In this document: positions 1 to 64,000 of the stretch, piece by piece
Numbering within the stretch: the first letter of the stretch is position 1
Layout: each line of letters begins with the position of its first letter
Origin: a virus
Taxonomy: Duplodnaviria > Heunggongvirae > Uroviricota > Caudoviricetes
IMG/VR virus record: IMGVR_UViG_3300010279_000462
Strand: one strand, 5' to 3'
Length of the DNA stretch: 64,000 nt
Made by a program: the position numbers and the translations under genes
Notes under the pieces: generated by a model
What the model was told of the DNA's origin: nothing
Database searches by the model: none
The model's input: the letters and a program-made list of their open reading frames with translations, nothing else

Positions 1-1674
1 AGCTGGATCTGCACGATGGTCATGGCGGCGTCGCTGACCCTGCCCATGGCTTTGAAGGATGTCGGCACGGTGCTGAAGACCACCCAGCAGAAGGACAAAG
101 AGGGTGAGCGGTTGATCCGGCTGTTCTCCATGCCCTGCAAGCCGACCAAGACCAACGGCGGCCGCACGAGAAATCTGCCTGAGCATTTCCCGGCAGACTG
201 GGCGAAGTTCAGGTATTACTGCGTTCAGGATGTCAACACCGAGGTGGACATCTACAAGCGGCTGAAACGCTTCCCGATGCCGGCACAGGAGTGGCATCAC
301 TATCAGGTGAACGAGCGCATCAATGACCGGGGCGTGATGATCGATACGGAGCTGGTGCAGCAGGCAATCGCCTGTGACCTGATGCTTTCGGATGCCATGG
401 GCAAGAAAGCCTATGAGCTGACCGGCTTGGAGAATCCAAACTCGGTGTCGCAGCTCAAGACATGGCTGGAGGAACGCGGCATCCCGATGGACACGCTGGG
501 CAAGAAGGATGTGGCCGAGATGATCGGAGAGCTGGACAAAAACGGCGTGGACGCCGAGGCAATGGATATGCTCAAGCTCCGGCTCCAGATGGCAAAGTCC
601 TCCGTCAAAAAGTATCAGGCGGCAGAACGCTGCGTCTGTGCGGATGGCAGGGCAAGAGGTCTGTTCCAGTTCTATGGCGCAAGCCGGACGGGACGCTACT
701 CCGGCCGGAATATCCAGTTACAGAATCTTCCGCAGAACCATATCTCCACGCTGGACGAAGCACGGACGCTGGTGAAGATGGGCTGCTTCGATATGGTGGA
801 GAGCATCTACGGCAACACCCCGGATGTCCTCTCCCAGCTCATCCGCACGATGCTCATCCCGAAAGAAGGCTGTGAGTTCATCGTGGCGGACTTCTCCGCC
901 ATTGAAGCCCGCGTCCTCGCATGGGAAGCAGATGAACAGTGGGTGCTGGATGCTTTTCAGAACGGCGAGGACCTCTACTGCGCCACAGCTTCCCAGATGT
1001 TCCATGTGCCGGTGGTTAAGCACGGCGTCAACGGCGAGTTGCGGCAGAAAGGCAAGATTGCAACATTGGCCTGCGGCTACGGCGGCTCGTCCGGCGCGCT
1101 CATCAGCATGGGCGCTTTGCAGATGGGATTGAAGGAAGAAGAACTGCCGGAGATCATCGACTCCTGGCGGGAAGCCAACCCGAAGATCGTTCAGTACTGG
1201 TGGGACACAGAGAAGGCAGCAATGACTGCCTTCAAGACCGGCGAGGAGCAAGAGGTTGGCAAGATCCGCTTTGCGTTTTCCTCCGGCACACTCTGGATGC
1301 TCCTTCCGTCCGGCAGAAAGCTGGCGTATCTGGACCCCAAGCAGCAGCCGAACCGCTTTGGTCGCATGAGCGTGACCTACAAGGGCGTGGGACAGAACCA
1401 CAAGTGGAGCCGACAGGAGACCTACTCAGGACGGCTTGTCGAGAACGCCACACAGGCGATTGCCCGTGACATCCTTGCGGAAGCCATGGCGCGGATCGAG
1501 GCACACGGTCTGAATATCGTGGCCCATGTCCATGACGAGGTCATCATCGAGGCACCCAAGGGAAAGTACACGGTGGATGAGGTCTGTAAGCTCATGTCCG
1601 AGAATCCGGCATGGTGCAAAGGACTTCCACTTTCCGCAGCCGGGTACAAGGGCAACTACTACTTCAAGGATTGA
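1..1674 (+). CDS. DNA polymerase I-like (family A) polymerase domain, 5'-truncated by window edge
   Basis: Frame continues from position 1. Pol A motifs KGKIATLACGYGGSSGAL and HVHDEVIIEAP are present. Confidence 0.85.
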   Translation, partial: SWICTMVMAASLTLPMALKDVGTVLKTTQQKDKEGERLIRLFSMPCKPTKTNGGRTRNLPEHFPADWAKFRYYCVQDVNTEVDIYKRLKRFPMPAQEWHHYQVNERINDRGVMIDTELVQQAIACDLMLSDAMGKKAYELTGLENPNSVSQLKTWLEERGIPMDTLGKKDVAEMIGELDKNGVDAEAMDMLKLRLQMAKSSVKKYQAAERCVCADGRARGLFQFYGASRTGRYSGRNIQLQNLPQNHISTLDEARTLVKMGCFDMVESIYGNTPDVLSQLIRTMLIPKEGCEFIVADFSAIEARVLAWEADEQWVLDAFQNGEDLYCATASQMFHVPVVKHGVNGELRQKGKIATLACGYGGSSGALISMGALQMGLKEEELPEIIDSWREANPKIVQYWWDTEKAAMTAFKTGEEQEVGKIRFAFSSGTLWMLLPSGRKLAYLDPKQQPNRFGRMSVTYKGVGQNHKWSRQETYSGRLVENATQAIARDILAEAMARIEAHGLNIVAHVHDEVIIEAPKGKYTVDEVCKLMSENPAWCKGLPLSAAGYKGNYYFKD

Positions 1675-1683
1675 GGTGAGGAT

Positions 1684-2022
1684 ATGCCGCACGCCATTGA
1701 GATGAAGGACGGCAAGCTCCTGACGGTCTTTGATGTCAGGGATATGCTTGAAGCTGTGTCCGACTATGCCGGGGAAGAACTGGCGCGGGAACTTGGCAGC
1801 TACCTCGATACCAATGTCGAGGACATCGGTGACTACGAAAAGGAATTTGACCGACTGGATCAGGAGAACGAACGGCTGGCAGACCACTATCGGGGCGTCC
1901 TGTGCAACATTCAGGAAGAACTGTATGCGCTGGACACCCTGCTGAGTGACACCCGTCTGAATCGCGCCCGGATGCAGGGTGCGGTGAAGATCCTCCACCA
2001 GATGGTCAATCGAGAGCTGTGA
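1684..2022 (+). CDS. hypothetical phage protein
   Basis: 112-aa ORF with an RBS GAGG upstream, in the collinear replication operon. Confidence 0.5.
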   Translation: MPHAIEMKDGKLLTVFDVRDMLEAVSDYAGEELARELGSYLDTNVEDIGDYEKEFDRLDQENERLADHYRGVLCNIQEELYALDTLLSDTRLNRARMQGAVKILHQMVNREL

Positions 2023-2043
2023 ACACAGCAGAAAGGACAGCCA

Positions 2044-3111
2044 ATGAAAACAGGAAGAAACCTGCAGGAAGTTCTGGTCGAGCTGAACCGCCAGAACAAG
2101 GCAAAGCAGGATTTTATCAGCCCGGCACAGGGAATGCGCCTCCGGGAAGATGGACACACCTTTGAGCTGAACCATCTGACCACAGACCAGCAGATGACCT
2201 TCGGCACGACTTCGCTGTTCCACCGTCAGGTGGCATCGGCACTGGGCATCCCTGCCAAGTACTATGACCTCATGCAGTCGCAGAAGCCGGAGCTGCTGGC
2301 CGAGAACGTGAACGCCTGGTTCGCGGACAAGCCCAGCTCCTACATGGTGCGGTCCATGGATTACGGCGCAGGACAGGTCGCCCGTGCGTTGCTGTCAGAG
2401 CGGTACCGCCGCATTGATAACATGGAAATCGCCACAGCGGTTCTGCCACTGTTCGCCGGTTCTGACCAGTACGAGGTTATGTCGTGCGAGGTCACGGAGA
2501 ACCGTCTGTACCTCAAGGTGGTCAACCACAGGCTGGAGATGGAAGTCCGCAAGGGCGACATCGTGCAAGCCGGCGTGATGATTTCCAATTCCGAGGTCGG
2601 TCTGGGTGCAGTCTCCATCCAGCCCCTTGTTTATCGTCTGGTCTGCACCAACGGCATGGTGGTCAATGACATGGGCGAACGCCGCCACCATGTTGGCAGA
2701 CAGGCCAAGGCGGTCGAGGACAGCTTTGCACTGTATTCGGACGAAACCATGGAGGCAGAGGACAAGGCGTTCCTCCTCAAGCTCCGCGACACCACGATGG
2801 CCGCCATTGAGGAGAGCCGCTTCGCACAGGTGGTTGGCCGCTTGCAGGAATCCATGGAGGTTCCCATCACCGGCAAGGTACAGGATGTGGTGCAGCTGAC
2901 CTCCCAGAGCTACGGCATCAACGCGGAGGAGCAGGAGGGAATCCTCAAGTACCTTATCGAAGGCGGTGACCTGTCCCTCTATGGTTTGTCCAATGCGGTC
3001 ACGAGGGCCTCGCAGGATGTCGCCTCGTATGACCGCGCTACTGCGCTGGAAGGCATCGGATGGCAGGTCGCCACTATGGAGTCGGCACAGTGGAAAGAAA
3101 TCAATCGATGA
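2044..3111 (+). CDS. DUF932-like phage/plasmid-associated protein
   Basis: 355-aa ORF. Size and sequence character resemble the DUF932 family. The family assignment is from memory only. Confidence 0.5.
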   Translation: MKTGRNLQEVLVELNRQNKAKQDFISPAQGMRLREDGHTFELNHLTTDQQMTFGTTSLFHRQVASALGIPAKYYDLMQSQKPELLAENVNAWFADKPSSYMVRSMDYGAGQVARALLSERYRRIDNMEIATAVLPLFAGSDQYEVMSCEVTENRLYLKVVNHRLEMEVRKGDIVQAGVMISNSEVGLGAVSIQPLVYRLVCTNGMVVNDMGERRHHVGRQAKAVEDSFALYSDETMEAEDKAFLLKLRDTTMAAIEESRFAQVVGRLQESMEVPITGKVQDVVQLTSQSYGINAEEQEGILKYLIEGGDLSLYGLSNAVTRASQDVASYDRATALEGIGWQVATMESAQWKEINR

Positions 3112-3121
3112 GGTGACGGCT

Positions 3122-3331
3122 ATGGAAAAGGAAACACTGGTCGTTCACTGGGTCGAACACAAGAATCAAAGTCCGCCTGAGCGCAGGCACAACCGCAGTC
3201 ACGCTGACCCCACGGCAGATGCCGCCATCGGTCATGTGCTGCTGGAAGAACGCAGGAAGAAACACAAAAAGAAGCCCCGCACCGGAGTGTGGCGGGCAAA
3301 GGAGGAGCCGGATGAGGGAGAGCGAGGTTGA
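3122..3331 (+). CDS. small hypothetical protein
   Basis: 69-aa ORF between the DUF932-like and VRR-NUC genes. It overlaps the VRR-NUC start. Weak call. Confidence 0.3.
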   Translation: MEKETLVVHWVEHKNQSPPERRHNRSHADPTADAAIGHVLLEERRKKHKKKPRTGVWRAKEEPDEGERG

Positions 3332-3716
3332 GCGGCAGTTCGTGGAAGCTGTGAGGGCCGCCGGAGGGCAGGCCCTCAAATTTACGAGCCAGAGCATGAA
3401 CGGCGTACCTGACCGGCTGGTGCTGCTCATTGGCGGCAAGTGCGCCTTTGTAGAGCTGAAGGCGCCCGGCAAGCAGATGCGGCTTCTTCAGCGCAAACGC
3501 CGACAGCAGTTGGAAGCACTGGGCTTCCCTGTGTTCTGCGTGGACCGCCCGGAGCAGATCCAGCCCGCCATCGATGCACTGCTGCAATGGAATCCCGGTG
3601 AGCCGATTCCACAGGGCATCGGAGCAAAGATCCCGGAGATGCCGCGTGTCACGCTCTCGGAGCAAGCCACGCTCCCGGAGCAAGCCGCGCTCCCGGAAAA
3701 GGGGGACAGCACATGA
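3312..3716 (+). CDS. VRR-NUC domain nuclease
   Basis: RBS AAGGAGGAG precedes ATG 3312. Motifs DRLVLLIGGKCAFVELKAPGKQMRLLQ...LGFPVF are typical of VRR-NUC. Confidence 0.8.
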   Translation: MRESEVERQFVEAVRAAGGQALKFTSQSMNGVPDRLVLLIGGKCAFVELKAPGKQMRLLQRKRRQQLEALGFPVFCVDRPEQIQPAIDALLQWNPGEPIPQGIGAKIPEMPRVTLSEQATLPEQAALPEKGDST

Positions 3717-5089
3717 AGTTCATTCCGCATGATTACCAAAGCTACTGCACGGAGTACATCAAGACACACCCCGTCGCAGCTCTTTTTCTCGACATGGGAC
3801 TTGGCAAAACGGTCATTACTCTGACTGCCATCCAAGACCTCATGCTGGACACATTCGAGGTCAACAAGGTGCTGATCATTGCGCCGCTTCGTGTTGCCCG
3901 CGACACATGGCCGGCAGAAATTGAGAAGTGGGACCATCTGAAAAATCTGGACATTTCAATCGTCGTAGGCGATGTGAAGACACGCATTGCCGCTGTCCAT
4001 CACCCGGCCATGATCTATGTGGTCAACCGGGAAAATGTCAAATGGCTGGTGGAGTACTACGAGAAAAACGGGATGCGCTGGGACTTCAGCATGGTGGTCA
4101 TCGACGAGCTTTCGTCCTTCAAAAATTATCAGTCCCAGCGGTTCAAGTATCTGCGGAAAGTCCGACCCTTTGTGAAACGCTGGGTCGGGCTGACCGGCAC
4201 ACCGTCCTCCAACGGACTTATGGATCTCTGGGCCGAGATAGGAATTTTGGACGGTGGAGAGCGTTTGGGAAAGTTTATCGGTCGTTACCGTGAAGCCTAT
4301 TTCAAGGCATCGTCCATGAATCCGGCCAATGGTATCGTGTTCCAGTATAAGCCCAGAGAGGGAGCCGAGGAGCTAATCTACCAGAGAATCTCGGACATCA
4401 CCATTTCTATGAAGGCTCTGGACTACCTGCATATGCCGGACTGCATCCCGACCCGGTATGAGGTGGAGATGAACACGGAGGAGCGCAAGCTCTACGATAT
4501 GCTCAAGCAGGACCTTCTCATCCCGCTGAAGGATGGCGACATAGACGCTGCCAACGCTGCATCACTGACTGGAAAATTGTTGCAGATGAGCAATGGAGCT
4601 GTCTACGATGAGAACGGCAAAGCGAGAGTTCTGCATGACCACAAGCTGGAAGCTCTGGAGGACCTGATCGAAGCCGCCAATGGTCAGTCCGTTCTGGTGG
4701 CCTACTGGTTTAAGCATGACCGCCAGCGTATTATCGACCACCTGACAAAGCTGAAGATCCCGGTGAGGGACATCAAGACGAGCGAGGACATCAGGGACTG
4801 GAACGCCGGGAATGTCCCGGTCGCCCTGATCCATCCTGCCTCTGCCGGCCACGGTCTGAACATCCAGCAGGGCGGACACATCCTGATCTGGTTCGGGCTG
4901 ACATGGAGCCTCGAACTGTATCAGCAGACCAACGCCCGGCTTTGGCGACAGGGACAGACACAGGTGGTCACCATCCACCACATCATCACCAAGGACACGG
5001 TGGACGAGGATGTCATGGCCGCCCTTGAGCAGAAAGACATGACACAGGAGAAGCTGATTTCCGCCGTCAAAGCACGGCTGGAGGAATAG
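3713..5089 (+). CDS. SNF2-family DEAD/DEAH helicase
   Basis: Walker A DMGLGKT and DEAH-like VIDELSS are present. A C-terminal helicase domain is present. The VRR-NUC plus SNF2 pairing is common in phages. Confidence 0.85.
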   Translation: MKFIPHDYQSYCTEYIKTHPVAALFLDMGLGKTVITLTAIQDLMLDTFEVNKVLIIAPLRVARDTWPAEIEKWDHLKNLDISIVVGDVKTRIAAVHHPAMIYVVNRENVKWLVEYYEKNGMRWDFSMVVIDELSSFKNYQSQRFKYLRKVRPFVKRWVGLTGTPSSNGLMDLWAEIGILDGGERLGKFIGRYREAYFKASSMNPANGIVFQYKPREGAEELIYQRISDITISMKALDYLHMPDCIPTRYEVEMNTEERKLYDMLKQDLLIPLKDGDIDAANAASLTGKLLQMSNGAVYDENGKARVLHDHKLEALEDLIEAANGQSVLVAYWFKHDRQRIIDHLTKLKIPVRDIKTSEDIRDWNAGNVPVALIHPASAGHGLNIQQGGHILIWFGLTWSLELYQQTNARLWRQGQTQVVTIHHIITKDTVDEDVMAALEQKDMTQEKLISAVKARLEE

Positions 5090-5119
5090 CTCTCACCCTG
5101 AATAATAGGAGTAAGCAAT

Positions 5120-5836
5120 ATGAGCAAGATTCTATTTCTGAACGAAACCGACCGAAACGCATCGTATAAGACGGAGTACCGATATAAGACCGCCAAGCCG
5201 GTGAAGGCAGCCAAACCCAAGCGGGATGATGCCGGCTTCATCATCCCTTACGCAATGTTCCGTCCCATCCGGGAGCTGGGTCTGATCTGCGAGCTGCTGG
5301 GGGACACCCCGGTGCGCCGCAGTGCCGACCTCAAGATGAACCTTGACTATCTGATGAAGGAAGCCTACGAACACGCCATCGAGCAGATCATGTGCGGTGT
5401 CCGCTTGCAGGAGGTCCGCTGCCAGATGCAGTTCAATGCGGAAGACCGGGCATGGGAGCATTACACCCGGCTGCGGGAGAAGGGGCAGTACGCAGTCATG
5501 CCTTCGGTCACGGTGGAGGAACGCCGCCGGGTCATCCTTGGCGCGATCACTTGGAAGTATGACTGGATTCAGAAGCACAAGAAGTGGTGCTTCCAGTTCG
5601 CCGATGCGGTCATCACAAGAGAGAAGAACGGCGGCACGGAGAGCTGGAGCCAGTCCCAGTTCATTGAGAAGTTCATTCAGGTCGCAGATTCTCTGCCGGA
5701 AGCCAACCGACGACTGCTTGACCAACTGTACGAGACGGCTTGGGAGGTTATCCAGATTTATCGGTACGATGCTGATCCCTGCCAAGTGCCGGCTCCCTGG
5801 TATGACAAGAAGGAGGAAAACGATGCAGCAGAGTAA
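5120..5836 (+). CDS. hypothetical phage protein
   Basis: 238-aa ORF with good coding density. No recognisable motif. Confidence 0.5.
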   Translation: MSKILFLNETDRNASYKTEYRYKTAKPVKAAKPKRDDAGFIIPYAMFRPIRELGLICELLGDTPVRRSADLKMNLDYLMKEAYEHAIEQIMCGVRLQEVRCQMQFNAEDRAWEHYTRLREKGQYAVMPSVTVEERRRVILGAITWKYDWIQKHKKWCFQFADAVITREKNGGTESWSQSQFIEKFIQVADSLPEANRRLLDQLYETAWEVIQIYRYDADPCQVPAPWYDKKEENDAAE

Positions 5837-6212
5837 CACATTGCCGGCAGTTAAGAGCTTGTCGGAAGTTAAGACCTTGCCGGCAGCCAAGACCCCGTCG
5901 GCAGATAAGACTTTCCAGCCGCAGGAGAACCCTGAATGCTACGAGAACCTGGCGAATGCCATTGTCTTGCAGGCGTTCAAGGACTATAAGCGCGCACTGT
6001 GGAAGCTGTCACATGATCCGTATGACATTGACGCCGCAAGAAATAAGAAGAAGCTGGATCGTTTCTTCGATTCCAACTGGTATCGGCTGCTCACGGATGT
6101 GGATGCCGCTATTCTGGTGGGAGAAGCAAAGCGTCAGGTAGAGGACAGGTACGAGAAGCAGCAGAGGGCGATCCAGAGGTCGCGGGCGAGAAGAGCTGCC
6201 TTTGCCATGTAA
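5823..6212 (+). CDS. hypothetical phage protein
   Basis: Starts MQQSNT with RBS AGGAGGAAAACG upstream. It sits in the long ORF 5397-6212 but in the frame that follows the 5120-5836 gene. Confidence 0.45.
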   Translation: MQQSNTLPAVKSLSEVKTLPAAKTPSADKTFQPQENPECYENLANAIVLQAFKDYKRALWKLSHDPYDIDAARNKKKLDRFFDSNWYRLLTDVDAAILVGEAKRQVEDRYEKQQRAIQRSRARRAAFAM

Positions 6213-6243
6213 AACAAAGTCGGTCAGGAAGGAGGGCTTGACC

Positions 6244-6792
6244 ATGAACGAGGAAGCAAGCAACGCACAGGAAATCACAAAATCCGAACACTACATGGAA
6301 AAAGCCAGAGAACTGGCCGATTCCTATCCGCGTCTTCTGGAAAAGCGGCGGGAGCTGAAAGAGCAGATCGATGAATCTGCTGCTTGGCTGTACACACGGG
6401 ACGAGGTCATCTACAAGCTGTCGCAGGGTGCGCATGAGCAAGGTGAGCGCGTCAAGACAAGCGGCACTTCCAACCCGGTGGAGCGCACGGTCCTCAACTG
6501 CGACAAGGTGATGGCCTCCATGAACCGGGAAATCCTGAAACAGCGGGACGCCGAGCTGATGGAGCCGTACCGCCGAGTCTGCGAGGACATCGAGTTGTTT
6601 GAAATCGGCTTGCGCAGTCTGAAAGGGCAGACCCGGCAGGTTGCTCAGGAACTTTTCGTGCAGCGGAAAGCCATCCCTGCCGTGACGGATGCTGTCGGCA
6701 AACCCATCGGCCGAAAGACCGTGGAGGCTGAACGGGAGAGGGCACTTGCCGGCATTGCTAAGACCTTGGAACGATTGGAGGTGGCAGTTTGA
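6244..6792 (+). CDS. hypothetical phage protein
   Basis: Starts MNEEAS with RBS GGAAGGAGGG. 183 aa. Confidence 0.5.
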   Translation: MNEEASNAQEITKSEHYMEKARELADSYPRLLEKRRELKEQIDESAAWLYTRDEVIYKLSQGAHEQGERVKTSGTSNPVERTVLNCDKVMASMNREILKQRDAELMEPYRRVCEDIELFEIGLRSLKGQTRQVAQELFVQRKAIPAVTDAVGKPIGRKTVEAERERALAGIAKTLERLEVAV

Positions 6793-7241
6793 AAAACACA
6801 GAGGAAGTCACAGAGGAGATGAGCCGTCTGGTCATCTCGCTGTGCGATAAATACCGCAGGATTTACACGGAGGAGCTGAAAGCCAAGGCGGAACTTCACG
6901 ACTATGCAAAGTCCTCAGCGGAGGCGGTCTATCCCAAGGAAAAGGAAATGTACGAGAAGCTCTCCGCCGATGCTTCTACACGGTGTCTGATGGCCTATCA
7001 GTGGCGGCGGGACTTCAACATTGCCTTGCAGAAGGTGGAACCGCTCAAGGCAAGGCTGGTGCTGGAGCAGCACTTGATCCACGGAATGCCCCTGAAAGCC
7101 ATTGTCGGTGATCGTGGCAAAACCATGGGAAGAACCACTGCATCGCGCTACAAGCAGATCGGAATCTGGGCTTTTGCCGGGGAACTGGAGAAGATTCTCC
7201 CGGAGCTGGACAACAAGGAAAAATATATCTACGAAAAGTGA
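6789..7241 (+). CDS. putative phage transcriptional regulator (ArpU/sigma-region-4-like HTH)
   Basis: 150 aa. C-terminal HTH-like segment LKAIVGDRGKTMGRTTASRYKQ. Located at the end of the early operon. Assignment is tentative. Confidence 0.4.
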   Translation: MKNTEEVTEEMSRLVISLCDKYRRIYTEELKAKAELHDYAKSSAEAVYPKEKEMYEKLSADASTRCLMAYQWRRDFNIALQKVEPLKARLVLEQHLIHGMPLKAIVGDRGKTMGRTTASRYKQIGIWAFAGELEKILPELDNKEKYIYEK

Positions 7242-7291
7242 ACACTTTGGGTCAATGTGGAACGTCAAAGGAACACTTTGGAACATTTTTC

Positions 7292-7323
7292 TTGTTTACG
7301 GTACGTCTGCTTTTTGCTATAAT
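7292..7323 (+). promoter_or_regulatory. putative sigma70-like promoter (TTGTTT ... TATAAT)
   Basis: -10 TATAAT at 7318-7323 with a -35-like TTGTTTAC upstream. Spacing is slightly long. Confidence 0.3.
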
Positions 7324-7355
7324 TTATACTGGAAAAGCTGGATAGAGAGCGATGT

Positions 7356-7394
7356 GCCGAAGCGGTCAGATGTGACCTCGCTTCGGCTTTTTTG
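7356..7394 (+). terminator. rho-independent terminator-like hairpin
   Basis: GCCGAAGCG...CGCTTCGGC stem followed by TTTTTTG. Confidence 0.5.
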
Positions 7395-7520
7395 TTCTCC
7401 TTTTCTCCATTTACGAACATGAATTCCCATATGAATTCTCCATTTTCCGCTATCTATCCGGCTTTCTTTTACATCACAAATCCTCTCTACGAATCCCATC
7501 CACGAAAGAGGTGAACAGAA

Positions 7521-8120
7521 ATGGGTCGAAAGAATAAGAATGGGCGTCCGAAGCCCCATGTGAATAAGTACATCAACCAGAAAGGCAAGCTGCTCAAGAA
7601 GCAACCGTCGCTCAAGAAACGAATGCTCCCTCGCAAGGAGCGCAGCACACTGAAGGCGGAGGCAGAGATTATCTCTAAGGTGACCGCTCCTGCGCCGCAG
7701 TCGGTACGCCGGTTTGAGATCTGGTTTGCCGAGCTTGGCAACCATTACGGCAGCTCCGTGCAGAGCGGCAGCCGTCCGGTGCTGGTCATGAGCAATGATG
7801 TGGCAAACCACTACTCCAGCACCTTGACGGTGATCCCGATGACCACCGTGATGAAAAAGCTGGAACTGCCCACGCACATCCCGGTGTCGGAGGCGGATTG
7901 CCAGATGTACGGCAGCCACACCTATCTGCGGGAGTCTATCGCTCTGGCAGAACAGGTCACGACCATCGACAAGAAAGCCCTGCGCAATGTCCTGTGCCGA
8001 GTGACCTCTGCCGAAAAGCAGAAGGAAATCGAGCAGGCACTTGCGGGCTTCTTCAATATGGCTGCTGCGAACACAGTGGCACCTGATACCACTACCAACG
8101 AGGAGGCGAGAACATGGTAG
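7521..8120 (+). CDS. MazF/PemK-fold toxin-like protein with Lys/Arg-rich N-terminal extension
   Basis: Core FEIWFAELGNHYGSSVQSGSRPVLVMSNDVANHYSSTLTVIPMTT...LPTHIPV matches the PemK/MazF pattern. There is an N-terminal ~60-aa basic extension. RBS AAGAGGTGA. Confidence 0.65.
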   Translation: MGRKNKNGRPKPHVNKYINQKGKLLKKQPSLKKRMLPRKERSTLKAEAEIISKVTAPAPQSVRRFEIWFAELGNHYGSSVQSGSRPVLVMSNDVANHYSSTLTVIPMTTVMKKLELPTHIPVSEADCQMYGSHTYLRESIALAEQVTTIDKKALRNVLCRVTSAEKQKEIEQALAGFFNMAAANTVAPDTTTNEEARTW

Positions 8121-10516
8121 ACATCAAGAACATCCCGGTCAAGCTGAAAAATGACTGCCGGTTCTGCGTCTGGAAGTTTGAGAAGCGCAGCGGGCAGAAA
8201 ACCAAGATGCCGTATAACCCGGCAACCTCAGAACGCGCCAAAATCAACGACCTGCGCACCTTTGCGGATTTCAAGACCACCCTGATGACCTATGCGATGG
8301 GCGGTTTTGACGGCATCGGCATTGCGGTCGGCAACGGCATCGGCGCATTCGATATCGACCATTGCATTCGAGAGGACGGTACGCTGAATGACACAGCGGC
8401 GACCGTCCTTTCTATTTTCCCCTCGGCATATGTGGAGAAGTCTCCGTCCGGCCAAGGACTGCGCGGCTTCTTCTGTGTGCCGGAAGACTATGTTTTCGAT
8501 AAGACGGTCTATTACATCAACAATCGGAGCAAAGGGCTGGAAGTGTATATGCCCGGTGCGACAAACCGCTTCGTCACCGTGACGGGAGATGTTTACCGCA
8601 CAGGCGAGATTCCCAATGACCCGGAAGCCATGACCACGCTGCTTGATTCGCTGATGAAGCGGTCGAAGCAGGTGCAGAACAATCAGCTGCGCCACCACTC
8701 CTACCTGAGCGACGATGCGGTCATTGCACACGCAGAGGAAGCCGGCAACAGTGATAAGTTCAAAAAGCTGTATGCCGGTGACTGGCAGGAGCTTTATGAC
8801 AGTCAGTCTGACGCAGATATGGCAATGCTGTCTATTCTGGCTTTCTGGTGCGGGTGTGATGAGGAACAGATGGACCGCATCTTCCGCACCTCCGGCTTGA
8901 TGCGTGACAAGTGGGATCGCAAACAGGCCGGAACGACCTATGGTGCAATCTCCATCCGAAACGCTGTCAACACGGCGACTTCTGTCTATGTGCCGGTCAA
9001 CGCACAGGATATCGTGGACGAGGAGTTTTCCAATCTCGACCCGGAAGCAAAAAGTCCAGAGTATCAGCCGGATATCTCCAAGCTGACCCTGTCTCTGGAG
9101 GAGATGGCTCCGCACACGAACCCCCGCTATGGCAGAGATGAGATCGGTATGGGCAATATGTTCGCCGATTTCTTCAAGCCAATTGCCCGATACAACAGTG
9201 AGCGCGGCATCTGGTATGTCTATGACGGGAAAGTCTGGCAGCCGGATATGGAAAACCTCAAAGTTGCAGAGCTGGCAAAGCTGCTGGCGGACAAGCTGTA
9301 TGTGTTCGCCTTGACGATCACAGAGGAGGACACCAGAAAACGGTTCATCGACCGAGTGAAAAAGCTCCAGCTGCGCAAACACCGGGAGACGATGCTGAAA
9401 GATGCGAAGTCTGTGTTCCCTCTGTCCATGCGCAGTTTCGACAGCGATATTTACCTGTTCAACTGTCAGAACGGAACGCTTGATCTGCGCACGATGGAAT
9501 TTCGGGAACACCGCCCGGAGGACTATCTCACAAAGGTCTCCCCGGCTGTGTATGACCCGGAAGCGGACTGCCCGCGTTGGCGAACCTTTATTTCGGAGAT
9601 CATGCAGGACGACAAGGCGAGAGCAGACTATCTGCAGAAAGCCATCGGCTACGCTTTGACCGGCGACACACGAATGGAGTGCTTGTTCATCCTGTACGGC
9701 CCGACTTCCCGAAACGGTAAAGGCACGACGATGGAGAGCATCCTGCGCATCATGGGAGAGTACGGCAAGAACGCTGACCCGACCATGCTGCAAGCGAAGT
9801 TCAATGCACAGAGCGGCGGCCCTTCTGAGGAAATCGCGCGTCTTGCCGGCGCACGGTTCGTCAACATCTCGGAGCCTGCAAAGAAACTGACAATCGATGC
9901 GGCTTTGACTAAACGACTGACCGGCAACGATACAATCACGGCCCGGTATCTGCATGAGAACAGCTTCGAGTTTCGTCCGAACTTCAAAATCTTCATCAAT
10001 ACCAACCACCGTCCGAATATCACGGACCTTACGCTGTTCGATTCAGGTCGAATCAAGATTATCCCTTTTGACCGGCATTTCAGCGAGAGCGAGCAGGATA
10101 AGGACCTGAAGACCACATTTGCAAAGCCAGATAATATGTCCGGCATTCTGAACTGGATGCTGGAAGGCTACAGGCTGTTCCGCAGCCAAGGACTGGAAAT
10201 GCCGGACTCTGTCATCAATGCGACTGAGGACTACCGCAAGGCATCGGATAAGATCGCACAGTTCTGCGAAGCGTGTCTGGTGTCAAAGCCGGGGTCTATG
10301 CTGCGAAGTAAATCGGTTTACAACCGATACAGGCAGTGGAGCGAGGCCAATGGTTACCACGCGGAAGGTGTAAAAGGCTTCAAAGAGGAATTCAAGAAAC
10401 ACTACAAGGAAGATCGCCGCAGACCCAGTGATGGTGGGGAGAAAACCACGGTGGTTCTTGATGTGGACTTTTTGGTGGACGATGATGATCCACCTCCTGA
10501 AATTATCCCTGTATGA
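8114..10516 (+). CDS. primase-polymerase / P4-family primase with C-terminal SF3-type helicase
   Basis: N-terminal prim-pol-like DGIGIAVGNGIGAFDIDHC. C-terminal Walker A ILYGPTSRNGKGTT typical of the phage/plasmid primase P4 C-terminal domain. Confidence 0.85.
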   Translation: MVDIKNIPVKLKNDCRFCVWKFEKRSGQKTKMPYNPATSERAKINDLRTFADFKTTLMTYAMGGFDGIGIAVGNGIGAFDIDHCIREDGTLNDTAATVLSIFPSAYVEKSPSGQGLRGFFCVPEDYVFDKTVYYINNRSKGLEVYMPGATNRFVTVTGDVYRTGEIPNDPEAMTTLLDSLMKRSKQVQNNQLRHHSYLSDDAVIAHAEEAGNSDKFKKLYAGDWQELYDSQSDADMAMLSILAFWCGCDEEQMDRIFRTSGLMRDKWDRKQAGTTYGAISIRNAVNTATSVYVPVNAQDIVDEEFSNLDPEAKSPEYQPDISKLTLSLEEMAPHTNPRYGRDEIGMGNMFADFFKPIARYNSERGIWYVYDGKVWQPDMENLKVAELAKLLADKLYVFALTITEEDTRKRFIDRVKKLQLRKHRETMLKDAKSVFPLSMRSFDSDIYLFNCQNGTLDLRTMEFREHRPEDYLTKVSPAVYDPEADCPRWRTFISEIMQDDKARADYLQKAIGYALTGDTRMECLFILYGPTSRNGKGTTMESILRIMGEYGKNADPTMLQAKFNAQSGGPSEEIARLAGARFVNISEPAKKLTIDAALTKRLTGNDTITARYLHENSFEFRPNFKIFINTNHRPNITDLTLFDSGRIKIIPFDRHFSESEQDKDLKTTFAKPDNMSGILNWMLEGYRLFRSQGLEMPDSVINATEDYRKASDKIAQFCEACLVSKPGSMLRSKSVYNRYRQWSEANGYHAEGVKGFKEEFKKHYKEDRRRPSDGGEKTTVVLDVDFLVDDDDPPPEIIPV

Positions 10517-10560
10517 TCTGACTTATGCCATAGTGCTTGCCACACAGTGAAAGCATGAAA

Positions 10561-10601
10561 AGCCTGAAAAACCGCGTAATTACAGCGTTTTCAGGCTTTT
10601 T
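10561..10601 (+). terminator. rho-independent terminator
   Basis: AGCCTGAAAA...TTTTCAGGCT 10-bp stem followed by TTTT, directly after the primase gene. Confidence 0.7.
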
Positions 10602-11003
10602 GAAAGCGACTGGGGCAGTTGGGGCAACGAAAAACGGTTATTCTTATTATTACTTTCTTTTATATGTATTTTATATTTTATCTGCCACATCTGCCCCAAA
10701 AGATAAAAATAGAAAAATCAGAAAAGAAAAAAGAACGGAATATCAAGAAAAATAAGGGCTTTGAGGGCTGAAAATGTATTTTCAATGCAAAATGAGTTCT
10801 GCCACAGCCTGCCACAATCTTTGTGAGCCTATGGGTGTGCAGGGCTTTACAGAAATACGGCACTGCCTTTCAAGAATATGCCCGATGTTTTACAGGAACA
10901 CGGCATTTTACAGGAACACGGCAGGCAGTCTTTGTGGGAGCCCATATTTGTGGGCAAGGGCAAAGTCGGCCTGTTTTGTGATACATGAGAGAGGAGAACA
11001 ACT

Positions 11004-11456
11004 ATGTCGAAGAACAACCATGAAGATTTTTTGGGATGTCATACTCGCGGATATGAGGACATCAAGCTGCTGAAAATTTATCCGCTTCCGCCTGACACAA
11101 CCGTGATGGTCGTGGACACGGACAAGGACGACAATGTCGTGATGCGTGACTGTGTTGAAACCGGTAACTCCTACTGTCTGGCGTTGGTGGAGGAAAATGG
11201 CGAGAGGGCAGTTTATCCGTTTGCTCTGTCAACCATCTACGGCGTGGACTTGAGAGCGACAGTAATTCCCATTCGTCGTTGCCCCAGGTGTGGCAAACGG
11301 CTGCGTCCTCACATGGAGGAGGGCGATACCGGCACGTTGTACTACACCTGCAATCGCTGTGGTCATCGGGAGGAGAGTTGGCTGGACGCTGAGGAGCTGG
11401 ATAAACCCGAAGAATCCTGTGGCAGCTTTTTGGAGGAGGATGAAATCTATGAGTAA
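11004..11456 (+). CDS. hypothetical zinc-ribbon protein
   Basis: CPRCG...CNRCG zinc ribbon. Follows an AT-rich intergenic region. Confidence 0.5.
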   Translation: MSKNNHEDFLGCHTRGYEDIKLLKIYPLPPDTTVMVVDTDKDDNVVMRDCVETGNSYCLALVEENGERAVYPFALSTIYGVDLRATVIPIRRCPRCGKRLRPHMEEGDTGTLYYTCNRCGHREESWLDAEELDKPEESCGSFLEEDEIYE

Positions 11457-12516
11457 AATCATCACCTGTGAACAGGTCAGCAACGGTCACCCGGACAAAA
11501 TCTGTGACCAGATTGCGGATGCCATTGTGACCGACATCCTCCAGCACGACAGGAACGCCCGTGTGGCAATTGAGTGTCTGCTGAAGAAGAACCAGCTCTT
11601 TATCGCCGGCGAGGTCACGACCGACTACCAGCCCAACTACCACCAGCTCGTCCACAATGTGCTCACCGGCATCGGCACCGACAAGCTGGGCTTTGATTTC
11701 AGTGACCTGCTGCGCATCGGCATTCTGGTGGACAAGCAGTCGCCGGACATCGCACTCGGTGTGGATAGGGGCGGCGCCGGTGACCAGGGCATCATGTACG
11801 GCTACGCCACCAACGAAACGGCGGAGCAGATGCCGATTCCCTATATGGTCGCCACCAAGTTCCTGCAACTGCTGAAGGCACACCCCAGCAAGATGTTCCG
11901 TGCAGATGCCAAGGCGCAGGTCAGCTACGACTATGACACTGGCCGGATCACCACCTTCCTCTGCTCCGTGCAGCACAGCCCGGATGTAGAGGTCAGCGAC
12001 TTCCGCCATATCATCGAATCCATGATGGTGCTTGCCGCTTGTGAGTACGGACTGGATGGTGACTTCCAGAAGCTCGTCAATCCCACCGGCCGCTTCGTGC
12101 TGGGCGGCAGCTATGCAGACTGCGGTGTGACCGGTCGGAAGCTGGCGTGTGATACTTACGGCGGCATCGGTCGAATGGGTGGCGGCGCACTGTCCGGCAA
12201 AGACCCCACCAAAGTGGATCGCTCCGCTGCGTATATGGCACGGAAGATTGCCAAGGACATCGTGCAGGCCGGGTACGCTGACAAGTGCGAAGTCCAGCTG
12301 GCCTACGCCATCGGCGTGGTTCAGCCGGTGGGCGTATCGGTGGAGTGCTTCGGTACGGAGCATGAAGCCCCGGAGTTCATCGAAGCCTACGTCCGCGACA
12401 GCTACGACCTAACTCCGCAGGGCATCATCCAGCGGCTGGGTCTGCTGGATGTTGACTATAACAAGGTCAGCGCCTACGGTCACTTCGGCAAGCCTGGTCT
12501 GCCGTGGGAGGAATGA
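11449..12516 (+). CDS. metK: S-adenosylmethionine synthetase homolog, phage-encoded and compact (356 aa)
   Basis: Hallmark MetK motifs GHPDKICDQIADA, GAGDQGIMYGYA, GGGALSGKDPTKVDRSAAY. The ATG overlaps the upstream stop (ATGAGTAA). Confidence 0.85.
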   Translation: MSKIITCEQVSNGHPDKICDQIADAIVTDILQHDRNARVAIECLLKKNQLFIAGEVTTDYQPNYHQLVHNVLTGIGTDKLGFDFSDLLRIGILVDKQSPDIALGVDRGGAGDQGIMYGYATNETAEQMPIPYMVATKFLQLLKAHPSKMFRADAKAQVSYDYDTGRITTFLCSVQHSPDVEVSDFRHIIESMMVLAACEYGLDGDFQKLVNPTGRFVLGGSYADCGVTGRKLACDTYGGIGRMGGGALSGKDPTKVDRSAAYMARKIAKDIVQAGYADKCEVQLAYAIGVVQPVGVSVECFGTEHEAPEFIEAYVRDSYDLTPQGIIQRLGLLDVDYNKVSAYGHFGKPGLPWEE

Positions 12517-12519
12517 CCC

Positions 12520-12879
12520 GTGCCGCGCAGACCCAAGGTGCCGTGCAGACACCCCGGATGCCCGGAGCTGATTGAACCCGGCACTCTCTACTGTGAGAAG
12601 CACCTGCCCCTGCATCCAGAAGTGACGCGCCCTGCTGGGAAGCGGGGCTACACACGGCAGTGGCAAAAAATCAGCAAGGCGTATCTGCAAGCCCATCCAC
12701 TCTGCGCCGAGTGCATGAAGCAGGGCAGATACACGAAGGCCACCGTGGTAGACCACATCACACCGCACCGTGGAGATGCCAAACTTTTCTGGGACGAGAA
12801 TAATTGGCAGCCTCTTTGTAAGCGATGTCACGACCGGAAGACCTTCACCGAGGACATCAACCCGGTGTATCACTACTGA
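12520..12879 (+). CDS. HNH endonuclease
   Basis: CAEC...VDHITPHRGD...WQPLCKRCHDRKT is an HNH motif with zinc-binding cysteines. Confidence 0.85.
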   Translation: MPRRPKVPCRHPGCPELIEPGTLYCEKHLPLHPEVTRPAGKRGYTRQWQKISKAYLQAHPLCAECMKQGRYTKATVVDHITPHRGDAKLFWDENNWQPLCKRCHDRKTFTEDINPVYHY

Positions 12880-13280
12880 CACCCCGCCCCGGGGCCGGGG
12901 TTACTTCTCTACAGTGAAGTCACACGGAGACCGGTGGCCCCTTTCGTGTGAAAAAACGCAAAATTCATAGGCCGGGGGTCCCGGCAATATCGGCGCAAAA
13001 TGAACAGGGTGAATGCAGAGGCATCGGGGTTCCGGCTCCGGTGCCTTTCGTTTTCCCCGAAATGAACCAAAGCGTGTGAAAAACCTTGCAACACGGAACT
13101 TTTCATACGCTTTAGCTTGTTCCGGGAGGAACAGAGGCAGTTGAAAATCGGACGCCGCAAAAACAATGTAACCCGGCGGGGTAGGACCGATTTTCACTTT
13201 GCCTCTTTTCGTATGCTTTTTGAGATTTTTCACTGAAAACGCCATAGAAACGGCGAAAAATGAGGGGTAGGTGAGGATAG

Positions 13281-13583
13281 ATGCAGGATTACACAGCGGA
13301 AATGGTCAAGGACATGGCATTTGCCTTCTGTCCGCAGTGCGGAGCTGCCATCATTCCGAACCACCGGGGTAGACCACGGAAGTTCTGCTCCCCGGAATGC
13401 CGCTCCAAGTGGAACAACACTCATCCACGACCGCAGAACTGGAAGACCGTGCGGTCAAAGGTCTGCCCGGTGTGCGGCAGGGAGTTCTCCTACCGGCACC
13501 AGTACGGACTTCCGAGAAAATATTGCAGTCGTGCCTGTGCCAACACGGGCAGGGCGAAGGGAGAAAACAGAAATGGGGAATAA
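13281..13583 (+). CDS. hypothetical protein with duplicated zinc ribbons
   Basis: Two CPxCG...RKFCSxxCR / CPVCG...RKYCSRAC repeats. Confidence 0.5.
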   Translation: MQDYTAEMVKDMAFAFCPQCGAAIIPNHRGRPRKFCSPECRSKWNNTHPRPQNWKTVRSKVCPVCGREFSYRHQYGLPRKYCSRACANTGRAKGENRNGE

Positions 13584-13806
13584 GGTGATTGGCGTGTTCC
13601 CGATGTTCAACACCGGGGGCATCTGTGTACATGAGATTGACCACGCAGAGGACAAAATTCTTGCTTCCATGAACGGGGAGAACCCGGAGTGGTATCCGAT
13701 TACGGAAAAGCCGCAGTCGGAGATGGGCGGGGATGGCGATGACTTGGAGTCGGGCTTTTTGTTCGGCTCCTTTTTCGTGCCGTTCTCTGAGGTCATGCGC
13801 GTGTGA
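13573..13806 (+). CDS. small hypothetical protein
   Basis: 77-aa ORF that overlaps its neighbours at both ends. Confidence 0.35.
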   Translation: MGNKVIGVFPMFNTGGICVHEIDHAEDKILASMNGENPEWYPITEKPQSEMGGDGDDLESGFLFGSFFVPFSEVMRV

Positions 13807-15086
13807 AGGAGGACTACATGAAAGCAACCGCTGAACTGAAAATGCTGCCGGTATCTGTACTCAAGCCGGCCGCATACAATCCCCGGAAAAAGCTGAAGCC
13901 GGGGGATAAGGAGTACGAGAAGATCAAGAACTCCATCACGGAGTTCGGGTTTGCCGACCCGCTGGTGGTCAATGCCGATATGACAATTATCGGAGGACAC
14001 CAACGCCTGACTTGTGCGATTGATATGGGCTATACAGAAGTGCCTTGTGCGGTGGTGGACATCGACAAGACCAGAGAGAAAGCTCTGAACATTGCGCTCA
14101 ACAAAATCACGGGCGCGTGGGATGACACCCTGCTGGCCGACCTGCTCAAAGACATCGAAGAATCCAACTTCGATCTGGGCAAGACTGGATTTGAGCCGCC
14201 TGAAATCGAGACGCTGTTCAACAAGGTCCACAGCAAAGAAGTCAAGGAAGATGACTTTGATGTGGAGTCCGAGCTGAAGCAGCCGTGCTTCTCCAAAGCG
14301 GGCGACCTCTGGATGCTGGGCAAACACAGAGTTCTGTGCGGCGATTCCACCAAGGCAGAATGCTACGATACCCTGATGGACGGAGTAAAAGCCAACCTCG
14401 TGCTTTCGGACCCTCCGTACAATGTGGATGTGGAAGAAACGGCTGGCAAGATCATGAACGACAACATGGGCGACTCGGAATTTTACGAGTTCCTGCTGGC
14501 AGCGTTCAAGCAGATGCACGGACATCTGGCGGATGATGGCTCCATCTACATCTTCCATGCAGACACCGAAGGGCTGAACTTCCGAAAGGCATTCAAGGAT
14601 GCCGGGTTCTACTTGTCGGGGTGCTGCATCTGGAAGAAAAACGCACTGGTGCTGGGCCGCAGCCCTTACCAGTGGCAGCATGAGCCGTGCCTTTACGGGT
14701 GGAAGCAGAAAGGTAAGCACCAGTGGTATTCCGACCGCAAGCAGACGACAATCTGGGAGTACGACCGTCCGAAAGCCAATAAGGATCATCCGACCATGAA
14801 GCCCATTGGTTTGATGAGCTATCCTATCCGCAATTCCACCATGACCAACGGCATCGTCCTTGACCCGTTCCTCGGCAGTGGTTCGACCCTGATCGCCTGT
14901 GAGGAGACCGACCGCGTCTGCCGAGGTATTGAGCTGGACCCGAAGTTCGTGGATGTCATCGTGAAGCGGTATATCGAACACAGCGAAGGCCGCTATGAGG
15001 ATGTGTATGTCCTTCGGGATGGCCAGAAACTGAAGTTCGATGAGGTCGCTTCCTTTGAGCCGGAACAGGAGGCCGCAGATGGCTGA
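13803..15086 (+). CDS. ParB-like nuclease domain fused to an amino (N6-A/N4-C) DNA methyltransferase
   Basis: N-terminal ParB-N motif (PLVVNADMTIIGGHQRL). DPPYN (motif IV) precedes FLGSGST (motif I), which is the beta-class order. Confidence 0.85.
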   Translation: MKEDYMKATAELKMLPVSVLKPAAYNPRKKLKPGDKEYEKIKNSITEFGFADPLVVNADMTIIGGHQRLTCAIDMGYTEVPCAVVDIDKTREKALNIALNKITGAWDDTLLADLLKDIEESNFDLGKTGFEPPEIETLFNKVHSKEVKEDDFDVESELKQPCFSKAGDLWMLGKHRVLCGDSTKAECYDTLMDGVKANLVLSDPPYNVDVEETAGKIMNDNMGDSEFYEFLLAAFKQMHGHLADDGSIYIFHADTEGLNFRKAFKDAGFYLSGCCIWKKNALVLGRSPYQWQHEPCLYGWKQKGKHQWYSDRKQTTIWEYDRPKANKDHPTMKPIGLMSYPIRNSTMTNGIVLDPFLGSGSTLIACEETDRVCRGIELDPKFVDVIVKRYIEHSEGRYEDVYVLRDGQKLKFDEVASFEPEQEAADG

Positions 15087-15849
15087 TGCAAAATGTGTCC
15101 TCATCCACGATAACTTCCAGAACTTCAAGTCCTACAACATCCCCAAGGCACAGCTGGTGATCGCCGACATTCCGTACAACATCGGAACGGACTTCTACGC
15201 CAGCCGGCCGGACTGGTATGTGGGCGGGGACAACAAGAACGGCGAGAGCAATAAGGCACGGAAGGCGGCGTTCAATACCGACTTCACCTTCAACATCGCA
15301 GAGTACTTCCACTTCTGCAACCGGCTGCTGAAGAAGGAGCCGGCAACAGGAGAGAAGGGTGCGCCCTGTATGATCGTGTTCTGCGCGTTCCAGCAGATTC
15401 CGAAGGTCATCACCGAAGCGGAGAAGTACGGCTTCAAGAACTACATCCCGCTGACCTTCTGCAAGAACTACAGTCCGCAGGTCTTGAAGGCCAACATGAA
15501 GATCGTGGGTGCAACGGAGTATGCGCTGGTGCTGTACCGCAGCAAGCTTCCGAAGTTCCGCAACCTCGGCGAAGACGGCAAGCCCCACATGATCTTCAAC
15601 TGGTTCGACTGGAAGCGGGACGGCAAGGACTATCCGAAGATCCATCCTTCCCAGAAGCCAGTGTCCGTGCTGAAACGCCTGATTGAGATCTTCACCGACC
15701 CCGGCGATGTGGTCATTGACCCCTGCGCCGGAAGTGGCTCGACCCTTCGTGCTGCAAGAGAGCTGGGGCGGGATAGCTACGGATTTGAAGTGTCTAGAGA
15801 TTTCTACCTGAAAGCCAGGGAGCAGATGCTCGGAGAGGAGGCCGTATGA
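15079..15849 (+). CDS. DNA amino-methyltransferase (beta class)
   Basis: DIPYN motif IV and DPCAGSGSTL motif I. ATGGCTGA overlap with the upstream gene. Confidence 0.8.
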   Translation: MADAKCVLIHDNFQNFKSYNIPKAQLVIADIPYNIGTDFYASRPDWYVGGDNKNGESNKARKAAFNTDFTFNIAEYFHFCNRLLKKEPATGEKGAPCMIVFCAFQQIPKVITEAEKYGFKNYIPLTFCKNYSPQVLKANMKIVGATEYALVLYRSKLPKFRNLGEDGKPHMIFNWFDWKRDGKDYPKIHPSQKPVSVLKRLIEIFTDPGDVVIDPCAGSGSTLRAARELGRDSYGFEVSRDFYLKAREQMLGEEAV

Positions 15850-18047
15850 GCAAGGAACAGAATATGACGCTGACCCTCGGAAGTCTGTTTTCAGGCTCCG
15901 GGGGTTTTGAATTGGGAGGGCTTCTTACCAATCAAATCGTGCCGGTATTCAATTCGGAGATTGAACCATTTGCCATCCGGGTCACGACCAAGCGTCTGCC
16001 GGAGGTCAAGCATTACGGAGATGTGTCTGCCCTGAACGGTGCAGACCTGCCACCTGTGGACATCATCACCTTTGGCAGTCCTTGTCAGGATATGTCCATT
16101 GCTGGCAAGCGAGATGGTCTGGATGGTTCACGGTCCAGCCTGTTCTATGAAGCAATCCGAATCGTGAAGGAAATGAGGTGTAAGACCAATGGAGCAAAAC
16201 CAAGATTTATCGTGTGGGAGAATGTGCCGGGCGCCTTCTCCTCCAACAAAGGACAAGACTTCAAGGCAGTCCTCGAAGCCGTCATCGGTGTTAAAGAACC
16301 GTCCGCCGAGGTGCCTGCGCCTGATAAAAAAGGCTGGCCCGACGCTGACTACTATCTGGGAGACGGATGGAGCGTCGCGTATCGAGTTCTTGATGCGCAG
16401 TGGTGGGGCGTGCCCCAACGCCGAAAACGCATCTACCTTGTCGCAGATTTTACAGACCACAGTGCCCCCAAAGTACTATTTGAGTCCGACGGCCTGTCTG
16501 GGTATTCTGCGGAGAGCTTCCGTGCGTGGCAAAGAGCTGCCGCCTGTGCTGAAGACAGCACTGGAACGGCAGGCGGCTGCGGAAGAATCTGCCTGAACGA
16601 CCAAGGCGGGGCGCAGATGGATGTGTCCGAAGAAGTGACCGGGACACTCCGTGCGCAGGAGCATGGGCATCAGCCCTGCGTCCTTGAAGCGGCTGGTTTC
16701 TGTACGGAACACTCCGCCAATGCCAGAAGCATCGGGTACGAGGAAGAACGGTCGCCTACACTCCGGGCCGGCGTTGTGCCAGCCGCCATTGCACTGGAAA
16801 ATCATCCGACCGACAGCCGGGTGAAGATTTCCAAGGATGGCATGGTGCAGACGCTGACCAGCCGGTGCGGCACGGGCGGTGGGAACGTTCCTCTGATCAT
16901 GGATGGCGCGGAGAATCCTCCAGCGGTCACCTTGAAGATCCGTTCCGGGTGCGAGGGTGGCGGCAAGGGAGCCATCTGGCAGGAGGACAAGTCCGCCACT
17001 CTTGGCTGTAATAACGACCAGACAGTTTTCGTGCCGAAGTGCTACGGTGTCTGCTCGAAAGCCAGCCATTCCATGATGAGCGACAATCCGCACAGCGGCT
17101 TCTATGAAGCCAGCACTTCCCGGACGCTGGATTGCAGCGGCGGTGACCCGACCTGTAATCAGGGTGGGCTGTGTATCTGCGAACCTGTTGTCTGCGTGGA
17201 TCAGGGCGGCGGCAAGTCCAACTGTACGGTAGACGAACAGGTTGCACCGCCGCTCGCCTGTACCCATGGAGGTTCACCGGCTGTGGCATTCACGCAGAAC
17301 CAGCGGGATGAAGTCAGAGATCTGGGCGAGAAAGCCGGCTCCCTGTCCGCACAGCCGGGAATGAAGCAGCAGACCTTCGTGGCGCAGCCGGAGGATGTGA
17401 CCGCGTTCCATGTGAACCAACGCAATGAACTCATTGACCTGCACGGAAAGTCCGGCGCGCTCATGGCGACCCGGAGCGACCAGATGCAGACCTTCGTGCT
17501 GCAGGGCAGCATGATCGGGCGCAGTGATGAGAACGGTCCGCAGGGGGATGGCATCAATGAGGATGTCTGCTTCACCCTGGATGCCACTGACCGTCACGCT
17601 GTTTGCGCTTCCAAGGATGTGTACGCTATGACCACCGGCTCCTTCATGAAGGTGGAGGAGAATGTGTCTCCAACCCTTATGGCGAGGGACTATAAAGACC
17701 CGACCACCATCGCGCCGGTGCCGCAGGATATCAGCTACACGGTCCGCCGCCTGACCCCGACCGAGTGTGCCCGGCTGCAGGGCTTTCCGGATTGGTGGTG
17801 CAGTGACCTCGAAACCGAGAATCCCACGGAAGCGGATATGGCTTTCTGGCAGGATGTGTTTGAAACGCACCGCAGACTTGTGACCCATGCCAAGAAGCCG
17901 AAAACGGAGAAGCAGATCCGCAAATGGCTGGCTGACCCGTATTCGGATGCGGCAGAGTATAAGCTCTGGGGCAACGGCGTTTCTTTGCCCATAGTTTTTT
18001 TCGTTCTAAGTGGCATCGTATGGGCAGCAAATAAGGATTTTTGTTAA
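15846..18047 (+). CDS. DNA (cytosine-5)-methyltransferase with a very large variable region (733 aa)
   Basis: Motifs FSGSGGF (I), GSPCQDMS (IV), ENVPG (VI), TECARLQGFPDWW (IX) and GNGVSLP (X) are present. The final ~24 codons are supplied by the RIT left inverted repeat. Confidence 0.85.
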   Translation: MSKEQNMTLTLGSLFSGSGGFELGGLLTNQIVPVFNSEIEPFAIRVTTKRLPEVKHYGDVSALNGADLPPVDIITFGSPCQDMSIAGKRDGLDGSRSSLFYEAIRIVKEMRCKTNGAKPRFIVWENVPGAFSSNKGQDFKAVLEAVIGVKEPSAEVPAPDKKGWPDADYYLGDGWSVAYRVLDAQWWGVPQRRKRIYLVADFTDHSAPKVLFESDGLSGYSAESFRAWQRAAACAEDSTGTAGGCGRICLNDQGGAQMDVSEEVTGTLRAQEHGHQPCVLEAAGFCTEHSANARSIGYEEERSPTLRAGVVPAAIALENHPTDSRVKISKDGMVQTLTSRCGTGGGNVPLIMDGAENPPAVTLKIRSGCEGGGKGAIWQEDKSATLGCNNDQTVFVPKCYGVCSKASHSMMSDNPHSGFYEASTSRTLDCSGGDPTCNQGGLCICEPVVCVDQGGGKSNCTVDEQVAPPLACTHGGSPAVAFTQNQRDEVRDLGEKAGSLSAQPGMKQQTFVAQPEDVTAFHVNQRNELIDLHGKSGALMATRSDQMQTFVLQGSMIGRSDENGPQGDGINEDVCFTLDATDRHAVCASKDVYAMTTGSFMKVEENVSPTLMARDYKDPTTIAPVPQDISYTVRRLTPTECARLQGFPDWWCSDLETENPTEADMAFWQDVFETHRRLVTHAKKPKTEKQIRKWLADPYSDAAEYKLWGNGVSLPIVFFVLSGIVWAANKDFC

Positions 18048-18064
18048 ATTATGAGCCGATAAAA
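17976..18064 (+). repeat. RIT left terminal inverted repeat
   Basis: 17979-18004 is the exact reverse complement of 21601-21626. Imperfect similarity continues inward to about 18064. Confidence 0.7.
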
Positions 18065-18098
18065 TTCCATGATACCAACCTTTTATGATAGCTGAAAA

Positions 18099-18130
18099 GC
18101 CGGTAAAAGTAAGACCTTACTTTTACCGGC
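18099..18130 (+). promoter_or_regulatory. perfect 15-bp-arm palindrome in the ritA leader, followed by TGTATAAT
   Basis: GCCGGTAAAAGTAAG-AC-CTTACTTTTACCGGC. TATAAT lies 8 bp downstream. Confidence 0.4.
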
Positions 18131-18183
18131 TCAGCCTGTATAATGATGTTAGTACCGAACATACAGATTAAAGGTGAGGCATA

Positions 18184-19443
18184 ATGGACAATTTTCTAAC
18201 TGAGACTTCTTCAGCGAAAGTTAAAGACACTCCTACAACTTATACCGTAAAGTCCTTGGTAGAGGACGCAACGACATTTCTTCAATCCAGGGGTGACTAC
18301 CGTGACCGCGTAGTGAACTATATCAAGGGAACATGGCATCAATTTGAAAATTACTGCGAAACCAATAGCATTTTATTCTACCAGTCTGAATACAGTAACA
18401 GATTCATTGAAAGCCTTTCTATTGGTTTACAGCCTCTCAAACCGGAAACCATTAAGCGTAAGGTGGGCAATCTTAAAATGCTCGACCTGTACGCAAAAAA
18501 TGGCACATGGGAGAAGGATGCATTAGATTCCAAACCTAACCTTGAAGCGGAATTTTCTGAATTCATCGCAGCACAGGATGAGTTCTTAAAAACACGTCAC
18601 TATTCGAAATTTTCTTGTGAAACCATTTGTAAACAGACAACAGCTGTACTGAATTATCTTCAGAATAATGAAATCACCAGTTTCTCGGAAATCACTAGTG
18701 ATATCATTTCTGACTATGCTATTTCACTGAAGGGTCATGCAAAAAGTACTATGCGCTGTGAACTCAGCCGAATTAGACAGATTTTGCATAATGCCTACCT
18801 TCTAAAGTATACCGCTGATGATTTGTCCACTTACGTCCCAACGTACAATCTTGGCCAACCCCAAAGCAATGTTAAAATATGGCATTCTAGCGAGATAAAC
18901 AGAGTTCTGTCTGCGGTGGATCGGTCAAATCCTAAAGGTTTGCGGGATGCCGCTTATATCACCATTGCAGCAGAACTTGGGATGCGAAGTAAGGACATTA
19001 CTGACCTTAAGCTTTCGGATATTGATTGGGAAACTTGCACTATCTCGTTTGTCCAGAGCAAAACCGGGAAAGTCAATCCCCTTCCGCTTAATGAAAAAAT
19101 TGGCCGCGCCATTATTGACTATCTGAAAGTCAGACCCGATACGGATTGTGAATACCTATTTGTGAATATGAATCCTCCGTATGGCAAAATGAAGTCGTTC
19201 AATTCATCATTTAACAAGTATGTCAGCCGCTCCGGAGTCACTATTCCTGTTAATGCTCACCATAATCTTCACTCGCTCCGGGCTACCGTTGCGACCAAAC
19301 TTTTGAAAGAGGGCGTATCTCCTGACGATATCGTTTCTTTTCTGGGGCATTCCGACAGGGAGTCGCTTCACAACTATATCCGTATGGATATAGACAGCCT
19401 CCGAAATTGTGCATTGTCTTTTGAGAATGGTGAGTTTGTATGA
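18184..19443 (+). CDS. ritA: tyrosine recombinase RitA-like
   Basis: 419 aa. RBS AGGTGAGG. Motifs HSLRAT...LGHSD...LHNY (R-H-R-Y). Confidence 0.8.
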   Translation: MDNFLTETSSAKVKDTPTTYTVKSLVEDATTFLQSRGDYRDRVVNYIKGTWHQFENYCETNSILFYQSEYSNRFIESLSIGLQPLKPETIKRKVGNLKMLDLYAKNGTWEKDALDSKPNLEAEFSEFIAAQDEFLKTRHYSKFSCETICKQTTAVLNYLQNNEITSFSEITSDIISDYAISLKGHAKSTMRCELSRIRQILHNAYLLKYTADDLSTYVPTYNLGQPQSNVKIWHSSEINRVLSAVDRSNPKGLRDAAYITIAAELGMRSKDITDLKLSDIDWETCTISFVQSKTGKVNPLPLNEKIGRAIIDYLKVRPDTDCEYLFVNMNPPYGKMKSFNSSFNKYVSRSGVTIPVNAHHNLHSLRATVATKLLKEGVSPDDIVSFLGHSDRESLHNYIRMDIDSLRNCALSFENGEFV

Positions 19444-20420
19444 TGCGGGTTTACAAATACACAAGTGGACTATCCACACAGATACAATCCTTTATAGAGG
19501 AAAAGCGTGCTCTTGGATGCAAGTATGAAAAGGAGGCCAAAGTCTTTTATGAAATGGACAGATTTCTAGTTAGGGAAGGAGTTGTTGAGCCAATCCTCAC
19601 TCAGAATGTGGTTGAAAAATGGGTAGAGAAGCGTCCCAACGAGAAAAGAAAAAATCAACGTTGGCGACTAAATTTTACCAAGCGTTTTGTAGCTTATCTT
19701 CTGCTTCACCACTATGAAGCGTATTATCCTGAATACAAAATTTCCTCAAGCGATGACAAATGCTTCGTGCCATACATTTTCACAAACACGGAAATTGGCG
19801 ACCTTATTGCATATTTTAATACCATGAAGCCAAGTAGACAGTATCCTAATGGCCATATCGTACTTCCCTTACTGTTTCTAACACTTATATGCTGTGGGTT
19901 GCGGTCTGGTGAAGTTGCATCGCTTACAGTTAATGATGTTGATATTAAAAACGGCATTCTCACAATCAGAAATGCCAAGCACGGGAAAAGTCGCAGTATT
20001 CCTATTTCTGAAAGTATGTGCCTCAAATATGCTGAATACTATGATTTACTCCATACTAACAGCGACGGTAAGGATTATTTCTTCCCGAATGCACGTGGCA
20101 ACTGTCATCACACCAATGAAATCGAACGCAGATTTAAGGAGGCGCTATGGAACTGCGGCATTCCTTATAAAGGACGCGGTTATGGTCCTAGAGTCCATGA
20201 TCTTCGCCATACTTTTGCAGTTCGCGCCATGCAGAAGATTCGGAAGGAAAAAGGAAGTAATCTTATGGCACTTCCATATCTGTCAGTCTATTTAGGGCAC
20301 TACAACATGAACAAAACACAGCAATATTTGCACCTTGTTGTGGATGCATATCCAGAATTAATTGAGAAGCAGCAAGATTACCTTGGCGAAACAATACCAG
20401 TATGGGAGGTTTCAGAATGA
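19440..20420 (+). CDS. ritB: tyrosine recombinase RitB-like
   Basis: 326 aa. ATGA overlap with ritA. Motifs RHTFAVRA...LGHYNMNKTQQY. Confidence 0.8.
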   Translation: MMRVYKYTSGLSTQIQSFIEEKRALGCKYEKEAKVFYEMDRFLVREGVVEPILTQNVVEKWVEKRPNEKRKNQRWRLNFTKRFVAYLLLHHYEAYYPEYKISSSDDKCFVPYIFTNTEIGDLIAYFNTMKPSRQYPNGHIVLPLLFLTLICCGLRSGEVASLTVNDVDIKNGILTIRNAKHGKSRSIPISESMCLKYAEYYDLLHTNSDGKDYFFPNARGNCHHTNEIERRFKEALWNCGIPYKGRGYGPRVHDLRHTFAVRAMQKIRKEKGSNLMALPYLSVYLGHYNMNKTQQYLHLVVDAYPELIEKQQDYLGETIPVWEVSE

Positions 20421-21436
20421 GAACACCGGACTTTTCAAAATACTTAACGATGTTCCTTGAACACTATCTTCCAGAACTTAAGAATGCCAGCGAGAATACC
20501 TTGGCAACATACAGCGACACTTTCTGCTATTTTCTAACTTATTGTCAGGATGTGGAAGCAATGAAAATTGAGCGAATGTCGGTCAGTGATTTCACTGCGG
20601 AACTTGTTGAAAGATACCTGCACTGGATGGAAACAAGCCAAGGCAATAGTCTTGCAACTCGGAATAACCGACTGGCTACAATCCATTCTTTCGTTAGATT
20701 TTTGCAGCCCAGGGAACCAAAACTGCTACTCAACTTTCAGAAGATTCTTGCAATTCCAACAAAGAAAGCACCACAAAAAACTGTGCAGCCTCTCTCAAAG
20801 GAATCTGTCGCTGTACTACTTCGTCAGCCAGACACATCTACTCTCAAGGGAAGAAGGGATGCAACTGTTCTATGCGTGTTGTATGATACGGCTGCTCGTG
20901 TATCGGAAATCTGCAATCTCCGCATAGAGGATGTGCGGTTTGAGAATCCTCCGCATATTCGCATAATGGGAAAAGGAATGAAAGTGCGTACAGTTCCTAT
21001 TTTGCCAGCGACAGCTATAAACTTAAAAAGCTACCTTATAGAAACGCATCGATTAAAGCCTGAGTGCTATCACTTGCCTCTTTTCGTTAACCGTGATGGA
21101 GAACCCTTTACACGGTCCGGAATCAGGTATATTTTAAACAAATACGTCAAAATGGCCCATGAAATAGATCCATCTATTCCCGAAAGTCTTAATCCCCATC
21201 GTATCAGACATACCAAGGCAATGCATCTATATGAGGCGGTTGATGACCTTATCGATGTCCGTGATTTTCTCGGCCATGCTGATATAAAAACTACAAGTAT
21301 CTACGCTAGATCCAGTCTTGCCAAAAAGAGGAAGGCACAAGAGAAGATTTCGAATTCTCCTGTGCCTGAGATGGCATCTTGGCAACAGGATAAAGGCACA
21401 CTCGAATGGCTTAAAAACTATGGGCGCAAGAAATAG
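20417..21436 (+). CDS. ritC: tyrosine recombinase RitC-like
   Basis: About 339 aa. RBS GGGAGG 7 nt upstream. ATGA overlap with ritB. Motifs HRIRHTKAM...LGHADIKTTSIY. Confidence 0.8.
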   Translation: MRTPDFSKYLTMFLEHYLPELKNASENTLATYSDTFCYFLTYCQDVEAMKIERMSVSDFTAELVERYLHWMETSQGNSLATRNNRLATIHSFVRFLQPREPKLLLNFQKILAIPTKKAPQKTVQPLSKESVAVLLRQPDTSTLKGRRDATVLCVLYDTAARVSEICNLRIEDVRFENPPHIRIMGKGMKVRTVPILPATAINLKSYLIETHRLKPECYHLPLFVNRDGEPFTRSGIRYILNKYVKMAHEIDPSIPESLNPHRIRHTKAMHLYEAVDDLIDVRDFLGHADIKTTSIYARSSLAKKRKAQEKISNSPVPEMASWQQDKGTLEWLKNYGRKK

Positions 21437-21540
21437 CAACGGAGCCCCAAATTATAGCAGGCAGATCAGGATAATTCTTGATCTGCTTTTTTATTGGTAT
21501 ACACCATTACCTATTTGATACTGACTGTAAGGGAGGCGGA

Positions 21541-21629
21541 TTTTATTGGCTTATTTTCTATGACAAATCTTTATTATATGCCCAAACTATTCCAGATAAG
21601 ACGAAAAAAACTATGGGCAAAGAAACACC
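21541..21629 (+). repeat. RIT right terminal inverted repeat
   Basis: Reverse complement aligns with 17976-18064. The outer 26 bp are exact and the inner part is imperfect. Confidence 0.7.
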
Positions 21630-21651
21630 ATTATCGGTTGCAATACATAAT

Positions 21652-21729
21652 GGCGTCGCACTGCCATGTGTCTATTTTGTGCTGGCCGGCATCGTGTGGG
21701 CGGCGCAGAATGCCGAGGAAACCCAATAA
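21652..21729 (+). pseudogene. displaced native 3' end of the C5-MTase gene (encodes GVALPCVYFVLAGIVWAAQNAEETQ*)
   Basis: About 70% nt identity to the element-borne MTase 3' end at 17976-18040. Its protein tail parallels GVSLPIVFFVLSGIVWAANKDFC*. Confidence 0.55.
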
Positions 21730-21859
21730 AACGGCCTGCTGTATGATGAGGTACCAGAACCCCATGATACAGTGGGCATACATATCGGATGATCCTGCAC
21801 AACCGTGTCTGGCACGATTTGTGTAATGGGTCGAACATGAGAAATGTCGAAAAATGGCC

Positions 21860-21890
21860 TTGCTATTTCATCGATTCAGAGCAATATATG
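21860..21890 (+). promoter_or_regulatory. promoter cassette copy (TTGCTA-N17/18-ATATAT)
   Basis: TGGCCTTGCTATTT, same family as copies at 23161, 25060 and 27084. Confidence 0.5.
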
Positions 21891-21923
21891 TGCTACCGAA
21901 AATAAAGAAGGGAGCACAAAACC

Positions 21924-23006
21924 ATGAAAAAGTACGTTTTGAACATCGATGACCGCAAGGCACTGGTAGGCCGCCTGATGGAGCTGACTGGGCTGAGTTC
22001 CCAGTACACCTATATGCCGCGGTGTGCCTACCTTGTCGGCAACTACACCGTTGAGAAGGAGGGAACGCTTGTGACGGACGAAACCGCAGACCAGCAGGTC
22101 ATTGAGACCCTGCTGAACGAGGGCATCATCGTGGACCCTGATATGCCGACCCAGCAGCCGAGTGTGGCAGAAGCACCGCAGGACGAGATGCCCGGCGAGG
22201 TGACCGAACAGACCGATGCCGAGGAGGAAGCAACCGCCGAGGAATCCTCGGATGTTGAGGAAACCGATGACGAGGAGGAAGATGACACCCCTGATGAATC
22301 CACGGAGTCCGAAAGCGAGGATGTGGATGACCTGACGGTCAGCGTTCCTATGGCGGGTCACACTCCACAGAGCATCCGCAACTTCCTGAACCTGATGTAC
22401 AGCCGCGGACCGCTGCTGAACAAGGCTCTGGGAACGAATTTCTCGGTATCGGATGCTTTGCTGGAAGCCTTGGATCAGGCGACCATCCGCACGGTGAATG
22501 AGATGCTGGATGAGCTGGAGGAGTACCGCCTCGGTGCGGGAGATACCGGCATGACCGGCATCCTCATCCTGCCGGATAAGATCAGCCTGTGCTTCGCCGG
22601 ACCGCTGAGTTCGGAACAGGTGCGCGTCTGCACCCAGCTGACTTCCGCCATGAACCGCATGGCGATCACCCAGAAGCGGATTCAGGCAAAGACCGTGAAC
22701 GATGAGAACGAGAAGTACGCTTTACGCATCTGGCTCATCCGCTTGGGTCTGAATGGCAACGAACACAAGGAACTGCGCAGAGTCCTGATGCAGAACCTTT
22801 CCGGCCATGCCGCCTTCCGCACGGCAGAGGAAGCTGAGAAGTTCCGTATCAAGGAAAAGGCAAAGCGCGACAAGCTGAAAGCCGCGAAACAGGCGGCACA
22901 GGGCGGCGACGCCGATGCCGGGGAAACGGGCGAGGCGGAAGCAGACGCGCCCACACAGCCCGACTGTGGGGCGGACACGGCGCAGATGCTGGAAGCGGGA
23001 GCGTAA
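21924..23006 (+). CDS. protein with amidoligase C-terminal-like domain and acidic linker (paralog of the downstream amidoligase C-terminus)
   Basis: C-terminal ~110 aa (…NDENEKYALRIWLIRLGLNGNEHKELRRVLMQNL…) align with the amidoligase C-terminus (…TDNEKYAMRCWMLRLGFIGDEFKTAREILLRNM…). D/E-rich segment in the middle. Confidence 0.6.
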   Translation: MKKYVLNIDDRKALVGRLMELTGLSSQYTYMPRCAYLVGNYTVEKEGTLVTDETADQQVIETLLNEGIIVDPDMPTQQPSVAEAPQDEMPGEVTEQTDAEEEATAEESSDVEETDDEEEDDTPDESTESESEDVDDLTVSVPMAGHTPQSIRNFLNLMYSRGPLLNKALGTNFSVSDALLEALDQATIRTVNEMLDELEEYRLGAGDTGMTGILILPDKISLCFAGPLSSEQVRVCTQLTSAMNRMAITQKRIQAKTVNDENEKYALRIWLIRLGLNGNEHKELRRVLMQNLSGHAAFRTAEEAEKFRIKEKAKRDKLKAAKQAAQGGDADAGETGEAEADAPTQPDCGADTAQMLEAGA

Positions 23007-23160
23007 GCTCCTGACCCCTTATGGGGCCGGCAGATAACCGAGAGCCTTTTTCATTGTACCGATATTACCTCTGAAAATGTACATTATCAAGCGGATTTTC
23101 CGCAATAATGTACACGATCATTGCCCTCGAAGATCGGTGATTATTTGACCCTTTATGGCC

Positions 23161-23189
23161 TTGATATACACCCAACATGACGGTAATAT
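23161..23189 (+). promoter_or_regulatory. promoter cassette copy TTGATA-N17-TAATAT
   Basis: Exact 17-nt spacing. ATGTACA and TGTACACGATCA motifs lie upstream. Confidence 0.6.
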
Positions 23190-23236
23190 GCACATACCGC
23201 AAGGGGAACAGAACAAGACCAAAGGAGAAGAACACC

Positions 23237-24172
23237 ATGAACGATAAGACCAGAGAGCAGATTGAAGCCATGAAGAAGCAGACCATCGGGGTCGAGATCG
23301 AGATGAACAACATCACCCGCGAGAAGGCAGCCAGAAAGGTTGCGGATTACTTCGGAACGACAGCGTGGAATGCAGCCGCCCAGTACGGCTACATGAGCTG
23401 GGCTTGTAAAGACCAGCAGGGCAGGGTTTGGAAGTTCCAGCGGGACATCAGCATCCACGGACCGGACAGCGAGAAGTGCGAACTGGTGACCCCCATCCTT
23501 ACCTACGAAGACATCGAGACCTTGCAGGAAATCGTCCGACTGCTTCGCAAGGCGGGTGCAAAGTCCAGCCCCAGCAGAGGATGCGGAGTTCACATCCACA
23601 TCGGAAAGGGCGACCACGATGCAAAGACCCTGCGAAACTTGGTCAACATCATGGCAGCCCACGAGGAGCAAATCGGCAGAGCGATTCGCATCGATGAGGG
23701 ACGCACTGGTCACTACTGCCAAGTGGTCAACTACCACTTCCTCAAAGAGCTGAACCGCAGAAAGCCCACCACCATGACCCAGCTTGCCGACATCTGGTAC
23801 GAGGGCAACGATGCAGACTACGGCAGAACCCAGCACTACAATTCCAGCCGGTACCATATGCTCAACCTCCACGCAACCTTCACCAAGGGTACGATTGAGT
23901 TCCGGCTTTTCCAATTCGCAGACCCTTCGGACGGCAAGCAGAACGGGCTGCACGCCGGTGAGCTGAAGGCATACATCCAGCTTTGCCTTGCGATGAGCCA
24001 GCTTGCCAAGACGGTGCGCACGGCAAGCCCCAAGCCCCAGCAGACCGACAATGAAAAGTACGCGATGCGCTGCTGGATGCTTCGGCTGGGCTTCATCGGA
24101 GACGAATTCAAAACGGCAAGGGAAATCCTTCTGCGGAATATGGAGGGCAACGCTTCCTGGCGCAACGCATGA
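23237..24172 (+). CDS. amidoligase (Amidoligase_2 / GCS2-like carboxylate-amine ligase family)
   Basis: N-terminal IGVEIEMN motif and GCS2-like overall profile. Adjacent to two GGCT genes, the conserved neighbourhood described for phage amidoligases. RBS AAAGGAGAAG. Confidence 0.6.
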   Translation: MNDKTREQIEAMKKQTIGVEIEMNNITREKAARKVADYFGTTAWNAAAQYGYMSWACKDQQGRVWKFQRDISIHGPDSEKCELVTPILTYEDIETLQEIVRLLRKAGAKSSPSRGCGVHIHIGKGDHDAKTLRNLVNIMAAHEEQIGRAIRIDEGRTGHYCQVVNYHFLKELNRRKPTTMTQLADIWYEGNDADYGRTQHYNSSRYHMLNLHATFTKGTIEFRLFQFADPSDGKQNGLHAGELKAYIQLCLAMSQLAKTVRTASPKPQQTDNEKYAMRCWMLRLGFIGDEFKTAREILLRNMEGNASWRNA

Positions 24173-24241
24173 GCGCAGGAAGTTCGGGCACCTATCGGGC
24201 GGGCAACCGCCCTTTAGGCGGTAGAAGGAGGCAGCAAAACC

Positions 24242-24472
24242 ATGAAAAATCAGACAACCGAAAAAGCACCCGGCAGAAGCTTTCGGGTGGTCATCACCGA
24301 GACGCTCAAGCGGGTGGTCGAGGTCAACGAAAGCGAACTCAAGGAACCCACAATGGACGAAGCCATCCAAACCGTCAGCGACTGGTGGCACAACGAGCAG
24401 ATTGTTCTGGAAGCAGAGGATTTCGATGGCGTGGAATTCACGCCCGCGGAGGGCGGTGGACAGGATGACTGA
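24242..24472 (+). CDS. small acidic hypothetical protein
   Basis: 76 aa. RBS AGGAGG. Lies between the amidoligase and GGCT genes. Confidence 0.45.
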   Translation: MKNQTTEKAPGRSFRVVITETLKRVVEVNESELKEPTMDEAIQTVSDWWHNEQIVLEAEDFDGVEFTPAEGGGQDD

Positions 24473-25001
24473 CCGATTCCGGCTGAACCTTGACACCGCC
24501 AGCCGAAAGCCGACACGGTATTATCTTGCCTACGGCAGCAACCTCGACATGGAGCGTATGGGACACAGATGCCCCTACGCAGTCCCCATCGGAACGACCG
24601 AGATCTACGGCTACCGGCTCCTGTTCAAGAGGAGCAAGACCGGCAGCTACGCGACCATCGAGCAGGACGCCAACGAAAGCGTCCCGGCTGTGGTCTGGCT
24701 GCTCTCGGAATACGATGAGCGTCTGCTCGACGGGTACGAGGGCTGTCCGAGGTACTACTACAAGAAGCAGTTCCAGCTTCCGGTCTGGAATTTGGAAGGG
24801 CATCGGATGAAAAAACTGAAACCCTGCATGGCATACATCCTGCACGAAGAACGACTGCTGGGCTGCCCCAGCCGGGACTACTTCAAGCTGCTGGATGACG
24901 GATACGCAGATTGGGGATTTCCCAAGGATGTCCTCTGCCGCGGGCTTTGCGCCAGCATCGGCAGGGTGGCAGCCATGCAGTTTCTCGGAAACAGCGGATG
25001 A
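24465..25001 (+). CDS. gamma-glutamyl cyclotransferase (AIG2/GGCT-like) 1
   Basis: YYLAYGSNLDMERM...GYRLLF...YEGCPRYY is the GGCT signature. Confidence 0.75.
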   Translation: MTDRFRLNLDTASRKPTRYYLAYGSNLDMERMGHRCPYAVPIGTTEIYGYRLLFKRSKTGSYATIEQDANESVPAVVWLLSEYDERLLDGYEGCPRYYYKKQFQLPVWNLEGHRMKKLKPCMAYILHEERLLGCPSRDYFKLLDDGYADWGFPKDVLCRGLCASIGRVAAMQFLGNSG

Positions 25002-25059
25002 GTACAATATCCACGATCTTGTGAGGAAATCATTGTGCAGGATATGATGCACACCGGCC

Positions 25060-25090
25060 TTGCTATTTGAGCAAAACAGAGGCATATATA
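25060..25090 (+). promoter_or_regulatory. promoter cassette copy (TTGCTA ... ATATAT)
   Basis: CCGGCCTTGCTATTTGAGCAAAACAGAGGCATATATAG. Confidence 0.45.
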
Positions 25091-25134
25091 GCATACCGCC
25101 AGACAAGAGCGGAAAACGAAGGGAGATAAAGAAC

Positions 25135-25626
25135 ATGAATAAAACAAAGTATTACATCGCCTACGGCAGCAACCTGTCGGTAAAGCAGATGGCGCACCGA
25201 TGCCCGGATGCCCGCGTTGCGGGTCAGGCGGTGCTGGAAGACTGGGAACTGCTGTTCAAGGGCTGTGCGACCATCGAACCGAACAAGGAGAAGAACACGC
25301 CTGTTCTGGTGTGGGAGATCTCCGAGGAAGATGAGAAGCGGCTGGATGTCTACGAGGGCTACCCGCATTACTACCGCAAGGAAGACCTGACGGTCGAGGT
25401 GATTAGCGAGGGAGCAGAACCGAAAACGGTCACCGCCATGGTCTACATCATGGAGAACGACTTCGGGCATACCTGTCCGGCCATCAACTATTACGGAGTC
25501 CTGCATGACAGCTACAGGGCTTTGCATTTCCCGATGCACGTCCTTGAGGGTGCGCTGAAGAAGTGCATCGGCAAGGAGGCGGCAGCCCGGATGATCAAGG
25601 AGGTGCAGCACAATGTTTCCGAATGA
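25135..25626 (+). CDS. gamma-glutamyl cyclotransferase (AIG2/GGCT-like) 2
   Basis: YYIAYGSNLSVKQMAHRCP...YEGYPHYY. Confidence 0.75.
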   Translation: MNKTKYYIAYGSNLSVKQMAHRCPDARVAGQAVLEDWELLFKGCATIEPNKEKNTPVLVWEISEEDEKRLDVYEGYPHYYRKEDLTVEVISEGAEPKTVTAMVYIMENDFGHTCPAINYYGVLHDSYRALHFPMHVLEGALKKCIGKEAAARMIKEVQHNVSE

Positions 25627-26071
25627 GAACACCGTAAAAGCCCTGCGCGCGAAGTTCCCGGTCGGCTGCCGTGTGGTGCTGGACCAGATGGACGATGTGC
25701 AGGCCCCGCCCATCGGGACGCAGGGAACCTGCCGAGGCGTGGATGATGCCGGCTCCGTAATGGTCGCGTGGGATTCAGGCGGAAGCCTGAGCGTTGCCTA
25801 TGGCGCGGACAGTTGCCACCGTGTGGCTTCCGAAGAAGAAATCAAGGTGTCGCTCGACCACATCGGTAAAACGCGACACAGGGGCGCATTTTGCCCCAGG
25901 TGCGGAACCAGAGTGGACAAGGAGTATGGACACCAGCTTCAGGCAGTCAGCCGGGTGGCGGACATCCTGATTTGCAACACTTGTGGAACGTCAGAAGCGA
26001 TGGAGGCTTTCCGTGGCAATCAGACGCCCCTTGCTGACTGGGCAATTGTGAAAGCGGGGTGGGTCGAATGA
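25613..26071 (+). CDS. hypothetical conserved phage protein (DUF4314-like)
   Basis: RBS AAGGAGG. VVLDQMDD...GTQG motif and a CPRCG...CNTCG zinc ribbon. Confidence 0.45.
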   Translation: MFPNENTVKALRAKFPVGCRVVLDQMDDVQAPPIGTQGTCRGVDDAGSVMVAWDSGGSLSVAYGADSCHRVASEEEIKVSLDHIGKTRHRGAFCPRCGTRVDKEYGHQLQAVSRVADILICNTCGTSEAMEAFRGNQTPLADWAIVKAGWVE

Positions 26072-26439
26072 AGGTGCTTTTGGTCGAACCGATGAAGCAC
26101 CCGCAGGAGATTGATATTCAGCCGGAGCTGAAAGAGTACTACCGAATCCTCGACTGCGACTGCATCACGGCGACCTACCCTTGGGTGGAGCCGATGGCGT
26201 TGGTGACCGATGACAACGGCCTCTTTACGGACAAGCTTTTCAGCCGGTTCATCCCGGAACTGCAGCAGGCCATCCGGGGCAGCTTCTTCCTCTGCGGGAT
26301 CGGTGGGGAGGACTTTACCGACCTGCCGCCGGACCTGATGGAGAAGTTCAAGAAGCGGTTCTGGTACCCGGAAGCCTTCATCCGAACCGCCAAAGGCATG
26401 ATGGCCTTCCGGCTGGCCGATGACGCACAGCCCGAATAA
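26069..26439 (+). CDS. hypothetical phage protein (DUF3846-like)
   Basis: Starts MKVLLVEPMK. 123 aa. Start overlaps the upstream stop. Confidence 0.4.
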
Positions 26440-26448
26440 ATGCAAAAG

Positions 26449-26480
26449 CCCCTCCAGCGAGATGCCGGAGGGGTTGGTTT
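26449..26480 (+). terminator. terminator-like GC hairpin (CCCCTCC...GGAGGGG) followed by TTGGTTT
   Basis: 7-bp GC stem directly after the 26439 stop. The U-tract is weak. Confidence 0.45.
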
Positions 26481-26683
26481 GTGGAGCGATTGGGGGCCGG
26501 AAAATATCGAGGACCCTTTTCCAGTTTACTGTATATTAGCTCTCAAATGCAAGAATAGCAAGCCGGAATACCGCAAGATCCTGCACGAACTTTGGGCGGC
26601 AGATGTGTGTATATGGTCGAAAGGAAAACGGAGAGTACGAGGAACAGCCCCAGCCTCTGCTGGGGGTTCCTTGGGGGATTCCC

Positions 26684-26935
26684 TTAAAGGAAATCCCTCA
26701 TGCTCATGCCGACTTCGTTGAGCTGCTGTTCAAGGCTCATGTAGTGCCATTCTTCGTCCTCGTTTTCTTCCTCCTCGTCCAGTTCTTCGGGGTAGGGGTC
26801 GTGCTTCCAGCCGCCCTTCCGGTATTCTTCTTCCCGAATGTCGTTGCGGTCGTAAATGTCCAGCTCGTATTCTTCTTCCAGCTCTGCGATGCGTTCCTCG
26901 ATGGCGGTTTCAATCTCGGTGATGGTCTTTTTCAT
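26684..26935 (-). CDS. small highly acidic hypothetical protein (minus strand)
   Basis: Starts MKKTITEIE with RBS GGAGG on the minus strand. A GC hairpin (CAGCCCCAGC/GCTGGGG) lies downstream at about 26650-26675. Confidence 0.5.
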   Translation of the reverse strand: MKKTITEIETAIEERIAELEEEYELDIYDRNDIREEEYRKGGWKHDPYPEELDEEEENEDEEWHYMSLEQQLNEVGMSMRDFL

Positions 26936-27083
26936 GGTCGTGTCCTCCGTTTTCCTTGTGTGTTTCTTTCCTTTCGGTGACTGTATATTCGCTCTAAAAC
27001 ACATATTTATCAAGGCCATTACGCGATATAAATCCACCAAAGAATGCCCCGGATGATTGGCGATAATATGATGTTTTATGGCC

Positions 27084-27112
27084 TTGCTATTCTTCGGACA
27101 TGACGGTAATAT
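27084..27112 (+). promoter_or_regulatory. promoter cassette copy TTGCTA-N17-TAATAT
   Basis: Exact spacing. TTTATGGCCTTGCTATTC subfamily. Confidence 0.6.
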
Positions 27113-27143
27113 GCACATACCGAAACGGAAAGGAGCAAACAAC

Positions 27144-27350
27144 ATGGAACGCTACACCTACGAGATCACCTTCACCCGGCTGGACGGCCAGCCCGAAGAA
27201 GTCCAGCAGTACACCGACGAGGGCTTTGCCAGAGAATGCTTCCGGCTTTTCGATGAGCCGGACAGCGCAGAGATGTACAGCCGCATCCGCCTGACCCGCC
27301 ACGACTGGGAAACCGGCACGGACGAGACGCTGGAAACCTTGGAATTCTGA
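27144..27350 (+). CDS. small acidic hypothetical protein (68 aa)
   Basis: RBS GGAAAGGAGC. First gene behind the promoter copy. Confidence 0.55.
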   Translation: MERYTYEITFTRLDGQPEEVQQYTDEGFARECFRLFDEPDSAEMYSRIRLTRHDWETGTDETLETLEF

Positions 27351-27365
27351 AAGGAGAGAACGAAC

Positions 27366-27905
27366 ATGGATAAGAACTGGAACAAGGCCCGCCTTGATGA
27401 ACTGGCAGCCGATTTTGGCAGCGCGGCATCCCGCCGCAAGCTGGTTCAGGAATTCGGGGATTACCCCGATGCCCTGTGGGGCAACAACGAGAACGGTGAG
27501 AAGGTGATGCTTTCCATCCGGAAGGACGGTCTCACCGAGCGTGTGTTCCAAAACAACCACTGGGTGCGCGTCAGCGAGTACGGTGCGGAAGGACAGATGG
27601 AGGGTGAGACCTACGAGGGGCGGCGGGCTGAATGCCCGAAGCCGACCGAGACCGAACCGGAGGAGCTGGAACTTTCGGACGCGCAGAACGCCCGCAACGA
27701 TGAAATCTACAACGCCGCCTTCGATTTCTGCAAGGTGATGGCCGAGGATGAGAACCTTGAATGGAACATGGAGATCATTGGACAGCTTGCGGACTTTGCC
27801 GCAGAACTCCTGACCGCCCACGGCAGCCGCGTCCGCTTCCCCTCGGTGGTCATCGAGCCGGATGATACCCAGCACATCGAAGAATACTACAGCGAGGAAC
27901 AGTGA
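27366..27905 (+). CDS. acidic hypothetical protein (179 aa)
   Basis: RBS AAAGGAGAG. Co-transcribed with the 27144 gene. Confidence 0.55.
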   Translation: MDKNWNKARLDELAADFGSAASRRKLVQEFGDYPDALWGNNENGEKVMLSIRKDGLTERVFQNNHWVRVSEYGAEGQMEGETYEGRRAECPKPTETEPEELELSDAQNARNDEIYNAAFDFCKVMAEDENLEWNMEIIGQLADFAAELLTAHGSRVRFPSVVIEPDDTQHIEEYYSEEQ

Positions 27906-27951
27906 CACATTTGCCCGAACACAAGGCTGAATGATCGTGTACATTAGCCAC

Positions 27952-27980
27952 TTGCTATTGCCGAACCGTGACGGTAATAT
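27952..27980 (+). promoter_or_regulatory. promoter cassette copy TTGCTA-N17-TAATAT
   Basis: Preceded by GAATGATCGTGTACATT. Confidence 0.6.
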
Positions 27981-28011
27981 ACAGCTACCAAAACGAAAGG
28001 GGTACGAAACC

Positions 28012-28272
28012 ATGACCTACACGAAAATCAGCCTTTACACTTCCAACGGAATCCCGGAGGCACTCAGCAATCTTTGGTACGGAGCAGAAAGCTCGGTGGT
28101 CGAGATTCGGGATGCGGTCGAAGATGCCGAAAACGGCAAAGACCTCCTGCGGCGGCTGGGTGACATAAAGCTCCTGCGGCGGTTCACCCTCGACCGGGAG
28201 AACGAGCAGAGAATTCGACTGAAAAGCACGGACTGCTTCGGGAATGTAAGCTACCTTGAAATCCGAAAGTAA
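28012..28272 (+). CDS. small hypothetical protein (86 aa)
   Basis: RBS AAAGGGG. Starts MTYTKIS. Confidence 0.5.
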   Translation: MTYTKISLYTSNGIPEALSNLWYGAESSVVEIRDAVEDAENGKDLLRRLGDIKLLRRFTLDRENEQRIRLKSTDCFGNVSYLEIRK

Positions 28273-28390
28273 GCGGAAGGACGGGCAGGAGCAAGGGGCT
28301 GGGAAACCGGCCTTTTGCTCGTGTCCGCTCAGTAAAAAGTCGCCCGAATATGTACAAATCATCCGGCAAATGATCGTGTGATCTAGCCGC

Positions 28391-28419
28391 TTGATAGTGT
28401 GCGGACGTGACGGTAATAT
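28391..28419 (+). promoter_or_regulatory. promoter cassette copy TTGATA-N17-TAATAT
   Basis: Upstream ATGTACA...AATGATCGTGTGA. The leader contains GGGGGAAAGCCCC. Confidence 0.65.
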
Positions 28420-28480
28420 ACAGTCACCGCAAGGGGGAAAGCCCCACGGACGACAAAAAACAACGCTGGAGGATACAAAA

Positions 28481-28924
28481 ATGAAGAAGAACGAAGACCG
28501 CATCAACAAACTTTTCGAGGAGCTGGTTCCCATTAGCGGCAAGGCCGACAGCCTCGCCGGGGAGCTGGTCAGAGCCATCAGCCGCATCGGATACCGATTC
28601 TACAACGACGGCGACCTTGTGAACATTGGGTACGGCAAGGAAACCTGCAACCCGGCAGCCCGCTTCCTGATCGCCAAGGGCAATAACGAGATTTCCGACC
28701 TGACGGTTGCCCTTTGGGAAATCTTCAGCGAGGACGCCTACGAAAAGGTGCTGGACACCTTGGAAGGCGCGGTTGCCGACTACATCGAGCAGAACCCCGA
28801 CCTTCGCAAGCAGCCCACCGAAGATATGTGGAGCTTCCGGGATGCGGAAGAAGACAAGGATGACAGCTGGCTAGAGGAAGATGACTGCGAGGAAGACTAC
28901 TACGACGAGGCAGAAGATTTCTAA
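28481..28924 (+). CDS. acidic hypothetical protein (147 aa)
   Basis: RBS GGAGGA. Starts MKKNEDR. Confidence 0.55.
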   Translation: MKKNEDRINKLFEELVPISGKADSLAGELVRAISRIGYRFYNDGDLVNIGYGKETCNPAARFLIAKGNNEISDLTVALWEIFSEDAYEKVLDTLEGAVADYIEQNPDLRKQPTEDMWSFRDAEEDKDDSWLEEDDCEEDYYDEAEDF

Positions 28925-28938
28925 AACACACCAGACAG

Positions 28939-28970
28939 GGGAGCTTGCCGGAAACGGCGGCTCCTTTTCT
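28939..28970 (+). terminator. terminator-like GC hairpin followed by TTTTCTT
   Basis: GGAGCTTGCCG-GAAA-CGGCGGCTCC then TTTTCTT. Confidence 0.45.
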
Positions 28971-29030
28971 TGTGTCAGAACCCGTAAATGTACACCGATC
29001 TGAGGGCGAATGATCGTGTAGTATAGCCGC

Positions 29031-29059
29031 TTGATAATGTGGGACCGTGACGGTAATAT
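29031..29059 (+). promoter_or_regulatory. promoter cassette copy TTGATA-N17-TAATAT
   Basis: Upstream AATGTACA...GAATGATCGTGTAGTATAGCCGC. Confidence 0.65.
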
Positions 29060-29091
29060 ACACTCACAAAAACGAAAGCGAGGAAACGAAC

Positions 29092-29286
29092 ATGAAAAAG
29101 AAGACCCTTACCAAGAAGCAGCAGGAAGCCCTCCTGGAGATTGCCAAGCGCCTGATGGCATCGGTGGACAGCCGCGGCGACCTTGAGGAACGCGGATGCG
29201 ACAGCGAGGACTTCATCGAGGTTCCGGTCTGGGGCATCCAGAAGGCTATGGAGGAAGCCTACCTTCTGGGCAAAGCGAGCCGGTAA
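29092..29286 (+). CDS. small hypothetical protein (64 aa)
   Basis: RBS GCGAGGAAACG. Starts MKKKTLT. Confidence 0.5.
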   Translation: MKKKTLTKKQQEALLEIAKRLMASVDSRGDLEERGCDSEDFIEVPVWGIQKAMEEAYLLGKASR

Positions 29287-29397
29287 GCCCCAGACAGCCC
29301 CCACAAAGGGGCGCAGAAACAAGCAAGCAACGACCCAAGCCAGACCGCACAAGCCCCACGGAGGGGCTGTGTGGCGGCGTGGGGAAAGGACGGAGGA

Positions 29398-29622
29398 ATG
29401 AAGAACATGGAAGAAATCATGATGGATATCATCGTGGAAATCTACAACCACATGGATGAGGGCGACAAAGAAGCCTTCACGCTGGAGGATGCCAAGGAGA
29501 TGGTCGAAGACCAGATCCGGATGGATAAGGAGGCTGGTCGGGAACCGCTGGACTACGACCCACAGTTCTTCTACGACAACATCGTGGACCTCATGGAGCA
29601 GGATGCCGAGGACGAGGATTGA
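29398..29622 (+). CDS. small highly acidic hypothetical protein (about 74 aa)
   Basis: RBS GGACGGAGGA. Starts MKNMEE. Confidence 0.45.
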   Translation: MKNMEEIMMDIIVEIYNHMDEGDKEAFTLEDAKEMVEDQIRMDKEAGREPLDYDPQFFYDNIVDLMEQDAEDED

Positions 29623-29671
29623 TGTACATTCTGCCCGGTATTCCGGGCAGATGATCGTGTAGTATAGCCGC

Positions 29672-29700
29672 TTGATAGTGTGGGGCAGTGACGGTAATAT
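29672..29700 (+). promoter_or_regulatory. promoter cassette copy TTGATA-N17-TAATAT
   Basis: Upstream GATGTACA...AGATGATCGTGTAGTATAGCCGC. Confidence 0.65.
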
Positions 29701-29756
29701 ACAGACACCGAAAGGGAAAAGCCCCAAGGAAAACAAAACACACGGAGGATACTACC

Positions 29757-30059
29757 ATGAAAAAAACCTTTACCAGCACGAAGAACGAGTACCGCTTCAA
29801 GACCACCACCACGCAGGAAGACCTTGAAATGCAGGTTTGCGCCGGAGACGGTATGGTGTGCAAGTACGGTGACCATATCCTGATGGTTGACCCCTATTGG
29901 AAGGGCGGATTCATCGCCGCCATCTACGAGTTCATTGAAACCCCGGAGGAAACCGGGCTTTGCGAATGCGAATGCCGCTTGAATTTCTGCGAGAAGTCGG
30001 AAGCCTCTTTCGAGGATGGCGGCCACGCAATGGCATGGGCCATCAGCCGGGTGCAGTAA
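29757..30059 (+). CDS. cysteine-rich small hypothetical protein (100 aa)
   Basis: RBS CACGGAGGA. Starts MKKTFT. Contains CECECRLNFC. Confidence 0.55.
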   Translation: MKKTFTSTKNEYRFKTTTTQEDLEMQVCAGDGMVCKYGDHILMVDPYWKGGFIAAIYEFIETPEETGLCECECRLNFCEKSEASFEDGGHAMAWAISRVQ

Positions 30060-30178
30060 AGCACCCAAGGGCAAGGCTCCCGGCAGGGGGCTTTTGCTCG
30101 TTGTGGCGTATCCTCCGCGTAGAATTATACACATAAATCCGACAATACCGAGTGCGAATGATTGTGTATCATAGCCGC

Positions 30179-30207
30179 TTGCTATATCCCGGCACTGACG
30201 GTAATAT
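30179..30207 (+). promoter_or_regulatory. promoter cassette copy TTGCTA-N17-TAATAT
   Basis: Upstream TATACA...GAATGATTGTGTATCATAGCCGC. The leader contains GGGGGAAAGCCCC. Confidence 0.6.
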
Positions 30208-30264
30208 ACAGACACCGAAAGGGGGAAAGCCCCACGGAAACAAAACACACGGAGGATACACACC

Positions 30265-30642
30265 ATGATGAAGAAAGCGAAAACCTACCTTGCCAGCATC
30301 GAGAAGGCCACCACCGAGCGGGAGCTGCTCGGCATCGAGATCCAGTTCAAGCAGGACATGACGATCAGCTGCGATGACCTCGGAAAACTTTGCAGGGCGG
30401 CAGAAGACAAGCGGTACACCCTGCGGAACAACGAGGAGACCAAGCGGCTGAAGCACATCCTTTTCTTCCGTACCAAGGCGGAGATGGACGCCTACCACGA
30501 CATGAGCCGCAAGCCGGAAGCGTGGAGCGCAGAGGAAATCGAACACCAGCGCATTCGCTTCTGCAGCGTTTGGCAGGTCATCGAGGAAGCGGAGCTTGCC
30601 GATGAGTATGAGGCTTGGAAGGAAGCCAACCCCAACGCATAA
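30265..30642 (+). CDS. hypothetical protein (125 aa)
   Basis: RBS CACGGAGGA. Starts MMKKAKT. Confidence 0.55.
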   Translation: MMKKAKTYLASIEKATTERELLGIEIQFKQDMTISCDDLGKLCRAAEDKRYTLRNNEETKRLKHILFFRTKAEMDAYHDMSRKPEAWSAEEIEHQRIRFCSVWQVIEEAELADEYEAWKEANPNA

Positions 30643-30650
30643 CCCAAAAA

Positions 30651-30682
30651 GGACACACGCCCCGCAAGGGGCTGTGTCTCGT
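30651..30682 (+). terminator. weak terminator-like hairpin (ACACGCCCC-GCAA-GGGGCTGTGT)
   Basis: GC stem with one bulge. No clear U-tract. Confidence 0.3.
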
Positions 30683-30753
30683 ATCCACCATGTTTCCGAA
30701 AATGGAAAAGATTTTGAATACAAAATAAAAAGTTTCCCAAATGGGAAAATGAT

Positions 30754-30782
30754 TTGATATTCTGCGTATAATATGCTATACT
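30754..30782 (+). promoter_or_regulatory. sigma70-like promoter TTGATA-N17-TATACT
   Basis: Exact spacing. Upstream direct repeats AAATGGAAAAGATTTTGA / AAATGGGAAAATGATTTGA. Confidence 0.5.
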
Positions 30783-30804
30783 AGGAAAAAGGAGGCGGGA
30801 AAGT

Positions 30805-32022
30805 ATGGTTGTGCGAAAAGAATACCTTGATCAGCTTTGGGCATGGAAAGATGAGCAGCAGATTAAGGTTGTGACCGGAATTCGACGCTGTGGAAAGTCT
30901 GTACTTTTGGAACAGTATCAGCAACGTCTTTTAGAAGAGGGGGTTGCACCGGAACAGATTATTTCAATCAATTTTGAAGACATGGATAATGAGCCTTTGA
31001 AGGATTATAGGGAACTGTATCGGTATCTCAAGGAGCATTTGTGCGTTGGTAAAATGACCTATATCTTTTTGGATGAAATTCAGGAAGTTGAGTATTTTGA
31101 AAAGGTGGTCGACAGTCTTTATATCCGAGATGGTGTGGACATCTATATTACAGGCTCGAATGCTTATATGTTGTCAAGTGAGCTTGCGACTCTTTTGTCA
31201 GGTCGATATACAGAAATAAAGATGCTGCCGCTTTCATTCCGCGAATATAGCGCTGTGACAGGTTTGCCGAAAGAAGAAGGTTTTGCGGAGTTTATGAAAA
31301 CCGGCGGAATTCCGTATGTGGCTGCAATGAACCGCACAGATGACAAGGTAAATCAATATCTTGAAGGAATTTATAACACTGTTATCATAAAAGATATTGA
31401 GCAGCGGCAGGCAAGACGAGAAAAAGAAGGCGGAAGACGAAAAATCACGGATATTACGCTGCTGAAGACAATTGCACGATATCTCGCAAGTGTAATCGGT
31501 AGCCCGGTATCTATGAAGAGCATAACTGATTATCTGACATCAGCAGGAAGAAAGGTTTCACAGAACACAGTTAGCGATTATGTTGAAGCATTAACGGAAT
31601 CGTTCGTCTTTTACCCGGTAGAACGCTTTGACATTGTTGGAAAGCAGATTCTAAAGGTCAATAATAAGTTTTACATGGTCGATATGGGAATCAGGAACCA
31701 CATTCTTCCAAGAAAGCGTTATGATCTTGGATTTACCATTGAAAATATTGTGTTCCTTGAACTGACACGAAGAGGAGGACAAATCAATATAGGAAAATAT
31801 GGCTCCACAGAAGTAGATTTTGTGGTACAGAAGGAAGGCGTTCTGACTTATTATCAGGTGACAGCTGACATGACAGCCGAAGAAACATTTGAACGAGAGA
31901 TGCGGCCTTTGCGTAGCATCCAGGACAACTATGAAAAGATTGTATTGACACTGGATCGGTTCTCTCTTGGAAATTACGACGGCATAAAAGTCGTGAATGT
32001 CATTGACTGGCTATTGACATGA
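30805..32022 (+). CDS. AAA+ ATPase (DUF4143-type ATP-binding protein)
   Basis: Walker A GIRRCGKS and Walker B IFLDEIQ. In a low-GC island. Confidence 0.75.
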   Translation: MVVRKEYLDQLWAWKDEQQIKVVTGIRRCGKSVLLEQYQQRLLEEGVAPEQIISINFEDMDNEPLKDYRELYRYLKEHLCVGKMTYIFLDEIQEVEYFEKVVDSLYIRDGVDIYITGSNAYMLSSELATLLSGRYTEIKMLPLSFREYSAVTGLPKEEGFAEFMKTGGIPYVAAMNRTDDKVNQYLEGIYNTVIIKDIEQRQARREKEGGRRKITDITLLKTIARYLASVIGSPVSMKSITDYLTSAGRKVSQNTVSDYVEALTESFVFYPVERFDIVGKQILKVNNKFYMVDMGIRNHILPRKRYDLGFTIENIVFLELTRRGGQINIGKYGSTEVDFVVQKEGVLTYYQVTADMTAEETFEREMRPLRSIQDNYEKIVLTLDRFSLGNYDGIKVVNVIDWLLT

Positions 32023-32270
32023 AGAGGATGCGTATGAATGATGCAAACTTCGGTCCGAAGAAACAAGATGGCAATGCCAATCGGGGTACCACTGATAAAA
32101 TGAGCGTTACGGAATCGCTCACAGGAATTCTAAAAGATGAAAACCTTGAGGCACTAAAAGCGGAGAGGATAAAAGAAAAGTACGAAACTGTTTAATACAC
32201 GATATATTTCAAGGACTTCTTCGGAGGTCCTTTTTCTTTTGCTCATTTTCAAAGAAGGGAGGGAAAGCCA

Positions 32271-32750
32271 ATGGCTACCAGAGGCAGAAAACCAAAGCCA
32301 ACCGCTATCAAGGAACTGGAAGGCAATCCGGGCAAGCATCCGTTGAATGCCAGCGAACCGAAGCCCAACAAGAAAGCACCGGCCTGTCCGAAATGGCTGG
32401 AGCCGGAAGCGAAAAAAGAATGGCGGCGACTCGCCAAGCAGATGGAAGCCATCGGCATCCTGACCGAAGTGGACATGGCGGCCTTTGCCGGTTACTGTCA
32501 GGCATACGCCAGATGGAAAGAAGCCGAAGAATTCATCACCCAGCACGGCAGCATCGTCAAGACCCCGTCCGGCTACTGGCAGCAGGTGCCGCAGGTATCC
32601 ATTGCTCAAACCTACTTGAAAATCATGAACAAGTTTGCAGAGCAGTTCGGTCTGACCCCTTCTTCCCGAAGCCGGATCATTGCATCGGACGAAAGCCCTG
32701 CGGATGCGACCGATGAGATGGAGAATCTGCTGGGAGGAGGTGGCAGCTGA
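32271..32750 (+). CDS. terminase small subunit, P27 family
   Basis: N-terminal GRKPKPTAIKELEGNPGKHPL and overall P27-family pattern. Directly upstream of TerL. Confidence 0.8.
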   Translation: MATRGRKPKPTAIKELEGNPGKHPLNASEPKPNKKAPACPKWLEPEAKKEWRRLAKQMEAIGILTEVDMAAFAGYCQAYARWKEAEEFITQHGSIVKTPSGYWQQVPQVSIAQTYLKIMNKFAEQFGLTPSSRSRIIASDESPADATDEMENLLGGGGS

Positions 32751-34375
32751 TGGCAGAAACCAGACCGAAAAACTACCCTAAGCTGAAGGACTACAAGCCC
32801 AGCCGGTTCATGCTGCCGACCTGCCACTATGATGAAGCTAAGGCTGACCGGGCGGTGACCTTCATTGAGAACCTGCGCCATACAAAAGGCAAGTGGGCGG
32901 GCAAGCGGTTCTGGCTCTTGCCTTGGCAGGAACAGATCATCCGGGATGTGTTCGGCATTGTGGATGAGCGCGGCAACCGTCAGTTCCGCACAGCCTATGT
33001 GGAGATTGGCAAGAAGAACGGAAAGTCCGAGCTTGCCGCTGCGGTGGCTCTGTATCTGCTTTTTGCCGACAACGAACCCTCTGCAGAAGTGTACGGCGCA
33101 GCCGCCGACCGCCAGCAGGCATCCATCGTTTTCGATGTCGCCCACCAGATGGTGCAGATGACCCCGGCTCTTTTGAAACGCTGCAAGATCATGGCGGCGA
33201 CCAAGCGTATCGTCAATTACGGCAATGCCGGATTCTATCAGGTGTTGTCGGCAGAAGTCGGAACGAAACACGGCTTGAACGTGTCCGGCCTTGTGCTGGA
33301 TGAAGTCCATGCGCAGCCCAACCGCAAGCTCTATGATGTCCTGACCAAAGGCTCTGGTGATGCACGAGAACAGCCGCTGTTCTTCCTGATCACCACGGCC
33401 GGCACGGATAAGGAGAGCATCTGCTACGAGCTGCACATGAAAGCCCTTGACCTTCTGGCAGGGCGCAAGATTGACCACACCTTTTACCCGGTCGTCTATG
33501 GTCTGACCGATGAGGACGACTGGCACGATGAAGCCAACTGGTACAAAGCGAATCCCTCACTCGGACAGACCATCCGCATTGAGCGTGTCCGGGATGCTTA
33601 CCGGGAAGCCCTGGATAACCCGGCAGAGGAAAATGTGTTCAAGCAGCTTCGTTTGAATATGTGGGTGTCCTCGCTGACTCGCTTCATTCCGGAACACATC
33701 TACAACCTTGGCGATCAGCCAATAGACATGGAAGCCCTAAAAGGCCGTGACTGTTATGGTGGACTGGACTTGTCCAGCACCGGCGACATCACGGCTTTTG
33801 TGCTGATGTTCCCGCCGAGGACGCCGGACGAGAAGTACATCATGCTTCCGTTTTTCTGGATTCCGGAGGACACGATTCCCCAGCGTGTGCGCAGGGCATC
33901 CGTTCCATATGATATCTGGCATCAGCAGGGCTGCCTCATGGCAACCGAGGGCAATGTCATCCACTACGGATTCATTGAGGAGTTCATCAAGGAGCTGGGT
34001 GAAAAGTACCACATCCTCGAAATCGCCTTTGACCGCTGGGGTGCGGTGCAGATGACTCAGAACCTTGAAGGGATGGGCTTCACGGTCGTACCTTTTGGAC
34101 AGGGCTTCAAGGATATGAGCCCGCCCACCAAAGAGTTCTATAAGCTCCTGATGGAAGGACGCATCGTCCACGGCGGCAATCCTATCATGGCATGGATGGC
34201 GGGAAATGTGGTCGTGGACACAGATCCGGCTGGCAACATCAAGCCGACCAAGGCAAAGTCGCCGGAGAAGATCGATGGTATCGTCGCTGCGATCATGGCA
34301 CTTGACCGCTGCATCCGAAACGAAGGACAGCAGCAAGGCAGCATCTACGATGAGCGCGACATGATCGTTTTTTAA
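32750..34375 (+). CDS. terminase large subunit
   Basis: 541 aa. Terminase ATPase and nuclease organisation. ATGA overlap with TerS. Confidence 0.85.
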   Translation: MAETRPKNYPKLKDYKPSRFMLPTCHYDEAKADRAVTFIENLRHTKGKWAGKRFWLLPWQEQIIRDVFGIVDERGNRQFRTAYVEIGKKNGKSELAAAVALYLLFADNEPSAEVYGAAADRQQASIVFDVAHQMVQMTPALLKRCKIMAATKRIVNYGNAGFYQVLSAEVGTKHGLNVSGLVLDEVHAQPNRKLYDVLTKGSGDAREQPLFFLITTAGTDKESICYELHMKALDLLAGRKIDHTFYPVVYGLTDEDDWHDEANWYKANPSLGQTIRIERVRDAYREALDNPAEENVFKQLRLNMWVSSLTRFIPEHIYNLGDQPIDMEALKGRDCYGGLDLSSTGDITAFVLMFPPRTPDEKYIMLPFFWIPEDTIPQRVRRASVPYDIWHQQGCLMATEGNVIHYGFIEEFIKELGEKYHILEIAFDRWGAVQMTQNLEGMGFTVVPFGQGFKDMSPPTKEFYKLLMEGRIVHGGNPIMAWMAGNVVVDTDPAGNIKPTKAKSPEKIDGIVAAIMALDRCIRNEGQQQGSIYDERDMIVF

Positions 34376-34399
34376 TCACCAAGTTATGGAGGAAAACCT

Positions 34400-34615
34400 A
34401 TGAAGTATCTGATGAGTGCAGAGTGGTGGCACGCCGCCGGCGTCCGTGCCGCAAAGACCATGTTCCAGACCGGCGCGGCTCTGGTAGTGACCCAGATGCC
34501 GGGCGGAAGCGTGGACTGGATGGCGGTCGGCAGTGCCGTGATCGTGGCGGGCATTGCCTCGCTTGGAACCAGCCTTGCCGGTTTGCCGGAGCTGGAGAAG
34601 GGAGATAACGCCTGA
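34400..34615 (+). CDS. small hydrophobic protein
   Basis: 71-aa ORF rich in A/G/V with likely TM segments. Lies between TerL and portal. Confidence 0.4.
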   Translation: MKYLMSAEWWHAAGVRAAKTMFQTGAALVVTQMPGGSVDWMAVGSAVIVAGIASLGTSLAGLPELEKGDNA

Positions 34616-36012
34616 TGACATTCTGGGAATGGCTGGGGTTTGCGAATCCCAGAGACGCGCCTGAAACAACCGAACAGCCCAAAGAAGGTCTGCCGCAGGT
34701 CACGGATAATGTCCGTGATTCCGGGCAGACCTTTGTGTTTGGACGATCGAACGCGGGGGAGCAGGTGGATGAAAAAGCCGCTATGCAGATCCCGACCGTG
34801 TATGCCTGTGTCCGTCTGCTGGCAGAGTCCATTGCGGCATTACCGCTCCATCTGTACCGGGTGACGGATGAGAACGGCAACAAGGAAAAGGCACGGGACC
34901 ATCCGCTATACAAGATCCTGTACCGACAGCCTAATCCAGAAATGACAGCCTTTGTGTTCTGGGAGACCCTGATGACCCATCTGCTGCTGTGGGGCAACGC
35001 CTACGCACAGATCGTCCGGGACGGCAAGAACACAGTACTGGGACTGTACCCGCTTTTGCCGGAAAATGTCGAAGTAGACCGGGATGAAAGCGGCGAGCTG
35101 TACTATATCTATCATGCCTACACCGATGAAGTGCCGGGAGAACAGAACAAGGATATCTACTTCCGCAGGGATGAAATCTTCCATGTTCCGGGTCTGGGAT
35201 TCAATGGCCTAATCGGTTTCTCGCCGATTGCCATGATGAAGAACAGTCTCGGCACTTCCATTGCGGTGGACAAGTATGGTTCGGCTTTCTTCAAAAATGG
35301 AGCCCAGCCGAGCGGTGTTCTGGAACATCCCGGCATCATCAAGGACCCCACCCGCGTCCGAGATAACTGGGAAGCCGCCTATGGCGGTGCAGCAAATGCG
35401 CACCGTGTGGCAGTGCTGGAGGAGGGCATGAGCTACAAGCCCATTTCTCTGCCCCCGGAGGACAGCCAGTTCCTTGAAACCAAGCAGTTCTCTGTGACGG
35501 AGATCTGCCGCATCTTCCGTGTGCCTCCGCATCTGGTAGCCGACCTGTCCAGAGCGACCTTTTCCAACATTGAATACCAGTCACTGAATTTTGTGATGCA
35601 CTCCCTGACTCCGTGGCTTGTCCGCATCGAGCAGGGCATCATCAAAGATTTGCTGCTGGAGGAAGAACAGGATACTTACTTCCCGAAATTCAACGTGGAT
35701 GGGTTACTCCGTGGCGATTACCAGAGCCGGATGAACGGCTATGCCACCGGCATCAGCAACGGCTTCCTCTCTCCGAATGACATCCATCGTCTTGAAAATA
35801 TGGACCTGATCCCGGCAGAGGATGGCGGCGATGACTACTATCTGAATGGCGGCTATGTGAAGCTGAAGGATGCTGGTGCAGCCCAGCAGAATAAAGCGGC
35901 CGCCATCCAGCAGAACCAGCCTGCACAGACACAGCCGGAGGAAGATGACCCTGACAGCGACAATCGGCTGAGTGAGAGTAGGCCACAGAAAAGTAGAAGG
36001 AGAAGCAGATGA
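34615..36012 (+). CDS. portal protein (HK97-family)
   Basis: 465 aa. Position and sequence character of phage portals. Confidence 0.8.
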   Translation: MTFWEWLGFANPRDAPETTEQPKEGLPQVTDNVRDSGQTFVFGRSNAGEQVDEKAAMQIPTVYACVRLLAESIAALPLHLYRVTDENGNKEKARDHPLYKILYRQPNPEMTAFVFWETLMTHLLLWGNAYAQIVRDGKNTVLGLYPLLPENVEVDRDESGELYYIYHAYTDEVPGEQNKDIYFRRDEIFHVPGLGFNGLIGFSPIAMMKNSLGTSIAVDKYGSAFFKNGAQPSGVLEHPGIIKDPTRVRDNWEAAYGGAANAHRVAVLEEGMSYKPISLPPEDSQFLETKQFSVTEICRIFRVPPHLVADLSRATFSNIEYQSLNFVMHSLTPWLVRIEQGIIKDLLLEEEQDTYFPKFNVDGLLRGDYQSRMNGYATGISNGFLSPNDIHRLENMDLIPAEDGGDDYYLNGGYVKLKDAGAAQQNKAAAIQQNQPAQTQPEEDDPDSDNRLSESRPQKSRRRSR

Positions 36013-36860
36013 AAAAGTTCTGGAACTGGATCAAGAACAGCGATGACACCAGAATTCTCCGGCTGGAAGGTCCCATCGATGAGGAATCCTTCTGGGGCGA
36101 TGAGATCACGCCGCAGATGTTCCGGGATGAGCTGAATGCCGGAGAGGGTGATGTGACCGTCTGGATCAATTCTCCCGGCGGCAATGTGTTCGCCGCCAGT
36201 GAGATTTACACTATGCTCAGGGACTACAAGGGTAAGATCACGGTCAAGATCGATGCGATTGCGGCTTCCGCTGCATCCGTTGTTGCAATGGCCGGTGATA
36301 TTGTCCAGATGAGTCCCGTTGCGATGCTCATGATCCATGACCCCAGCACCGTGGCGATGGGCAACACCAAGGATATGGAGAAAGCCATCGAGGTGCTGAA
36401 CGAAGTCAAAGAGAGCATCATCAACGCCTATGCGGATAAGTCTGGTCTGACTCACGCCCGCATTGCCAACCTTATGAGCAATGAGACATGGATGAACGCC
36501 AAGAAAGCCGTGGAGCTGGGCTTTGCGGACGAGATTCTCTTTGCAAAGAAAGCGGAGCCGGACAGTGACCCGGCTGACCCTGCAGAAGCGGAAGAAGCCC
36601 CAGACGAGGAACCGGGCGAGGGCGAAGAAAAGCAGTCTATCCAGAAGGATACGGCAGGGCACCTTTTCTCCAGCCGTCAGATGGATTTAATCGTCCTGAA
36701 TCGTCTGGGTGTCAAACCTTCCGCGACCGCAGCAACCCCCAAGGAATCGCCCAAAGAGTCGCCTGCCGATTCTGGCCCTGTTCTGGATATGGACGGCAAG
36801 ACCGAGAACGGCGACTATTCCTACAATGTCCTGATGAAGCAGCTGGAGTGCATGAAGTGA
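36009..36860 (+). CDS. ClpP-like head maturation protease
   Basis: INSPGGNVFAASEIYTMLRDYKGKITVKIDAIAASAASVVAMAGD is the ClpP/S14 fold motif. Confidence 0.85.
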   Translation: MKKFWNWIKNSDDTRILRLEGPIDEESFWGDEITPQMFRDELNAGEGDVTVWINSPGGNVFAASEIYTMLRDYKGKITVKIDAIAASAASVVAMAGDIVQMSPVAMLMIHDPSTVAMGNTKDMEKAIEVLNEVKESIINAYADKSGLTHARIANLMSNETWMNAKKAVELGFADEILFAKKAEPDSDPADPAEAEEAPDEEPGEGEEKQSIQKDTAGHLFSSRQMDLIVLNRLGVKPSATAATPKESPKESPADSGPVLDMDGKTENGDYSYNVLMKQLECMK

Positions 36861-36912
36861 TGCGTCCCGGCTTTTTTCATACCGATAACTGAATTTGTGG
36901 AGGTACACGAAT

Positions 36913-38118
36913 ATGAGTAAGATTCTGGAACTGCGCACCAAGCGCAACACCCTCTGGGAGCAGACCAAGGACTTCCTGGAGAAGAACCGCGGTGAGAACG
37001 GTCTGGTCAAGGCCGAAGCTGTGGAGCAGTACAACAAGATGGCGCAGGAGGTCAAGGATCTGGGTGCAGAGATCGAGCGGCTGGAACAGCAGGCACAGAT
37101 CGAGGCACAGCTGTCCGCTCCGACTTCCAATCCTGTTCACGCTGACCCCAAGAACGGCAGCAAGAAGGATGTCAAGCCCACGGCCACTGCCGAGTATGCC
37201 GAGAACTTCTGGAATATGATCCGCAATCGCGGTCACTACGGCGAAGTCCGCAACGCCCTGTCTGTGGGCGAGGACACCGAGGGCGGCTTTACTGTCCCGG
37301 ACGAGTTCGAGAAAAAGCTGGTAGAGGCACTGGAGGAGAACAACATCTTCCGTGGAATGGCGACCGTCATCCGCACCAGCTCCGGCACCCGCAAGATTCC
37401 CATTGCGGAGGATACCGGCGAGGCAAGCTGGATCGATGAGGGCGAGGAGATCCCGGAGAGCGATGCCGCCTTCGGTCAGACTATGCTGTCTGCCTACAAG
37501 CTGGGTACTATGATCAAGATTTCCAATGAGCTGCTGAACGATTCCGCCTTTGACCTTGCCACCTATATTGCCCGCCGTTTTGGTGTGCGTATGGGCAATG
37601 CCGAGGAACGCGCCTTTATCACCGGTGATGGTGTCGGCAAGCCTCTGGGCCTGCTGGCAGAGACCGGCGGTGCAAAGGTCGGTGTGACCGCAGCCAAGAA
37701 GGATGCCGTGTCCTTTGATGAGATCTTCAAGCTCTACTACGCACTGAAGGCTCCGTACCGCAAGAAGGCACAGTTCCTCTGCAACGAAGCTCTGGTGCTG
37801 CAGCTGATGACCCTCAAGGACAATAACAACAACTATATCTGGAAGCCGGGTCTGGAGATCGGCAAGCCGGATACCCTGCTGAACCGTCCGCTGAAGACTT
37901 CTGCCTTTATGCCGGAGGTCAAGGGCGGCAGCAAGGTCATGGCCTTTGGCGATTACAGCTACTACTGGGTGGCTGACCGCCAGAACCGCACCTTCCGTCG
38001 TCTGAACGAGCTGTATGCCCGTACCGATCAGGTCGGTTTCCTGACCACCCAGCGTGTGGATGGCAAGCTGATCCTGCCGGAGTCCGTGCAGCTGCTCCAG
38101 ATGGCTGCCGGCGGCTGA
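36913..38118 (+). CDS. major capsid protein, HK97 family
   Basis: N-terminal coiled-coil delta domain followed by the HK97 MCP fold. RBS GTGGAGGT. Confidence 0.85.
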   Translation: MSKILELRTKRNTLWEQTKDFLEKNRGENGLVKAEAVEQYNKMAQEVKDLGAEIERLEQQAQIEAQLSAPTSNPVHADPKNGSKKDVKPTATAEYAENFWNMIRNRGHYGEVRNALSVGEDTEGGFTVPDEFEKKLVEALEENNIFRGMATVIRTSSGTRKIPIAEDTGEASWIDEGEEIPESDAAFGQTMLSAYKLGTMIKISNELLNDSAFDLATYIARRFGVRMGNAEERAFITGDGVGKPLGLLAETGGAKVGVTAAKKDAVSFDEIFKLYYALKAPYRKKAQFLCNEALVLQLMTLKDNNNNYIWKPGLEIGKPDTLLNRPLKTSAFMPEVKGGSKVMAFGDYSYYWVADRQNRTFRRLNELYARTDQVGFLTTQRVDGKLILPESVQLLQMAAGG

Positions 38119-38139
38119 TAAGAGAGGAGAAAACCGATC

Positions 38140-38478
38140 ATGGCACTGATCCCGCTTTTTGAAGCAAAGACCTATCTGCGCGTGGACAGCGGGGATGAGG
38201 ATGCCCTGATCGGACTCCTGCTCTCCTCTGCTGAGCAGATGTGCAAGGATGTGGGGCGGCTCTCGGATGACCAGTGGGAGGCAGTCAATGCTGCTGACCG
38301 GGATGCCGAGAACGGTGTACAGCCGACGAGGGAGCTGGAAGCCCTGCGCAGTACTTGCCGTGTGGCAATTCTGTATGCTCTGGGCTATTTGTACGAACAC
38401 AGGGACGAAGCAGACCATCACGCACTGATGATGACGCTTCGTTCCATTCTGTTTGCTGTGAGGGAGGGGGTGTTCTGA
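38140..38478 (+). CDS. head-tail connector protein (gp6-like)
   Basis: 112 aa. LIPLFEAKTYLRVD...LLLSSAEQMCKD pattern. Confidence 0.65.
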   Translation: MALIPLFEAKTYLRVDSGDEDALIGLLLSSAEQMCKDVGRLSDDQWEAVNAADRDAENGVQPTRELEALRSTCRVAILYALGYLYEHRDEADHHALMMTLRSILFAVREGVF

Positions 38479-38810
38479 TGATTGAAAAGCTGAACGAGCG
38501 AATCACGATTCAGCAGAGCAAGCATATGACCGACAAGGTCGGCAACCATCGGAACGCATGGGTGGATTATTACACCTGCTTCGCCTACGCTTCGACCTAT
38601 GAGGCGCAGGAGGAAGAAGGTGAAGTCACAGCTGAACAGAAAAGCGTGGTGTTCACGGTTCGCTGGTGCAGCGAAGTCAGACAGCTGACTTCGACCGGCT
38701 ACCGGGTCATGTTCCGGGGTGAGCTGTACGACATCATTTCGGTTGACCCAATGAACTACGGTAAGAAAACCATCAAGGTTCATTGCCGGCTGCAAAGGAG
38801 ACAGAAATGA
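38478..38810 (+). CDS. head closure / head-tail adaptor protein
   Basis: 110 aa. YDIISVD motif. TGATG overlap with the upstream gene. Confidence 0.6.
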   Translation: MIEKLNERITIQQSKHMTDKVGNHRNAWVDYYTCFAYASTYEAQEEEGEVTAEQKSVVFTVRWCSEVRQLTSTGYRVMFRGELYDIISVDPMNYGKKTIKVHCRLQRRQK

Positions 38811-39184
38811 GCAGGACTGTGAGTGTGGATGAGCTGGCATCCGCCATCAATGAGGGCTTGCAGGAGTATGCGACACTCGCTGCCGCTGGGGTCAAGAGTG
38901 CGGTCCGCAAATCTGCCAAAACCGTCAAGGAACAGATTGAGGCGGGCGCGCCGACTCGGACCGGCCATTACAAGTCGAGCTGGGTCGCCACCAAGCAGGA
39001 GGAGTCCAGCCAGAGTTTGCAGATGGTCGTGCATTCCAAAGACAGATACCAGCTGGCGCATCTTCTGGAAAATGGTCATGCCAAGCGCGGCGGTGGGCGT
39101 GTGGCGGGAAGACCGCATATTGCGCCAGCCGAGCAGCTGGGCGAAGAATTGCTCCAAGGCCTCATCGAGAAGGCACTGAAATAG
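38807..39184 (+). CDS. HK97 gp10-family neck protein
   Basis: TGHYKSSW motif. Overlapping start. Confidence 0.6.
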   Translation: MSRTVSVDELASAINEGLQEYATLAAAGVKSAVRKSAKTVKEQIEAGAPTRTGHYKSSWVATKQEESSQSLQMVVHSKDRYQLAHLLENGHAKRGGGRVAGRPHIAPAEQLGEELLQGLIEKALK

Positions 39185-39193
39185 GAGGACACC

Positions 39194-39511
39194 ATGACCC
39201 ACGAAGAAGTCAAAACTATGGTGGAGGAAATGGGCTATCCTTGTGCGTATGACCATTTCGCAGAGGGGGAAAGTCCTGACCCGCCATTCATCTGCTTCCT
39301 TTATCCGAAAGCCGAGAATTTCGGTGCGGACGACATCGTGTATCACCATTTTAACCGGCTGCACATTGAAGTCTACACAGATTACAAAGACCCGGATATG
39401 GAAGCGGCAATCGAAGAAGTCCTGACCCGGCACGAGCTTTTTTATGAAAAGAGCGAGGTCTGGATCGAGACTGAAAAAATGTATGAAGTCCTGTATGAGC
39501 TAATCGTGTGA
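39194..39511 (+). CDS. putative tail terminator/completion protein
   Basis: Call based on position only. 105 aa. Confidence 0.4.
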   Translation: MTHEEVKTMVEEMGYPCAYDHFAEGESPDPPFICFLYPKAENFGADDIVYHHFNRLHIEVYTDYKDPDMEAAIEEVLTRHELFYEKSEVWIETEKMYEVLYELIV

Positions 39512-39547
39512 CGCTGATGCAGGGCTGTTTTTATGGAGGAATAAGCA

Positions 39548-40159
39548 ATGGCCAAGAAAAGCAATAAGGTCAAGTACGGCCTGAAAAACTGCCATTACGC
39601 CAAGGCAACCTTTGACGAGGATGGCAGTGTCACCTACGCAAAGCCTGTGCGTATCCCCGGTGCGGTCAGCCTGTCGATGGATGCCAACGGCGATATTGAA
39701 CCGTTCTATGCGGACAACATCGCGTACTATGTCGTGAACAACAACTCCGGCTATGAGGGTGACCTCGAAATCGCGCTGATCCCTGAGAGCTTCCTCACCG
39801 ACATTATGCACGAGGAGCTGGACGGCAACGGTGTGCTGGCGGAGAACGCTAACGCGGAGCTGGAGCATTTCGCCTTCCTGTTTGAATTCGATGGCGACCA
39901 GCGGCACATCCGTCATGTCATGTACAACTGCGTGGCATCCCGTCCGGCTGTGGAGGGTGACACCAACGAGGACAGCAAGGAGGTCAAGACCGACAAGCTG
40001 ACCATTCAGGCAACCCCACTGGCGAACGGCTACGTCAAGGCCAAGACCGGCACTGACACCACCGATGATGTCTACAACAAGTGGTACGAAAAGGTGTATG
40101 AGCCGCAGGCGGAAGCATCCAGTGTGACTGACCCGGAGGAAGTAGACCCCCAGGGCTGA
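39548..40159 (+). CDS. major tail protein
   Basis: 203 aa. Located upstream of the chaperone/TMP pair. RBS GGAGGAATAA. Confidence 0.65.
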   Translation: MAKKSNKVKYGLKNCHYAKATFDEDGSVTYAKPVRIPGAVSLSMDANGDIEPFYADNIAYYVVNNNSGYEGDLEIALIPESFLTDIMHEELDGNGVLAENANAELEHFAFLFEFDGDQRHIRHVMYNCVASRPAVEGDTNEDSKEVKTDKLTIQATPLANGYVKAKTGTDTTDDVYNKWYEKVYEPQAEASSVTDPEEVDPQG

Positions 40160-40215
40160 TTTGAACTGTGGCAGGGCATTGGCTCTGTCACTACATGAAA
40201 AAGGAGAATTTTGAT

Positions 40216-41049
40216 ATGAAAAAAAGTCGTGTATTCCCTCTGTTCGCTGTCATCGTGATCGCATTCCTGCTGATTCGGTCGCTGACCATTGTGCCGACCG
40301 GCTACACAGGCGTTAAGACCAGCTTCGGTCAGATTCAGGAAACCACTATTCAGAGTGGCAAGCTCAACTTTACGATCCCCTTTGTGCAGAGCATCCACAC
40401 CGTCAACAACAAGCAGCAGGACAAGCATATTGAGAACCAGATCTGGGGCGAAGCCTCCGACAAGACTCCGGTGTATGCGGCAGATGTCATCGTGACCTAT
40501 CAGGTATTGCCTGAAAAGTCCGCGTGGCTGTATGCCAATGTGTCCGACATCAAGAATCTGCTTGGGGATGAGCTGGTCGCATCTGCTGTGAAATCGGCTA
40601 TGTCTGAGCTGGGTCCCGAAGATGTGACCAATCGCACCAAGGTGGAGCCTCTGGCACAGCGGAAGCTGGCTGAGTCCCTTAACCAGAAGTACGGTGAGGG
40701 TGCTGTGTTCGTCAACAAGGTGGTCATCAACGACATGGATTTCGAGGAAGCGTACAATGTTGCCATCCAGCAGAAATCCATTGCACAGCAGAATGCCGCC
40801 CGCCAGAAGATCGAGAATGAAGCCGCTATTGCTAAGGCAGAGGCGGACAAGCAGGTGGCCATCACCAATGCTGAGGCAGAAGCCCAGAAGACTTCCATTG
40901 CAGCCGAGGCACAGGCAGAAGCCAACCGCAAGATTACGGACAGCCTGTCTGATACGCTGATCGAGTACCAGAAGGTTCAGAAGTGGGACGGCAAGCTGCC
41001 CACCGTCAGCGGCGGCAATGCGCTGGTTAGCATCGACCCGGCAGAGTAA
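40216..41049 (+). CDS. SPFH/band-7 (prohibitin/HflC-like) domain membrane protein
   Basis: N-terminal TM helix, then an SPFH core (TGYTGVKTSFGQIQE…), then an Ala/Gln/Glu-rich coiled coil (AQQNAARQKIENEAAIAKAEAD...). Confidence 0.75.
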   Translation: MKKSRVFPLFAVIVIAFLLIRSLTIVPTGYTGVKTSFGQIQETTIQSGKLNFTIPFVQSIHTVNNKQQDKHIENQIWGEASDKTPVYAADVIVTYQVLPEKSAWLYANVSDIKNLLGDELVASAVKSAMSELGPEDVTNRTKVEPLAQRKLAESLNQKYGEGAVFVNKVVINDMDFEEAYNVAIQQKSIAQQNAARQKIENEAAIAKAEADKQVAITNAEAEAQKTSIAAEAQAEANRKITDSLSDTLIEYQKVQKWDGKLPTVSGGNALVSIDPAE

Positions 41050-41112
41050 GAATCACAGATTGAGGGCAGGAGGACTGCCCTCTTATACATTGAATATAGG
41101 AGGACAACAACC

Positions 41113-41490
41113 ATGGCAGTTACGAAGAAAATCGAGATCGATGGTCAGCAGGTGGAGTTCCGTGCAAGCGCAGCCGTGCCGCGCCTGTACCGCATCAAGT
41201 TCGGCAGAGACATCTATAAGGACCTTCGTTCTCTGGAAAAGAGTGTGGATGACGGCAACGAGGATAGCTCCGACCTCGACTTGTTCAGTCTGGAGATGTT
41301 TGAAAATATCGCCTATATCATGGCGAAGCACGCCCATCCGGATCAGGTGGCAGACACCCCGGATGAGTGGCTGGAGAACTTCAACACCTTCTCCATCTAC
41401 CAGATCCTTCCCCAGTTGATCGAGCTGTGGGGTCTGAATGTGCAGACGGAGGTAGAGGCAAGAAAAAACCTCGCAAAAGTGAGCGGGTAA
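41113..41490 (+). CDS. tail assembly chaperone (gpG-like)
   Basis: 125 aa. Lies immediately upstream of the TMP and ends with the slippery heptamer A_AAA_AAC. Confidence 0.7.
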   Translation: MAVTKKIEIDGQQVEFRASAAVPRLYRIKFGRDIYKDLRSLEKSVDDGNEDSSDLDLFSLEMFENIAYIMAKHAHPDQVADTPDEWLENFNTFSIYQILPQLIELWGLNVQTEVEARKNLAKVSG

Positions 41491-41654
41491 TGACCACCCC
41501 GCTCTTTATGCTGCGCTGTGTACAGCTCGGTATCAGCATCGCCGACCTCGACCTGCTGACCATTGGGTTGGTCAATGATATGTTCACGGAGCGGCAGAAC
41601 GATGAGTATCCGTATCAGGAATTGGCAAGCCAGTCGGACTTCGACCGATTCTGA
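41469..41654 (+). CDS. tail assembly chaperone -1 frameshift extension (gpGT-like)
   Basis: Slippery A AAA AAC at 41463-41469 in the zero frame. The -1 frame stays open to 41654. Confidence 0.55.
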   Translation, partial: PRKSERVMTTPLFMLRCVQLGISIADLDLLTIGLVNDMFTERQNDEYPYQELASQSDFDRF

Positions 41655-41714
41655 GAACCAGACGCTCGTGCTTATTTGAAGTGTGAAATAAGCACGGTAG
41701 GTGAGTGAGGGCGG

Positions 41715-41754
41715 AAAATAAAAAATCCCACCCAGCCGTGCACAGCTGAGTGGG
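41715..41754 (-). terminator. rho-independent terminator on the minus strand, downstream of the TA cassette
   Basis: CCCACCCAGC...GCTGAGTGGG stem. The minus-strand reading is followed by ATTTTTTATTTT. Confidence 0.55.
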
Positions 41755-41853
41755 AAAAGAAGGTGGCCCGTAGGTCATCTTCCCGGTCTCGGACCTCGCA
41801 AGGTTGCCGAAAACTGATCGCGTTTAGAATTATAACCGACTTGGCAGCAACAG

Positions 41854-42189
41854 TCAACCGATTAGACCGTGCTTGGAAGCTCTTTTCTGGGCAAGATCAT
41901 ATACTTCTTCATCGGCACGAACACCAATGACGATTACCATCATGGATGATTCCGTGCGGCGAAGTTGGTAAACGACTCGTAAGCCCGCGGAACGGAGCTT
42001 GATTTTAAGCAATCCGGCAAGATTGGTTCCACTGTGATTGCCGAGGGGCTTACCGTAGCCTTGTTCATCAACAGGCAGAGGATTCTGCTGAACTTTTTTG
42101 ATGGCCTTCAGAACAAGGACGCGCTGGCTTCCATCAAGGTCTTTCAGATCTTTTTCTGCTTCGGGAAGATATTCAAGTTTCCAGCTCAT
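41854..42189 (-). CDS. RelE/ParE-family type II toxin
   Basis: 111 aa. RelE-like profile (KPLGNHSG...GLLKIKLRSAGLRVVYQ). ATGA overlap with the antitoxin. Confidence 0.75.
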   Translation of the reverse strand: MSWKLEYLPEAEKDLKDLDGSQRVLVLKAIKKVQQNPLPVDEQGYGKPLGNHSGTNLAGLLKIKLRSAGLRVVYQLRRTESSMMVIVIGVRADEEVYDLAQKRASKHGLIG

Positions 42190-42518
42190 TCGATTTCAAC
42201 CTCGTCAAAACCGGCGAGATCGTCTTCCGTGACACCGAGACGACGGTTCATTTCTTCCTCAGAAATTAAAGTGGAGGGATCAAAATGTGCCATACGCTCA
42301 GATGCAATCGCCATCAAGCGGGCATCGTTCAATTCATCCATCAGTCGGACATACTCATCCGGGGAAATAAGGACGCATTCAGCAACGTTGTTTTTCATAA
42401 CAACTTTTGCACCGTATTGTTTGACGTCCTCAAAAATTTTTCCTGCAAGGCCGCGGTTGAATTGCGTGATGGGAACCGTATTCGTAATAGCACTCATAAC
42501 AGAAGCCATGGTCGTCAA
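42186..42518 (-). CDS. Phd/YefM-family antitoxin
   Basis: 110 aa. ITQFNRG...AECVLISPDEYVRLMDEL pattern. Lies upstream of the toxin. Confidence 0.7.
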   Translation of the reverse strand: MTTMASVMSAITNTVPITQFNRGLAGKIFEDVKQYGAKVVMKNNVAECVLISPDEYVRLMDELNDARLMAIASERMAHFDPSTLISEEEMNRRLGVTEDDLAGFDEVEIE

Positions 42519-42700
42519 CTCCTTTCTTCATCATCATTGTAGCACTTATCTGCAAAATCGTCAACCATAATATTGACCAATTTGCTGACAAATATATTGT
42601 ATGCTAAAAAGACGACTTTGATGCAAACGTCAATATATGGAGCCTGTCTGCCTTCGTGCAGATGGGCTTTTTTCATGCCAACAAGGAGGTGGTTATCCGC

Positions 42701-45700
42701 ATGGCATCCAGAATCGCAGGCATTACCGTTGAAATTGGCGGTGACACTACAAAACTCTCCAAAGCATTGGAAGGCGTCAACAAGTCCATCAAGACAACGC
42801 AGTCTGAGTTGAAGGATGTCAACAAGCTCTTAAAGCTCGACCCCTCCAATACGGAAGCGGTGACCCAGAAGCAGCGGATGCTGAAGGAAGCCATCGAAGC
42901 CACCAAGGAGAAGCTGACTACCCTCAAGACGGCGGCTCAACAGGCCAATGAACAACTGGCTGACGGCAAGATCACCCAGGAGCAGTATGATGCACTCCAG
43001 CGTGAGATCGTGGAAACGGAGGAACAGCTCAAATCCCTGCAGGAACAAGCGGCGGTCACCAATGCGACCCTTGCCAAGATCGATGCGGTGGGTGACAAGC
43101 TGCAAACTGTGGGGTCCAAGGTCGAGGACACCGGCAAAAAGTTCCTGCCGGTAACGGCGGCTGTCACCGGCCTTGGTACAGCGGCGGTCAAGACGGCAGC
43201 GGACTTTGATACAGAAATGAGCAAGGTCGCCGCTATTTCCGGCGCAACGGGAGATGACTTTGACCAGCTCCGTGCCAAAGCCCGCGAGATGGGCGCCAAG
43301 ACCAAGTTCTCTGCATCCGAGGCGGCATCGGCCATGGAGTACATGGCTATGGCCGGCTGGAAGACCGGGGATATGCTGGACGGTATCGAAGGTATCATGA
43401 ACCTCGCGGCCGCATCGGGTGAAGACCTCGCCACGACCTCGGATATCGTTACGGATGCGCTGACTGCCTTTGGCCTGTCGGCTTCGGATTCCGGGCATTT
43501 CGCAGATATCCTCGCAGCGGCTTCGTCCAATGCCAACACGAATGTCTCCATGATGGGCGAGACGTTCAAATACTGTGCGCCTATCGCGGGTGCTTTGGGA
43601 TTCTCCGCAGAGGACACCGCCGAAGCCATCGGCCTAATGGCAAACTCTGGCATCAAGGCATCTCAGGCCGGCACATCACTGCGCTCCATCATGAACAACC
43701 TTGCCGGTGAAGTTACCTTTGTGGGTAAGAACATCGGTGAGGTCACCATTGCCACCAGCAATGCAGACGGCAGTATGCGCAGCCTAAACGACATCCTGGC
43801 AGATTGCCGTGTGGCTTTCTCCGGGTTGTCGGAATCTGAGAAAGCTGCGAATGCAGAAGCACTGGTCGGCAAGAACGCCATGTCCGGCTTCCTGGCTCTA
43901 ATGAATGCCAGCCAGTCGGACATCGACAAGCTGAGCGGTGCCATTGAAAACTGCGATGGCGCATCCGAGAGCATGGCGACTACCATGCAGGATAACCTCA
44001 ATGGTCAGCTCACCATTCTGAAATCTCAGTTGGAGGAGCTGGCTATTTCTTTTGGCGACCTGCTCATGCCGACCATCCGTAAGATCGTGTCGGCGGTACA
44101 GGCATTCGTGGACAAGCTCAACAGCATGGATGACAGCACCAGAGAAACCATCATCAAGGTGGCGGCTTTGGCGGCGGCTATTGGTCCGCTCCTGATCGTA
44201 TTAGGCAAGACCATATCGACAGTCGGTACAGCCCTCAAGGGATTCAGTTCTCTGGCAAAGGGCATCCGGCTGCTGTCCACCCATGTCGGCAGCGCAAGCG
44301 GCTTGTTTGGAAAACTGGGCGCGGCACTCGGCGGGATCTCCGCCCCGGTCATGACCGTTGTTGCGGTCATCGGAGTTCTGGTCGCAGCCTTTGTGAATCT
44401 CTGGAACACCAATGAGGAGTTCCGCACGGCGATCACCAACATCTGGAACGGCATTGTGGAAACGGTACGCGGCTTCTGTGACCAGCTGACCCAGCGAATC
44501 AATGACCTCGGCTTTGACTTCAAGGACATTGTCGAAGTCCTGAAAGCTGTGTGGGATGGCTTCTGTCAGGTGTTAGCTCCTGTGTTCGAGGGCGCGTTTC
44601 AGGTCGTATCCACGGTGTTGAGTACTGTGCTGGATACCCTGATCGGTCTGTTCGATGTTTTCTCCAATCTGTTCCAAGGAAACTGGAGCGGAGCGTGGGA
44701 AGCAGTCAAGGGTATCTTCTCCGGCATCTGGGAGGGCATCCAGTCCATCTTCTCTACGGTGCTGGACACCTTGAAGGGCGTGGCAGATGTGTTCCTCGGC
44801 TGGTTCGGCACGGATTGGAACTCGGTCTGGGAGAGTATCAAGTCGTTCTTTGAAGGTATCTGGACGGGAATCAGCACGTTCTTCTCCGGCGTTCTGACTG
44901 GAATTCAGACGACCGCGTCCAACATCTGGACCGACATTTCGACATTTTTCACAGGGGTGTGGACCGGGATCAAGACCTTCTTTGAGGGGATCTGGAATGG
45001 TATCGTTTCTTTCTTTACTGGAAAGACCAGTGAGATGGACGAGAACACCACATCCACCTTCAATGGCATCTCGTCGTTTCTCGGCGGCATCCTGTCTGGC
45101 TTGCAGACGGTCTTCTCCACGGTGTGGGAAGCCATCTCTGGCGTGGTCGGCGGTGTCATGGATGCCATTTCCTCGGTCATCTCCACCGTAATGAACCTGA
45201 TCTCCGGCGACTGGTCATCGGCCTGGGAGGGTATCAAGTCCACGGCTTCTACCGTGTGGGAAGACATTTCCAGTGTGGTTTCGACCGCATGGGAGGGCAT
45301 CTCGTCCTTTGTGTCGGGTGCTGTTTCCACGCTGGGCAGCGGACTGTCCACTGCATGGGAAGGCATCAAGACAACCGCAGACACAGCGTGGGAAGGGCTG
45401 AAGACCGGCATCTCGGATGTCTGGTCGAACCTGCAAACCACTGTGTCCACAGCGGTATCCACACTGGGCAGTAATCTTTCTACGGCGTGGGATGGCATTA
45501 AGAGTACGGCATCGACGGCATGGGATGGTATCAAAAGTGCCATCACCTCGGTGTGGGACGGCATCCAGTCGGGTGTGACCTCTGCCGTTGATACGGTCGC
45601 CACCGGGTTATCCAGCGCATGGGAAGGAATTCAGTCCACGGCAAGCACTGCATGGGAGGGCATCAAGTCCGGCATTTCCAGTGCGTGGGAAGGAATCTCC

Positions 45701-48655
45701 GGCTTCTTTGGCGGCATCTGGGATTCCATTACCGGCAAGACCAGCGATTCCACTTCTCAGATGAAGACCGACACCTCCAATGCGTGGTCGGGTGTGGAGG
45801 CAGAAGCACAGACCGCATGGTCTGGTGTCTCCACTTCCGTGTCGGCTGCCTGTTCTGGTATGGCGCAGTCGGTGACAAGCCAGATCGACAGCATCAAGGC
45901 ATCCATGTCTGCGGCATGGTCCGGAATCGCCTCGGAAACGACCGCAGCCTGGAACAATGTCAAGACCAGCCTTGCAACGGCATGGTCGGGCATCTCCTCC
46001 ACCATGACTGCCAGCCTGAATGGTGTAAAAGCAGCGGTCAGCAACGGCTGGACACAGCTTCGCAGCCTGACGGTTTCCAGCTGGTCCGGCATCCAGTCCA
46101 GCCTGACGGCGAGCTGGAATTCCATCAAGACGGCGACCACGACGGCAGTCAATACCGTGAAGACTTCGGTCACAACGGGGTGGACGGATCTGCGCGGCCT
46201 GACCACTTCCAGCTGGAGTTCCATCCAGAATGCGCTGAATACGAGCTGGAACTCCATCAAGAGCGCAACGACAGCATCGGTTAATGCGGTGAACACCTCG
46301 GTCACGACCGGGTGGACGAATCTGCGGAGCTTGACTGCTTCGAGCTGGAACTCTATACAGACTGCACTGAACACAAGCTGGAACAACATCCGGAGTGCGA
46401 CCACGAGTTCGGTCAATGCGGTGAATACCTCTGTCACGGCCGGATGGAACAATCTGCGCAGCATGACTGCCAGCAGTTGGTCGAGTATCCAGTCGGCACT
46501 CAGTTCCATCTGGAACAGCATTAAGTCTACGGCTTCTTCGGCGGTCAACGCTGTGAAATCCGCTGTGTCCTCTGGATGGAGCGGGGTGAAGTCCTCGACA
46601 AGCTCCACCTTCAGCAGTGTGCAGTCGGCAGTGTCAGGTGCAATGTCGAATCTGCGCTCTACGGTATCCTCCGGTGTGTCCAGCGTCAAGAGCAGTTTCA
46701 ACTCGCTGAGTTCCATTGCATCCTCGGCATACAGCTGGGGCGCAGATATCTGCTCTCAGATGGCAGCCGGTGTCCGGGCGGCAGCTGGCAGGGTCGTTCA
46801 GGCGGCGGAAAATGTGGCAAGCAAGGTCAGAAGCCTCTTGCACTTCTCTGTTCCTGACACCGGTCCTCTGTCCGATGCGGATGAGTATATGCCTGACTTC
46901 ATGAAGCTGCTGGCAAGCGGCATCAAGAAGAATCAGGACAAGGTCATCAAGGCAGTCAAGAAGTTGTCCAGCGGCATGAACACCAACCTGACGACCCCGG
47001 TCGGTGACATGAGCGATAAGGTCAAGTCGGTGGTTGGCGGCTTTGCCAGTACGATTTCCGGCAGCACCTATCGGGTCAGTTCTGCGGCAAGTGGGCTGGC
47101 AAGCGGCATCAAAAATGGTCTGTTGAACGGTCTATCGGATCTTCAGACGGAGTTCAAGGGTGTCTGGGACGGACTCGAAAATACCACGAAGGCCGCCATG
47201 GACAACATCAGCGATGAAGTCAAGCATGGAATGTCCGAGATGGCAAACTCCATGGGAGAGCTTGGTTCTCAGACCAGCTCCCTTGGCTCCCTGATCCGTA
47301 ACCTTGGCGACACCTTCAATAACGATTTCCTTTCTAACCTCGGCAGTGGCATCGGCAAGGTCGGCGATACCGTGAGCAATGTCATGGGTATCGTGGACAA
47401 GCTGGGGCAGATGAAGAACACGGTCAGCTCTTTGGGCGAGACCTTCAAGAATCTGACCGGCGCGCTTGGCACAGATTCGGGCGGCGGATTGTTGTCGAAA
47501 TTGGGGCAGCTTGTGTCGCAGCTCGGCAGCAGCAACAGCTCTGGCATCATCTCCAACTTCGGCAACCTCATCTCCGGACTGACCTCGAAGATGGGCGGTC
47601 TGGGACAGGGCATCTCCGGCGTTCTCTCGAAGCTGGGTAGCCTTGGTTCCAGCGGAAGCGGAATCCTGTCGAGTCTCGGCAGCGTTGCTTCCGGTGTGCT
47701 TTCCAAGCTCGGCGGTGTGGGCAGCAGTCTGTCGGGAATCCTTTCCGGAGTTGGCTCCTCGCTGGGCGGCATCGCGGCTTCTGCGGGTTCGGCGCTTACC
47801 GGGCTGTTCGGCTCGGTCGGAACAACGGTGTCCGGCTTGGCGGCAGGAGCCGGTTCCGCACTGGCCGGCATCGCTTCCTCAGCTGGCGGTTTTCTCGCTT
47901 CGGCTGGTACGGCGCTTGCTGGCGTGGCCGGCCCTGCGGGTATTGCTGTAGCGGCGGTCGCCGGTGTCGGACTTGGCGTGAAAGCCCTGTGGGATAACTG
48001 CGACAGCTTCCGGGACGGTGTGACGAATATCTGGAATGGCATCAAGAACACCTTTGCCAGCGGCGTTGCTGCCGTAAAGCAGGGCGTATCGAATGCGGCT
48101 TCCTTTGTCGGCAACATCGCTTCTTCCATCTGGGGCGGTGTCAAGAACGTGGCATCCTCGGCATGGAACTGGGGCAAGGACATCGTAAGCGGTATCGCTG
48201 GCGGCATCCAAAAGGGTGTCAGCTGGTTCGGCAACGCTGTCAGGAGTGTGGCGGACGGTATCCGTTCCTTCCTCCACTTCTCTGTCCCGGATGAAGGCCC
48301 TCTGGCAGATGCCGATACCTATATGCCGGACTTCATGCAGCTTATGGCAAAGGGAATTCAGGGCAATACCGGCAATGTGCTGGATTCTGTGAAAACTCTG
48401 GTCGGAAAAGTCCATGAAGGCATGGCGGATATCAGCACATTTCGTCTGCCGGAAGTGAATATTCCACAATTCAATGCGAATGGGTGGAATATTCCGCAGC
48501 CCGCGCTGGCTGGCGGTACGACCAGAACGACCAATCTGGGCGGTGTTCACATCACCGTGAATGGCTACAATGCCCGGAACGATGATGAGCTGGCACAGAT
48601 CGTGGCAGACAAGATCAATGACATGATTGATCAGGATGATTCAGTCTACAAGTAA
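42701..48655 (+). CDS. tail tape measure protein (1984 aa)
   Basis: RBS AAGGAGGTGG. N-terminal TMP domain, long low-complexity repeat core (WxGIKS repeats) and duplicated C-terminal modules. Confidence 0.85.
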   Translation: MASRIAGITVEIGGDTTKLSKALEGVNKSIKTTQSELKDVNKLLKLDPSNTEAVTQKQRMLKEAIEATKEKLTTLKTAAQQANEQLADGKITQEQYDALQREIVETEEQLKSLQEQAAVTNATLAKIDAVGDKLQTVGSKVEDTGKKFLPVTAAVTGLGTAAVKTAADFDTEMSKVAAISGATGDDFDQLRAKAREMGAKTKFSASEAASAMEYMAMAGWKTGDMLDGIEGIMNLAAASGEDLATTSDIVTDALTAFGLSASDSGHFADILAAASSNANTNVSMMGETFKYCAPIAGALGFSAEDTAEAIGLMANSGIKASQAGTSLRSIMNNLAGEVTFVGKNIGEVTIATSNADGSMRSLNDILADCRVAFSGLSESEKAANAEALVGKNAMSGFLALMNASQSDIDKLSGAIENCDGASESMATTMQDNLNGQLTILKSQLEELAISFGDLLMPTIRKIVSAVQAFVDKLNSMDDSTRETIIKVAALAAAIGPLLIVLGKTISTVGTALKGFSSLAKGIRLLSTHVGSASGLFGKLGAALGGISAPVMTVVAVIGVLVAAFVNLWNTNEEFRTAITNIWNGIVETVRGFCDQLTQRINDLGFDFKDIVEVLKAVWDGFCQVLAPVFEGAFQVVSTVLSTVLDTLIGLFDVFSNLFQGNWSGAWEAVKGIFSGIWEGIQSIFSTVLDTLKGVADVFLGWFGTDWNSVWESIKSFFEGIWTGISTFFSGVLTGIQTTASNIWTDISTFFTGVWTGIKTFFEGIWNGIVSFFTGKTSEMDENTTSTFNGISSFLGGILSGLQTVFSTVWEAISGVVGGVMDAISSVISTVMNLISGDWSSAWEGIKSTASTVWEDISSVVSTAWEGISSFVSGAVSTLGSGLSTAWEGIKTTADTAWEGLKTGISDVWSNLQTTVSTAVSTLGSNLSTAWDGIKSTASTAWDGIKSAITSVWDGIQSGVTSAVDTVATGLSSAWEGIQSTASTAWEGIKSGISSAWEGISGFFGGIWDSITGKTSDSTSQMKTDTSNAWSGVEAEAQTAWSGVSTSVSAACSGMAQSVTSQIDSIKASMSAAWSGIASETTAAWNNVKTSLATAWSGISSTMTASLNGVKAAVSNGWTQLRSLTVSSWSGIQSSLTASWNSIKTATTTAVNTVKTSVTTGWTDLRGLTTSSWSSIQNALNTSWNSIKSATTASVNAVNTSVTTGWTNLRSLTASSWNSIQTALNTSWNNIRSATTSSVNAVNTSVTAGWNNLRSMTASSWSSIQSALSSIWNSIKSTASSAVNAVKSAVSSGWSGVKSSTSSTFSSVQSAVSGAMSNLRSTVSSGVSSVKSSFNSLSSIASSAYSWGADICSQMAAGVRAAAGRVVQAAENVASKVRSLLHFSVPDTGPLSDADEYMPDFMKLLASGIKKNQDKVIKAVKKLSSGMNTNLTTPVGDMSDKVKSVVGGFASTISGSTYRVSSAASGLASGIKNGLLNGLSDLQTEFKGVWDGLENTTKAAMDNISDEVKHGMSEMANSMGELGSQTSSLGSLIRNLGDTFNNDFLSNLGSGIGKVGDTVSNVMGIVDKLGQMKNTVSSLGETFKNLTGALGTDSGGGLLSKLGQLVSQLGSSNSSGIISNFGNLISGLTSKMGGLGQGISGVLSKLGSLGSSGSGILSSLGSVASGVLSKLGGVGSSLSGILSGVGSSLGGIAASAGSALTGLFGSVGTTVSGLAAGAGSALAGIASSAGGFLASAGTALAGVAGPAGIAVAAVAGVGLGVKALWDNCDSFRDGVTNIWNGIKNTFASGVAAVKQGVSNAASFVGNIASSIWGGVKNVASSAWNWGKDIVSGIAGGIQKGVSWFGNAVRSVADGIRSFLHFSVPDEGPLADADTYMPDFMQLMAKGIQGNTGNVLDSVKTLVGKVHEGMADISTFRLPEVNIPQFNANGWNIPQPALAGGTTRTTNLGGVHITVNGYNARNDDELAQIVADKINDMIDQDDSVYK

Positions 48656-48672
48656 GAAATGAGGTGATGCGT

Positions 48673-49449
48673 ATGGGCTATCTGCCTGAACGGAAAACGG
48701 TATCGCAGTTTGATCTCAAGGGCAGGTTCGCACGACAGTATCTGTCCTTTGCGGGGAAGTCCAGCAAGGACTTCCTTTTATATTTGTCCGGACCCGGTGT
48801 GTATGACTCCCCGGCGGCAGATGTGGAAAGCACGGCGGTCCCCGGACGAAACGGTGACATCATCAGCGAAAACGCCAAGTCCGGCAGGCGGCGGTTTCAG
48901 AATGTGGATATCAAATATGAAGCGTTCTTTTTCAACGGTCTGCCCGCCAAGACTGCGGCGGTGAAGTCGTGGCTTTTGTCCCCGGTTGGGTATCAGAAAC
49001 TGCAGGACACCTACGACCCCTCATTCTTCCGTATGGCGGTCTGTACGGAAGCCATGGAGTTTGATGTAACGGCGCAGAAGGCTGCCAAGATGGACCTCGT
49101 GTTCAACTGCAAGCCCCAGCGTTGGAGTGTAGAAGGGCAGAGAACGGTACGGCTGGAAAGCCGCAGCAACCTCATGAATCCCTTTGCTTTCCCGGCACAG
49201 CCCATCTTCAAGGTCTATGGAGATTCGGGCGGTGTGCTGTATGTGGGAGACGAGTCCATTACCATCCACAGCATCAAGGACTATGTCCTGCTGGACTGTG
49301 AGACGCACAACGCCTACAACGCCAGCGGCTTCTGCAATGAAACCATCCTGTCAGATGATTTCCCGGAACTGCCGGCCGGCAAAACGCAGATCACATGGAC
49401 GGGCGGGATCACGGCTGTAGAGGTAACACCAAGATGGTGGACACTGTGA
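48673..49449 (+). CDS. distal tail protein (Dit)
   Basis: Position after the TMP. About 258 aa. RBS GAGGTG. Confidence 0.65.
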   Translation: MGYLPERKTVSQFDLKGRFARQYLSFAGKSSKDFLLYLSGPGVYDSPAADVESTAVPGRNGDIISENAKSGRRRFQNVDIKYEAFFFNGLPAKTAAVKSWLLSPVGYQKLQDTYDPSFFRMAVCTEAMEFDVTAQKAAKMDLVFNCKPQRWSVEGQRTVRLESRSNLMNPFAFPAQPIFKVYGDSGGVLYVGDESITIHSIKDYVLLDCETHNAYNASGFCNETILSDDFPELPAGKTQITWTGGITAVEVTPRWWTL

Positions 49450-49465
49450 TAGGAGGTGGAGCGGG

Positions 49466-51286
49466 ATGATCCCTTGTCTGTATGCATCCACAGAGACAAA
49501 ATTCGACAATAACGGCATCGGGAAGCTGGCGGACGCACAGTCCTGTGTGGTGACAGAAAAGCGCAACGGCAGCTTTGAACTGGAAATGGTCTGTCCGGCA
49601 GACGGCATCCATGCGGAGAGCTTGGAGGAGGGAAACATCATTCTCGCAAAACCCTCGGATACCGGCAGGACACAGCCGTTTCGCATCTATAAGATCGCAA
49701 CGCCCATCGATGGCAAGCTGGTGGTGAAGGCACGGCACATCTCCTATCAGCTTAACTTCATCACCGTCTCGCCCTTTGCCACGACTGGCTGCACCGGTGC
49801 GCTGGCAGGACTGGAAAATCATGCGGCGTCTGACTGCCCTTTTGCGGTCTGGACGGATATTTCCTCCAATGCAGCATTCCGGCTGTCCACGCCATCGTCC
49901 TTCCGAAACTGTCTCGGCGGTATCGATGGCTCTGTGCTGGACACCTTTGACGGAGAATATGAGTGGGATCGATACGAGGTCAAACTCCATCGCTGCCGGG
50001 GAGCTGACCACGGTGTGCATATCACCTATGGAAAGAACCTCACGGATTTCCGAATGGAGAAGAACATCGAGAATGTTATCACCGGTGTGCATCCATATTG
50101 GCAGAACTCTGAAACCGGCGAGGTGACAGAGCTGCCGGAAAAGGTCGTGTTGATGGAACAGCGGTCTGTGCCGTACCAGAAGTTCTCTGTGCTGGACTGC
50201 ACCGCTGGCTTTCAGGACAAGCCGACTGCGGAGATGCTTCGCAGCTATGCGCAGGAATATCTGAAGAACACCAGCCTGACCGAGCCGCAGGTCGATATCG
50301 ACATCGACTTCATCCAGCTCTGGAATACGCCGGATTATGCGGATGTGGTGGAAGCTGAACAGGTGAGCCTCTGTGATACCGTCCATGTGTTCATTTCTAA
50401 GCTGGGAATCGAGGTCAGTTCCAAGGTGACGGAGACCGAGTACGATGTCCTGCTGGAACGGTACAAGAGCATCACGCTGTCGAACTCGCTGGTCAGCAGC
50501 CGGAACTCCTCGCTGACTACGGCGTTGAGCAGCATCCGCAATACCGCCAACGAAGCCTACAATACCGCACTTCGTGTGGAAAACAGCATGGGCGAACAGA
50601 TCGGCGGTATCTCCGTGTCCATGGTTTATGATGGTACGCTGTTGGCCGGTCTGTTCGGTCTGCACTACCAGAATGTGACCGAGGTGAACGGAGATACCGT
50701 GCGGTATGCCTTCAATGCCGGAACGCTGGCAAAGTCCAGTTTCGCATGGAAGAACAGTCCGGCAGGATTCTTCATTTCCACAGATGGCGGTAAGACATGG
50801 GGCTATGGCTGGGAAAAGGATGATTCCCCGGTCAAGACCGCACTGCTCCTGGAAGATACCTTGCAGGAGTTGGACGAGAGATACAAGAAAGCGGCGGCTC
50901 TGACAGATGAGCTTCTGGCACAGCTGGATGAGCGGTACAAGACTGCATCCGCCTTGACCGAAGACCTGCTCAAGAAGCTGGATGAACGATACGGTGTGGC
51001 AGGAAAGCTGTCGGAATCCCTGATGGCTGAACTGGATGAACGCTATGCGCCGGCAGTTGTGGTAAGAAAGACCGCACCAACAGCACCAAAGGACAATGCA
51101 CTCTGGGTCGATATCTCCGAACTGCGGCTGAAGCTGTGGGATGGAGAAGCATGGCAGACGGTTGGCTATGAGCCGCCAGAGCCTGACCCGGATACCCCGA
51201 CAGAGGAAGGAGGCGAAGAAGATGGCAAGCAGGAAAGCGGCAGTACAGACGCAGGAGCAGACAGCGCAGGTGACACAGACGGCTAA
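49466..51286 (+). CDS. tail-associated lysin / tail endopeptidase-like protein (Tal)
   Basis: N-terminal siphovirus Tal fold (NGIGKLADAQS...). C-terminal 4x LDERYK coiled-coil repeat. Confidence 0.7.
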   Translation: MIPCLYASTETKFDNNGIGKLADAQSCVVTEKRNGSFELEMVCPADGIHAESLEEGNIILAKPSDTGRTQPFRIYKIATPIDGKLVVKARHISYQLNFITVSPFATTGCTGALAGLENHAASDCPFAVWTDISSNAAFRLSTPSSFRNCLGGIDGSVLDTFDGEYEWDRYEVKLHRCRGADHGVHITYGKNLTDFRMEKNIENVITGVHPYWQNSETGEVTELPEKVVLMEQRSVPYQKFSVLDCTAGFQDKPTAEMLRSYAQEYLKNTSLTEPQVDIDIDFIQLWNTPDYADVVEAEQVSLCDTVHVFISKLGIEVSSKVTETEYDVLLERYKSITLSNSLVSSRNSSLTTALSSIRNTANEAYNTALRVENSMGEQIGGISVSMVYDGTLLAGLFGLHYQNVTEVNGDTVRYAFNAGTLAKSSFAWKNSPAGFFISTDGGKTWGYGWEKDDSPVKTALLLEDTLQELDERYKKAAALTDELLAQLDERYKTASALTEDLLKKLDERYGVAGKLSESLMAELDERYAPAVVVRKTAPTAPKDNALWVDISELRLKLWDGEAWQTVGYEPPEPDPDTPTEEGGEEDGKQESGSTDAGADSAGDTDG

Positions 51287-51965
51287 GTCGTTCACGGTGT
51301 TTCAGGATGTGGAGCTGTCCTTTACGGAGAACCTGATCCCCACGCACATCCCGGTCAAGCAGTACGACAATCAGGCGCGGAAAGTGCGGTGTCGGCTGTA
51401 TCAGAATTCTCTGGAATATAAGGTCAGCACGGACATCATTGTGAGCTATTCGGCTACGCGGCCAGATGGCGCAGTGTTCCAGTATTCCAGTGAGACGCGC
51501 CCGGATCTCGTGTTTGTGGAGGATGGCGCAGTGATCCTGACAGTCACGGCCTTTATGACCGAAGTGTATGGGCGGTTTCCCATTGACATCTACCTTCTGT
51601 CCGATGAGGGGGATGTGATCGGCTCGTTCAGTCTGGTGCTGAATGTGACCCGTGCGGCGGTCAAGAATGGCAAGATTGCAACGCTGACCTACAAGGCGTG
51701 TCTGGAAGCAACCGCAAAGGGCATTCTGGAATTCCTCATTACCGATGACGGCTACCTCGTGATGCGCTCGGACAACAATCTGGGTCTGACGCAGGGGTCT
51801 GTGTCCAGCACCATTGACAAGGTGGCGCAGGACATCGCCGAGGGAATGGTCAACGCATCCATCAATATGGATGGGCATCTGGTATTTGAGAGCTGGGATG
51901 CTCTGAACCTGATATTTGAGATGGACGACGAGGGTCGGCTCATCGTGAGATACAATGAGGCGTAA
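51222..51965 (+). CDS. tail/baseplate protein
   Basis: RBS GGAAGGAGG. 247 aa. Start overlaps the Tal 3' end. Confidence 0.5.
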   Translation: MASRKAAVQTQEQTAQVTQTAKSFTVFQDVELSFTENLIPTHIPVKQYDNQARKVRCRLYQNSLEYKVSTDIIVSYSATRPDGAVFQYSSETRPDLVFVEDGAVILTVTAFMTEVYGRFPIDIYLLSDEGDVIGSFSLVLNVTRAAVKNGKIATLTYKACLEATAKGILEFLITDDGYLVMRSDNNLGLTQGSVSSTIDKVAQDIAEGMVNASINMDGHLVFESWDALNLIFEMDDEGRLIVRYNEA

Positions 51966-51982
51966 GCCGGAAAGGACAAAGA

Positions 51983-54900
51983 ATGGGAGAGTTTGTCGGA
52001 AAACGAGTGGTTCCGGATCATGTTGGTATCTGGGATCAGAATAAGACCTATGAACCCCTGATGATCGTGCTGGACAATTCGACCGGCGACAGCTATATCA
52101 GCCGAAGGGCAGTGCCGACTGGCATTTCTCTGGCGGATGAGAGCTATTGGTCTCTGTGCGCCCACTACTCCGCACAGATGCGCAAGCTGGAACAGGACAT
52201 CAGTCTGGATGTCCAGCAGATGCACAGCGATGTGAGTGCTGCGAAGAATGCCATGAGCAAAGATCTGTCGGACACGAAAACCGCAATGAGCCGGGAACTG
52301 ACCGACACGCATACTGCCATGAGTCAGGAATTGTCGCAGACGGAACAGCGCGTGGAGAATAACCTCAAGCAGACCAGTGCCGAGCTGACGGGCAGGGTCG
52401 AACAGGCAAAATCCGACCTGAATACGGGTCGTCAGGAGTTGCAGGATGCTAAGACTACGCTGACCAAGCGCATGGATAGCATTGCCGGAAGCCGCACGAC
52501 CAATGCGGAGGTGCTGGACGCTCGTGTGGATGCAGAGGGTAAGACCCACACCAATCTTGGTGAGCATATCCGCAGCGGTTTTGAGCGCGTTTGGGGTGAC
52601 CAGCAGGAATCTGTGAATCATCTTTGCCGGATGGCGGCGGTAAGCGATGCGATGCGCACGGCGAACCTTGTCCATACGGTTGACACCGAGGCGCAGAATA
52701 CGTCTGGTGAAGTCAAGGCAAAAGCCGTGTCTTACGGACATGGTGACCGCGCGGGTGCTATCCTGAATGGTCAGCTGAAGGAAGGCGAGAATGGCGTGTC
52801 TGTTCTGCGCTTTACCGAGCCGATGTCGATCAAGGCTGGAACGCCGTATACCGTGTTCATCGATGAATCGACCCCGAAGATGGGCTACGGCGTTTTCTTC
52901 TATGAGGTCGATACCGGTGTCTGCCTGCAGGTGAATGGTGTGAACCGAGGTTTTACTCCGGCCAACAATGTCATTTCCACTGCGGTATTTGACAACGGCG
53001 GTATGTTCCGTGCTGGCGTTTATTCGACCGACTGTGAATTCGAGGATCACGAGATCCACCTGTATGTGGTGGAGGGCGAGTATACCCGGAAGGACTTCTT
53101 CGGTATGCCTGCTGCTGAAGATATCTCGAAGAACGCAGCCGAGATCGCATCCGTCCGGGATGAAGTGCGAAAGGACAACCTCATCATCATGCGGCAGGTC
53201 ATGGTGAATGATGAGGCCGGTGAGCCGCTCTTTACGGCGACCCCGGTTGGAACGCTGAATCTTGGCGCAACGGTGCTGAACGGAAAGTTGGGACCGACTG
53301 CCGGGACGTATATCACGCAGATTTCTGCCACGTTCCAGCTGGAGCAGGAGAAAAACTACACCCTGCTCGTTTTGGATGACCGCAAGGATATCGAATACTC
53401 TGTGTTCCTGCTGGATGTAGATGCGTGGAAGGATGTCATGGAAAACGGCAAGACCCGTGAATTCAATGTCATCCATAGCCCTTGCGGATTGATCCCCGCC
53501 CATCGCACGGGTCCGCATCAGCTCCGTTTGTGGGTCAAGACCGATACGGAGTTCAAGAACCGCGCGGTACAGGTCTATCTGGTAGAGGGCGAACACGAGG
53601 AGAATGAACTCCGCGCTTATCTCCCGGCCAAGGAAGCCGAAACTGCAGTGAGAGGTGTTTCAGAGAACATTGTCTCTGTCGGCCGGGTCAGTGATACTCT
53701 GCGCCGCAATAACCTGATCCGCACGGTCTCCCGAAAGGCTGTGGACTCCAGTAATGCGGTCCATGCCACGGCGGAAAGTCTGGGCGTATCTTCCGGCGCT
53801 ATCATCAACGGCAGCCTTGGGCCGAATGTAGGCATAAGTACTCTGCATTTTGGCGAGGACTTCTGGCTGGACAGCTCCAAGACCTACACCCTTTATGCTC
53901 GTGCCGGAGAAGATATGCCGGAATGTTCGGTCTACTTCTATGGAAACAGCAAGTCGGGATGTATGCAGGTGAGCGGTGTCAACAAGGGATTCAGTGTCCA
54001 TGCCATTGCACCGCAGACCTTCACTCCGGATGAAAGCTGCTATTATCGTCCGGGCGTGTACACCAGTCAGGATTTGGAGTTCGAGAACTGTGAGCTGCAT
54101 CTCTTTGTGCTGGAGGGCGTCTATACCTATGCGGATGTCCGTGGGCTTGTTGAGTTCAATGACCTAAACGACAGCAGCACTGCAATGTCCGCAGTGCGGG
54201 ACTTCATCCGGAAGAAAAATCTGCTCCGGACGACCAATTATTCGGATAGCAATGCTCAGACACAGGCAAAGATCCGGATAATCGCAGACAACGAGAGCGA
54301 CCAGTCTATGATTCGGATGGAAGGCAATATGGGCGGTGCGCTTGCACTGAACAGCATCCGCTGTACATCGCTTTTCCATCTGACGAAAGGAAGAACCTAC
54401 ACCCTGTTCGTGATTGCGGAGAAAGATTGCCCGATGCTCACTGCCTATGCCGGCGATGAGGTGACCTATGGCTCGGTACAGATCGGTGGTGTAACGGTTG
54501 CAGTCAACTCTAAGAACGATCCGGTGCATACCTTTACCGCTGACAAGGACTACGATTGCCGCCTGCGTATTGCCTGTGACACAGCCACGACCTTTACGGG
54601 ACAGAGAGCGTATTTCTATCTGGTAGAAGGCAGCTATACAGGACAGCAGATGCGCTCGTGGGCTGGGTATGATGAGCTGATGGCGTTGGAGTCTGCAACA
54701 AGTGAAATGACCCAAGCTCTGGCACAGAAGGAGGAAGCCCGCTGGAATTCTGTGCAGAACGGTTTGGAGAATGTTATGACAGTCTCGGACCGTGCGCGGA
54801 TGTACAACCTAGTGAAAACCATTGATTCCAGCGTGAAGAACAATGAGGGAAAAGTGGCTGCAACGGCAACTGCCTGCGGTATTCTCGACAATGCGGGTGT

Positions 54901-56947
54901 CGTTATCAACGGCACGATGTCCAGTGAGATGAACGCCAGCATCCTAAAGTTCTCCGAGCCGATGCATCTGGAAAAAGGCAAGACCTACACGGCGCATATC
55001 GTGGACCCTGACCCGACTGCACCGTACTCCATGTTCTTCTACAAGGTGGGTTCCAACGCCTGTTTGCAGCAGGATGGCGCGAATCGCGGTGTTTCGGCAA
55101 TCGGTGGCCGCTTTGAATTGGTGATCCCGGATACAACGGGAGATTATCAGATGGGCGTCTATTCCACCGGCGCACAGTTCGACAATCATCTGATCCATGC
55201 CTATCTGTATGAGGGCACGGATTGGAGTGCAGATGATTTCTATGCCTATCCCACCAGCACCCTGCTTGCAAGCTGCATTTCCGAGATGGCAGCAGTCAAG
55301 GACAGCGTTCGCAAGAAGAACCTTGTGCGGATGATGAGCGGCAAGGGATTCCGGGACGGTGCCGGTGTCTATCGGCTGAATGCAATCGGTATGCCCGACC
55401 CGGCGGGGCTTGTGCTGAATGGTGAGGTTGGTACAGCAACGACTGTGAGCTACACGAATATCAGCGAAGTGTTCCATCTGGAAGCAGGTCGGACCTACAC
55501 CATTCTGGTTCGGGATGACGATAAGACGATGGACTACAATGTGACGGTAGTTGATAAGACTACAGGCAACTCCATCCGGCAGGACGGAGCGGGGCTGGCG
55601 TTCCATGTTCAGAAGTCGCCTTTTGCGAACTTTGTCCCGGATGCCAGTCAGGATGTTCGTCTGCGCATCAACTTCCGTAAGGCGATGAGCTGTGAAGACC
55701 ATATCCTGCACGTTTATCTGGTCGAGGGTAAATACAGCCTGACGGATATGCTGGCGTTTGCACAGGAAAAAGAGGAAGAACCGGAAGAGGATACCGGCTT
55801 CCCTTATGAGAGCTATAACCTCCCGATCCTGAAATTGACCGGCTCCATGAAGGGCATCAGCAAGTCCAACAAAGTCAATCTGACCTACACCTACGGGGAA
55901 CTTTCTGGAAGCTGTACGCTGAAATGGCAGGGCGCATCCAGCATTGCCTACGACAAGAAGAACTTCACCATTACCTTCGGCGAGGCGCAGACCATCGTGG
56001 AGAGCTGGGGCGCACAGAAGAAGTACTGTCTGAAAGCGAATTATGTCGATTTCAGTCATTGCCGCAACATTGTGGCTGCTAAGCTCTGGGGTCAAGCCCT
56101 GCGCACCCGAACGAAGCGCAATGAAAAGCTGTATCCGCTGCCCAATGGTGGCGCTATTGATGGCTTCCCCATCATGCTGGTGATCAACGACGAGTATCAG
56201 GGCATCTATACCTTTAACATCCCGAAAGACAAGTGGATGTTTGGTATGACGGACGGTGCAAGGGAGTGTATCCTGACTGCTGAGACCCACGCCAAGGGAA
56301 CACAGTTTGCAGAGGAAGCCAAGGTCGATACGACAGACTTCGAGATGGAGTATGTGCCGGATGAAGCCAATACCCAGTGGGTCAAGGACAGCGTGAACAC
56401 CCTGATCCGCACGGTCATGAACTTTAGCGGAACCACGGCGGCAGAAGTGGACAGTGTGATTGGTCCTTATCTGGACATCGACAGCGCGGTGGACTATTTC
56501 ATCATCACCTGTATGTTTGCCCTGACGGACAACCTCGACAAGAACTATATCCTGCTCACTTTCGATGGCGTGAAATGGATGTTTTCCGAGTATGACCTGG
56601 ATACGGCATTCGGTAACTGCTGGAACGGCAAAACCTACTACAATCCGAGTACCATTGTGACCCTTAAGAGTTTTGCGAATACCCATAAGATGATGGGTAT
56701 CCTCTACAACTGCTATAAGGACAAGATCAAAGCCCGGTATGCCGCACTGCGCAAGAATGTTCTGAGCGAAGGCAATGTGCAGACGACCGTTTCCAACTTC
56801 CTCGTGGACATCCCGAAAGGGCTGCTGGATGAGGAAGTTGTTCTGTGGCCGAAGATTCCCGGCACGAACACAAACAATATGAGCCAGATTCTCAACTGGT
56901 ATCGCCTGCGCTGCATCGAGATGGACGCAGAGATCAACGCACTCTAA
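51983..56947 (+). CDS. tail fiber / receptor-binding protein 1 (1654 aa)
   Basis: The N-terminal ~190 aa are shared with fiber 2 (MGEFVG...YISR..VP, THTAMSQEL repeats). Five modules of about 230 aa each open with ..VR(K)KNL.R. Distinct C-terminal domain. Confidence 0.75.
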   Translation: MGEFVGKRVVPDHVGIWDQNKTYEPLMIVLDNSTGDSYISRRAVPTGISLADESYWSLCAHYSAQMRKLEQDISLDVQQMHSDVSAAKNAMSKDLSDTKTAMSRELTDTHTAMSQELSQTEQRVENNLKQTSAELTGRVEQAKSDLNTGRQELQDAKTTLTKRMDSIAGSRTTNAEVLDARVDAEGKTHTNLGEHIRSGFERVWGDQQESVNHLCRMAAVSDAMRTANLVHTVDTEAQNTSGEVKAKAVSYGHGDRAGAILNGQLKEGENGVSVLRFTEPMSIKAGTPYTVFIDESTPKMGYGVFFYEVDTGVCLQVNGVNRGFTPANNVISTAVFDNGGMFRAGVYSTDCEFEDHEIHLYVVEGEYTRKDFFGMPAAEDISKNAAEIASVRDEVRKDNLIIMRQVMVNDEAGEPLFTATPVGTLNLGATVLNGKLGPTAGTYITQISATFQLEQEKNYTLLVLDDRKDIEYSVFLLDVDAWKDVMENGKTREFNVIHSPCGLIPAHRTGPHQLRLWVKTDTEFKNRAVQVYLVEGEHEENELRAYLPAKEAETAVRGVSENIVSVGRVSDTLRRNNLIRTVSRKAVDSSNAVHATAESLGVSSGAIINGSLGPNVGISTLHFGEDFWLDSSKTYTLYARAGEDMPECSVYFYGNSKSGCMQVSGVNKGFSVHAIAPQTFTPDESCYYRPGVYTSQDLEFENCELHLFVLEGVYTYADVRGLVEFNDLNDSSTAMSAVRDFIRKKNLLRTTNYSDSNAQTQAKIRIIADNESDQSMIRMEGNMGGALALNSIRCTSLFHLTKGRTYTLFVIAEKDCPMLTAYAGDEVTYGSVQIGGVTVAVNSKNDPVHTFTADKDYDCRLRIACDTATTFTGQRAYFYLVEGSYTGQQMRSWAGYDELMALESATSEMTQALAQKEEARWNSVQNGLENVMTVSDRARMYNLVKTIDSSVKNNEGKVAATATACGILDNAGVVINGTMSSEMNASILKFSEPMHLEKGKTYTAHIVDPDPTAPYSMFFYKVGSNACLQQDGANRGVSAIGGRFELVIPDTTGDYQMGVYSTGAQFDNHLIHAYLYEGTDWSADDFYAYPTSTLLASCISEMAAVKDSVRKKNLVRMMSGKGFRDGAGVYRLNAIGMPDPAGLVLNGEVGTATTVSYTNISEVFHLEAGRTYTILVRDDDKTMDYNVTVVDKTTGNSIRQDGAGLAFHVQKSPFANFVPDASQDVRLRINFRKAMSCEDHILHVYLVEGKYSLTDMLAFAQEKEEEPEEDTGFPYESYNLPILKLTGSMKGISKSNKVNLTYTYGELSGSCTLKWQGASSIAYDKKNFTITFGEAQTIVESWGAQKKYCLKANYVDFSHCRNIVAAKLWGQALRTRTKRNEKLYPLPNGGAIDGFPIMLVINDEYQGIYTFNIPKDKWMFGMTDGARECILTAETHAKGTQFAEEAKVDTTDFEMEYVPDEANTQWVKDSVNTLIRTVMNFSGTTAAEVDSVIGPYLDIDSAVDYFIITCMFALTDNLDKNYILLTFDGVKWMFSEYDLDTAFGNCWNGKTYYNPSTIVTLKSFANTHKMMGILYNCYKDKIKARYAALRKNVLSEGNVQTTVSNFLVDIPKGLLDEEVVLWPKIPGTNTNNMSQILNWYRLRCIEMDAEINAL

Positions 56948-56960
56948 GGAGGTCAATTCT

Positions 56961-57086
56961 ATGAAGAAACACGTTAATATGACTAAATTTTTCGGGGGGG
57001 GGGTAGTCCTGACAGCTGATTCTCATCCTCCTCCTGCTCACTGGAAAGTCATAAGAAAGCCTAACAGCAAGCAGGAAGGAGAATGA
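56961..57086 (+). CDS. 41-codon leader ORF containing a G10 homopolymer
   Basis: Strong RBS TAAGGAGG 8 nt upstream. G10 at 56994-57003 encodes GGG. Stop lies 5 nt before the fiber-2 ATG. Confidence 0.4.
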   Translation: MKKHVNMTKFFGGGVVLTADSHPPPAHWKVIRKPNSKQEGE

Positions 57087-57090
57087 GATC

Positions 57091-59703
57091 ATGGGTGAAT
57101 TCGTAGGCGGCCGCATCGTGCCCAAGCACTGCGGCGTATGGAACAAGAACACAAAGTACGAAATGCTCAGCATCGTATTTCAGCCGGAAACGGGCAACAG
57201 CTATATCAGCCGAAAGAACGTCCCGGAGGGTACTGCTTTGAGCAGCGAGGAATACTGGGCGCTCTCTGCAGAGTATTCGGCACAGGTCCACCGGCTGGAA
57301 CAGGATGTTGAAGCGGATGTGGAGCAGATGCACACCGACCTTGCCGCAACCAAGGAAGCGATGAGCAAGGAACTCTCTGAAACGCATACTGCGATGAGCC
57401 AAGAGCTGACAGAGACCCACACCGCCATGAGTGAGGAGTTGTCTGAAACGGAGAATCGGCTGAATACCAGCCTTCAGCGGACCACGGACGCTCTGACTGG
57501 ACAGGTGAACCAGGCAAAGTCTGACCTGAACACGGGCCGTCAGGAGTTGCAGGAGGCGAAGACCACGCTGACCAAGCGTATGGACAGTATTGCTGGCGGC
57601 CGAACGACCAACGCTGAGATTCTGGATGCCCGTGTCGATAACCAGGGCGTAACGCACGACACAATTGGCGCGGCAATGCGCTCGGCAGAACAGACGCGCG
57701 GACTGTGGGATAGCTGGTTCTCTTCCATTGTGACGCAGCTTCTGGATGAGGCGACTGGGCGGGAAACGGAAGCATTGACTTTCGATTCTACAATCAAGAC
57801 CTTTATCAATCTGGATGGCACGGTGGGAACGCTGGCAAATGACAGTGACAGCGGTTGGCACACTTCCGAGATGATTCCGGTCGTTGCAGGTCATGTGTAT
57901 GTGGTGACTGCATCAAGCGGTTGGAGAAAATACTACTATGCTTTCTACGACAGCGATGAGAAGGTTCTTTCTGGTGAAATCGCGCCGGATAACAGCTCTG
58001 CCCGCATTGAGAATCGTGTTGTGATTGCGCCGGTTGGTGCCGTTACGATGCGCATCACATGGATTCAGAGCACCACCTTTATCGGAAAGGTCGAGGAAGT
58101 GACGCGGTTCCTCTTTGCCTCCAATGAACTGAACGGAAAGCCGGAGGAACGTGTGGCGGCTCTGGAAGGTGAAATGGACAGGGCACAGGCTGATCTAACT
58201 GCGGCGGCAACAGGAGAGCAGAACACGCTGGACAGTGCAGCGGTGGTCGAGGGTGAAGCCATTGAAATCACTTACACGGCAAACCGCTGCATCAACGAAA
58301 GAGCAGGTGAAATCAGTCCTCTGGCAACAGAGAACACTGCCTTCCGTGTCTCTGACCCTATTCCTGTGGTTCCGGGTGAGCTGTACGCTTTTACAGTGTC
58401 TGGTGGCTGGCACAAGTATCTGTATGCGTTCTATAATGCCGATGGAAAAGTTGTCGGCGGATTTCAGGAGCATCGTGATGCTGTTGGTACCTACTATGAT
58501 AGGATTTCACCGGTTCCGGCAACTGCGGCTACTGTGCGTATTGCGTGGATTGAAAACAGTCATTTCACCGGCGTGATCAAGAAGGTGAGTCGTATCAGCT
58601 ACCCTTCGGCAGAGCTTGTTGGCGTTGCCGCGGAAGAAGCTGCTGTTCGGGATAGCAAGATTGCCGGGCTGGAATCCTATCTGGCCACCAAGGTCGTTGA
58701 CGAAAACTACGAGTATGCCATTGGCGATAAGCTCAAGGTCACGGAGAATACTGGTATTGTCTTGAATCCGACGACTGGCGCCAAGGTCAAGGAGCCAACC
58801 GGTAACACGAACTACCGGGTCACGGAACCTATTTCTGTGGAGCCGTACACGCCGTACTGCATCAATGCAGCTGGAAGGGCTGGCTACGGACTGTATGCGT
58901 TCTATGATGCGGCTGGCAATCGTGTCGGCGGTGAAAACAATACCAGTGGAGCCGACCGAAAGATTGAGAACAAGACTGTGGTTGCGCCGGCAAGAGCCGC
59001 GACAGTTCGGATTGCCTGCATCCGTGGCGTTCAGGAGTGCTCTATTCAGAAAATGACGCGCGGCTATTTTATCGGTATGAAGCCGAAATGGGCGGGCCGC
59101 ACTTGGGTATGCCTGGGTGACAGCCTGACGGAGAACAACAGCCGAACCACAAAGCACTACTTCGACTATATTGCCGAAAAGACCGGCATCAGCGTAGTCA
59201 ATCTCGGTGTAAGCGGGACTGGTTATATGCGGCGTCAGGATATCAACAGAGCCTTCTACCAGCGGGTAAGTGATATCCCGGTGGATGCCGATGTGATCAC
59301 CATCTTTGGCAGCGGCAACGACCTGAGCCTGACACTGGGGACGGTTACAGATACCGGCACGGATACGCTTTGCGGCTGTATCAATGCGACTATTGATGCA
59401 ATCTACGAGCGCATCCCGTTGGCACGGCTTGGCATCGTAACGCCGACTCCGTGGGTTGGCAGTATGCCCTCTAAGACCACTTGTGCTATGGCAAAGTATT
59501 CGGATGCCATCGTTGAGATTTGCAAGCGGCGCAGTATTCCGTGTCTTGACCTCTACCGCGAATCCAATCTGCGCCCGGATGATGAGAATTTCCGCAAGCT
59601 GGCTTTCTCGAAGGATGACGGTAACGGTGTGCATCCGGACGAAAAAGGACACGAGATTATTGCGGCATCGTTCCAGAGTTTGCTGGAACGGCTCATTCTC
59701 TAA
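57091..59703 (+). CDS. tail fiber 2 with three CBM-like repeats and a C-terminal SGNH/GDSL hydrolase
   Basis: N-terminus paralogous to fiber 1. Three repeats of about 95 aa. C-terminal GDSLTE...GSGND...DGNGVHPDEKGH (SGNH catalytic motifs). Confidence 0.8.
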   Translation: MGEFVGGRIVPKHCGVWNKNTKYEMLSIVFQPETGNSYISRKNVPEGTALSSEEYWALSAEYSAQVHRLEQDVEADVEQMHTDLAATKEAMSKELSETHTAMSQELTETHTAMSEELSETENRLNTSLQRTTDALTGQVNQAKSDLNTGRQELQEAKTTLTKRMDSIAGGRTTNAEILDARVDNQGVTHDTIGAAMRSAEQTRGLWDSWFSSIVTQLLDEATGRETEALTFDSTIKTFINLDGTVGTLANDSDSGWHTSEMIPVVAGHVYVVTASSGWRKYYYAFYDSDEKVLSGEIAPDNSSARIENRVVIAPVGAVTMRITWIQSTTFIGKVEEVTRFLFASNELNGKPEERVAALEGEMDRAQADLTAAATGEQNTLDSAAVVEGEAIEITYTANRCINERAGEISPLATENTAFRVSDPIPVVPGELYAFTVSGGWHKYLYAFYNADGKVVGGFQEHRDAVGTYYDRISPVPATAATVRIAWIENSHFTGVIKKVSRISYPSAELVGVAAEEAAVRDSKIAGLESYLATKVVDENYEYAIGDKLKVTENTGIVLNPTTGAKVKEPTGNTNYRVTEPISVEPYTPYCINAAGRAGYGLYAFYDAAGNRVGGENNTSGADRKIENKTVVAPARAATVRIACIRGVQECSIQKMTRGYFIGMKPKWAGRTWVCLGDSLTENNSRTTKHYFDYIAEKTGISVVNLGVSGTGYMRRQDINRAFYQRVSDIPVDADVITIFGSGNDLSLTLGTVTDTGTDTLCGCINATIDAIYERIPLARLGIVTPTPWVGSMPSKTTCAMAKYSDAIVEICKRRSIPCLDLYRESNLRPDDENFRKLAFSKDDGNGVHPDEKGHEIIAASFQSLLERLIL

Positions 59704-59708
59704 CACCC

Positions 59709-59731
59709 CACAGCCCAGCGGCTGTGTTTTT
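59709..59731 (+). terminator. rho-independent terminator
   Basis: CACAGCC-CAGC-GGCTGTG followed by TTTTT. Confidence 0.7.
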
Positions 59732-59813
59732 AATAGATTACCACTACACAGGGGCGGCAGACACCGTCCCAATTTTTATGCCCTGAAATGGGGCAGGAAA
59801 GGCAAGGTACAAT

Positions 59814-60245
59814 ATGCAGAATGTGATCGACAAGATCCAGTTCGCTTTTGCGGCACTGGGCGGCTTTCTCGGTTGGTTTTTCGGAGGCTTTGATGGCTTC
59901 CTCTACGCGCTCATCATCTTTGTGGTGACCGACTACTTTACTGGCATCCTTGCGGCAGGCATTCGCAAGGAGTTGTCCAGCGAGGTGGGCTTCAAGGGCA
60001 TCGCAAAGAAGGTGTGCATCTTCCTGCTGGTGGGCATGGCGAATGTCATTGACACGCAGGTACTCCAGAACGGAGCAGCCATCCGCACGGCAGTGATCTT
60101 CTTCTATCTGTCCAATGAAGGTCTGTCTATTCTGGAGAACTCCGCCGTCATCGGAATTCCCATCCCGGACAAGCTGAAGGAGATGCTGATCCAGCTGACC
60201 AAGGAAAAGCACATCCCTGAAAAGAGCGATGAGGACGATAATTGA
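59814..60245 (+). CDS. holin (TcdE/phage_holin_4-like)
   Basis: 143 aa. Three TM segments and a charged C-terminus. Confidence 0.7.
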   Translation: MQNVIDKIQFAFAALGGFLGWFFGGFDGFLYALIIFVVTDYFTGILAAGIRKELSSEVGFKGIAKKVCIFLLVGMANVIDTQVLQNGAAIRTAVIFFYLSNEGLSILENSAVIGIPIPDKLKEMLIQLTKEKHIPEKSDEDDN

Positions 60246-60362
60246 CCTCTATTGAGAGAAATTTTCATGAGAAGGCTTAACTTTCGTCAGAAAATCGTGC
60301 GCTTTATGAAGGAGTGTTTATGGGAGAGGGCAACCTCTCCCTCATTTTGAGGAGGAACAGTT

Positions 60363-61031
60363 ATGAGTGAATATCCTGCAAAGCTGACCACCGGCTATTA
60401 CCGTGTGCGGAGCAATTGGGAAGATGAGGCATCCCAGCTCGGAGCCTACAAGCTGCTGTCAAATGCCAAGGCTAAGTGTGACGAAAACCCCGGCAGCTAT
60501 GTGTTTGCCGAGGACGGCACCGTAATCTACCCGGAAGACGAACCTGCAACTCGTGAAGAACTGGGCGAGGAGAAGCCTGTGTTGGACAAACCGGAGGAGC
60601 ATCCTACTGAGGATGAGTCTGGTAAGGATGACTCCGCCGACAGCGAGGAGTTCCCACCCGCAGAGGCACAGCCGGATGCTAATGCCTATGGCAAGCTGAA
60701 AACGCTGATGAACATCCGGGCGGAACCCGACCTCACTGCCGAGGTGAAAGCAATCTACCCGGTTGGAACCATTGTGGAGGTGCTGGAGGTCTGCGGTGAC
60801 TGGCTGAAGATCAGATGCCCGGAAGCAGAGAATGGCATTGCGTATGTGCTGAATGCTGAGGGCGAGTATGTCTTTGTCGGCCGGAATGTGTACGAAGTCG
60901 TAGCGGGGGACAACCTGTGGCGCATTGCAGAGCGCAAGCTCGGCAGCGGTACCCGCTATACCGACATCCGTGCGCTGAACGGCCTGACATCCAACACCAT
61001 CCGCATTGGCATGAAGCTCCTGCTTCCCTGA
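60363..61031 (+). CDS. cell-wall-binding protein (novel N-domain, SH3-like and LysM), no catalytic domain
   Basis: N-terminal domain YRVRSNWEDEASQLGAYKLLSNAKAKCDENPGSYVF is paralogous to the endolysin C-terminal module. C-terminal LysM (GDNLWRIAERKLG...IRIGMKLLLP). Confidence 0.65.
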   Translation: MSEYPAKLTTGYYRVRSNWEDEASQLGAYKLLSNAKAKCDENPGSYVFAEDGTVIYPEDEPATREELGEEKPVLDKPEEHPTEDESGKDDSADSEEFPPAEAQPDANAYGKLKTLMNIRAEPDLTAEVKAIYPVGTIVEVLEVCGDWLKIRCPEAENGIAYVLNAEGEYVFVGRNVYEVVAGDNLWRIAERKLGSGTRYTDIRALNGLTSNTIRIGMKLLLP

Positions 61032-61060
61032 TGCCCGCTGAAACAAATCAACCATGCACG

Positions 61061-61085
61061 GCCCGGAGCAATCCGGGCTTTTTTC
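61061..61085 (+). terminator. rho-independent terminator
   Basis: GCCCGG-AGCAAT-CCGGGC followed by TTTTTTC. Confidence 0.65.
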
Positions 61086-61102
61086 ATTTGGAGGAAAAGA
61101 CT

Positions 61103-62605
61103 ATGGCTTATACGAACAGCCCACTTGTGGCATACACGAAACTCAGCCCGAATCACTCCGGGCAGAGGACGCACAGCATCGATCGCATCACGCCCCACTG
61201 TGTCGTTGGTCAGCTGAGTGCGGAAAGCATCTGCGGGTGCTTCATCAACACGAGCCGTCAGGCAAGCTGCAACTATGGCATTGGCAAGGACGGTCGCATC
61301 TCGCTCTGTGTCGAGGAGAAGAACCGCAGCTGGTGTTCTTCCAGCAGGGAGAATGACCAGAGAGCCATCACCATCGAGTGCGCCAGCGACAACTTCCACC
61401 CTTATGCAATGAACGATGCGGTCTACACCAGCCTCATCAAGCTCTGCACCGACATCTGCAAGCGCAACGGAAAAACGAAACTTATCTGGCTGGCGGACAA
61501 GAATAAAACTCTCAATTACACCCCGGCGGCAGATGAGATGGTGCTGTCTGTTCATAGATGGTTTGCCGCAAAAGCGTGTCCCGGTGACTGGCTGTACGCC
61601 CGCCTCGGTGATCTTGCCGCCAAGGTGACGGCTGCGCTTGGCACACCTGCTGCTCCTGTGGCGACCGGCTTGCAGGCAACTGCGCTCAAAGCACTCACCG
61701 ATGCAGAAGTCGTGGCAAAGGTGGCTCCGCTGTTCACTGCAAACCAGAAGCAGTCCGGCATCCTTGCCTCTGTGTCTCTGGCGCAGTTCATTCTGGAGTC
61801 CGGCTATGGCAAATCGGAACTGGCGCAGAACGCCAATAACTGTTTTGGCATGAAGAAATCCCTTTCAGGGAACAGCTGGGCTGGCTCTGCGTGGGATGGG
61901 CAGTCTGTCTACACCAAGCAGACCGGGGAGCAGAACCCGGATGGGAGCTATGAGACCATCACGGCGGATTTCCGAAAGTATGCTTCTGTCGAGGACTCCA
62001 TTACGGACCACTCCGCCTATCTGCTGGGCGCGATGAACGGCGACAAGAAGCGGTACGAAGGTCTGGTAGGGTGCAAGGACTACAAGAAAGCCGTGCAGCT
62101 CATCAAGGACGGCGGCTATGCCACCAGCCTGACCTATGTGCAGAACCTTTGCAGTGTCATCGAGCGTTGGAACCTGACGCAGTATGATGTCACTGAATCT
62201 TCTGCGCCAGAGGCATCTGGCTGGTACCGTGTGCGCAAGAGCTGGTCTGACGCGGCATCCCAGAAGGGCGCATTCAGGGAACTTTCCAATGCCAAGGCGT
62301 GTGCGGACAAGAATCCCGGCTATTCCGTTTTCGATGGCAGCGGTAGCGTGGTCTATGCGGTTGCCAGCACCTCTGCCAATGCAACCGCATCCTTCCAGCC
62401 GTATATGGTGCGTGTTTCCATCAGTGACCTGAATATCCGCAAAGGTCCCGGCACGAATTACAGTTCTCGCGGCTATACCGGCAAGGGCGTGTTCACCATT
62501 GTAGAGGAGGCATCCGGCAAGGGCGCAACCAAGTGGGGGCTTCTGAAGTCCTATGCTTCCGGCAGGAACGGCTGGGTCAGCCTTGACTACGCCAAGAAGG
62601 TCTGA
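61103..62605 (+). CDS. bifunctional endolysin: N-acetylmuramoyl-L-alanine amidase plus glucosaminidase plus wall-binding domains
   Basis: Amidase_2/PGRP motifs (IDRITPHCVVGQ, HRWFAAKACPGDW). Glucosaminidase (ILESGYGKSELAQNANNCFGMK). Repeated YRVR-type domain and bacterial SH3. Confidence 0.8.
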   Translation: MAYTNSPLVAYTKLSPNHSGQRTHSIDRITPHCVVGQLSAESICGCFINTSRQASCNYGIGKDGRISLCVEEKNRSWCSSSRENDQRAITIECASDNFHPYAMNDAVYTSLIKLCTDICKRNGKTKLIWLADKNKTLNYTPAADEMVLSVHRWFAAKACPGDWLYARLGDLAAKVTAALGTPAAPVATGLQATALKALTDAEVVAKVAPLFTANQKQSGILASVSLAQFILESGYGKSELAQNANNCFGMKKSLSGNSWAGSAWDGQSVYTKQTGEQNPDGSYETITADFRKYASVEDSITDHSAYLLGAMNGDKKRYEGLVGCKDYKKAVQLIKDGGYATSLTYVQNLCSVIERWNLTQYDVTESSAPEASGWYRVRKSWSDAASQKGAFRELSNAKACADKNPGYSVFDGSGSVVYAVASTSANATASFQPYMVRVSISDLNIRKGPGTNYSSRGYTGKGVFTIVEEASGKGATKWGLLKSYASGRNGWVSLDYAKKV

Positions 62606-62668
62606 TTGACCGCATCAGCCTCGCAACGGAAACCTATCTGACGGTTGCAAAGCAGCCCGCTTCGCTCT

Positions 62669-62698
62669 GGACTTCCCAAATCAGCTGGGAAGTCCTTT
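62669..62698 (+). terminator. rho-independent terminator
   Basis: GGACTTCCCA...TGGGAAGTCC 10-bp stem followed by TTTACATTTT. Confidence 0.7.
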
Positions 62699-62784
62699 AC
62701 ATTTTGTCGGTATTGCTTCGATCTCGGCATTCTGTCAGGCAGATAATTTGTCGGTATTATGCCGATTTATCTTTGCGACAGAAC

Positions 62785-62813
62785 TTGCTATTCGGGTCCA
62801 TATGCGGCAATAT
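62785..62813 (+). promoter_or_regulatory. promoter cassette family copy TTGCTA-N17-CAATAT
   Basis: ACTTGCTATTCGGG...GGCAATATAC resembles the 27084 copy. Precedes the serine recombinase. Confidence 0.45.
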
Positions 62814-62839
62814 ACGACTACCAAAAGGAGGACAACACA

Positions 62840-63781
62840 ATGGAAGTGATGGTTGATCGCAAGCGGGCGGCGGCTTATTGCCGAGTCAGTACGGGAATGG
62901 AATGTCAGGAAGGTTCGTATGAAACCCAAATCAAGTACTACAAGGACCTGATCTCTAACGACCCGGATGAGGAACTGGTAAAAATCTATGCAGATGAGGG
63001 AAGCGGACGGAGTACGCAACGCCGGCCTGAGTTCCAGCAGATGATGCAGGACTGTGAGGATGGCAAGATCGATGTCATCTACACCAAGTCCATCTCCCGA
63101 TTCTCCCGAAATATGCTTGATTGTGTGACCGCAGTGCGTCGGCTGAAAGAGCTGGGCATTGCGGTCATTTTTGAACGGGAAAACATCAACACAATGGACC
63201 GCCAGAACGAACTGTTCTTCCACATCATGGCGATTATCGCTGAGGAAGAATCCAAGAGCATCGGCGGAAATGTAAAGCTCGCCATTGACCACTGCCATGA
63301 GGAAGGCAAGCCGACCGGGCGCGTGACTTATGGGTATCGCCGGGTAAACAACAAAGGCGAGTGGCGCATTGAGGAATCGGAGGCACGGCGCGTCCGTTGT
63401 GCCTTTGACCTTGCCGCCAAGGGCATCGGCTACGATGCTATCCGGAAGGAACTGGACGCGATGGAAAAGGCGGAAGGAACAGGCGTTTCATGGTCCCAAA
63501 ACCGCAACCGTGTTCCGATGCTGTTGAAGCACATCGCCTACACGGGGGACTACATCACGGACACCTACTATACGGCATACGGCAAAAACGGCCACCGATA
63601 CAGCAAGCGGAATAACGGGGAACGCGCCCAGACCTATCTGGAAGGTCATCATGAACCCATTGTCAGCAAGGAGCAGTTCGAGCGTGTCCAGACCCTGATG
63701 AGCATGGGACTGCTTCACTCTGGCAGGAAGAAGTACACGAAGGAACAGCAGGAGCTTCTAAACGATTCCAGCTGGCAGTAA
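62840..63781 (+). CDS. serine recombinase (resolvase plus recombinase domains)
   Basis: AAYCRVSTG with catalytic Ser. SRFSRN. Recombinase domain YGYRRVN. RBS AAAGGAGGA. Confidence 0.8.
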   Translation: MEVMVDRKRAAAYCRVSTGMECQEGSYETQIKYYKDLISNDPDEELVKIYADEGSGRSTQRRPEFQQMMQDCEDGKIDVIYTKSISRFSRNMLDCVTAVRRLKELGIAVIFERENINTMDRQNELFFHIMAIIAEEESKSIGGNVKLAIDHCHEEGKPTGRVTYGYRRVNNKGEWRIEESEARRVRCAFDLAAKGIGYDAIRKELDAMEKAEGTGVSWSQNRNRVPMLLKHIAYTGDYITDTYYTAYGKNGHRYSKRNNGERAQTYLEGHHEPIVSKEQFERVQTLMSMGLLHSGRKKYTKEQQELLNDSSWQ

Positions 63782-63796
63782 GAGGGAGGAAAGCGT

Positions 63797-64000
63797 ATGG
63801 AGATTACAGTTGAAAAAGTCAATACGGCAGTACAGCCCAAGAAACGAGCACTGAACACCTTGAACGGAGTGCGCGTGGCAGTCTATGCCCGTGTCAGCAC
63901 GGATCAGGAGATTCAGCTCCACAGCCTGGATGAGCAGATGAAAGGCTTCAAGATGAAGATTGCCCAGAATCCCGGCTGGGTGCTGGTAGATGTTTACGCC
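63797..64000 (+). CDS. second serine recombinase, 3'-truncated by window edge
   Basis: VAVYARVSTDQE resolvase motif. RBS GAGGGAGGAAAG. Confidence 0.7.
   Translation, partial: MEITVEKVNTAVQPKKRALNTLNGVRVAVYARVSTDQEIQLHSLDEQMKGFKMKIAQNPGWVLVDVYA

What the first reader, a model, noticed from the sequence alone, without database searches (positions are those of the whole stretch)
21924..25626. Amidoligase, two GGCT-like cyclotransferases and an amidoligase-C-domain paralog: a candidate peptide/metabolite-modification module
A GCS2/amidoligase-type ligase (N-terminal IGVEIEMN) is followed by a 76-aa acidic protein and two AIG2/GGCT-fold enzymes (YxAYGSNL...YEG.P.YY). It is preceded by a 360-aa protein whose C-terminal ~110 aa are paralogous to the amidoligase C-terminus, joined to an unrelated N-terminus and a D/E-rich linker. 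Several of these genes have their own copy of the conserved promoter cassette. Amidoligase-GGCT neighbourhoods have been predicted computationally in phages but have no demonstrated function. The extra C-domain paralog may be a substrate, scaffold or regulatory partner. This is a candidate novel modification or anti-defence system.
Basis: partly seen in the sequence, partly recalled or inferred. Interest (0 to 1): 0.75.

Follow-up and report, generated by a model that had tools for sequence, protein, structure and literature searches.

The report
Phage amidoligase–cyclotransferase module with dead paralogue
A gut-bacterial phage carries an ATP-dependent ligase next to two gamma-glutamyl cyclotransferases, a gene pairing already predicted by others but never tested, plus a catalytically dead copy of the ligase that is widespread in its own right.

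Summary
Gene 23237-24172 is a strong Amidoligase_2 match (E 2.4e-55) with a GS/GCL-type fold and all conserved acidic, His and Arg residues. Genes 24465-25001 and 25135-25626 are GGCT-fold enzymes that keep the YGSNL motif and the catalytic Glu. The 76-aa gene belongs to the DpnD/PcfM family.

The window is a temperate siphophage of gut Clostridia, related to Ca. Heliusvirales. The module sits between the methyltransferases and the terminase.

Ligase plus cyclotransferase is an invariant pair: 78 of 78 related viral loci have it. The pairing is already annotated in Pfam and PHROGs and in published prophages. I found no experimental function for it.

The main correction concerns the 360-aa protein. 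It is not a C-domain fused to an unrelated N-terminus. It is a colinear, catalytically dead paralogue of the whole ligase, with a variable acidic disordered insert. It is not tied to the ligase: 16 of 45 genome loci carry it without ligase or cyclotransferase. Its most constant neighbour is DUF4314 (37 of 45).

Most likely chemistry: the ligase makes a gamma-glutamyl amide on an unknown amine, and the cyclotransferases resolve it to 5-oxoproline. The biological role is untested. This is a new member of a known, uncharacterised kind.

The parts
21860..21887 (+). Promoter-like site upstream of the dead paralogue (TTGCTA, 16 nt, CAATAT). It is a degenerate version of the repeated cassette.
   Evidence: Sequence read. 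In the alignment with the other cassettes only the CTTG.TA and ATAT cores are invariant. Homology to related phages resumes at 21718, so the site lies outside the inserted recombinase element.
21924..23006 (+). pAL: a 360-aa, catalytically degenerate, full-length paralogue of the amidoligase. Relatives in some phage records are annotated 'virulence-related protein'.
21924..22139 (+). pAL N-terminal domain (residues 1-72, beta-alpha-beta3-alpha).
   Evidence: AF2 pLDDT is about 88. The domain is conserved in 136 of 150 family representatives. Its best local profile match is to the topologically equivalent ligase segment 21-77, but this is weak (E 0.003, prob 10%). The order of secondary-structure elements is colinear with the ligase model.
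22140..22319 (+). Acidic disordered insert (residues 73-132).
   Evidence: 27 D+E and 0 K+R in 60 residues. pLDDT is 25-34. Across 131 family members the insert is 0-197 aa long (median 52), with 35% D+E and 3% K+R.
22320..22898 (+). pAL C-terminal half (residues 133-325), homologous to ligase residues 117-311. It includes the shared C-terminal helical module (NEKYAxRxWLxRLG...R...L..NL.G..AFR).
   Evidence: Invariant pAL-family residues G212, E263, G275, R285 and G294 lie here. In the shared module, identity between the ligase and pAL families is 35%, against 58% and 46% within each family.
23062..23090 (-). Reverse-oriented promoter-like copy (TTGATA, 17 nt, TAATAT) that points into the 3' end of pAL.
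   Evidence: Promoter scan and sequence. Function unknown.
23122..23208 (+). Conserved promoter cassette upstream of the amidoligase (hexamers at 23161-23189).
   Evidence: It is 78% identical to the copy at 27045-27131. It carries an exact match to the 15-mer that occurs 7 times in the window. The promoter scan finds TTGATA, 17 nt, TAATAT.
23237..24172 (+). AL: a 311-aa Amidoligase_2 enzyme, a GS/GCL-fold carboxylate-amine ligase.
24242..24472 (+). DpnD/PcfM-like 76-aa acidic protein.
   Evidence: Pfam E 1.6e-11 and pI 4.28. It is present in only 22 of 71 related loci, and its tail is variable.
24465..25001 (+). G1: a GGCT-fold cyclotransferase of 178 aa. Its start overlaps the stop of the previous gene by 8 nt.
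   Evidence: Pfam GGACT E 3.6e-8 and phrog_2520 E 5e-36. It matches human GGCT 2pn7 at E 2.8e-5, with YGSNL aligned and the Glu of YEG aligned to the catalytic position.
25019..25048 (+). Promoter-like site upstream of G2 (TTGTGA, 18 nt, TATGAT).
   Evidence: A degenerate cassette (the CTTGCTAT and ATAT cores) aligns about 40 nt further downstream in the same interval.
25135..25626 (+). G2: a second GGCT-fold cyclotransferase of 163 aa.
   Evidence: Pfam GGACT E 1.4e-12 and phrog_2520 E 2.6e-41. It is 39% identical to G1. In the alignment to human GGCT the E98Q mutant entry 3cry lines up with the Glu of YEG. A second cyclotransferase is present in 29 of 71 related loci.
25613..26071 (+). DUF4314 domain (residues 5-70) with a C-terminal Cys-rich, zinc-ribbon-like tail.
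   Evidence: Pfam E 9.8e-26. A DUF4314 gene lies within the module in 43 of 53 viral loci and 37 of 45 genome loci. It is fused to a cyclotransferase in locus L119.
26059..26439 (+). DUF3846 protein, a looser neighbour of the module.
   Evidence: Pfam E 8.1e-22. Present in 19 of 53 related loci.

Best explanation
This is a conserved accessory module of temperate siphophages of gut Clostridia. The window's phage is related to Ca. Heliusvirales and to streptococcal Javan-type prophages. The module lies between the SAM-synthetase and DNA-methyltransferase block and the packaging genes.

Its enzymatic core is a two-step gamma-glutamyl unit.
- Step 1. The Amidoligase_2 enzyme (AL) is an ATP-dependent GS/GCL-fold carboxylate-amine ligase. 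It most likely activates the gamma-carboxyl of glutamate and joins it to an amine that is still unidentified. That amine could be an amino acid, another small amine, or a protein amino group.
- Step 2. The one or two GGCT-fold enzymes directly downstream attack the gamma-glutamyl amide, releasing 5-oxoproline and the free amine. They would therefore erase, limit or process the ligase product.

The 360-aa protein (pAL) is an ancient, full-length paralogue of the ligase. It has lost the metal-binding and catalytic residues and gained a variable acidic disordered insert. It acts non-catalytically, probably as a binding or adaptor protein together with the small DUF4314 protein. It does not strictly need the ligase.

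What is shown: the family and fold assignments, residue conservation and loss, and the gene-neighbourhood statistics. What is inferred: glutamate as the carboxylate substrate, the coupling of ligase product to cyclotransferase substrate, and any role in host takeover or counter-defence.
For: Ligase identity:
- Pfam Amidoligase_2 at E 2.4e-55.
- The E-x-E, E, H-x-H and E-x-R residues are invariant in 37 diverse relatives.

Cyclotransferases:
- Pfam and PHROG matches.
- Alignment to human GGCT, with the YGSNL motif and the catalytic Glu in place.
- Both motifs are kept in all 132 unique homologues in related loci (the 12 regex misses are YGSNI or N-x-Y-E-G variants on inspection).

Coupling:
- A cyclotransferase lies directly downstream of the ligase in 78 of 78 viral loci.
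- A cyclotransferase was never found without a ligase in 45 genome loci, whereas the ligase occurs without a cyclotransferase in 7.
- In proteobacterial phages the same ligase family sits beside a class-II glutamine amidotransferase and an AIG2 protein (PMC3890496). Those are also enzymes that break gamma-glutamyl amides.

pAL as a dead paralogue:
- Profile homology, a GS-superfamily fold and colinear secondary structure.
- The catalytic positions are replaced or deleted across 42 family members.

pAL independence and the DUF4314 link:
-, plus a cyclotransferase-DUF4314 fusion.

Phage context.
Against: - No substrate is identified, and nothing here shows that glutamate is the carboxylate donor.
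- The mapping of conserved ligase residues onto known catalytic residues of GCL or GS rests on motif order, not on a residue-level structural superposition.
- Homology of the pAL N-terminal domain to the ligase N-terminus is weak on sequence alone (E 0.003, probability 10%).
- If the two enzymes simply act in series on free amino acids, the net reaction is a futile ATP-driven conversion of glutamate to 5-oxoproline, and the benefit to a phage is unclear.
- Ligase-only loci show that the cyclotransferase is dispensable in some phages.
- The loci sampled are the best 80 hits of each scan, so the percentages describe close and moderately distant relatives, not the whole family.
Confidence: 0.6

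Rival explanations
1. The 360-aa paralogue is a dedicated substrate, scaffold or regulatory subunit of the amidoligase, for example in a heteromer where a dead subunit completes or targets the active one. The whole set would then be one modification or anti-defence system.
For: pAL lies directly upstream of AL in 50 of 65 viral loci. The two share a conserved C-terminal helical module lying outside the Pfam domain. GS-superfamily enzymes are typically oligomers, and dead-paralogue partners are common (established knowledge). The module sits among methyltransferases and small acidic genes that have their own promoters.
Against: pAL occurs with no ligase or cyclotransferase within 3.5 kb downstream in 16 of 45 genome loci. 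It also does so in Streptococcus and Clostridium phages. Conversely, 15 of 65 ligase loci lack pAL. No interaction could be tested here. PADLOC has no related model, and no anti-defence evidence exists.
Confidence: 0.25
2. An auxiliary metabolic gene set. The phage reprograms host gamma-glutamyl, glutamate or nitrogen metabolism, for example by making and recycling gamma-glutamyl dipeptides or draining glutamate to 5-oxoproline.
For: GCL-like ligase plus GGCT are two consecutive enzymes of the gamma-glutamyl cycle (established knowledge). Published genome papers label these genes as host-metabolism genes or AMGs (PMC11318856; PMC10580990).
Against: Those labels are annotations, not experiments. 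The ligase belongs to a phage and mobile-element family rather than being a copy of a host gene: NCBIfam gives no hit and PHROG 2443 is the best match. The net reaction would be a futile cycle. The association with a dead paralogue, DUF4314 and DpnD/PcfM is not metabolic in character.
Confidence: 0.12
3. Cell-envelope modification for superinfection exclusion. The ligase adds an amino acid to a peptidoglycan or surface precursor, so that other phages cannot adsorb.
For: This suggestion is attributed to Iyer et al. 2009 for phage amidoligase clusters and is repeated in PMC11318856 and PMC10580990.
Against: None of the module's proteins was seen to have envelope or secretion features. The module sits in the early, DNA-metabolism part of the genome, not in a lysogeny or moron position. 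I found no experiment.
Confidence: 0.08
4. DNA hypermodification. The ligase decorates an amine-bearing modified base in phage DNA, as suspected for amidoligases found next to thymidine-hypermodification genes.
For: Amidoligase and amidotransferase genes co-occur with thymidine-hypermodification genes in viral contigs (PMC8989533). Here the module follows a SAM synthetase and three DNA methyltransferases.
Against: Among the large ORFs scanned there is no 5-hmdU kinase, dUMP hydroxymethylase, aGPT-Pplase, TET/JBP or deazaguanine gene. A cyclotransferase that removes the group again has no obvious place in a DNA-modification pathway.
Confidence: 0.04
5. A Pup-like protein-tagging system. The ligase acts like PafA, the dead paralogue stands in for Dop, and the 76-aa DpnD/PcfM protein is a tag joined through a C-terminal glutamate.
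Against: The tails are not conserved: they end in ADV, VGD, VDR, GTA and others. The small gene is present in only 22 of 71 loci. pAL lacks the active-site residues that Dop retains. A GGCT enzyme cannot cyclise a glutamate whose alpha-amine is in a peptide bond (established chemistry).
Confidence: 0.03

Closest known systems
Amidoligase_2 (PF12224) with an AIG2/GGCT neighbour in Firmicutes, predicted computationally by Iyer, Abhiman, Burroughs and Aravind 2009 (Mol Biosyst). The paper is not held in the library and the Pfam family description is recalled from memory.
   Same: The ligase family, the adjacent cyclotransferase, and a Firmicutes prophage setting are all the same. The identical arrangement (SAM synthetase, DNA methylase, 'virulence-related protein', amidoligase, AIG2/GGCT, terminase) is tabulated for the prophage-like part of C. 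difficile Tn6164 (PMC3485107). It is also tabulated for C. clostridioforme prophages (PMC11318856).
   Different: Nothing essential differs for the ligase-cyclotransferase pair. What I add is the second cyclotransferase copy, the dead paralogue recognised as such, and the DUF4314 link. I did not find these described.
LUZ24 / phiEco32-type cluster of proteobacterial phages (COOH-NH2_lig, Amidoligase_2, class-II glutamine amidotransferase, ATP-grasp, AIG2)
   Same: An Amidoligase_2 ligase sits next to enzymes that cleave gamma-glutamyl amides, in the early region of a phage. The function is also unknown (PMC3890496; PMC10580990).
   Different: That cluster has three ligases plus an amidotransferase. 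Here there is one active ligase, no amidotransferase and no ATP-grasp enzyme. Instead there is a dead ligase paralogue, DUF4314 and DpnD/PcfM.
Gamma-glutamyl cycle enzymes: glutamate-cysteine ligase followed by gamma-glutamyl cyclotransferase
   Same: The two folds occur in the same order. The predicted chemistry also matches: ATP-dependent formation of a gamma-glutamyl amide, then cyclisation to 5-oxoproline.
Butirosin BtrJ/BtrG: a gamma-glutamyl protecting group added by a ligase and removed by a GGCT-fold cyclotransferase (from memory)
   Same: The logic of a ligase that adds glutamate and a cyclotransferase that later removes it as 5-oxoproline.
   Different: BtrJ is an ATP-grasp enzyme, not GS-fold. 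That pathway needs a carrier protein and further tailoring enzymes, none of which is present here.
PafA/Dop of the pupylation system
   Different: Dop keeps an active site and is a hydrolase, whereas pAL has lost the conserved residues. There is no conserved Pup-like tag and no proteasome context.

Membership tests
Amidoligase_2 (PF12224), for 23237-24172 | Score above Pfam's gathering threshold over the whole domain | tested here: met
   188.5 bits against a cut-off of 22. The match covers profile positions 2-244 of 245.
Amidoligase_2 / GS-GCL carboxylate-amine ligase superfamily, for 23237-24172 | Glutamine-synthetase / glutamate-cysteine-ligase type fold | tested here: met
Amidoligase_2 / GS-GCL carboxylate-amine ligase superfamily, for 23237-24172 | Conserved acidic, His and Arg residues on the barrel strands (E-x-E, E, H, E-x-R) | tested here: met
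   E20, E22, E82, H119, H121, E221 and R223 are invariant in 37 diverse relatives. Their equivalence to the metal and ATP ligands of GCL is inferred from motif order, not from a superposition.
Amidoligase_2 / GS-GCL carboxylate-amine ligase superfamily, for 23237-24172 | ATP-dependent ligation of a carboxylate to an amine | not testable with these tools
   This needs an enzyme assay. No solved or characterised close relative exists in the PDB by sequence or profile.
Amidoligase_2, for the 360-aa protein 21924-23006 | Score above Pfam's gathering threshold | tested here: not met
   No Pfam family at E up to 0.01. It is homologous only at profile-profile level and through PHROG 2443.
Amidoligase_2, for the 360-aa protein 21924-23006 | Conserved catalytic residues of the ligase family | tested here: not met
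   In 42 family members the ligase positions change as follows: E22 to K/E/R, H119 to T/S/E, H121 to S, E221 to T/I, and R223 to T/S. E20, E82, D92, R156 and Y201 fall in gaps. I therefore file it as a pseudoenzyme paralogue, not a ligase.
GGCT-fold cyclotransferases (Pfam GGACT PF06094 / AIG2_2), for 24465-25001 and 25135-25626 | Score above the gathering threshold | tested here: met
   34.4 and 48.7 bits against 22.8 for PF06094. The AIG2_2 hits are below its cut-off.
GGCT-fold cyclotransferases, for 24465-25001 and 25135-25626 | YGS(N)L substrate-pocket motif and the catalytic glutamate | tested here: met
   YGSNL and the Glu of YEG align with human GGCT. The E98Q mutant entry 3cry marks the position. 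Both motifs are kept in all 132 unique homologues.
GGCT-fold cyclotransferases, for 24465-25001 and 25135-25626 | Release of 5-oxoproline from a gamma-glutamyl amide | not testable with these tools
   Needs an enzyme assay.
Predicted Firmicutes amidoligase-AIG2 neighbourhood (Iyer et al. 2009 / Pfam PF12224 text) | Ligase and cyclotransferase genes adjacent and co-directional in Firmicutes mobile elements | tested here: met
   78 of 78 viral loci and 22 of 45 genome loci seeded by pAL, all in Clostridia. The wording of the original prediction is recalled from memory.
DpnD/PcfM (PF14207), for 24242-24472 | Score above the gathering threshold | tested here: met
   44.5 bits against 25.
Pup-like tagging system | A small tag with a conserved C-terminal GGQ or GGE, and a catalytically competent Dop-like paralogue | tested here: not met
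   The tails of 24 DpnD-like neighbours are variable. pAL lacks the active-site residues.
Known anti-phage defence systems (PADLOC-DB) | A match to any defence-system protein model | tested here: not met
   No hit for any of the 7 module proteins at E up to 0.01.
Ca. Heliusvirales (the phage carrying the module) | TerL in the Heliusvirales clade (HMM bit score above 700 in the defining paper) plus the marker genes | tested here: inconclusive
   TerL is 75.9% identical to that of a NatCom Heliusvirales phage, but equally close to streptococcal Javan phages. The ligase region hits more than 30 Heliusvirales records. PolA, helicase, portal, ClpP-like protease and capsid genes are present. The paper's HMMs were not available.

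The most novel reading that the evidence does not exclude
The ligase is a phage-encoded writer that gamma-glutamylates a host or phage protein, or another amine-bearing target, early in infection. The cyclotransferases are its erasers. The dead paralogue with its acidic tail, together with DUF4314, is a widespread non-catalytic binder that recognises or blocks the same target. That would explain why it persists in phages that have lost the enzymes. On this reading the module is a reversible gamma-glutamyl modification system used for host takeover or counter-defence in one of the most prevalent phage lineages of the human gut.
Probability: 0.15. Interest if true: 0.8.

Novelty: new member of a known kind. 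Interest (0 to 1): 0.4.

Why it matters
The ligase-cyclotransferase pair is very common in gut phages. The dead paralogue family spans 2380 clusters at 50% identity. None of these proteins has a known function, and none has a solved close relative.

Showing what the ligase joins would assign a function to a large block of viral dark matter. It would also test a computational prediction that has stood since 2009.

Two practical gains from this analysis:
- Genes annotated as 'amidoligase' under PHROG 2443, or as 'virulence-related protein', are often the dead paralogue and should not be read as enzymes.
- The module separates into two sub-units, ligase with cyclotransferase and dead paralogue with DUF4314, and these can be tested separately.

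Tried and rejected
- Pup-like tag. I considered the 76-aa protein as a tag because of its GGGQDD tail and the GGE tails in some relatives. I rejected this because the tails vary and the gene is present in only 31% of loci.
- Fusions. I looked for informative fusions in long pAL relatives and found none. Their extra length is linker. DUF4314 relatives are almost all stand-alone small proteins.
- hmmalign. Aligning pAL to the ligase HMM placed only the C-terminal module. I used the global hhalign mapping instead.
- Databases with no match. PADLOC and NCBIfam gave nothing for any module protein. PDB sequence and profile searches found no solved relative of AL or pAL.
- Literature. Iyer et al. 2009 is not held in the library. 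The polyvalent-protein paper does not mention these domains. The jumbo-phage paper only cites Iyer 2009. The Heliusvirales paper does not mention the module. No paper in the library mentions DUF4314. A search for cyclotransferase plus phage anti-defence found nothing relevant.
- Plasmids. tblastn found only 5 weak or partial matches, so this is not a plasmid-borne system.
- Antisense ORF. The long ORF at 23153-24496 on the minus strand (447 aa) overlaps the ligase. I treat it as spurious because all family evidence is on the + strand.
- Not possible.

Full report
**What is there**

On the + strand the region encodes, in order:
- a 360-aa protein, here called pAL (21924-23006);
- a 311-aa amidoligase, AL (23237-24172);
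- a 76-aa acidic protein (24242-24472);
- two GGCT-fold proteins, G1 (24465-25001) and G2 (25135-25626);
- a DUF4314 protein (25613-26071) and a DUF3846 protein (26059-26439).

Pfam gives Amidoligase_2 at E 2.4e-55 for AL and DpnD/PcfM at E 1.6e-11 for the 76-aa protein. It gives GGACT at E 3.6e-8 and 1.4e-12 for G1 and G2, and nothing for pAL. G1 and G2 are 39% identical.

**Genomic setting**

The window is a phage, not a conjugative element.
- Upstream lie PolA, DUF932, an SNF2 helicase, a D5-type primase, a SAM synthetase and three DNA methyltransferases.
- Downstream lie TerL, portal, a ClpP-like protease, capsid, tape measure, lysin and a serine recombinase.
- The ligase region matches more than 30 Ca. 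Heliusvirales gut phages.
- TerL is about 75% identical both to a Heliusvirales phage and to streptococcal Javan prophages.

**The ligase**

Seventeen polar residues are invariant across 37 diverse relatives: E20, E22, R28, R63, D70, S72, E82, D92, H119, H121, R156, Y201, R205, N210, H212, E221 and R223. The E-x-E, E, H and E-x-R pattern is the one carried by the barrel strands of GCL and GS. That equivalence is from memory of those structures; no residue-level superposition was done.

**The cyclotransferases**

G1 aligns with human GGCT at E 2.8e-5. The YGSNL motif and the Glu of YEG fall on the pocket motif and the catalytic glutamate, and the E98Q mutant entry marks that position. All 132 unique homologues collected from related loci keep both motifs.

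**The 360-aa protein is a dead, full-length paralogue**

Profile-profile comparison extends the homology to 167 columns, pairing pAL residues 136-302 with AL residues 117-311 (prob 98.8, E 7.5e-17). A global alignment of 42 short family members to the ligase family is colinear over the whole length (E 2.4e-36).

The N-terminal domain alone gives only a weak match (E 0.003). That match is, however, to the topologically equivalent ligase segment. The two AF2 models have the same order of secondary-structure elements.

At the ligase's conserved positions the pAL family has variable residues or gaps. H119 becomes T/S/E, H121 becomes S, E221 becomes T/I, and R223 becomes T/S. E20 and E82 are deleted.

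The acidic segment is an insert between the N-terminal domain and the strand equivalent to GVHIHIG. Across 131 relatives it is 0-197 aa long, with 35% D+E and 3% K+R.

In the shared C-terminal module, identity is 58% within the ligase family and 46% within the pAL family. Between the two it is 35%. The duplication is therefore old.

**Neighbourhood statistics**

In 80 viral loci seeded with the ligase:
- a cyclotransferase lies directly downstream in 78 of 78;
- pAL lies upstream in 50 of 65;
- DUF4314 is present in 43 of 53;
- a second cyclotransferase is present in 29 of 71;
- the DpnD-like gene is present in 22 of 71.

The 80 genome loci seeded with pAL are nearly all from Clostridia, and the four I inspected gene by gene look like related prophages. 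Of the 45 with enough flanking sequence:
- 22 have ligase plus cyclotransferase;
- 7 have a ligase only;
- 16 have neither;
- 37 have DUF4314;
- none has a cyclotransferase without a ligase.

One genome encodes a cyclotransferase-DUF4314 fusion.

pAL relatives are annotated 'virulence-related protein' in Streptococcus phage Javan630, where a DUF4314 gene lies next to it. The same annotation appears in Clostridium phage CWou-2020b. In both, the gene occupies the same slot between the methyltransferase and the terminase.

The module therefore splits into two units: ligase with cyclotransferase, and pAL with DUF4314.

**Mechanism**

Every characterised enzyme among the ligase's structural neighbours acts on a glutamate gamma-carboxyl. 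GGCT-fold enzymes act on gamma-glutamyl amides that have a free alpha-amine (established knowledge). The strict adjacency of the two genes fits a shared intermediate. So does the one-way dependence of the cyclotransferase on the ligase.

On this model the ligase makes gamma-glutamyl-X and the cyclotransferase converts it to 5-oxoproline plus X. In proteobacterial phages the same ligase family is instead paired with a class-II amidotransferase and an AIG2 protein, which fits the same logic.

What X is, and what the phage gains, is unknown. Ligase-only loci suggest that the ligase product is the functional output and that the cyclotransferase limits or removes it. pAL cannot be a ligase. Because it persists without the enzymes, it more likely has a binding role of its own than a role as a dedicated ligase subunit.

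**Comparison with what is known**

The ligase-cyclotransferase pair is the neighbourhood described in the Pfam entry and attributed to Iyer et al. 2009 (recalled from memory; the paper is not held). It has been tabulated in prophages since 2012 and is in PHROGs. Papers up to 2024 still state or imply that the function is unexplored. I found no experiment and no solved structure.

I did not find three points described elsewhere:
- that pAL is a dead paralogue;
- that pAL is independent of the ligase;
- that pAL is linked to DUF4314.

These are refinements within a known, uncharacterised kind.

**Promoter cassette**

The exact 15-mer TGACGGTAATATRCA occurs 7 times in the window, against 0.07 expected by chance. 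Within the module it precedes only AL. pAL and G2 have degenerate copies that keep the CTTG.TA and ATAT cores. The likely transcription units are therefore pAL; then AL, DpnD and G1; then G2, DUF4314 and DUF3846.

**Verdict**

This is a new member of a known but functionally untested kind. It is of moderate interest because of its prevalence in gut phages and because it is easy to test.

Noticed in passing
window 17975-21717: A low-GC segment (0.41-0.43, against about 0.55 elsewhere) carries three consecutive tyrosine-recombinase-like ORFs (18184-19443, 19440-20420, 20402-21436). The family call is from reading the translations; Pfam was not run on them. The segment is flanked by 93-nt inverted repeats (17973-18065 and 21540-21632) and is absent from the closest related phages L004 and L005. 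It looks like a recombinase-in-trio type mobile element inserted between the C5 methyltransferase and the module. The methyltransferase ORF runs 73 nt into it.
   Followed up: partly
window 27045-30259: An array of short, mostly acidic genes. Each is preceded by a 76-102 nt conserved cassette, with starts at 27045, 27924, 28363, 29003, 29644 and 30151; the last four are spaced 507-641 nt apart. None of the three proteins I scanned has a Pfam match. Neither the regulator nor the timing of these promoters is known.
   Followed up: partly
window 23062-23090 (- strand) and 26967-27020 (- strand): Reverse-oriented copies of the promoter cassette. The first sits in the pAL-AL intergenic region and points into the 3' end of pAL, so it could make an antisense transcript. 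The second faces a small acidic ORF on the minus strand, ending at 26684.
   Followed up: no
window 30805-32022: An AAA_14 / DUF4143 ATPase gene lies in a lower-GC stretch (0.458) just before the terminase. It may be a second insertion or a defence-type cargo gene.
   Followed up: no
L119 10032-10703: A single 223-aa ORF in a Lachnospiraceae genome fuses a GGCT domain (residues 3-154) to a DUF4314 domain (residues 156-221). This ties DUF4314 to the enzymatic part of the module. Only one example was seen.
   Followed up: partly
L127 10030-10692, L136 2363-3031, L137 10025-10690: These cyclotransferases carry a different conserved C-terminal extension of about 75 aa (GGW..GD.CF...) and are followed by a separate DUF4314 gene.
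   Followed up: no
L143, L148, L149, L151, L152, L157 (e.g. L157 7719-9653): A compact variant has pAL (285 aa), then a 285-287 aa ligase with all conserved residues intact, then DUF4314, and no cyclotransferase.
   Followed up: partly
L162 3704-4291 (Streptococcus phage Javan630) and L163 3758-4480 (Clostridium phage CWou-2020b): pAL-family proteins of 195 and 240 aa are annotated 'virulence-related protein' in public records, and PHROG 2443 labels the family 'amidoligase enzyme'. Both names are misleading for a protein that lacks the catalytic residues.
   Followed up: yes
window 11290-18047: A SAM synthetase is followed by a ParB-N6/N4 methyltransferase, a second N6/N4 methyltransferase and a 733-aa C5 methyltransferase. 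This is the methylation block typical of this phage lineage, directly upstream of the module.
   Followed up: no
L087, L093, L094, L096 (DpnD-like genes next to the ligase): Several DpnD/PcfM-like neighbours end in the residues GGE, as some Pup proteins do. The feature is not conserved across the family.
   Followed up: yes

Follow-up and report, generated by a model that had tools for sequence, protein, structure and literature searches.

The question raised by this locus is what a block of very small genes does in a temperate phage, between its replication and packaging modules, and how these genes are switched on. Gut Clostridia (Faecalibacterium, Blautia, Enterocloster and relatives) have abundant phages, whose accessory genes are almost all not understood. 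A reading made from the sequence only had placed eight ORFs at 27144-30642 of the window, which is the whole analyzed stretch of 64,000 nucleotides, and had assigned them to anti-defence or host takeover. All eight ORFs were confirmed at these coordinates, and independent gene callers found the same ORFs in two ENA contigs and one Logan contig. The location was also given correctly, as replication and modification genes lie on one side of the array and TerS and TerL on the other. The limits of the array were drawn too narrowly: the eight ORFs are inside, but further members are present at 23160, 26530-26562 and 26684-26935 and, as a weak copy, at 62784. The genes and the neighboring operon are:

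ending at 26439, plus strand: amidoligase operon, with Amidoligase_2 (23237-24172), DpnD/PcfM-like (about 24242-24472), GGACT (twice), DUF4314 and DUF3846 (Pfam)
26684..26935, minus strand: ORF A, 83 aa, charge -21, independent gene call, 37 loci, third-position share 0.61
27144..27350, plus strand: ORF B, 68 aa, charge -11
27366..27905, plus strand: ORF C, 179 aa, charge -22, two domains, without promoter of its own
28012..28272, plus strand: ORF D, 86 aa, charge 0
28481..28924, plus strand: ORF E, 147 aa, charge -23, 1044 homologous clusters
29092..29286, plus strand: ORF F, 64 aa, charge 0, DUF6900
29398..29622, plus strand: ORF G, 74 aa, charge -20
29757..30059, plus strand: ORF H, 100 aa, cysteine-rich, Nmad4
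30265..30642, plus strand: ORF I, 125 aa, all-helical, final gene before TerS in most relatives

Homologues of the ORFs were found in 9 to 51 related loci with a median amino acid identity of 73-81%, and in all nine ORFs codon position 3 takes 50-62% of the nucleotide differences, compared with 33% expected for non-coding DNA. The sequence-only reading had named a lack of conservation together with non-coding character as the outcome that would speak against it; because the ORFs are conserved in relatives and show the third-position bias, this objection falls away. The block of short, mostly acidic, conserved genes is a genuine part of a temperate phage of gut Clostridia. The description of many products as strongly acidic is accurate for ORFs B, C, E and G and extends to ORF H (-7), but not to D and F, which carry no net charge, or to I (-4). 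ORF A is a ninth member of the array, very acidic and divergent from the others. The acidity of the array is far above the background of the window, where the other ORFs have a median charge of about -0.01 per residue. Signal peptides and membrane segments were not found in the array proteins.

Recognizable catalytic motifs are indeed missing from the array, but two members belong to Pfam families, with matches above the gathering threshold across the full domain; the other ORFs resemble no known family. ORF F matches DUF6900 (PF21841) with an E value of 4e-18 and 65.4 bits (cut-off 24.1, profile positions 2-51 of 52), and ORF H matches Nmad4 (PF18756) with an E value of 5e-24 and 84.9 bits (cut-off 27, profile positions 2-86 of 87). 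Nmad4 stands for nucleotide modification associated domain 4. Structure prediction for two of the array proteins gave generic helical bundles with equally generic fold matches; ORF E is modelled as a helical bundle followed by a disordered acidic tail with an aromatic last residue. Homologues of ORF E also occur in distant phages that do not have this gene neighborhood. The start of ORF G is ambiguous, as other gene callers placed it at 29371 (GTG) or 29407 and not at 29398.

Inspection of the intergenic regions revealed a repeated promoter of an extended sigma-A type, with the -35 hexamer TTGMTA, a 17-nt spacer and the -10 hexamer TAATAT. Together with flanking boxes and leader about 70 nt are conserved, comprising an upstream box ATGATCGTGTA..TTTAGCCG, a spacer box GTGACGG and a leader that starts with RCA..ACCGAAAGG. 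The pattern CTTGMTA-N17-TAATATRCA has 10 matches in the window, whereas 0.04 are expected. A weight matrix of 74 nt built from relatives identified seven strong plus-strand copies with 65-100 bits, compared with a maximum of -26 in shuffled sequence, and the promoter logo was derived from 240 unique copies. The promoter is repeated 9-10 times over about 7 kb, is present in at least 120 related gut viral contigs and also in prophages of isolate genomes, and is restricted to the module of array and amidoligase operon and to the integrase. The transcription signals are, in order of position:

23160..23192, plus strand: promoter of the amidoligase operon, exact pattern match, 65 bits
26449-26473: terminator in the window behind the orphan promoter
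26530..26562, minus strand: orphan promoter, no ORF behind it, 33 bits, followed by a conserved hairpin and U run
26982..27014, minus strand: promoter of ORF A, -10 hexamer GAATAT, 16 bits
27083..27115, plus strand: promoter of the bicistronic unit B-C, 77 bits
27951..27983, plus strand: promoter of ORF D, 82 bits, present or absent jointly with ORF C
28279..28328, plus strand: terminator hairpin after D, dG -38.8, GAAA loop, UUUUGCU next
28390..28422, plus strand: promoter of ORF E, 90 bits
28927..28976, plus strand: intrinsic terminator after E, GC stem, GAAA loop, U tract
29030..29062, plus strand: promoter of unit F-G, 88 bits
29334..29383, plus strand: strong hairpin between F and G, dG -33, no U tract, no promoter after it
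29631..29650, plus strand: perfect 8-bp hairpin after G, no U tract, compensatory variants in relatives
29671..29703, plus strand: promoter of ORF H, 100 bits
30061..30110, plus strand: terminator hairpin after H, GC stem, UUUUGCU next
30178..30210, plus strand: promoter of ORF I, 94 bits
30651..30678, plus strand: hairpin after I, GCAA loop, no U tract
62784..62816, plus strand: weaker promoter of the serine integrase, -10 hexamer CAATAT, same leader as the array copies

It had been proposed that each unit has its own promoter copy. This applies to six of the eight ORFs (copies at 27083, 27951, 28390, 29030, 29671 and 30178), but the ORFs at 27366 and 29398 are second cistrons: ORF C starts 15 nt after ORF B, and a promoter between ORFs F and G is missing in 44 of 44 relatives. 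The promoter-headed units are thus mono- or bicistronic, contain a strong ribosome-binding site and usually end in a GC-rich hairpin or terminator. GC hairpins, which had been noticed for several units, follow six ORFs (28012, 28481, 29092, 29398, 29757 and 30265) with dG values of -21 to -39 kcal/mol, and none was found after ORF C. Three of them (after 28012, 28481 and 29757) are canonical terminators with an adjacent U tract and compensatory changes in relatives. The hairpins lie 20-70 nt upstream of the next -35 hexamer and outside the conserved promoter block, and are missing before two copies; the hairpin after G abuts the upstream box of the ORF H promoter. A divergent promoter pair with a distance of 71 nt at 26982 (minus)/27083 (plus) recurs at 23090 (minus)/23161 (plus).

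Copies in the same slot of different genomes are 75% identical, compared with 58% for different slots of one genome. It follows that the shared core is maintained by selection and not by recent copying; signs of gene conversion or of frequent exchange are absent. The presence/absence polymorphism that had been suggested as a check was found for a few whole units, but order and content are otherwise conserved across dozens of loci. Between ORFs A and B, 63 loci carry a unit of promoter and 58-aa ORF that the window lacks; ORF C, which is optional within the phage family and frequently frameshifted, is present or absent as a block with the promoter downstream of it; and locus L062 contains an ORF B paralogue inserted after H. 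The ends of the ORF C indel are located at the ribosome-binding-site/ATG region, outside the promoter.

Conservation of the boxes goes beyond the needs of sigma-A, and they would form a putative binding site for one shared phage regulator, by which all units would switch together; a candidate regulator gene was sought in the window and not found. The serine integrase gene has its true start at 62841, and the weak copy at 62784..62816 precedes it by 25 nt; perfect copies lie in front of serine recombinase genes in three relatives (L009, L059 and L092). Sharing of the promoter with the integrase suggests that the set would be expressed at entry and establishment. The relatives of the TerL protein are cos phages, and their deposited genomes begin at TerS/TerL. 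From this type of TerL a cos site can be expected just upstream of terS, and the array would consequently be packaged last and injected first. This polarity is deduced from the TerL relatives together with textbook knowledge; from the contig ends the genome ends could not be placed. Each short unit could then be transcribed as soon as its DNA enters, and the small, highly acidic, helical and non-enzymatic products would most likely bind host or phage macromolecules in the course of host takeover or anti-defence. We consider the chances evenly balanced for this reading, in which the region is an accessory module under common control in a temperate siphophage of gut Clostridia, of the HK97/phi3626 type; an action of the block on the host early in infection is probable.

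The assignment to an anti-defence or host-takeover class was not borne out by database comparison, since no array ORF matches such a family, including anti-restriction, anti-CRISPR and DNA-mimicry proteins, in Pfam, PHROG, NCBIfam, PADLOC or PDB sequences. Alternative cassettes at equivalent positions in relatives likewise contain no recognizable anti-defence genes. In addition, the array is mostly syntenic and not a hypervariable island, unlike typical anti-defence islands with their fast turnover. The anti-defence or host-takeover reading appears nevertheless plausible. We counted in its favor, as indirect points, the strong acidity, the integrase-shared promoter and the presumed first-injected DNA end. 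Counted against it were the lack of acidity of D, F and I and the identity of H as Nmad4, pointing to nucleotide modification and away from inhibitor function.

Early and pre-early regions of lytic phages are exemplified by the class I genes of T7 with ocr and by the first-step-transfer region of T5. The leading regions of plasmids also contain anti-defence islands (Samuel et al. 2024, PMC11541004). Common to these regions and the array are small, often acidic proteins clustered behind several strong promoters on DNA that would enter the cell first, polarity and timing of entry being deduced for the array. The array differs in that its promoters are of the ordinary double-stranded and not of the Frpo-type single-strand hairpin type: in a search for Frpo/ssi-type structures, long single-strand hairpins whose stem recreates the -35/-10 hexamers, these hexamers were not paired in the best local folds, and there was no Rfam match. 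Furthermore, no array ORF matches ocr, ArdA, PsiB, SSB or another known leading-region gene, and a sequence relationship to DNA mimics and acidic inhibitors (Ocr, ArdA, DMP19 and Rsd-type anti-sigma factors) is absent. A tentative and rather unlikely proposal is that the stretch from about 23.1 to 30.7 kb corresponds in the phage to the leading region of plasmids, as a first-entering cos end whose units are fired together before circularization from regulator-controlled, integrase-shared promoters and provide about 10 new families of acidic inhibitors against host defences or DNA-binding proteins of gut Clostridia. Within this proposal ORF E may be one of the inhibitors, with its modelled helical bundle and SSB-like acidic, aromatic-ended tail. 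The block supplies about 10 conserved protein families in separate units, one of them with more than 1000 sequence clusters, and with the sharply defined promoter that marks them, hundreds of related phages could be searched for co-regulated genes. Defence inhibitors would be new tools and would help to explain how these prophages spread; otherwise, the promoter family would be a handle on the gene expression program of an uncultured phage lineage.

In another reading, which we regard as unlikely, the small proteins are not host inhibitors but belong, as regulators or accessory components, to a phage pathway that modifies nucleotides, DNA or proteins. Such a pathway would involve the neighboring amidoligases and gamma-glutamyl cyclotransferases, Nmad4, SAM synthetase and methyltransferases. 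Consistent with it, one promoter family heads both the array and the amidoligase/GGACT operon, most relatives keep the block amidoligase-GGACT-DUF4314-DUF3846-array in synteny, ORF H belongs to Nmad4, and genes for a SAM synthetase, a ParB-methylase and two further methylases are also present in the window. On the other hand, a modification-linked domain is present in only one of the nine small ORFs, the others have no catalytic motifs, the two modelled proteins are predicted helical bundles, and the ORF E homologues of distant phages do without such neighbors.

Morons of lambdoid and HK97-like phages are single genes that interrupt an otherwise conserved gene order and bring a promoter and a terminator of their own. 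They are also discussed by Arbiol et al. (PMC2839356). The array resembles them in its self-contained promoter-gene-terminator units beside the head genes of a temperate siphophage, and true morons adjoin it. A PDC-S01 defence-candidate ATPase gene with a GC content of 0.41 lies beside the array, and is missing from a 99.98%-identical relative; in L043 a Phd/PIN-like toxin-antitoxin pair occupies the same site. Near the array only these insertions show classical moron behavior. It is of similarly low probability that the units are prophage-expressed morons which benefit the lysogen by lysogenic conversion, superinfection exclusion or defence, and not genes for entry or the early lytic phase. 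The array genes have a single promoter family in common, are conserved in place as a syntenic core of the lineage and have a GC content of 0.54-0.55, equal to the flanks and the rest of the phage, whereas the insertions use different, AT-rich promoters; insertion combined with deviant base composition was found for PDC-S01 but not for the array. The absence of signal peptides and membrane segments also argues against morons.

Besides morons, the known architecture that comes closest is that of the PeSL (promoter-early stem-loop) cassettes, which T4-type phages carry in their hyperplastic regions (Arbiol et al. 2010, PMC2839356; Comeau et al. 2014, PMC4122927). As in PeSLs, sigma-70-type promoters with a -35/-10 consensus are repeated in the intergenic regions together with GC stem-loops, are conserved over about 70-100 bp, and flank small function-unassigned genes with their own transcription start and stop, and some whole units are gained and lost. 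In contrast to PeSLs, which belong to T4-like myoviruses, the array belongs to a temperate Firmicutes siphophage, AT richness is not a feature of its upstream box, the distance of the hairpins from the -35 hexamer means that no composite stem-loop/promoter motif is formed, and gene order is largely fixed without a sign of exchange between copies. That the repeats are mainly recombinational, serving as portable homology patches that shuffle cassettes with the genes as changing cargo, is very unlikely. The 58-aa ORF unit, the ORF C block, the B paralogue and the duplication of the divergent pair at 23.1 and 27.0 kb would fit; but synteny is otherwise conserved, same-slot copies of different genomes are more alike than copies within a genome and show no signature of exchange, and the ORF C indel does not end in the promoter. 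Chance ORFs in repeat-rich spacer DNA without coding function were rejected with near certainty, as third-position shares of 0.50-0.62 in nine ORFs, 9-51 loci, independent gene calls, two Pfam matches and hundreds to a thousand homologous protein clusters oppose them and no point in their favor was found.

The conserved sequence just downstream of the hairpin after I is the insertion point for foreign genes. The orphan promoter at 26530..26562 is a candidate source of a short RNA.

All eight ORFs which the sequence-only reading had described between 27144 and 30642 could be confirmed, and independent gene calls in ENA and Logan assemblies gave the same frames. These assemblies additionally contain an 83-aa minus-strand ORF, here designated A, that had not been listed. 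We refer to ORFs A to I, together with the repeated promoter copies among them, as the array.

ORFs of the array and net charge of the encoded proteins.
26684-26935, minus strand: ORF A, -21
27144-27350, plus strand: ORF B, -11
27366-27905, plus strand: ORF C, -22
28012-28272, plus strand: ORF D, 0
28481-28924, plus strand: ORF E, -23
29092-29286, plus strand: ORF F, 0
29398-29622, plus strand: ORF G, -20
29757-30059, plus strand: ORF H, cysteine-rich, -7
30265-30642, plus strand: ORF I, -4

More than 120 related stretches with the promoter pattern were retrieved from IMG/VR. Using tblastn, each ORF was found in 9-51 of the related stretches with a median amino-acid identity of 73-81%, and in every ORF the third codon position takes 50-62% of the nucleotide differences. 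The possibility, raised in the sequence-only reading, that the ORFs are not conserved and non-coding is refuted by their recurrence in relatives, the third-position excess and the independent gene calls. The description of the proteins as mostly acidic holds for A, B, C, E and G (-11 to -23) but not as a universal trait, D and F having no net charge; the median of the remaining window proteins lies near -0.01 per residue. None of the array proteins contains a hydrophobic segment.

The window represents most of the genome of a temperate siphophage, or a prophage, with almost all genes on the plus strand. It begins with replication genes (family A DNA polymerase, DUF932, SNF2 helicase, D5-type primase-helicase), followed by genes for a SAM synthetase, a ParB-methylase and two more DNA methylases, and by a low-GC insert with three tyrosine recombinases. 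In the adjoining segment, 21924-26439, an amidoligase-like gene occurs in duplicate (21924-23006 and 23237-24172), together with two genes for gamma-glutamyl cyclotransferase (GGACT), DUF4314, DUF3846 and, at about 24242-24472, a DpnD/PcfM-like gene; DUF4314, DUF3846 and PcfM are typical of Firmicutes conjugative elements. After DUF3846 comes the array, then a low-GC AAA_14/DUF4143 ATPase gene, TerS (Terminase_4) and TerL, then portal, ClpP-type protease and head genes, and finally tail genes, the endolysin and a serine integrase at the right end. This order, with the replication genes before the array and TerS and TerL after it, bears out the earlier placement of the array between the replication and packaging modules. 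Enterocloster clostridioformis LM41 also has prophages in which amidoligases are paired and a GGACT gene is present, but a comparable array is not discussed in their description (PMC11318856). A DNA search of the GenBank phages revealed no close relatives, and the lineage is known only from metagenomes and prophages.

A repeat search of the window showed that direct repeats of 58-102 nt precede most ORFs. The aligned repeats share CTTGMTA, 17 nt and then TAATATRCA, a pattern with 10 occurrences in the window compared with 0.04 expected. In a logo from 240 unique copies of the window and its relatives about 70 positions are conserved: an upstream box gATGATCGTGTA..TTTAGCCG, the -35 hexamer TTG(A/C)TA, GTGACGG immediately 5' of the -10 hexamer TAATAT, and the transcript start RCA..ACCGAAAGG. 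A GGAGG-type ribosome-binding site follows downstream, and the start codon is located 28-64 nt past the -10 hexamer. By their consensus, hexamers and spacing presumably fit the Firmicutes housekeeping sigma factor, and the extra boxes outside the hexamers, ATGATCGTGTA and GTGACGG, exceed what this factor needs. The window was scored with a 74-nt weight matrix built from the relatives only.

Promoter copies in the window, with weight-matrix score and the genes behind them.
23090, minus strand: about -0.2 bits
23161, plus strand: 65 bits, operon from Amidoligase_2 to DUF3846
26561, minus strand: 33 bits, orphan copy (26530-26562), no ORF behind it
27013, minus strand: 16 bits, acidic ORF A
27084, plus strand: 77 bits, ORFs B and C
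27952, plus strand: 82 bits, ORF D
28391, plus strand: 90 bits, ORF E
29031, plus strand: 88 bits, ORFs F and G
29672, plus strand: 100 bits, ORF H
30179, plus strand: 94 bits, ORF I
62785, plus strand: about -1.7 bits, serine integrase

Because scores on shuffled sequence were never above -26, the promoter family is limited to 23.1-30.2 kb and one site near 62.8 kb. Within 21924-26439 it drives every gene except the first amidoligase-like gene. The serine integrase truly starts at an ATG at 62841 (MEVMVDRKRAAAYCRVS), not at 62759 as in the ORF list, and the 62785 copy is situated 25 nt before it. This copy has the same leader as the array copies (ACGACTACCAAAAGGAGG), with CAATAT as its -10 hexamer. 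Three further viral contigs have perfect copies in front of serine recombinase genes. A good terminator 3' of the endolysin gene precedes the weak integrase copy (62784-62841).

The divergent pairs 23090(-)/23161(+) and 27013(-)/27084(+) have an identical spacing of 71 nt, and both are covered by an 87-nt repeat (23122-23208 and 27045-27131, 78% identical). From 23090(-), transcription would run in antisense direction into the first of the amidoligase-like genes. The successive copies at 28390, 29030 and 29671 are spaced 640 and 641 nt apart despite differing units (one 147-aa gene versus two genes of 64 and 74 aa), which is probably a coincidence.

The earlier claim that each ORF has its own promoter has to be restricted. 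C begins 15 nt after B and no promoter is present between F and G in 44 of 44 relatives, so that six of the eight ORFs are individually promoted and C and G are second cistrons. The statement that several units end in GC hairpins was confirmed: strong hairpins, mostly with GNRA-type loops (dG -21 to -39 kcal/mol), are located 3' of D, E, F, G, H and I, and none is present behind B or C. UUUU(G/C)CU follows the hairpins of D, E and H, which are ordinary intrinsic terminators preserved in relatives by compensatory changes. The hairpins after F, G and I have no U tract. With promoter copies at one end and hairpins at the other, the units are thus self-contained, each comprising promoter, leader, gene or genes and hairpin. 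The orphan copy is followed by an invariant ACAGTAAACTGGAA (14-nt conserved start), a hairpin and a U run in 32 distinct sequences of relatives; the hairpin shows some compensatory changes among them, and the window terminator lies at 26449-26473. The region 26440-26562(-) thus encodes a candidate phage RNA of 45-90 nt. Searches with Rfam, at the gathering threshold over the whole window and in E-value mode over 22.8-32.4 kb, gave no known RNA family in repeats, leaders or hairpins.

The array has the same order in most related loci: DUF3846, the orphan promoter, A on the minus strand, B with or without C, D, E, F and G, H, I and TerS. Promoter copies in the same slot of different genomes are 75% alike, those in different slots of one genome 58%. 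It is therefore selection on function that keeps the common core, whereas gene conversion or recent copying does not account for it, and the same comparison rules out a concerted evolution of the repeats. Variation occurs unit by unit. C and the promoter behind it are present in about a third of the loci, often frameshifted; an extra unit of promoter and 58-aa ORF between A and B, missing from the window, is found in 63 loci; and one locus (L062) has a paralogue of B after H, the only case of paralogy found among the array proteins. In a few loci the same promoter heads other small genes (DUF7678, a double zinc ribbon protein, a Phd-like antitoxin); none of these alternative cassettes contains a known anti-defence gene. 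The comparison proposed earlier for presence or absence of cassettes thus revealed gains and losses of whole units within an order that is fixed in most loci. Neither the motif nor any other repeated promoter occurs in prophages with more distant E homologues (40-67% identity), so the architecture is lineage-specific. Taken together, these results establish the array as a genuine, clearly delimited module of regulatory elements and genes shared across the lineage. The 12 kb around it are 95-99% identical in genome contigs of three isolates from two bacterial families, named Faecalibacterium intestinale, Blautia faecis and Clostridium fessum (L131-L133); either the host range is very broad or transfer was recent, or else the assemblies are mislabelled or contaminated. 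Isolates with a relative of the prophage are Clostridium fessum SNUG30386, Blautia faecis DFI.3.66 and Faecalibacterium intestinale CLA-AA-H281.

The proteins had been described as of unknown function and without recognisable enzymatic motifs. In Pfam, F is DUF6900 and H is Nmad4; for A, B, C, D, E, G and I, searches of Pfam, PHROG, NCBIfam and PADLOC gave no match, and no source names them. The E family comprises 1044 clusters, none of them named; remote members are encoded by a 595-kb uncultured phage and by marine phages. In the AlphaFold model of E (pLDDT 84) a helical bundle gives way to a disordered acidic tail, in which a W and the terminal Y or F are conserved. The model of I (pLDDT 89) has five helices with matches of coiled-coil type only, and C consists of two domains, the C-terminal one of which also occurs behind unrelated N-termini. 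PDB profile and sequence searches with E, H and I gave nothing meaningful.

The observations to be explained are a single promoter family, many short terminated units, real proteins and conservation across a phage lineage. The extra boxes may be the site of a common regulator that would exert all-or-none control of the set. Since the integrase shares its promoter with the array and the amidoligase operon, the set would be expressed at entry and establishment. TerL is related to that of cos phages deposited as linear genomes with TerS and TerL at the start (phi3626, SfV, mEp390, Staphylococcus phage 3A, Paenibacillus and Gordonia phages), and the head module is of the portal/ClpP-protease type; a cos site is thus expected just upstream of terS, and the array would be the last DNA packaged. 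In lambda the last-packaged end enters the cell first. By analogy the array would be the first DNA injected, and its short units with their own promoters could be transcribed on entry. When contig ends were compared for genome ends, gene I was located mid-contig in most viral contigs. Small, very acidic, non-enzymatic proteins produced at that stage would most plausibly have nucleic-acid-handling proteins of the host as binding partners, for host takeover or anti-defence. We have high confidence in the architectural and regulatory part of this explanation and moderate to low confidence in the functional part; joined in one statement, the two have about an even chance of being correct. The anti-defence label is a reasonable hypothesis, not a finding.

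The small proteins might instead serve the neighbouring modification machinery, with which they share the promoter; H belongs to Nmad4, a name reflecting association with nucleotide-modification genes. A literature search on Nmad4, DUF3846 and DUF4314 yielded nothing functional. The units might also be morons expressed by the prophage. Autonomy of promoter and terminator is common to them and to classical morons, but the latter have neither the common promoter nor the native base composition of the array. According to a third alternative the repeats matter mainly as recombination patches, as in the PeSL (promoter-early stem-loop) cassette of T4-type phages, the closest described architecture, in which small genes of unknown function are flanked by repeated strong sigma-70-like promoters with stem-loops, through which they are shuffled (PMC2839356, PMC4122927). 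The array follows the same promoter-plus-hairpin logic; in contrast, it belongs to a temperate Firmicutes siphophage, its hairpins lie outside the conserved block, its upstream region is not AT-rich and its genes mostly keep a fixed order. The islands of plasmid leading regions (PMC11541004) and the early regions of T7 and T5 are functional analogies only and have no gene in common with the array, whose promoters, unlike those of the leading regions, are not single-strand hairpin promoters. Searches by tblastn with E against plasmids and with I against phages gave no matches and thus no link to conjugative leading regions.

The ATPase gene between I and TerS (30805-32022, GC 0.41) matches the PADLOC defence candidate PDC-S01 (E 1.9e-155). 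The gene, in an insert of roughly 30690-32205, is equipped with an AT-rich promoter (30754-30782) and a terminator (32211-32232) of its own. Its absence from a contig (L122) that is 99.98% identical across the array marks it as a recent moron-type insertion. At the same junction another locus (L043) contains a Phd/YefM-like antitoxin and a PIN-like toxin with its own promoter. Both insertions start past a conserved CGTATCCnnnnTGTTT (window 30680-30700), so the junction looks like an insertion hot spot, possibly near cos. A 53-aa ORF of the window (32034-32195) resembles the C-terminus of the L043 antitoxin, which suggests successive replacements.

The three tyrosine recombinase genes (18184-21436) are tandem and overlapping, form a block of 40-43% GC within a 55% GC phage and are all present in L122 and another contig (L121); the arrangement resembles a 'recombinase in trio' mobile element. 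In the replication module a 199-aa protein (7521-8120) contains a PemK/MazF-type toxin domain (E 1e-20); a gene that would obviously encode its antitoxin was not identified. A 300-nt direct repeat (52207-52506 and 57315-57614, 74% identity) joins two large late genes, 51983-56947 and 57091-59703, the second of which encodes a GDSL lipase/acylhydrolase domain.

Follow-up and report, generated by a model that had tools for sequence, protein, structure and literature searches.

An SPFH/Band-7 gene inserted between the tail tube and tail chaperone genes and fixed in a lineage of temperate siphophages of gut Clostridia

The stretch of viral DNA analyzed here (the window; 64,000 nucleotides of the Caudoviricetes record IMGVR_UViG_3300010279_000462) carries an SPFH/Band-7 membrane scaffold gene in the midst of a tail operon (Table 1). 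Profile matches of the neighboring genes to phrog_88, phrog_709, and phrog_3033 confirm that this gene lies between the major tail gene and the tail chaperone, where an earlier sequence-only reading had placed it. The chaperone gene, its slippery heptamer, and the −1 frame ORF form the classic G/GT tail-chaperone arrangement. The junction between the chaperone and tape-measure genes is occupied by a RelE/Phd toxin-antitoxin pair with its own strong promoter and terminator on the minus strand, and the same junction in relatives holds Abi_2 or toxin-antitoxin cargo. The SPFH lineage also has an extra 2-TM r1t-holin-like gene (34400-34615), the other holin being found at 59814-60245.

The SPFH ORF opens with the ATG at 40216, which is preceded by a strong ribosome-binding site, and closes with the stop codon at 41047-41049. 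A longer start at GTG-40168 was rejected; it would overlap the upstream hairpin, and because all relatives begin at the same ATG with a common MKK... start, this longer reading is not needed.

Table 1. Features of the SPFH locus and its flanks, with positions in the window
Feature	Position	Strand	Basis and remarks
Major tail (tube) protein gene	39548..40159	+	phrog_88 E=2.9e-58; Pfam L_lac_phage_MSP; upstream flank
Upstream hairpin GTGGCAGGGC-ATTG-GCTCTGTCAC, then CTACATGAAA	40168..40191	+	RNAfold -15.3 kcal/mol
RBS AAGGAG	40201..40206	+	9 nt 5' of ATG; read from sequence
SPFH/Band-7 membrane scaffold gene	40216..41049	+	277 aa; Pfam, phrog, AF2, Foldseek, dN/dS
Predicted N-terminal TM anchor, residues 6-22	40231..40281	+	AF2 helix and hydropathy; MKKSR precedes
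SPFH alpha/beta core, residues 23-176	40282..40743	+	Pfam 25-211; AF2 secondary structure
Predicted single long Ala/Glu/Gln-rich helix, residues 178-243	40747..40944	+	AF2
C-terminal motif K-W-D-G-K-L-P, residues 256-262	40981..41001	+	Alignment of 35 homologs
Downstream hairpin GAGGGCAG-GAGGA-CTGCCCTC, then TTATACATTG and chaperone RBS	41062..41082	+	RNAfold -16.7 kcal/mol
Tail assembly chaperone (G-like)	41113..41490	+	phrog_709 E=2e-38; downstream flank
T-like −1 frame ORF	41367-41654	+	phrog_3033 E=4.5e-23
Slippery heptamer A_AAA_AAC	41463..41469	+	Sequence and frames; −1 frameshift into T-like ORF

The ORF encodes a genuine SPFH/Band-7 protein whose closest solved relatives are HflC/HflK and prohibitin. 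The sequence-only reading had proposed an SPFH/band-7 core and had named failure of the profile match as a point on which the proposal could fall; the match to Pfam Band_7 (PF01145; E=8.3e-18, residues 25-211) holds, with 65.5 bits against a curated cut-off of 23.6 bits. The match to phrog_200 (E=6.9e-38), the AF2 model (pLDDT 82.5), and Foldseek all agree with this assignment. Searched against the PDB, Foldseek returned prohibitin, HflC/K, erlin, stomatin, and QmcA at E values of 1e-12 to 1e-15, with a probability of 1.00 to these folds and to flotillin, and the best sequence match among solved structures is HflC (PDB profile, E=2.7e-17). Homologs in phages are labeled 'prohibitin family protein' in GenBank, and a close relative was named 'regulator of protease activity HflC' by the JGI pipeline.

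AF2 and hydropathy predict the N-terminal TM helix that had been read from the sequence, and the long Ala/Gln/Glu-rich coiled coil read alongside it corresponds to a single helix in the AF2 model. This 66-residue helix, which includes the AQQNAARQKIENEAAIAKAEADKQVAITNAEAEAQK stretch quoted in that reading, is the predicted coiled coil of a cage wall. It has 39-nt (13-aa) repeats (direct repeats D3 at 40826, 40865, and 40904), and in a variant of 238 aa (P0085) 39 aa are missing within the same region. A short helix (residues 246-256) and a disordered tail follow in the model. Within the C-terminal motif, Trp257 and Gly259 (W257 and G259) are near-invariant in the 35 homologs, whose identity ranges down to 31%.

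The topology and oligomeric state of the protein are predictions from the monomer model and from homologs. The distribution of charge and the homologs suggest an N-in orientation. Homologs with two TM helices have a K/R-rich loop ahead of the last TM, and a cellular homolog (P0211) has a lipobox, LTGC, in place of the TM; both kinds of homolog argue for an SPFH domain on the outside of the membrane. The present protein differs from the phrog_200 family, labeled 'lipoprotein', and from P0211 in that it is free of cysteine and has no lipobox cysteine. The 'lipoprotein' label was counted toward the outside topology, as was the extension of HflC into the periplasm (PMC12048511). SPFH proteins in general assemble into rings or domes (PMC12624060, PMC12478178).

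Comparison with phages that lack the gene indicates how it came to lie here. The comparison set comprised the NatCom Heliusvirales (Ca.) phages, Terrisporobacter TPDSL_ph1, and Streptococcus Javan phages, whose tail tube proteins are 54-67% and chaperones 50-72% identical to those encoded in the window. The gap between the tube and chaperone genes is 953 nt here versus 1-13 nt between annotated CDS in the five relatives read, and in the other SPFH-less records listed the tblastn matches of tube and chaperone are at most about 70 nt apart. Because the two genes abut in SPFH-less relatives, the ~950-bp segment is an insertion. A cassette of this length, consisting of hairpin, RBS, ORF, and hairpin, was acquired by a single sub-lineage of temperate, Heliusvirales-like siphophages that infect gut Clostridia, and it lies exactly between the tube and chaperone genes. 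The sequence-only reading had suggested a check of related phages at this position; the gene is absent from the Heliusvirales, Terrisporobacter, and Streptococcus relatives and present throughout its own lineage. That reading was also right to call the placement in a tail operon atypical, as phage SPFH genes elsewhere sit in early, replication, or nucleotide-metabolism regions. Taken together, the SPFH identity and the insertion at the tail locus are close to certain.

The gene is old and fixed in its lineage, and purifying selection on it is as strong as on the tail tube. Loci found via SPFH itself are ascertainment-biased, and only the set of 80 loci fetched by chaperone alone corrects for this bias; the SPFH gene is directly upstream of the chaperone in 79 of the 80, the sole exception being a truncated, rearranged contig. 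The order tube-SPFH-chaperone is kept in every locus of the SPFH lineage that extends far enough. The dN/dS of the SPFH gene is 0.096 (dS 0.92; 96 comparisons), compared with 0.094 for the tail tube gene (dS 0.78) and 0.152 for the chaperone gene (dS 0.81), and this value led us to reject the idea that the gene is a pseudogene or passenger. In human gut metagenomes the element is very common, falling in clusters of 951 and 3249 member sequences. Cultured strains with this prophage include Faecalibacterium intestinale CLA-AA-H281, Blautia faecis DFI.3.66, and Clostridium fessum SNUG30386.

Outside the lineage, the closest relatives are found on the chromosomes of Clostridia and, as accessory genes at other positions, in other phages. 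Homologs at 40-56% identity, from a genome scan with a 9-sequence alignment and with the ORFs of loci called by a frame-composition scorer, lie amid housekeeping genes in Lachnospiraceae and Oscillospiraceae genomes. All-against-all clustering of 456 neighbors gave no recurrent partner gene tied to position near these homologs. Four long proteins in which a truncated SPFH is fused to ClpP, TerS, DUF932, or antirepressor (P0086, P0114, P0126, and P0245) were not taken as informative fusions; all four are without the N-terminal part of SPFH and are therefore read as chimeric assemblies or deletions.

The hairpins that bracket the gene are conserved. The upstream element is kept at the same place in 94 related loci, where 92% of cells are paired and one pair shows a compensatory change from A-U to G-C. 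The downstream place is occupied by an element in 95 related loci, where the GGCAGGGC-UUCG-GCUCUGCC hairpin of the upstream flank usually recurs. Away from these two places, the hairpin has no copy in about 1 Mb of related DNA. An Rfam scan of positions 39400-42800 at E<=1 gave no match; thus, the hairpins belong to no known RNA family. They have no U-tract, the terminator scan did not call them, and no canonical terminator flanks the SPFH gene. No promoter-like site was found on the plus strand between position 38500 and the SPFH ORF with an E. coli-type sigma-70 consensus, by which an atypical promoter could be missed. An in-line position without a detected promoter suggests that the gene is expressed together with the late genes and not from a repressed prophage.

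These observations bear on the proposal, made from the sequence, that the gene is a moron insertion. The segment is indeed extra DNA, but the scan detected no promoter or terminator belonging to the gene, its GC content is not deviant (0.54, with 0.56 for the tail tube, 0.53 for the chaperone, and 0.46 for the antitoxin gene), and it is an old, fixed gene rather than a recent passenger. It thus falls outside the strict moron definition (Juhala/Hendrix), showing neither the recognizable signals of an autonomous unit nor a distinct base composition. Conceivably, though improbably, the paired hairpin-TACAT elements form a small mobile regulatory cassette with which a gene splices into a gap-free late operon and leaves it undisturbed. 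They are similar to the T4-type 'PeSL' mobile regulatory cassettes, reportedly described by Arbiol and colleagues in 2010, in that short conserved intergenic stem-loops stand on both sides of an accessory gene and could serve as recombination handles. They differ from PeSL in that no promoter is evident in the hairpin element and only two copies are present per genome.

The phage protein combines features of several characterized SPFH systems. Like E. coli HflC and HflK, it has a short basic N terminus, one TM helix, an SPFH domain, and a long helix in the same order, and we infer that it shares their N-in/C-out topology. However, it scores far under the equivalog cut-offs (NF008259, 26.9 versus 427 bits; TIGR01932, 23.5 versus 134.4 bits), is encoded by a single gene amid tail genes rather than by an hflK-hflC pair, is phage-borne in a Clostridia host, and has its own C-terminal KWDGKLP motif. 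The prohibitins PHB1/PHB2, the top Foldseek matches (8rrh, E about 1e-14), also have an N-terminal anchor, an SPFH domain, and a coiled-coil wall but form a eukaryotic mitochondrial hetero-oligomer and are 18-20% identical to the phage protein.

The SPFH-NfeD operons (QmcA-YbbJ, stomatin-type) share the fold, and QmcA is a significant match. QmcA faces the cytoplasm, whereas the phage protein is predicted to face outward. In contrast to these operons, no NfeD partner of the phage gene was found: as had been suspected from the sequence, an NfeD-like ORF was not found among the TM-containing ORFs of the window, and a Pfam scan of 115 genes flanking homologs gave housekeeping families only, with NfeD absent. 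The prohead protease was considered as such a partner and rejected (NfeD1b_N, 22.9 bits versus a cut-off of 40); what is shared is the ClpP fold only.

Among phages, the protein belongs to the PHROG 200 family of SPFH proteins, and 153 phage records have an SPFH homolog, including those of Staphylococcus Kayvirus, PBS1/AR9, the Faecalibacterium phages Toutatis and Lelie, and Fusobacterium phages. PHROG 200 members are 24-42% identical to the protein, and their genes map to early, replication, or nucleotide-metabolism regions or are neighbors of endolysin-like genes. SPFH genes are present in virulent and temperate phages as well as in giant viruses. In genome position, a precedent is gp15 of HK97, a superinfection-exclusion factor and host-derived membrane protein with homologs on host chromosomes, whose gene was added to the tail operon beside the chaperone genes (PMC3594210). 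The two are unrelated in sequence, and gp15 is small and encoded between the chaperone and tape-measure genes; moreover, the gp15 gene has its own promoter and terminator for expression from the prophage, whereas the SPFH gene is without a recognizable promoter.

We tentatively favor a mechanism in which a late-made outer fence blocks the entry of DNA, although its four steps are, as a whole, somewhat more apt to fail than to hold. First, the SPFH protein would be produced late in the lytic cycle alongside the tail proteins, as suggested by its strong RBS and by the lack of a detected promoter of its own. Second, it would insert into the cytoplasmic membrane N-in/C-out; its SPFH domain and long helix would then lie on the outer surface, the arrangement of HflK/C. 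Third, it would oligomerize, as every solved SPFH protein does, and the resulting ring or dome would fence in a membrane patch. Fourth, the fenced or covered membrane, or a membrane protein trapped within it, would be unavailable to incoming siphophage tails, whose tape-measure proteins must open a channel there. The outcome would be superinfection exclusion, and released progeny would be spared from ejecting their DNA into sibling cells and debris.

Several observations run against this favored mechanism. Late-only expression gives little of the classical benefit of exclusion, and HK97 gp15 has a promoter of its own. When SPFH, RelE, and Phd were scanned against PADLOC-DB, 0 families were returned at E<=0.01, so that the SPFH protein has no PADLOC match. 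No reported phage-SPFH experiment bears on exclusion, and the role of phage SPFH proteins is described as unclear in recent literature (PMC13239085). Because the SPFH genes of other phages are in early regions, and in one case beside endolysin-like genes, a single common function is not established.

The same outside location could serve the control of proteolysis or lysis, a reading that we consider rather unlikely. Here, an SPFH cage would enclose FtsH, as HflK/C does, or the phage holins, and the altered turnover or clustering of membrane proteins would govern when lysis occurs or how intact the membrane remains at late stages of infection. HflC is the top sequence match among solved structures, HflK/C-FtsH structures are among the top fold matches, and HflK/C controls proteolysis of membrane proteins by FtsH (PMC12048511), but the HflC equivalog scores are far under their cut-offs, there is one gene and no hflK-hflC pair, and the partner search found none. 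An FtsH/CII link has been proposed for an SPFH gene of a Pseudomonas satellite prophage (PMC4936722). The late co-expression that we infer would suit a role in lysis, as would the extra r1t-holin-like gene of the lineage and the position of the closest GenBank phage homolog (41.7% identity, MT835486.1) directly 3' of two endolysin-like genes. However, the lysis cassette of the present phage is 19 kb from the SPFH gene, and the early or replication regions in which most other phage SPFH genes are found are a poor fit to lysis timing.

Lysogenic conversion, in which the gene would be transcribed in the lysogen from an unrecognized promoter or by read-through and the host would gain, for example, a membrane that better withstands bile or detergents or a way to interact with the animal host at the cell surface, appears distinctly improbable. 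Many Clostridia have members of the family on their chromosomes, and the element is common in the gut. Pasteurella multocida expresses an SPFH lipoprotein from a prophage island and is attenuated in virulence when the gene is deleted (PMC9872710). Several genomes (L094, L098, and L100) retain the SPFH, chaperone, and tape-measure genes beside truncated head genes. Against this reading, no promoter-like site of the E. coli-type consensus lies 5' of the gene, which is in line with the late genes, and it is the neighboring toxin-antitoxin pair that has the look of an autonomous unit. Conversion is also impossible in strictly virulent SPFH carriers such as Staphylococcus Kayvirus and the jumbo phages PBS1 and AR9.

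The distribution across virulent and temperate phages and giant viruses, together with expression placed within the lytic program, would suit counter-defence, in which the scaffold stabilizes the membrane or occupies the sites of membrane-disrupting abortive-infection effectors and the infected cell is kept alive until assembly is complete. The Abi_2 and toxin-antitoxin cargo at the adjacent junction in relatives suggests that the region is under conflict-driven turnover, and SPFH assemblies compartmentalize membranes (PMC12624060). We nevertheless regard this reading as very doubtful, as it is purely conceptual and an outside-facing domain cannot reach cytoplasmic effectors. To our knowledge, no known anti-defence protein is an SPFH protein.

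A role as tail assembly factor or virion component, to which the position between the tube and chaperone genes, selection equal to that on the tail tube, and trace peptides of distant SPFH homologs in virion preparations of two other phages might point, is highly improbable, as SPFH-less related phages build the same tail, the protein has a predicted membrane anchor and its SPFH domain is predicted to be external to the cell membrane, homologs in other phages are far from tail genes, and the mass spectrometry counts in those two phages (3 and 1 peptides) are at contaminant level. The statement in the sequence-only reading that the protein is not a virion component is plausible.

Phage SPFH genes have already been catalogued, and the copy in this tail operon is a well-documented but ordinary accessory gene. 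A broader view, that phage SPFH proteins are a widespread device with which an infecting phage raises an extracytoplasmic dome or fence on the membrane of its host, is unlikely; if true, such a structure would keep out competing phages, shield progeny, or dampen defences that act on the membrane. Phages of many hosts, as well as giant viruses, repeatedly carry SPFH genes, and an answer would bear on phage-phage exclusion in the gut and on bacterial SPFH cages generally. The anatomy of the present locus predicts late co-expression, an outward-facing domain, and a hairpin-delimited mRNA. This SPFH copy is a good test case, being fixed, strongly constrained, extremely common in human-gut metagenomes, and present in prophages of cultured Faecalibacterium and Blautia isolates.

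The product of the flagged gene belongs securely to the SPFH superfamily. It matches the Pfam Band_7 profile (E = 8.3e-18, 65.5 bits against a cut-off of 23.6) and phrog_200 (E = 6.9e-38), and an AlphaFold2 model built with 35 homologues (pLDDT 82.5) finds prohibitin, HflC/HflK, erlin, stomatin, and QmcA in Foldseek (E = 1e-12 to 1e-15). The sequence-only reading of a band-7 membrane protein with an N-terminal TM helix and an Ala/Gln/Glu-rich helix is thus upheld. The MKK... start is common to all relatives. Within the superfamily, the protein is closest to the HflC/prohibitin class, with HflC as the top match in a profile search of PDB sequences (2.7e-17). An HflC equivalog identity was rejected in a profile test; unlike HflK/HflC, the gene has no K/C-type pairing, nor is the protein of the NfeD-partnered type, as judged from the TM-bearing ORFs of the window.

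The SPFH domain would be extracytoplasmic, like that of HflK/C (PMC12048511), judging from the MKKSR N terminus ahead of the TM helix, the signal peptide with lipobox LTGC that replaces this helix in the homologue P0211 (40% identity), the K/R-rich loop ahead of the last TM helix in two-TM homologues, and the label "lipoprotein" carried by phrog_200. The window protein itself contains no cysteine and would therefore be signal-anchored, and a lipoprotein reading of it was rejected on this ground. Every SPFH protein of solved structure assembles into a ring or dome on the membrane (PMC12624060, PMC12478178). The coiled-coil region includes three 39-nt (13-aa) repeats (40826–40923), and a 238-aa variant (P0085), present on at least 24 contigs, one of them in NCBI, is short by exactly 39 aa at these repeats, a loss that would shorten the predicted cage wall.

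Features of the phage genome and of the SPFH protein, from Pfam/PHROG profile matches, signal scans, and the AlphaFold2 model
Feature	Position	Strand	Remarks
Terminase	32271–34375		
Portal, ClpP-type prohead protease, capsid, connector proteins, tail terminator	after terminase, before major tail protein		
Major tail protein (tail tube)	39548–40159		phrog_88, E = 2.9e-58; directly upstream of SPFH gene
Upstream hairpin	40168–40191	+	−15.3 kcal/mol
SPFH ORF	40216–41049	+	RBS AAGGAG 9 nt before ATG
TM helix	residues 6–22		model
Beta/alpha SPFH core	residues 23–176		model
Single unbroken helix	residues 178–243		model; contains the Ala/Gln/Glu-rich stretch
Short helix	residues 246–256		model
Disordered tail	C-terminal end		model
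Downstream hairpin	41062–41082	+	−16.7 kcal/mol
Tail chaperones	41113–41654		
Terminator of RelE/ParE-Phd pair	41755–41726	−	13 bp
RelE/ParE-Phd toxin-antitoxin pair	41854–42518	−	between tail chaperone and tape measure
Promoter of RelE/ParE-Phd pair	42564–42536	−	near-consensus TTGACG-17-TACAAT with TG extension
Tape measure	42656–48655		1999 aa
Distal tail and receptor-binding proteins	downstream of tape measure		
Holin	59814–60245		
Amidase/glucosaminidase endolysin	60917–62605		
Serine recombinase	downstream part of window		

The proposed location between major tail gene and tail chaperone is borne out by phrog_88 upstream and phrog_709 downstream. A slippery heptamer, A_AAA_AAC, lies within the final codons of the phrog_709 gene (41463–41469), and a −1 shift there enters the phrog_3033 ORF, which ends at 41654; we take this pair to be the conserved G/GT tail-chaperone arrangement of siphophage tail operons.

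Comparison with related phages, the check that had been suggested, shows that the SPFH gene is an insertion relative to them, and an old one. A tblastn search of 50,697 phage records found homologues of both tail tube (54–67% identity) and chaperone (50–72%) in Ca. Heliusvirales ("NatCom"), Terrisporobacter phage TPDSL_ph1, and Streptococcus Javan prophages. In every listed record holding both, the matches are at most ~70 nt apart, and in the five SPFH-less records read, the annotated coding sequences are separated by 1–13 nt; the gap in the window is 953 nt and is occupied by the SPFH gene. The order tube–SPFH–chaperone is kept in every locus of the window lineage that extends far enough (80 IMG/VR loci found via SPFH, plus ENA contigs). 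To guard against ascertainment bias, 80 loci were fetched via the chaperone alone (78–97% identity); SPFH lies directly upstream in 79 of them, the sole exception being a truncated chaperone beside a recombinase on a rearranged contig. In pairwise Nei-Gojobori estimates, each against the window, dN/dS is 0.096 for SPFH (dS 0.92, 96 comparisons), 0.094 for the tail tube (0.78, 87), 0.062 for the tail terminator (0.95, 83), and 0.152 for the chaperone (0.81, 94). Divergence of the gene has therefore kept pace with that of its neighbors, and the constraint on it equals that on an essential structural gene.

In each of the two short spacers around the gene, a stable hairpin precedes (C)TACAT and then an RBS. 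Most relatives have an identical GGCAGGGC-UUCG-GCUCUGCC tetraloop hairpin in both copies, and at least one divergent relative has another, GGGGYGGG-GAAA-CCYGCCCC, in both positions. In 981 kb of sequence from 98 related loci, the motif is essentially confined to the two SPFH-flanking sites: on the + strand, 94 copies lie upstream and 95 downstream, and almost every other match is one of these palindromic sites read from the opposite strand. It was found neither in other head-tail operon spacers nor at outgroup SPFH loci, and the tube–chaperone spacer of SPFH-less relatives is too small for it. Pairing is retained in 92% of cells, including one pair in which both bases changed (A-U to G-C), compared with at most 50% in every slid-register control. 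Rfam gave no match for the hairpins. We read them as mRNA attenuator or stability elements brought along with the insert. By analogy with the PeSL cassettes of T4, they may also have acted as recombination handles.

The gene had been taken for a moron, published as extra DNA with its own promoter and terminator and deviant GC (PMC3594210). The extra DNA stands; the other features do not, as scans turned up neither a sigma-70-like promoter ahead of the gene on the + strand nor a canonical terminator behind it, and its GC of 0.54 is that of its neighbors. The insert is a hairpin-bracketed cassette rather than a classic moron. In three relatives (L008 at 2983–3678, L026, and one more locus), a 231-aa ORF with HNH/AP2-like motifs seen by eye, typical of homing endonucleases, lies between downstream hairpin and chaperone gene; the SPFH–chaperone junction has therefore been struck again by a putative mobile gene. 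Four loci (L094, on a F. prausnitzii strain 2 chromosome, L098, L100, and L104) have SPFH, chaperone, and tape measure beside truncated capsid/portal fragments; their left breakpoints differ, but all share a right end immediately before SPFH. We read them as degraded prophages or products of recombination at the upstream hairpin, with assembly artifacts a lesser possibility.

The family is large, with 3843 relatives at E ≤ 0.001 among 1.84 billion cluster representatives. Homologues in species-representative genomes (39–60% identity) are mainly from Lachnospiraceae, Oscillospiraceae, and other Clostridia. They are flanked by housekeeping genes (such as ABC transporters, sigma factors, a tRNA synthetase, and lysyl-PG synthase), with no recurrent neighbor and no NfeD found among the flanking genes. 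The nearest outgroup (53% identity) lies in another phage between thymidylate synthase and DNA methylase genes, upstream of the terminase; Faecalibacterium phages Toutatis and Lelie, Fusobacterium phiFN37, and Kosakonia Kc166B carry SPFH genes in early/replication regions; and in MT835486.1 (41.7% identity) the gene directly follows two endolysin-like genes. The tail-operon site is therefore atypical, as had been noted, and the behavior of the family is that of a mobile accessory gene. Four singleton metagenomic ORFs (P0086, P0114, P0126, and P0245) join a 5′-truncated SPFH to the N terminus of ClpP, TerS, DUF932, or a Bro/ANT antirepressor; they most probably arose by chimeric assembly or internal deletion, and they inflate the family's apparent domain diversity.

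PADLOC gave no match for the protein. The literature found on phage SPFH genes offers annotation or speculation, including a suggested role in adsorption or DNA entry (PMC13239085). Our tentative proposal is that the protein, made late, could assemble into an outward-facing ring or cage that puts a membrane patch, or a protein caught inside, out of reach of incoming tails. The outcome would be superinfection exclusion or protection of progeny. A positional precedent is HK97 gp15, a moron at the chaperone–tape measure junction, where the window holds the RelE/ParE-Phd pair. Control of FtsH or holins is a somewhat doubtful alternative; FtsH/CII control by a phage SPFH protein has been put forward as a suggestion (PMC4936722). 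Lysogenic conversion seems unlikely here, although experiments support a Pasteurella prophage-island SPFH lipoprotein as a virulence factor (PMC9872710). Counter-defense is more improbable still. A morphogenetic role is very improbable. In virions from two other phages, mass spectrometry picked up 3 and 1 peptides of the respective SPFH proteins, no more than contaminants would give.

Phage SPFH genes were already catalogued (phrog_200, 153 phage records, many viral models). This analysis adds documentation of where the gene was inserted, evidence that it is fixed and constrained in a gut prophage lineage that is very common, the hairpin pair, and the topology argument. With isolates carrying such a prophage on hand for experiments, this gene could help answer the real question of what phage SPFH proteins do. 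Two such isolates from different Clostridia orders, Blautia faecis DFI.3.66 (L097) and Faecalibacterium intestinale CLA-AA-H281 (L101), share 98.4% nucleotide identity over whole 16.8-kb loci (head-tail region including SPFH), with close copies in Clostridium fessum, Lawsonibacter, and Wujia genomes; either the prophage has an unusually wide host range, or contamination/mis-binning is at work.

The chaperone–tape measure junction holds variable cargo across relatives, with Abi_2 in L007, other ORFs in NatCom phages and TPDSL_ph1, and nothing in NatCom_42228 and NatCom_38182; in the window, the antitoxin gene has a lower GC (0.46). Cargo also varies at the TerL–portal junction of Heliusvirales. 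In the window, this junction holds a gene (34400–34615, +) for a 71-aa r1t-holin-like protein with two hydrophobic segments (26.7 bits, just below the Pfam cut-off), distant from the real lysis cassette at 59.8–62.6 kb, present in 42 SPFH-lineage loci and not found in the fetched SPFH-less relatives. The tape measure has roughly four hydrophobic segments and extended arrays of W-x-x-I/G-rich repeats. It is twice the ~970 aa of its counterpart in SPFH-less relatives and highly variable among close relatives (53–92% identity; two separate ORFs in L004). Two low-GC islands (18000–22000 and 30800–32200, GC 0.40–0.43 versus ~0.55), one with a tyrosine integrase (18184–19443) and the other with an AAA_14/DUF4143 ATPase (30805–32022) immediately before the small terminase, have the look of mobile or cargo elements nested in the phage.
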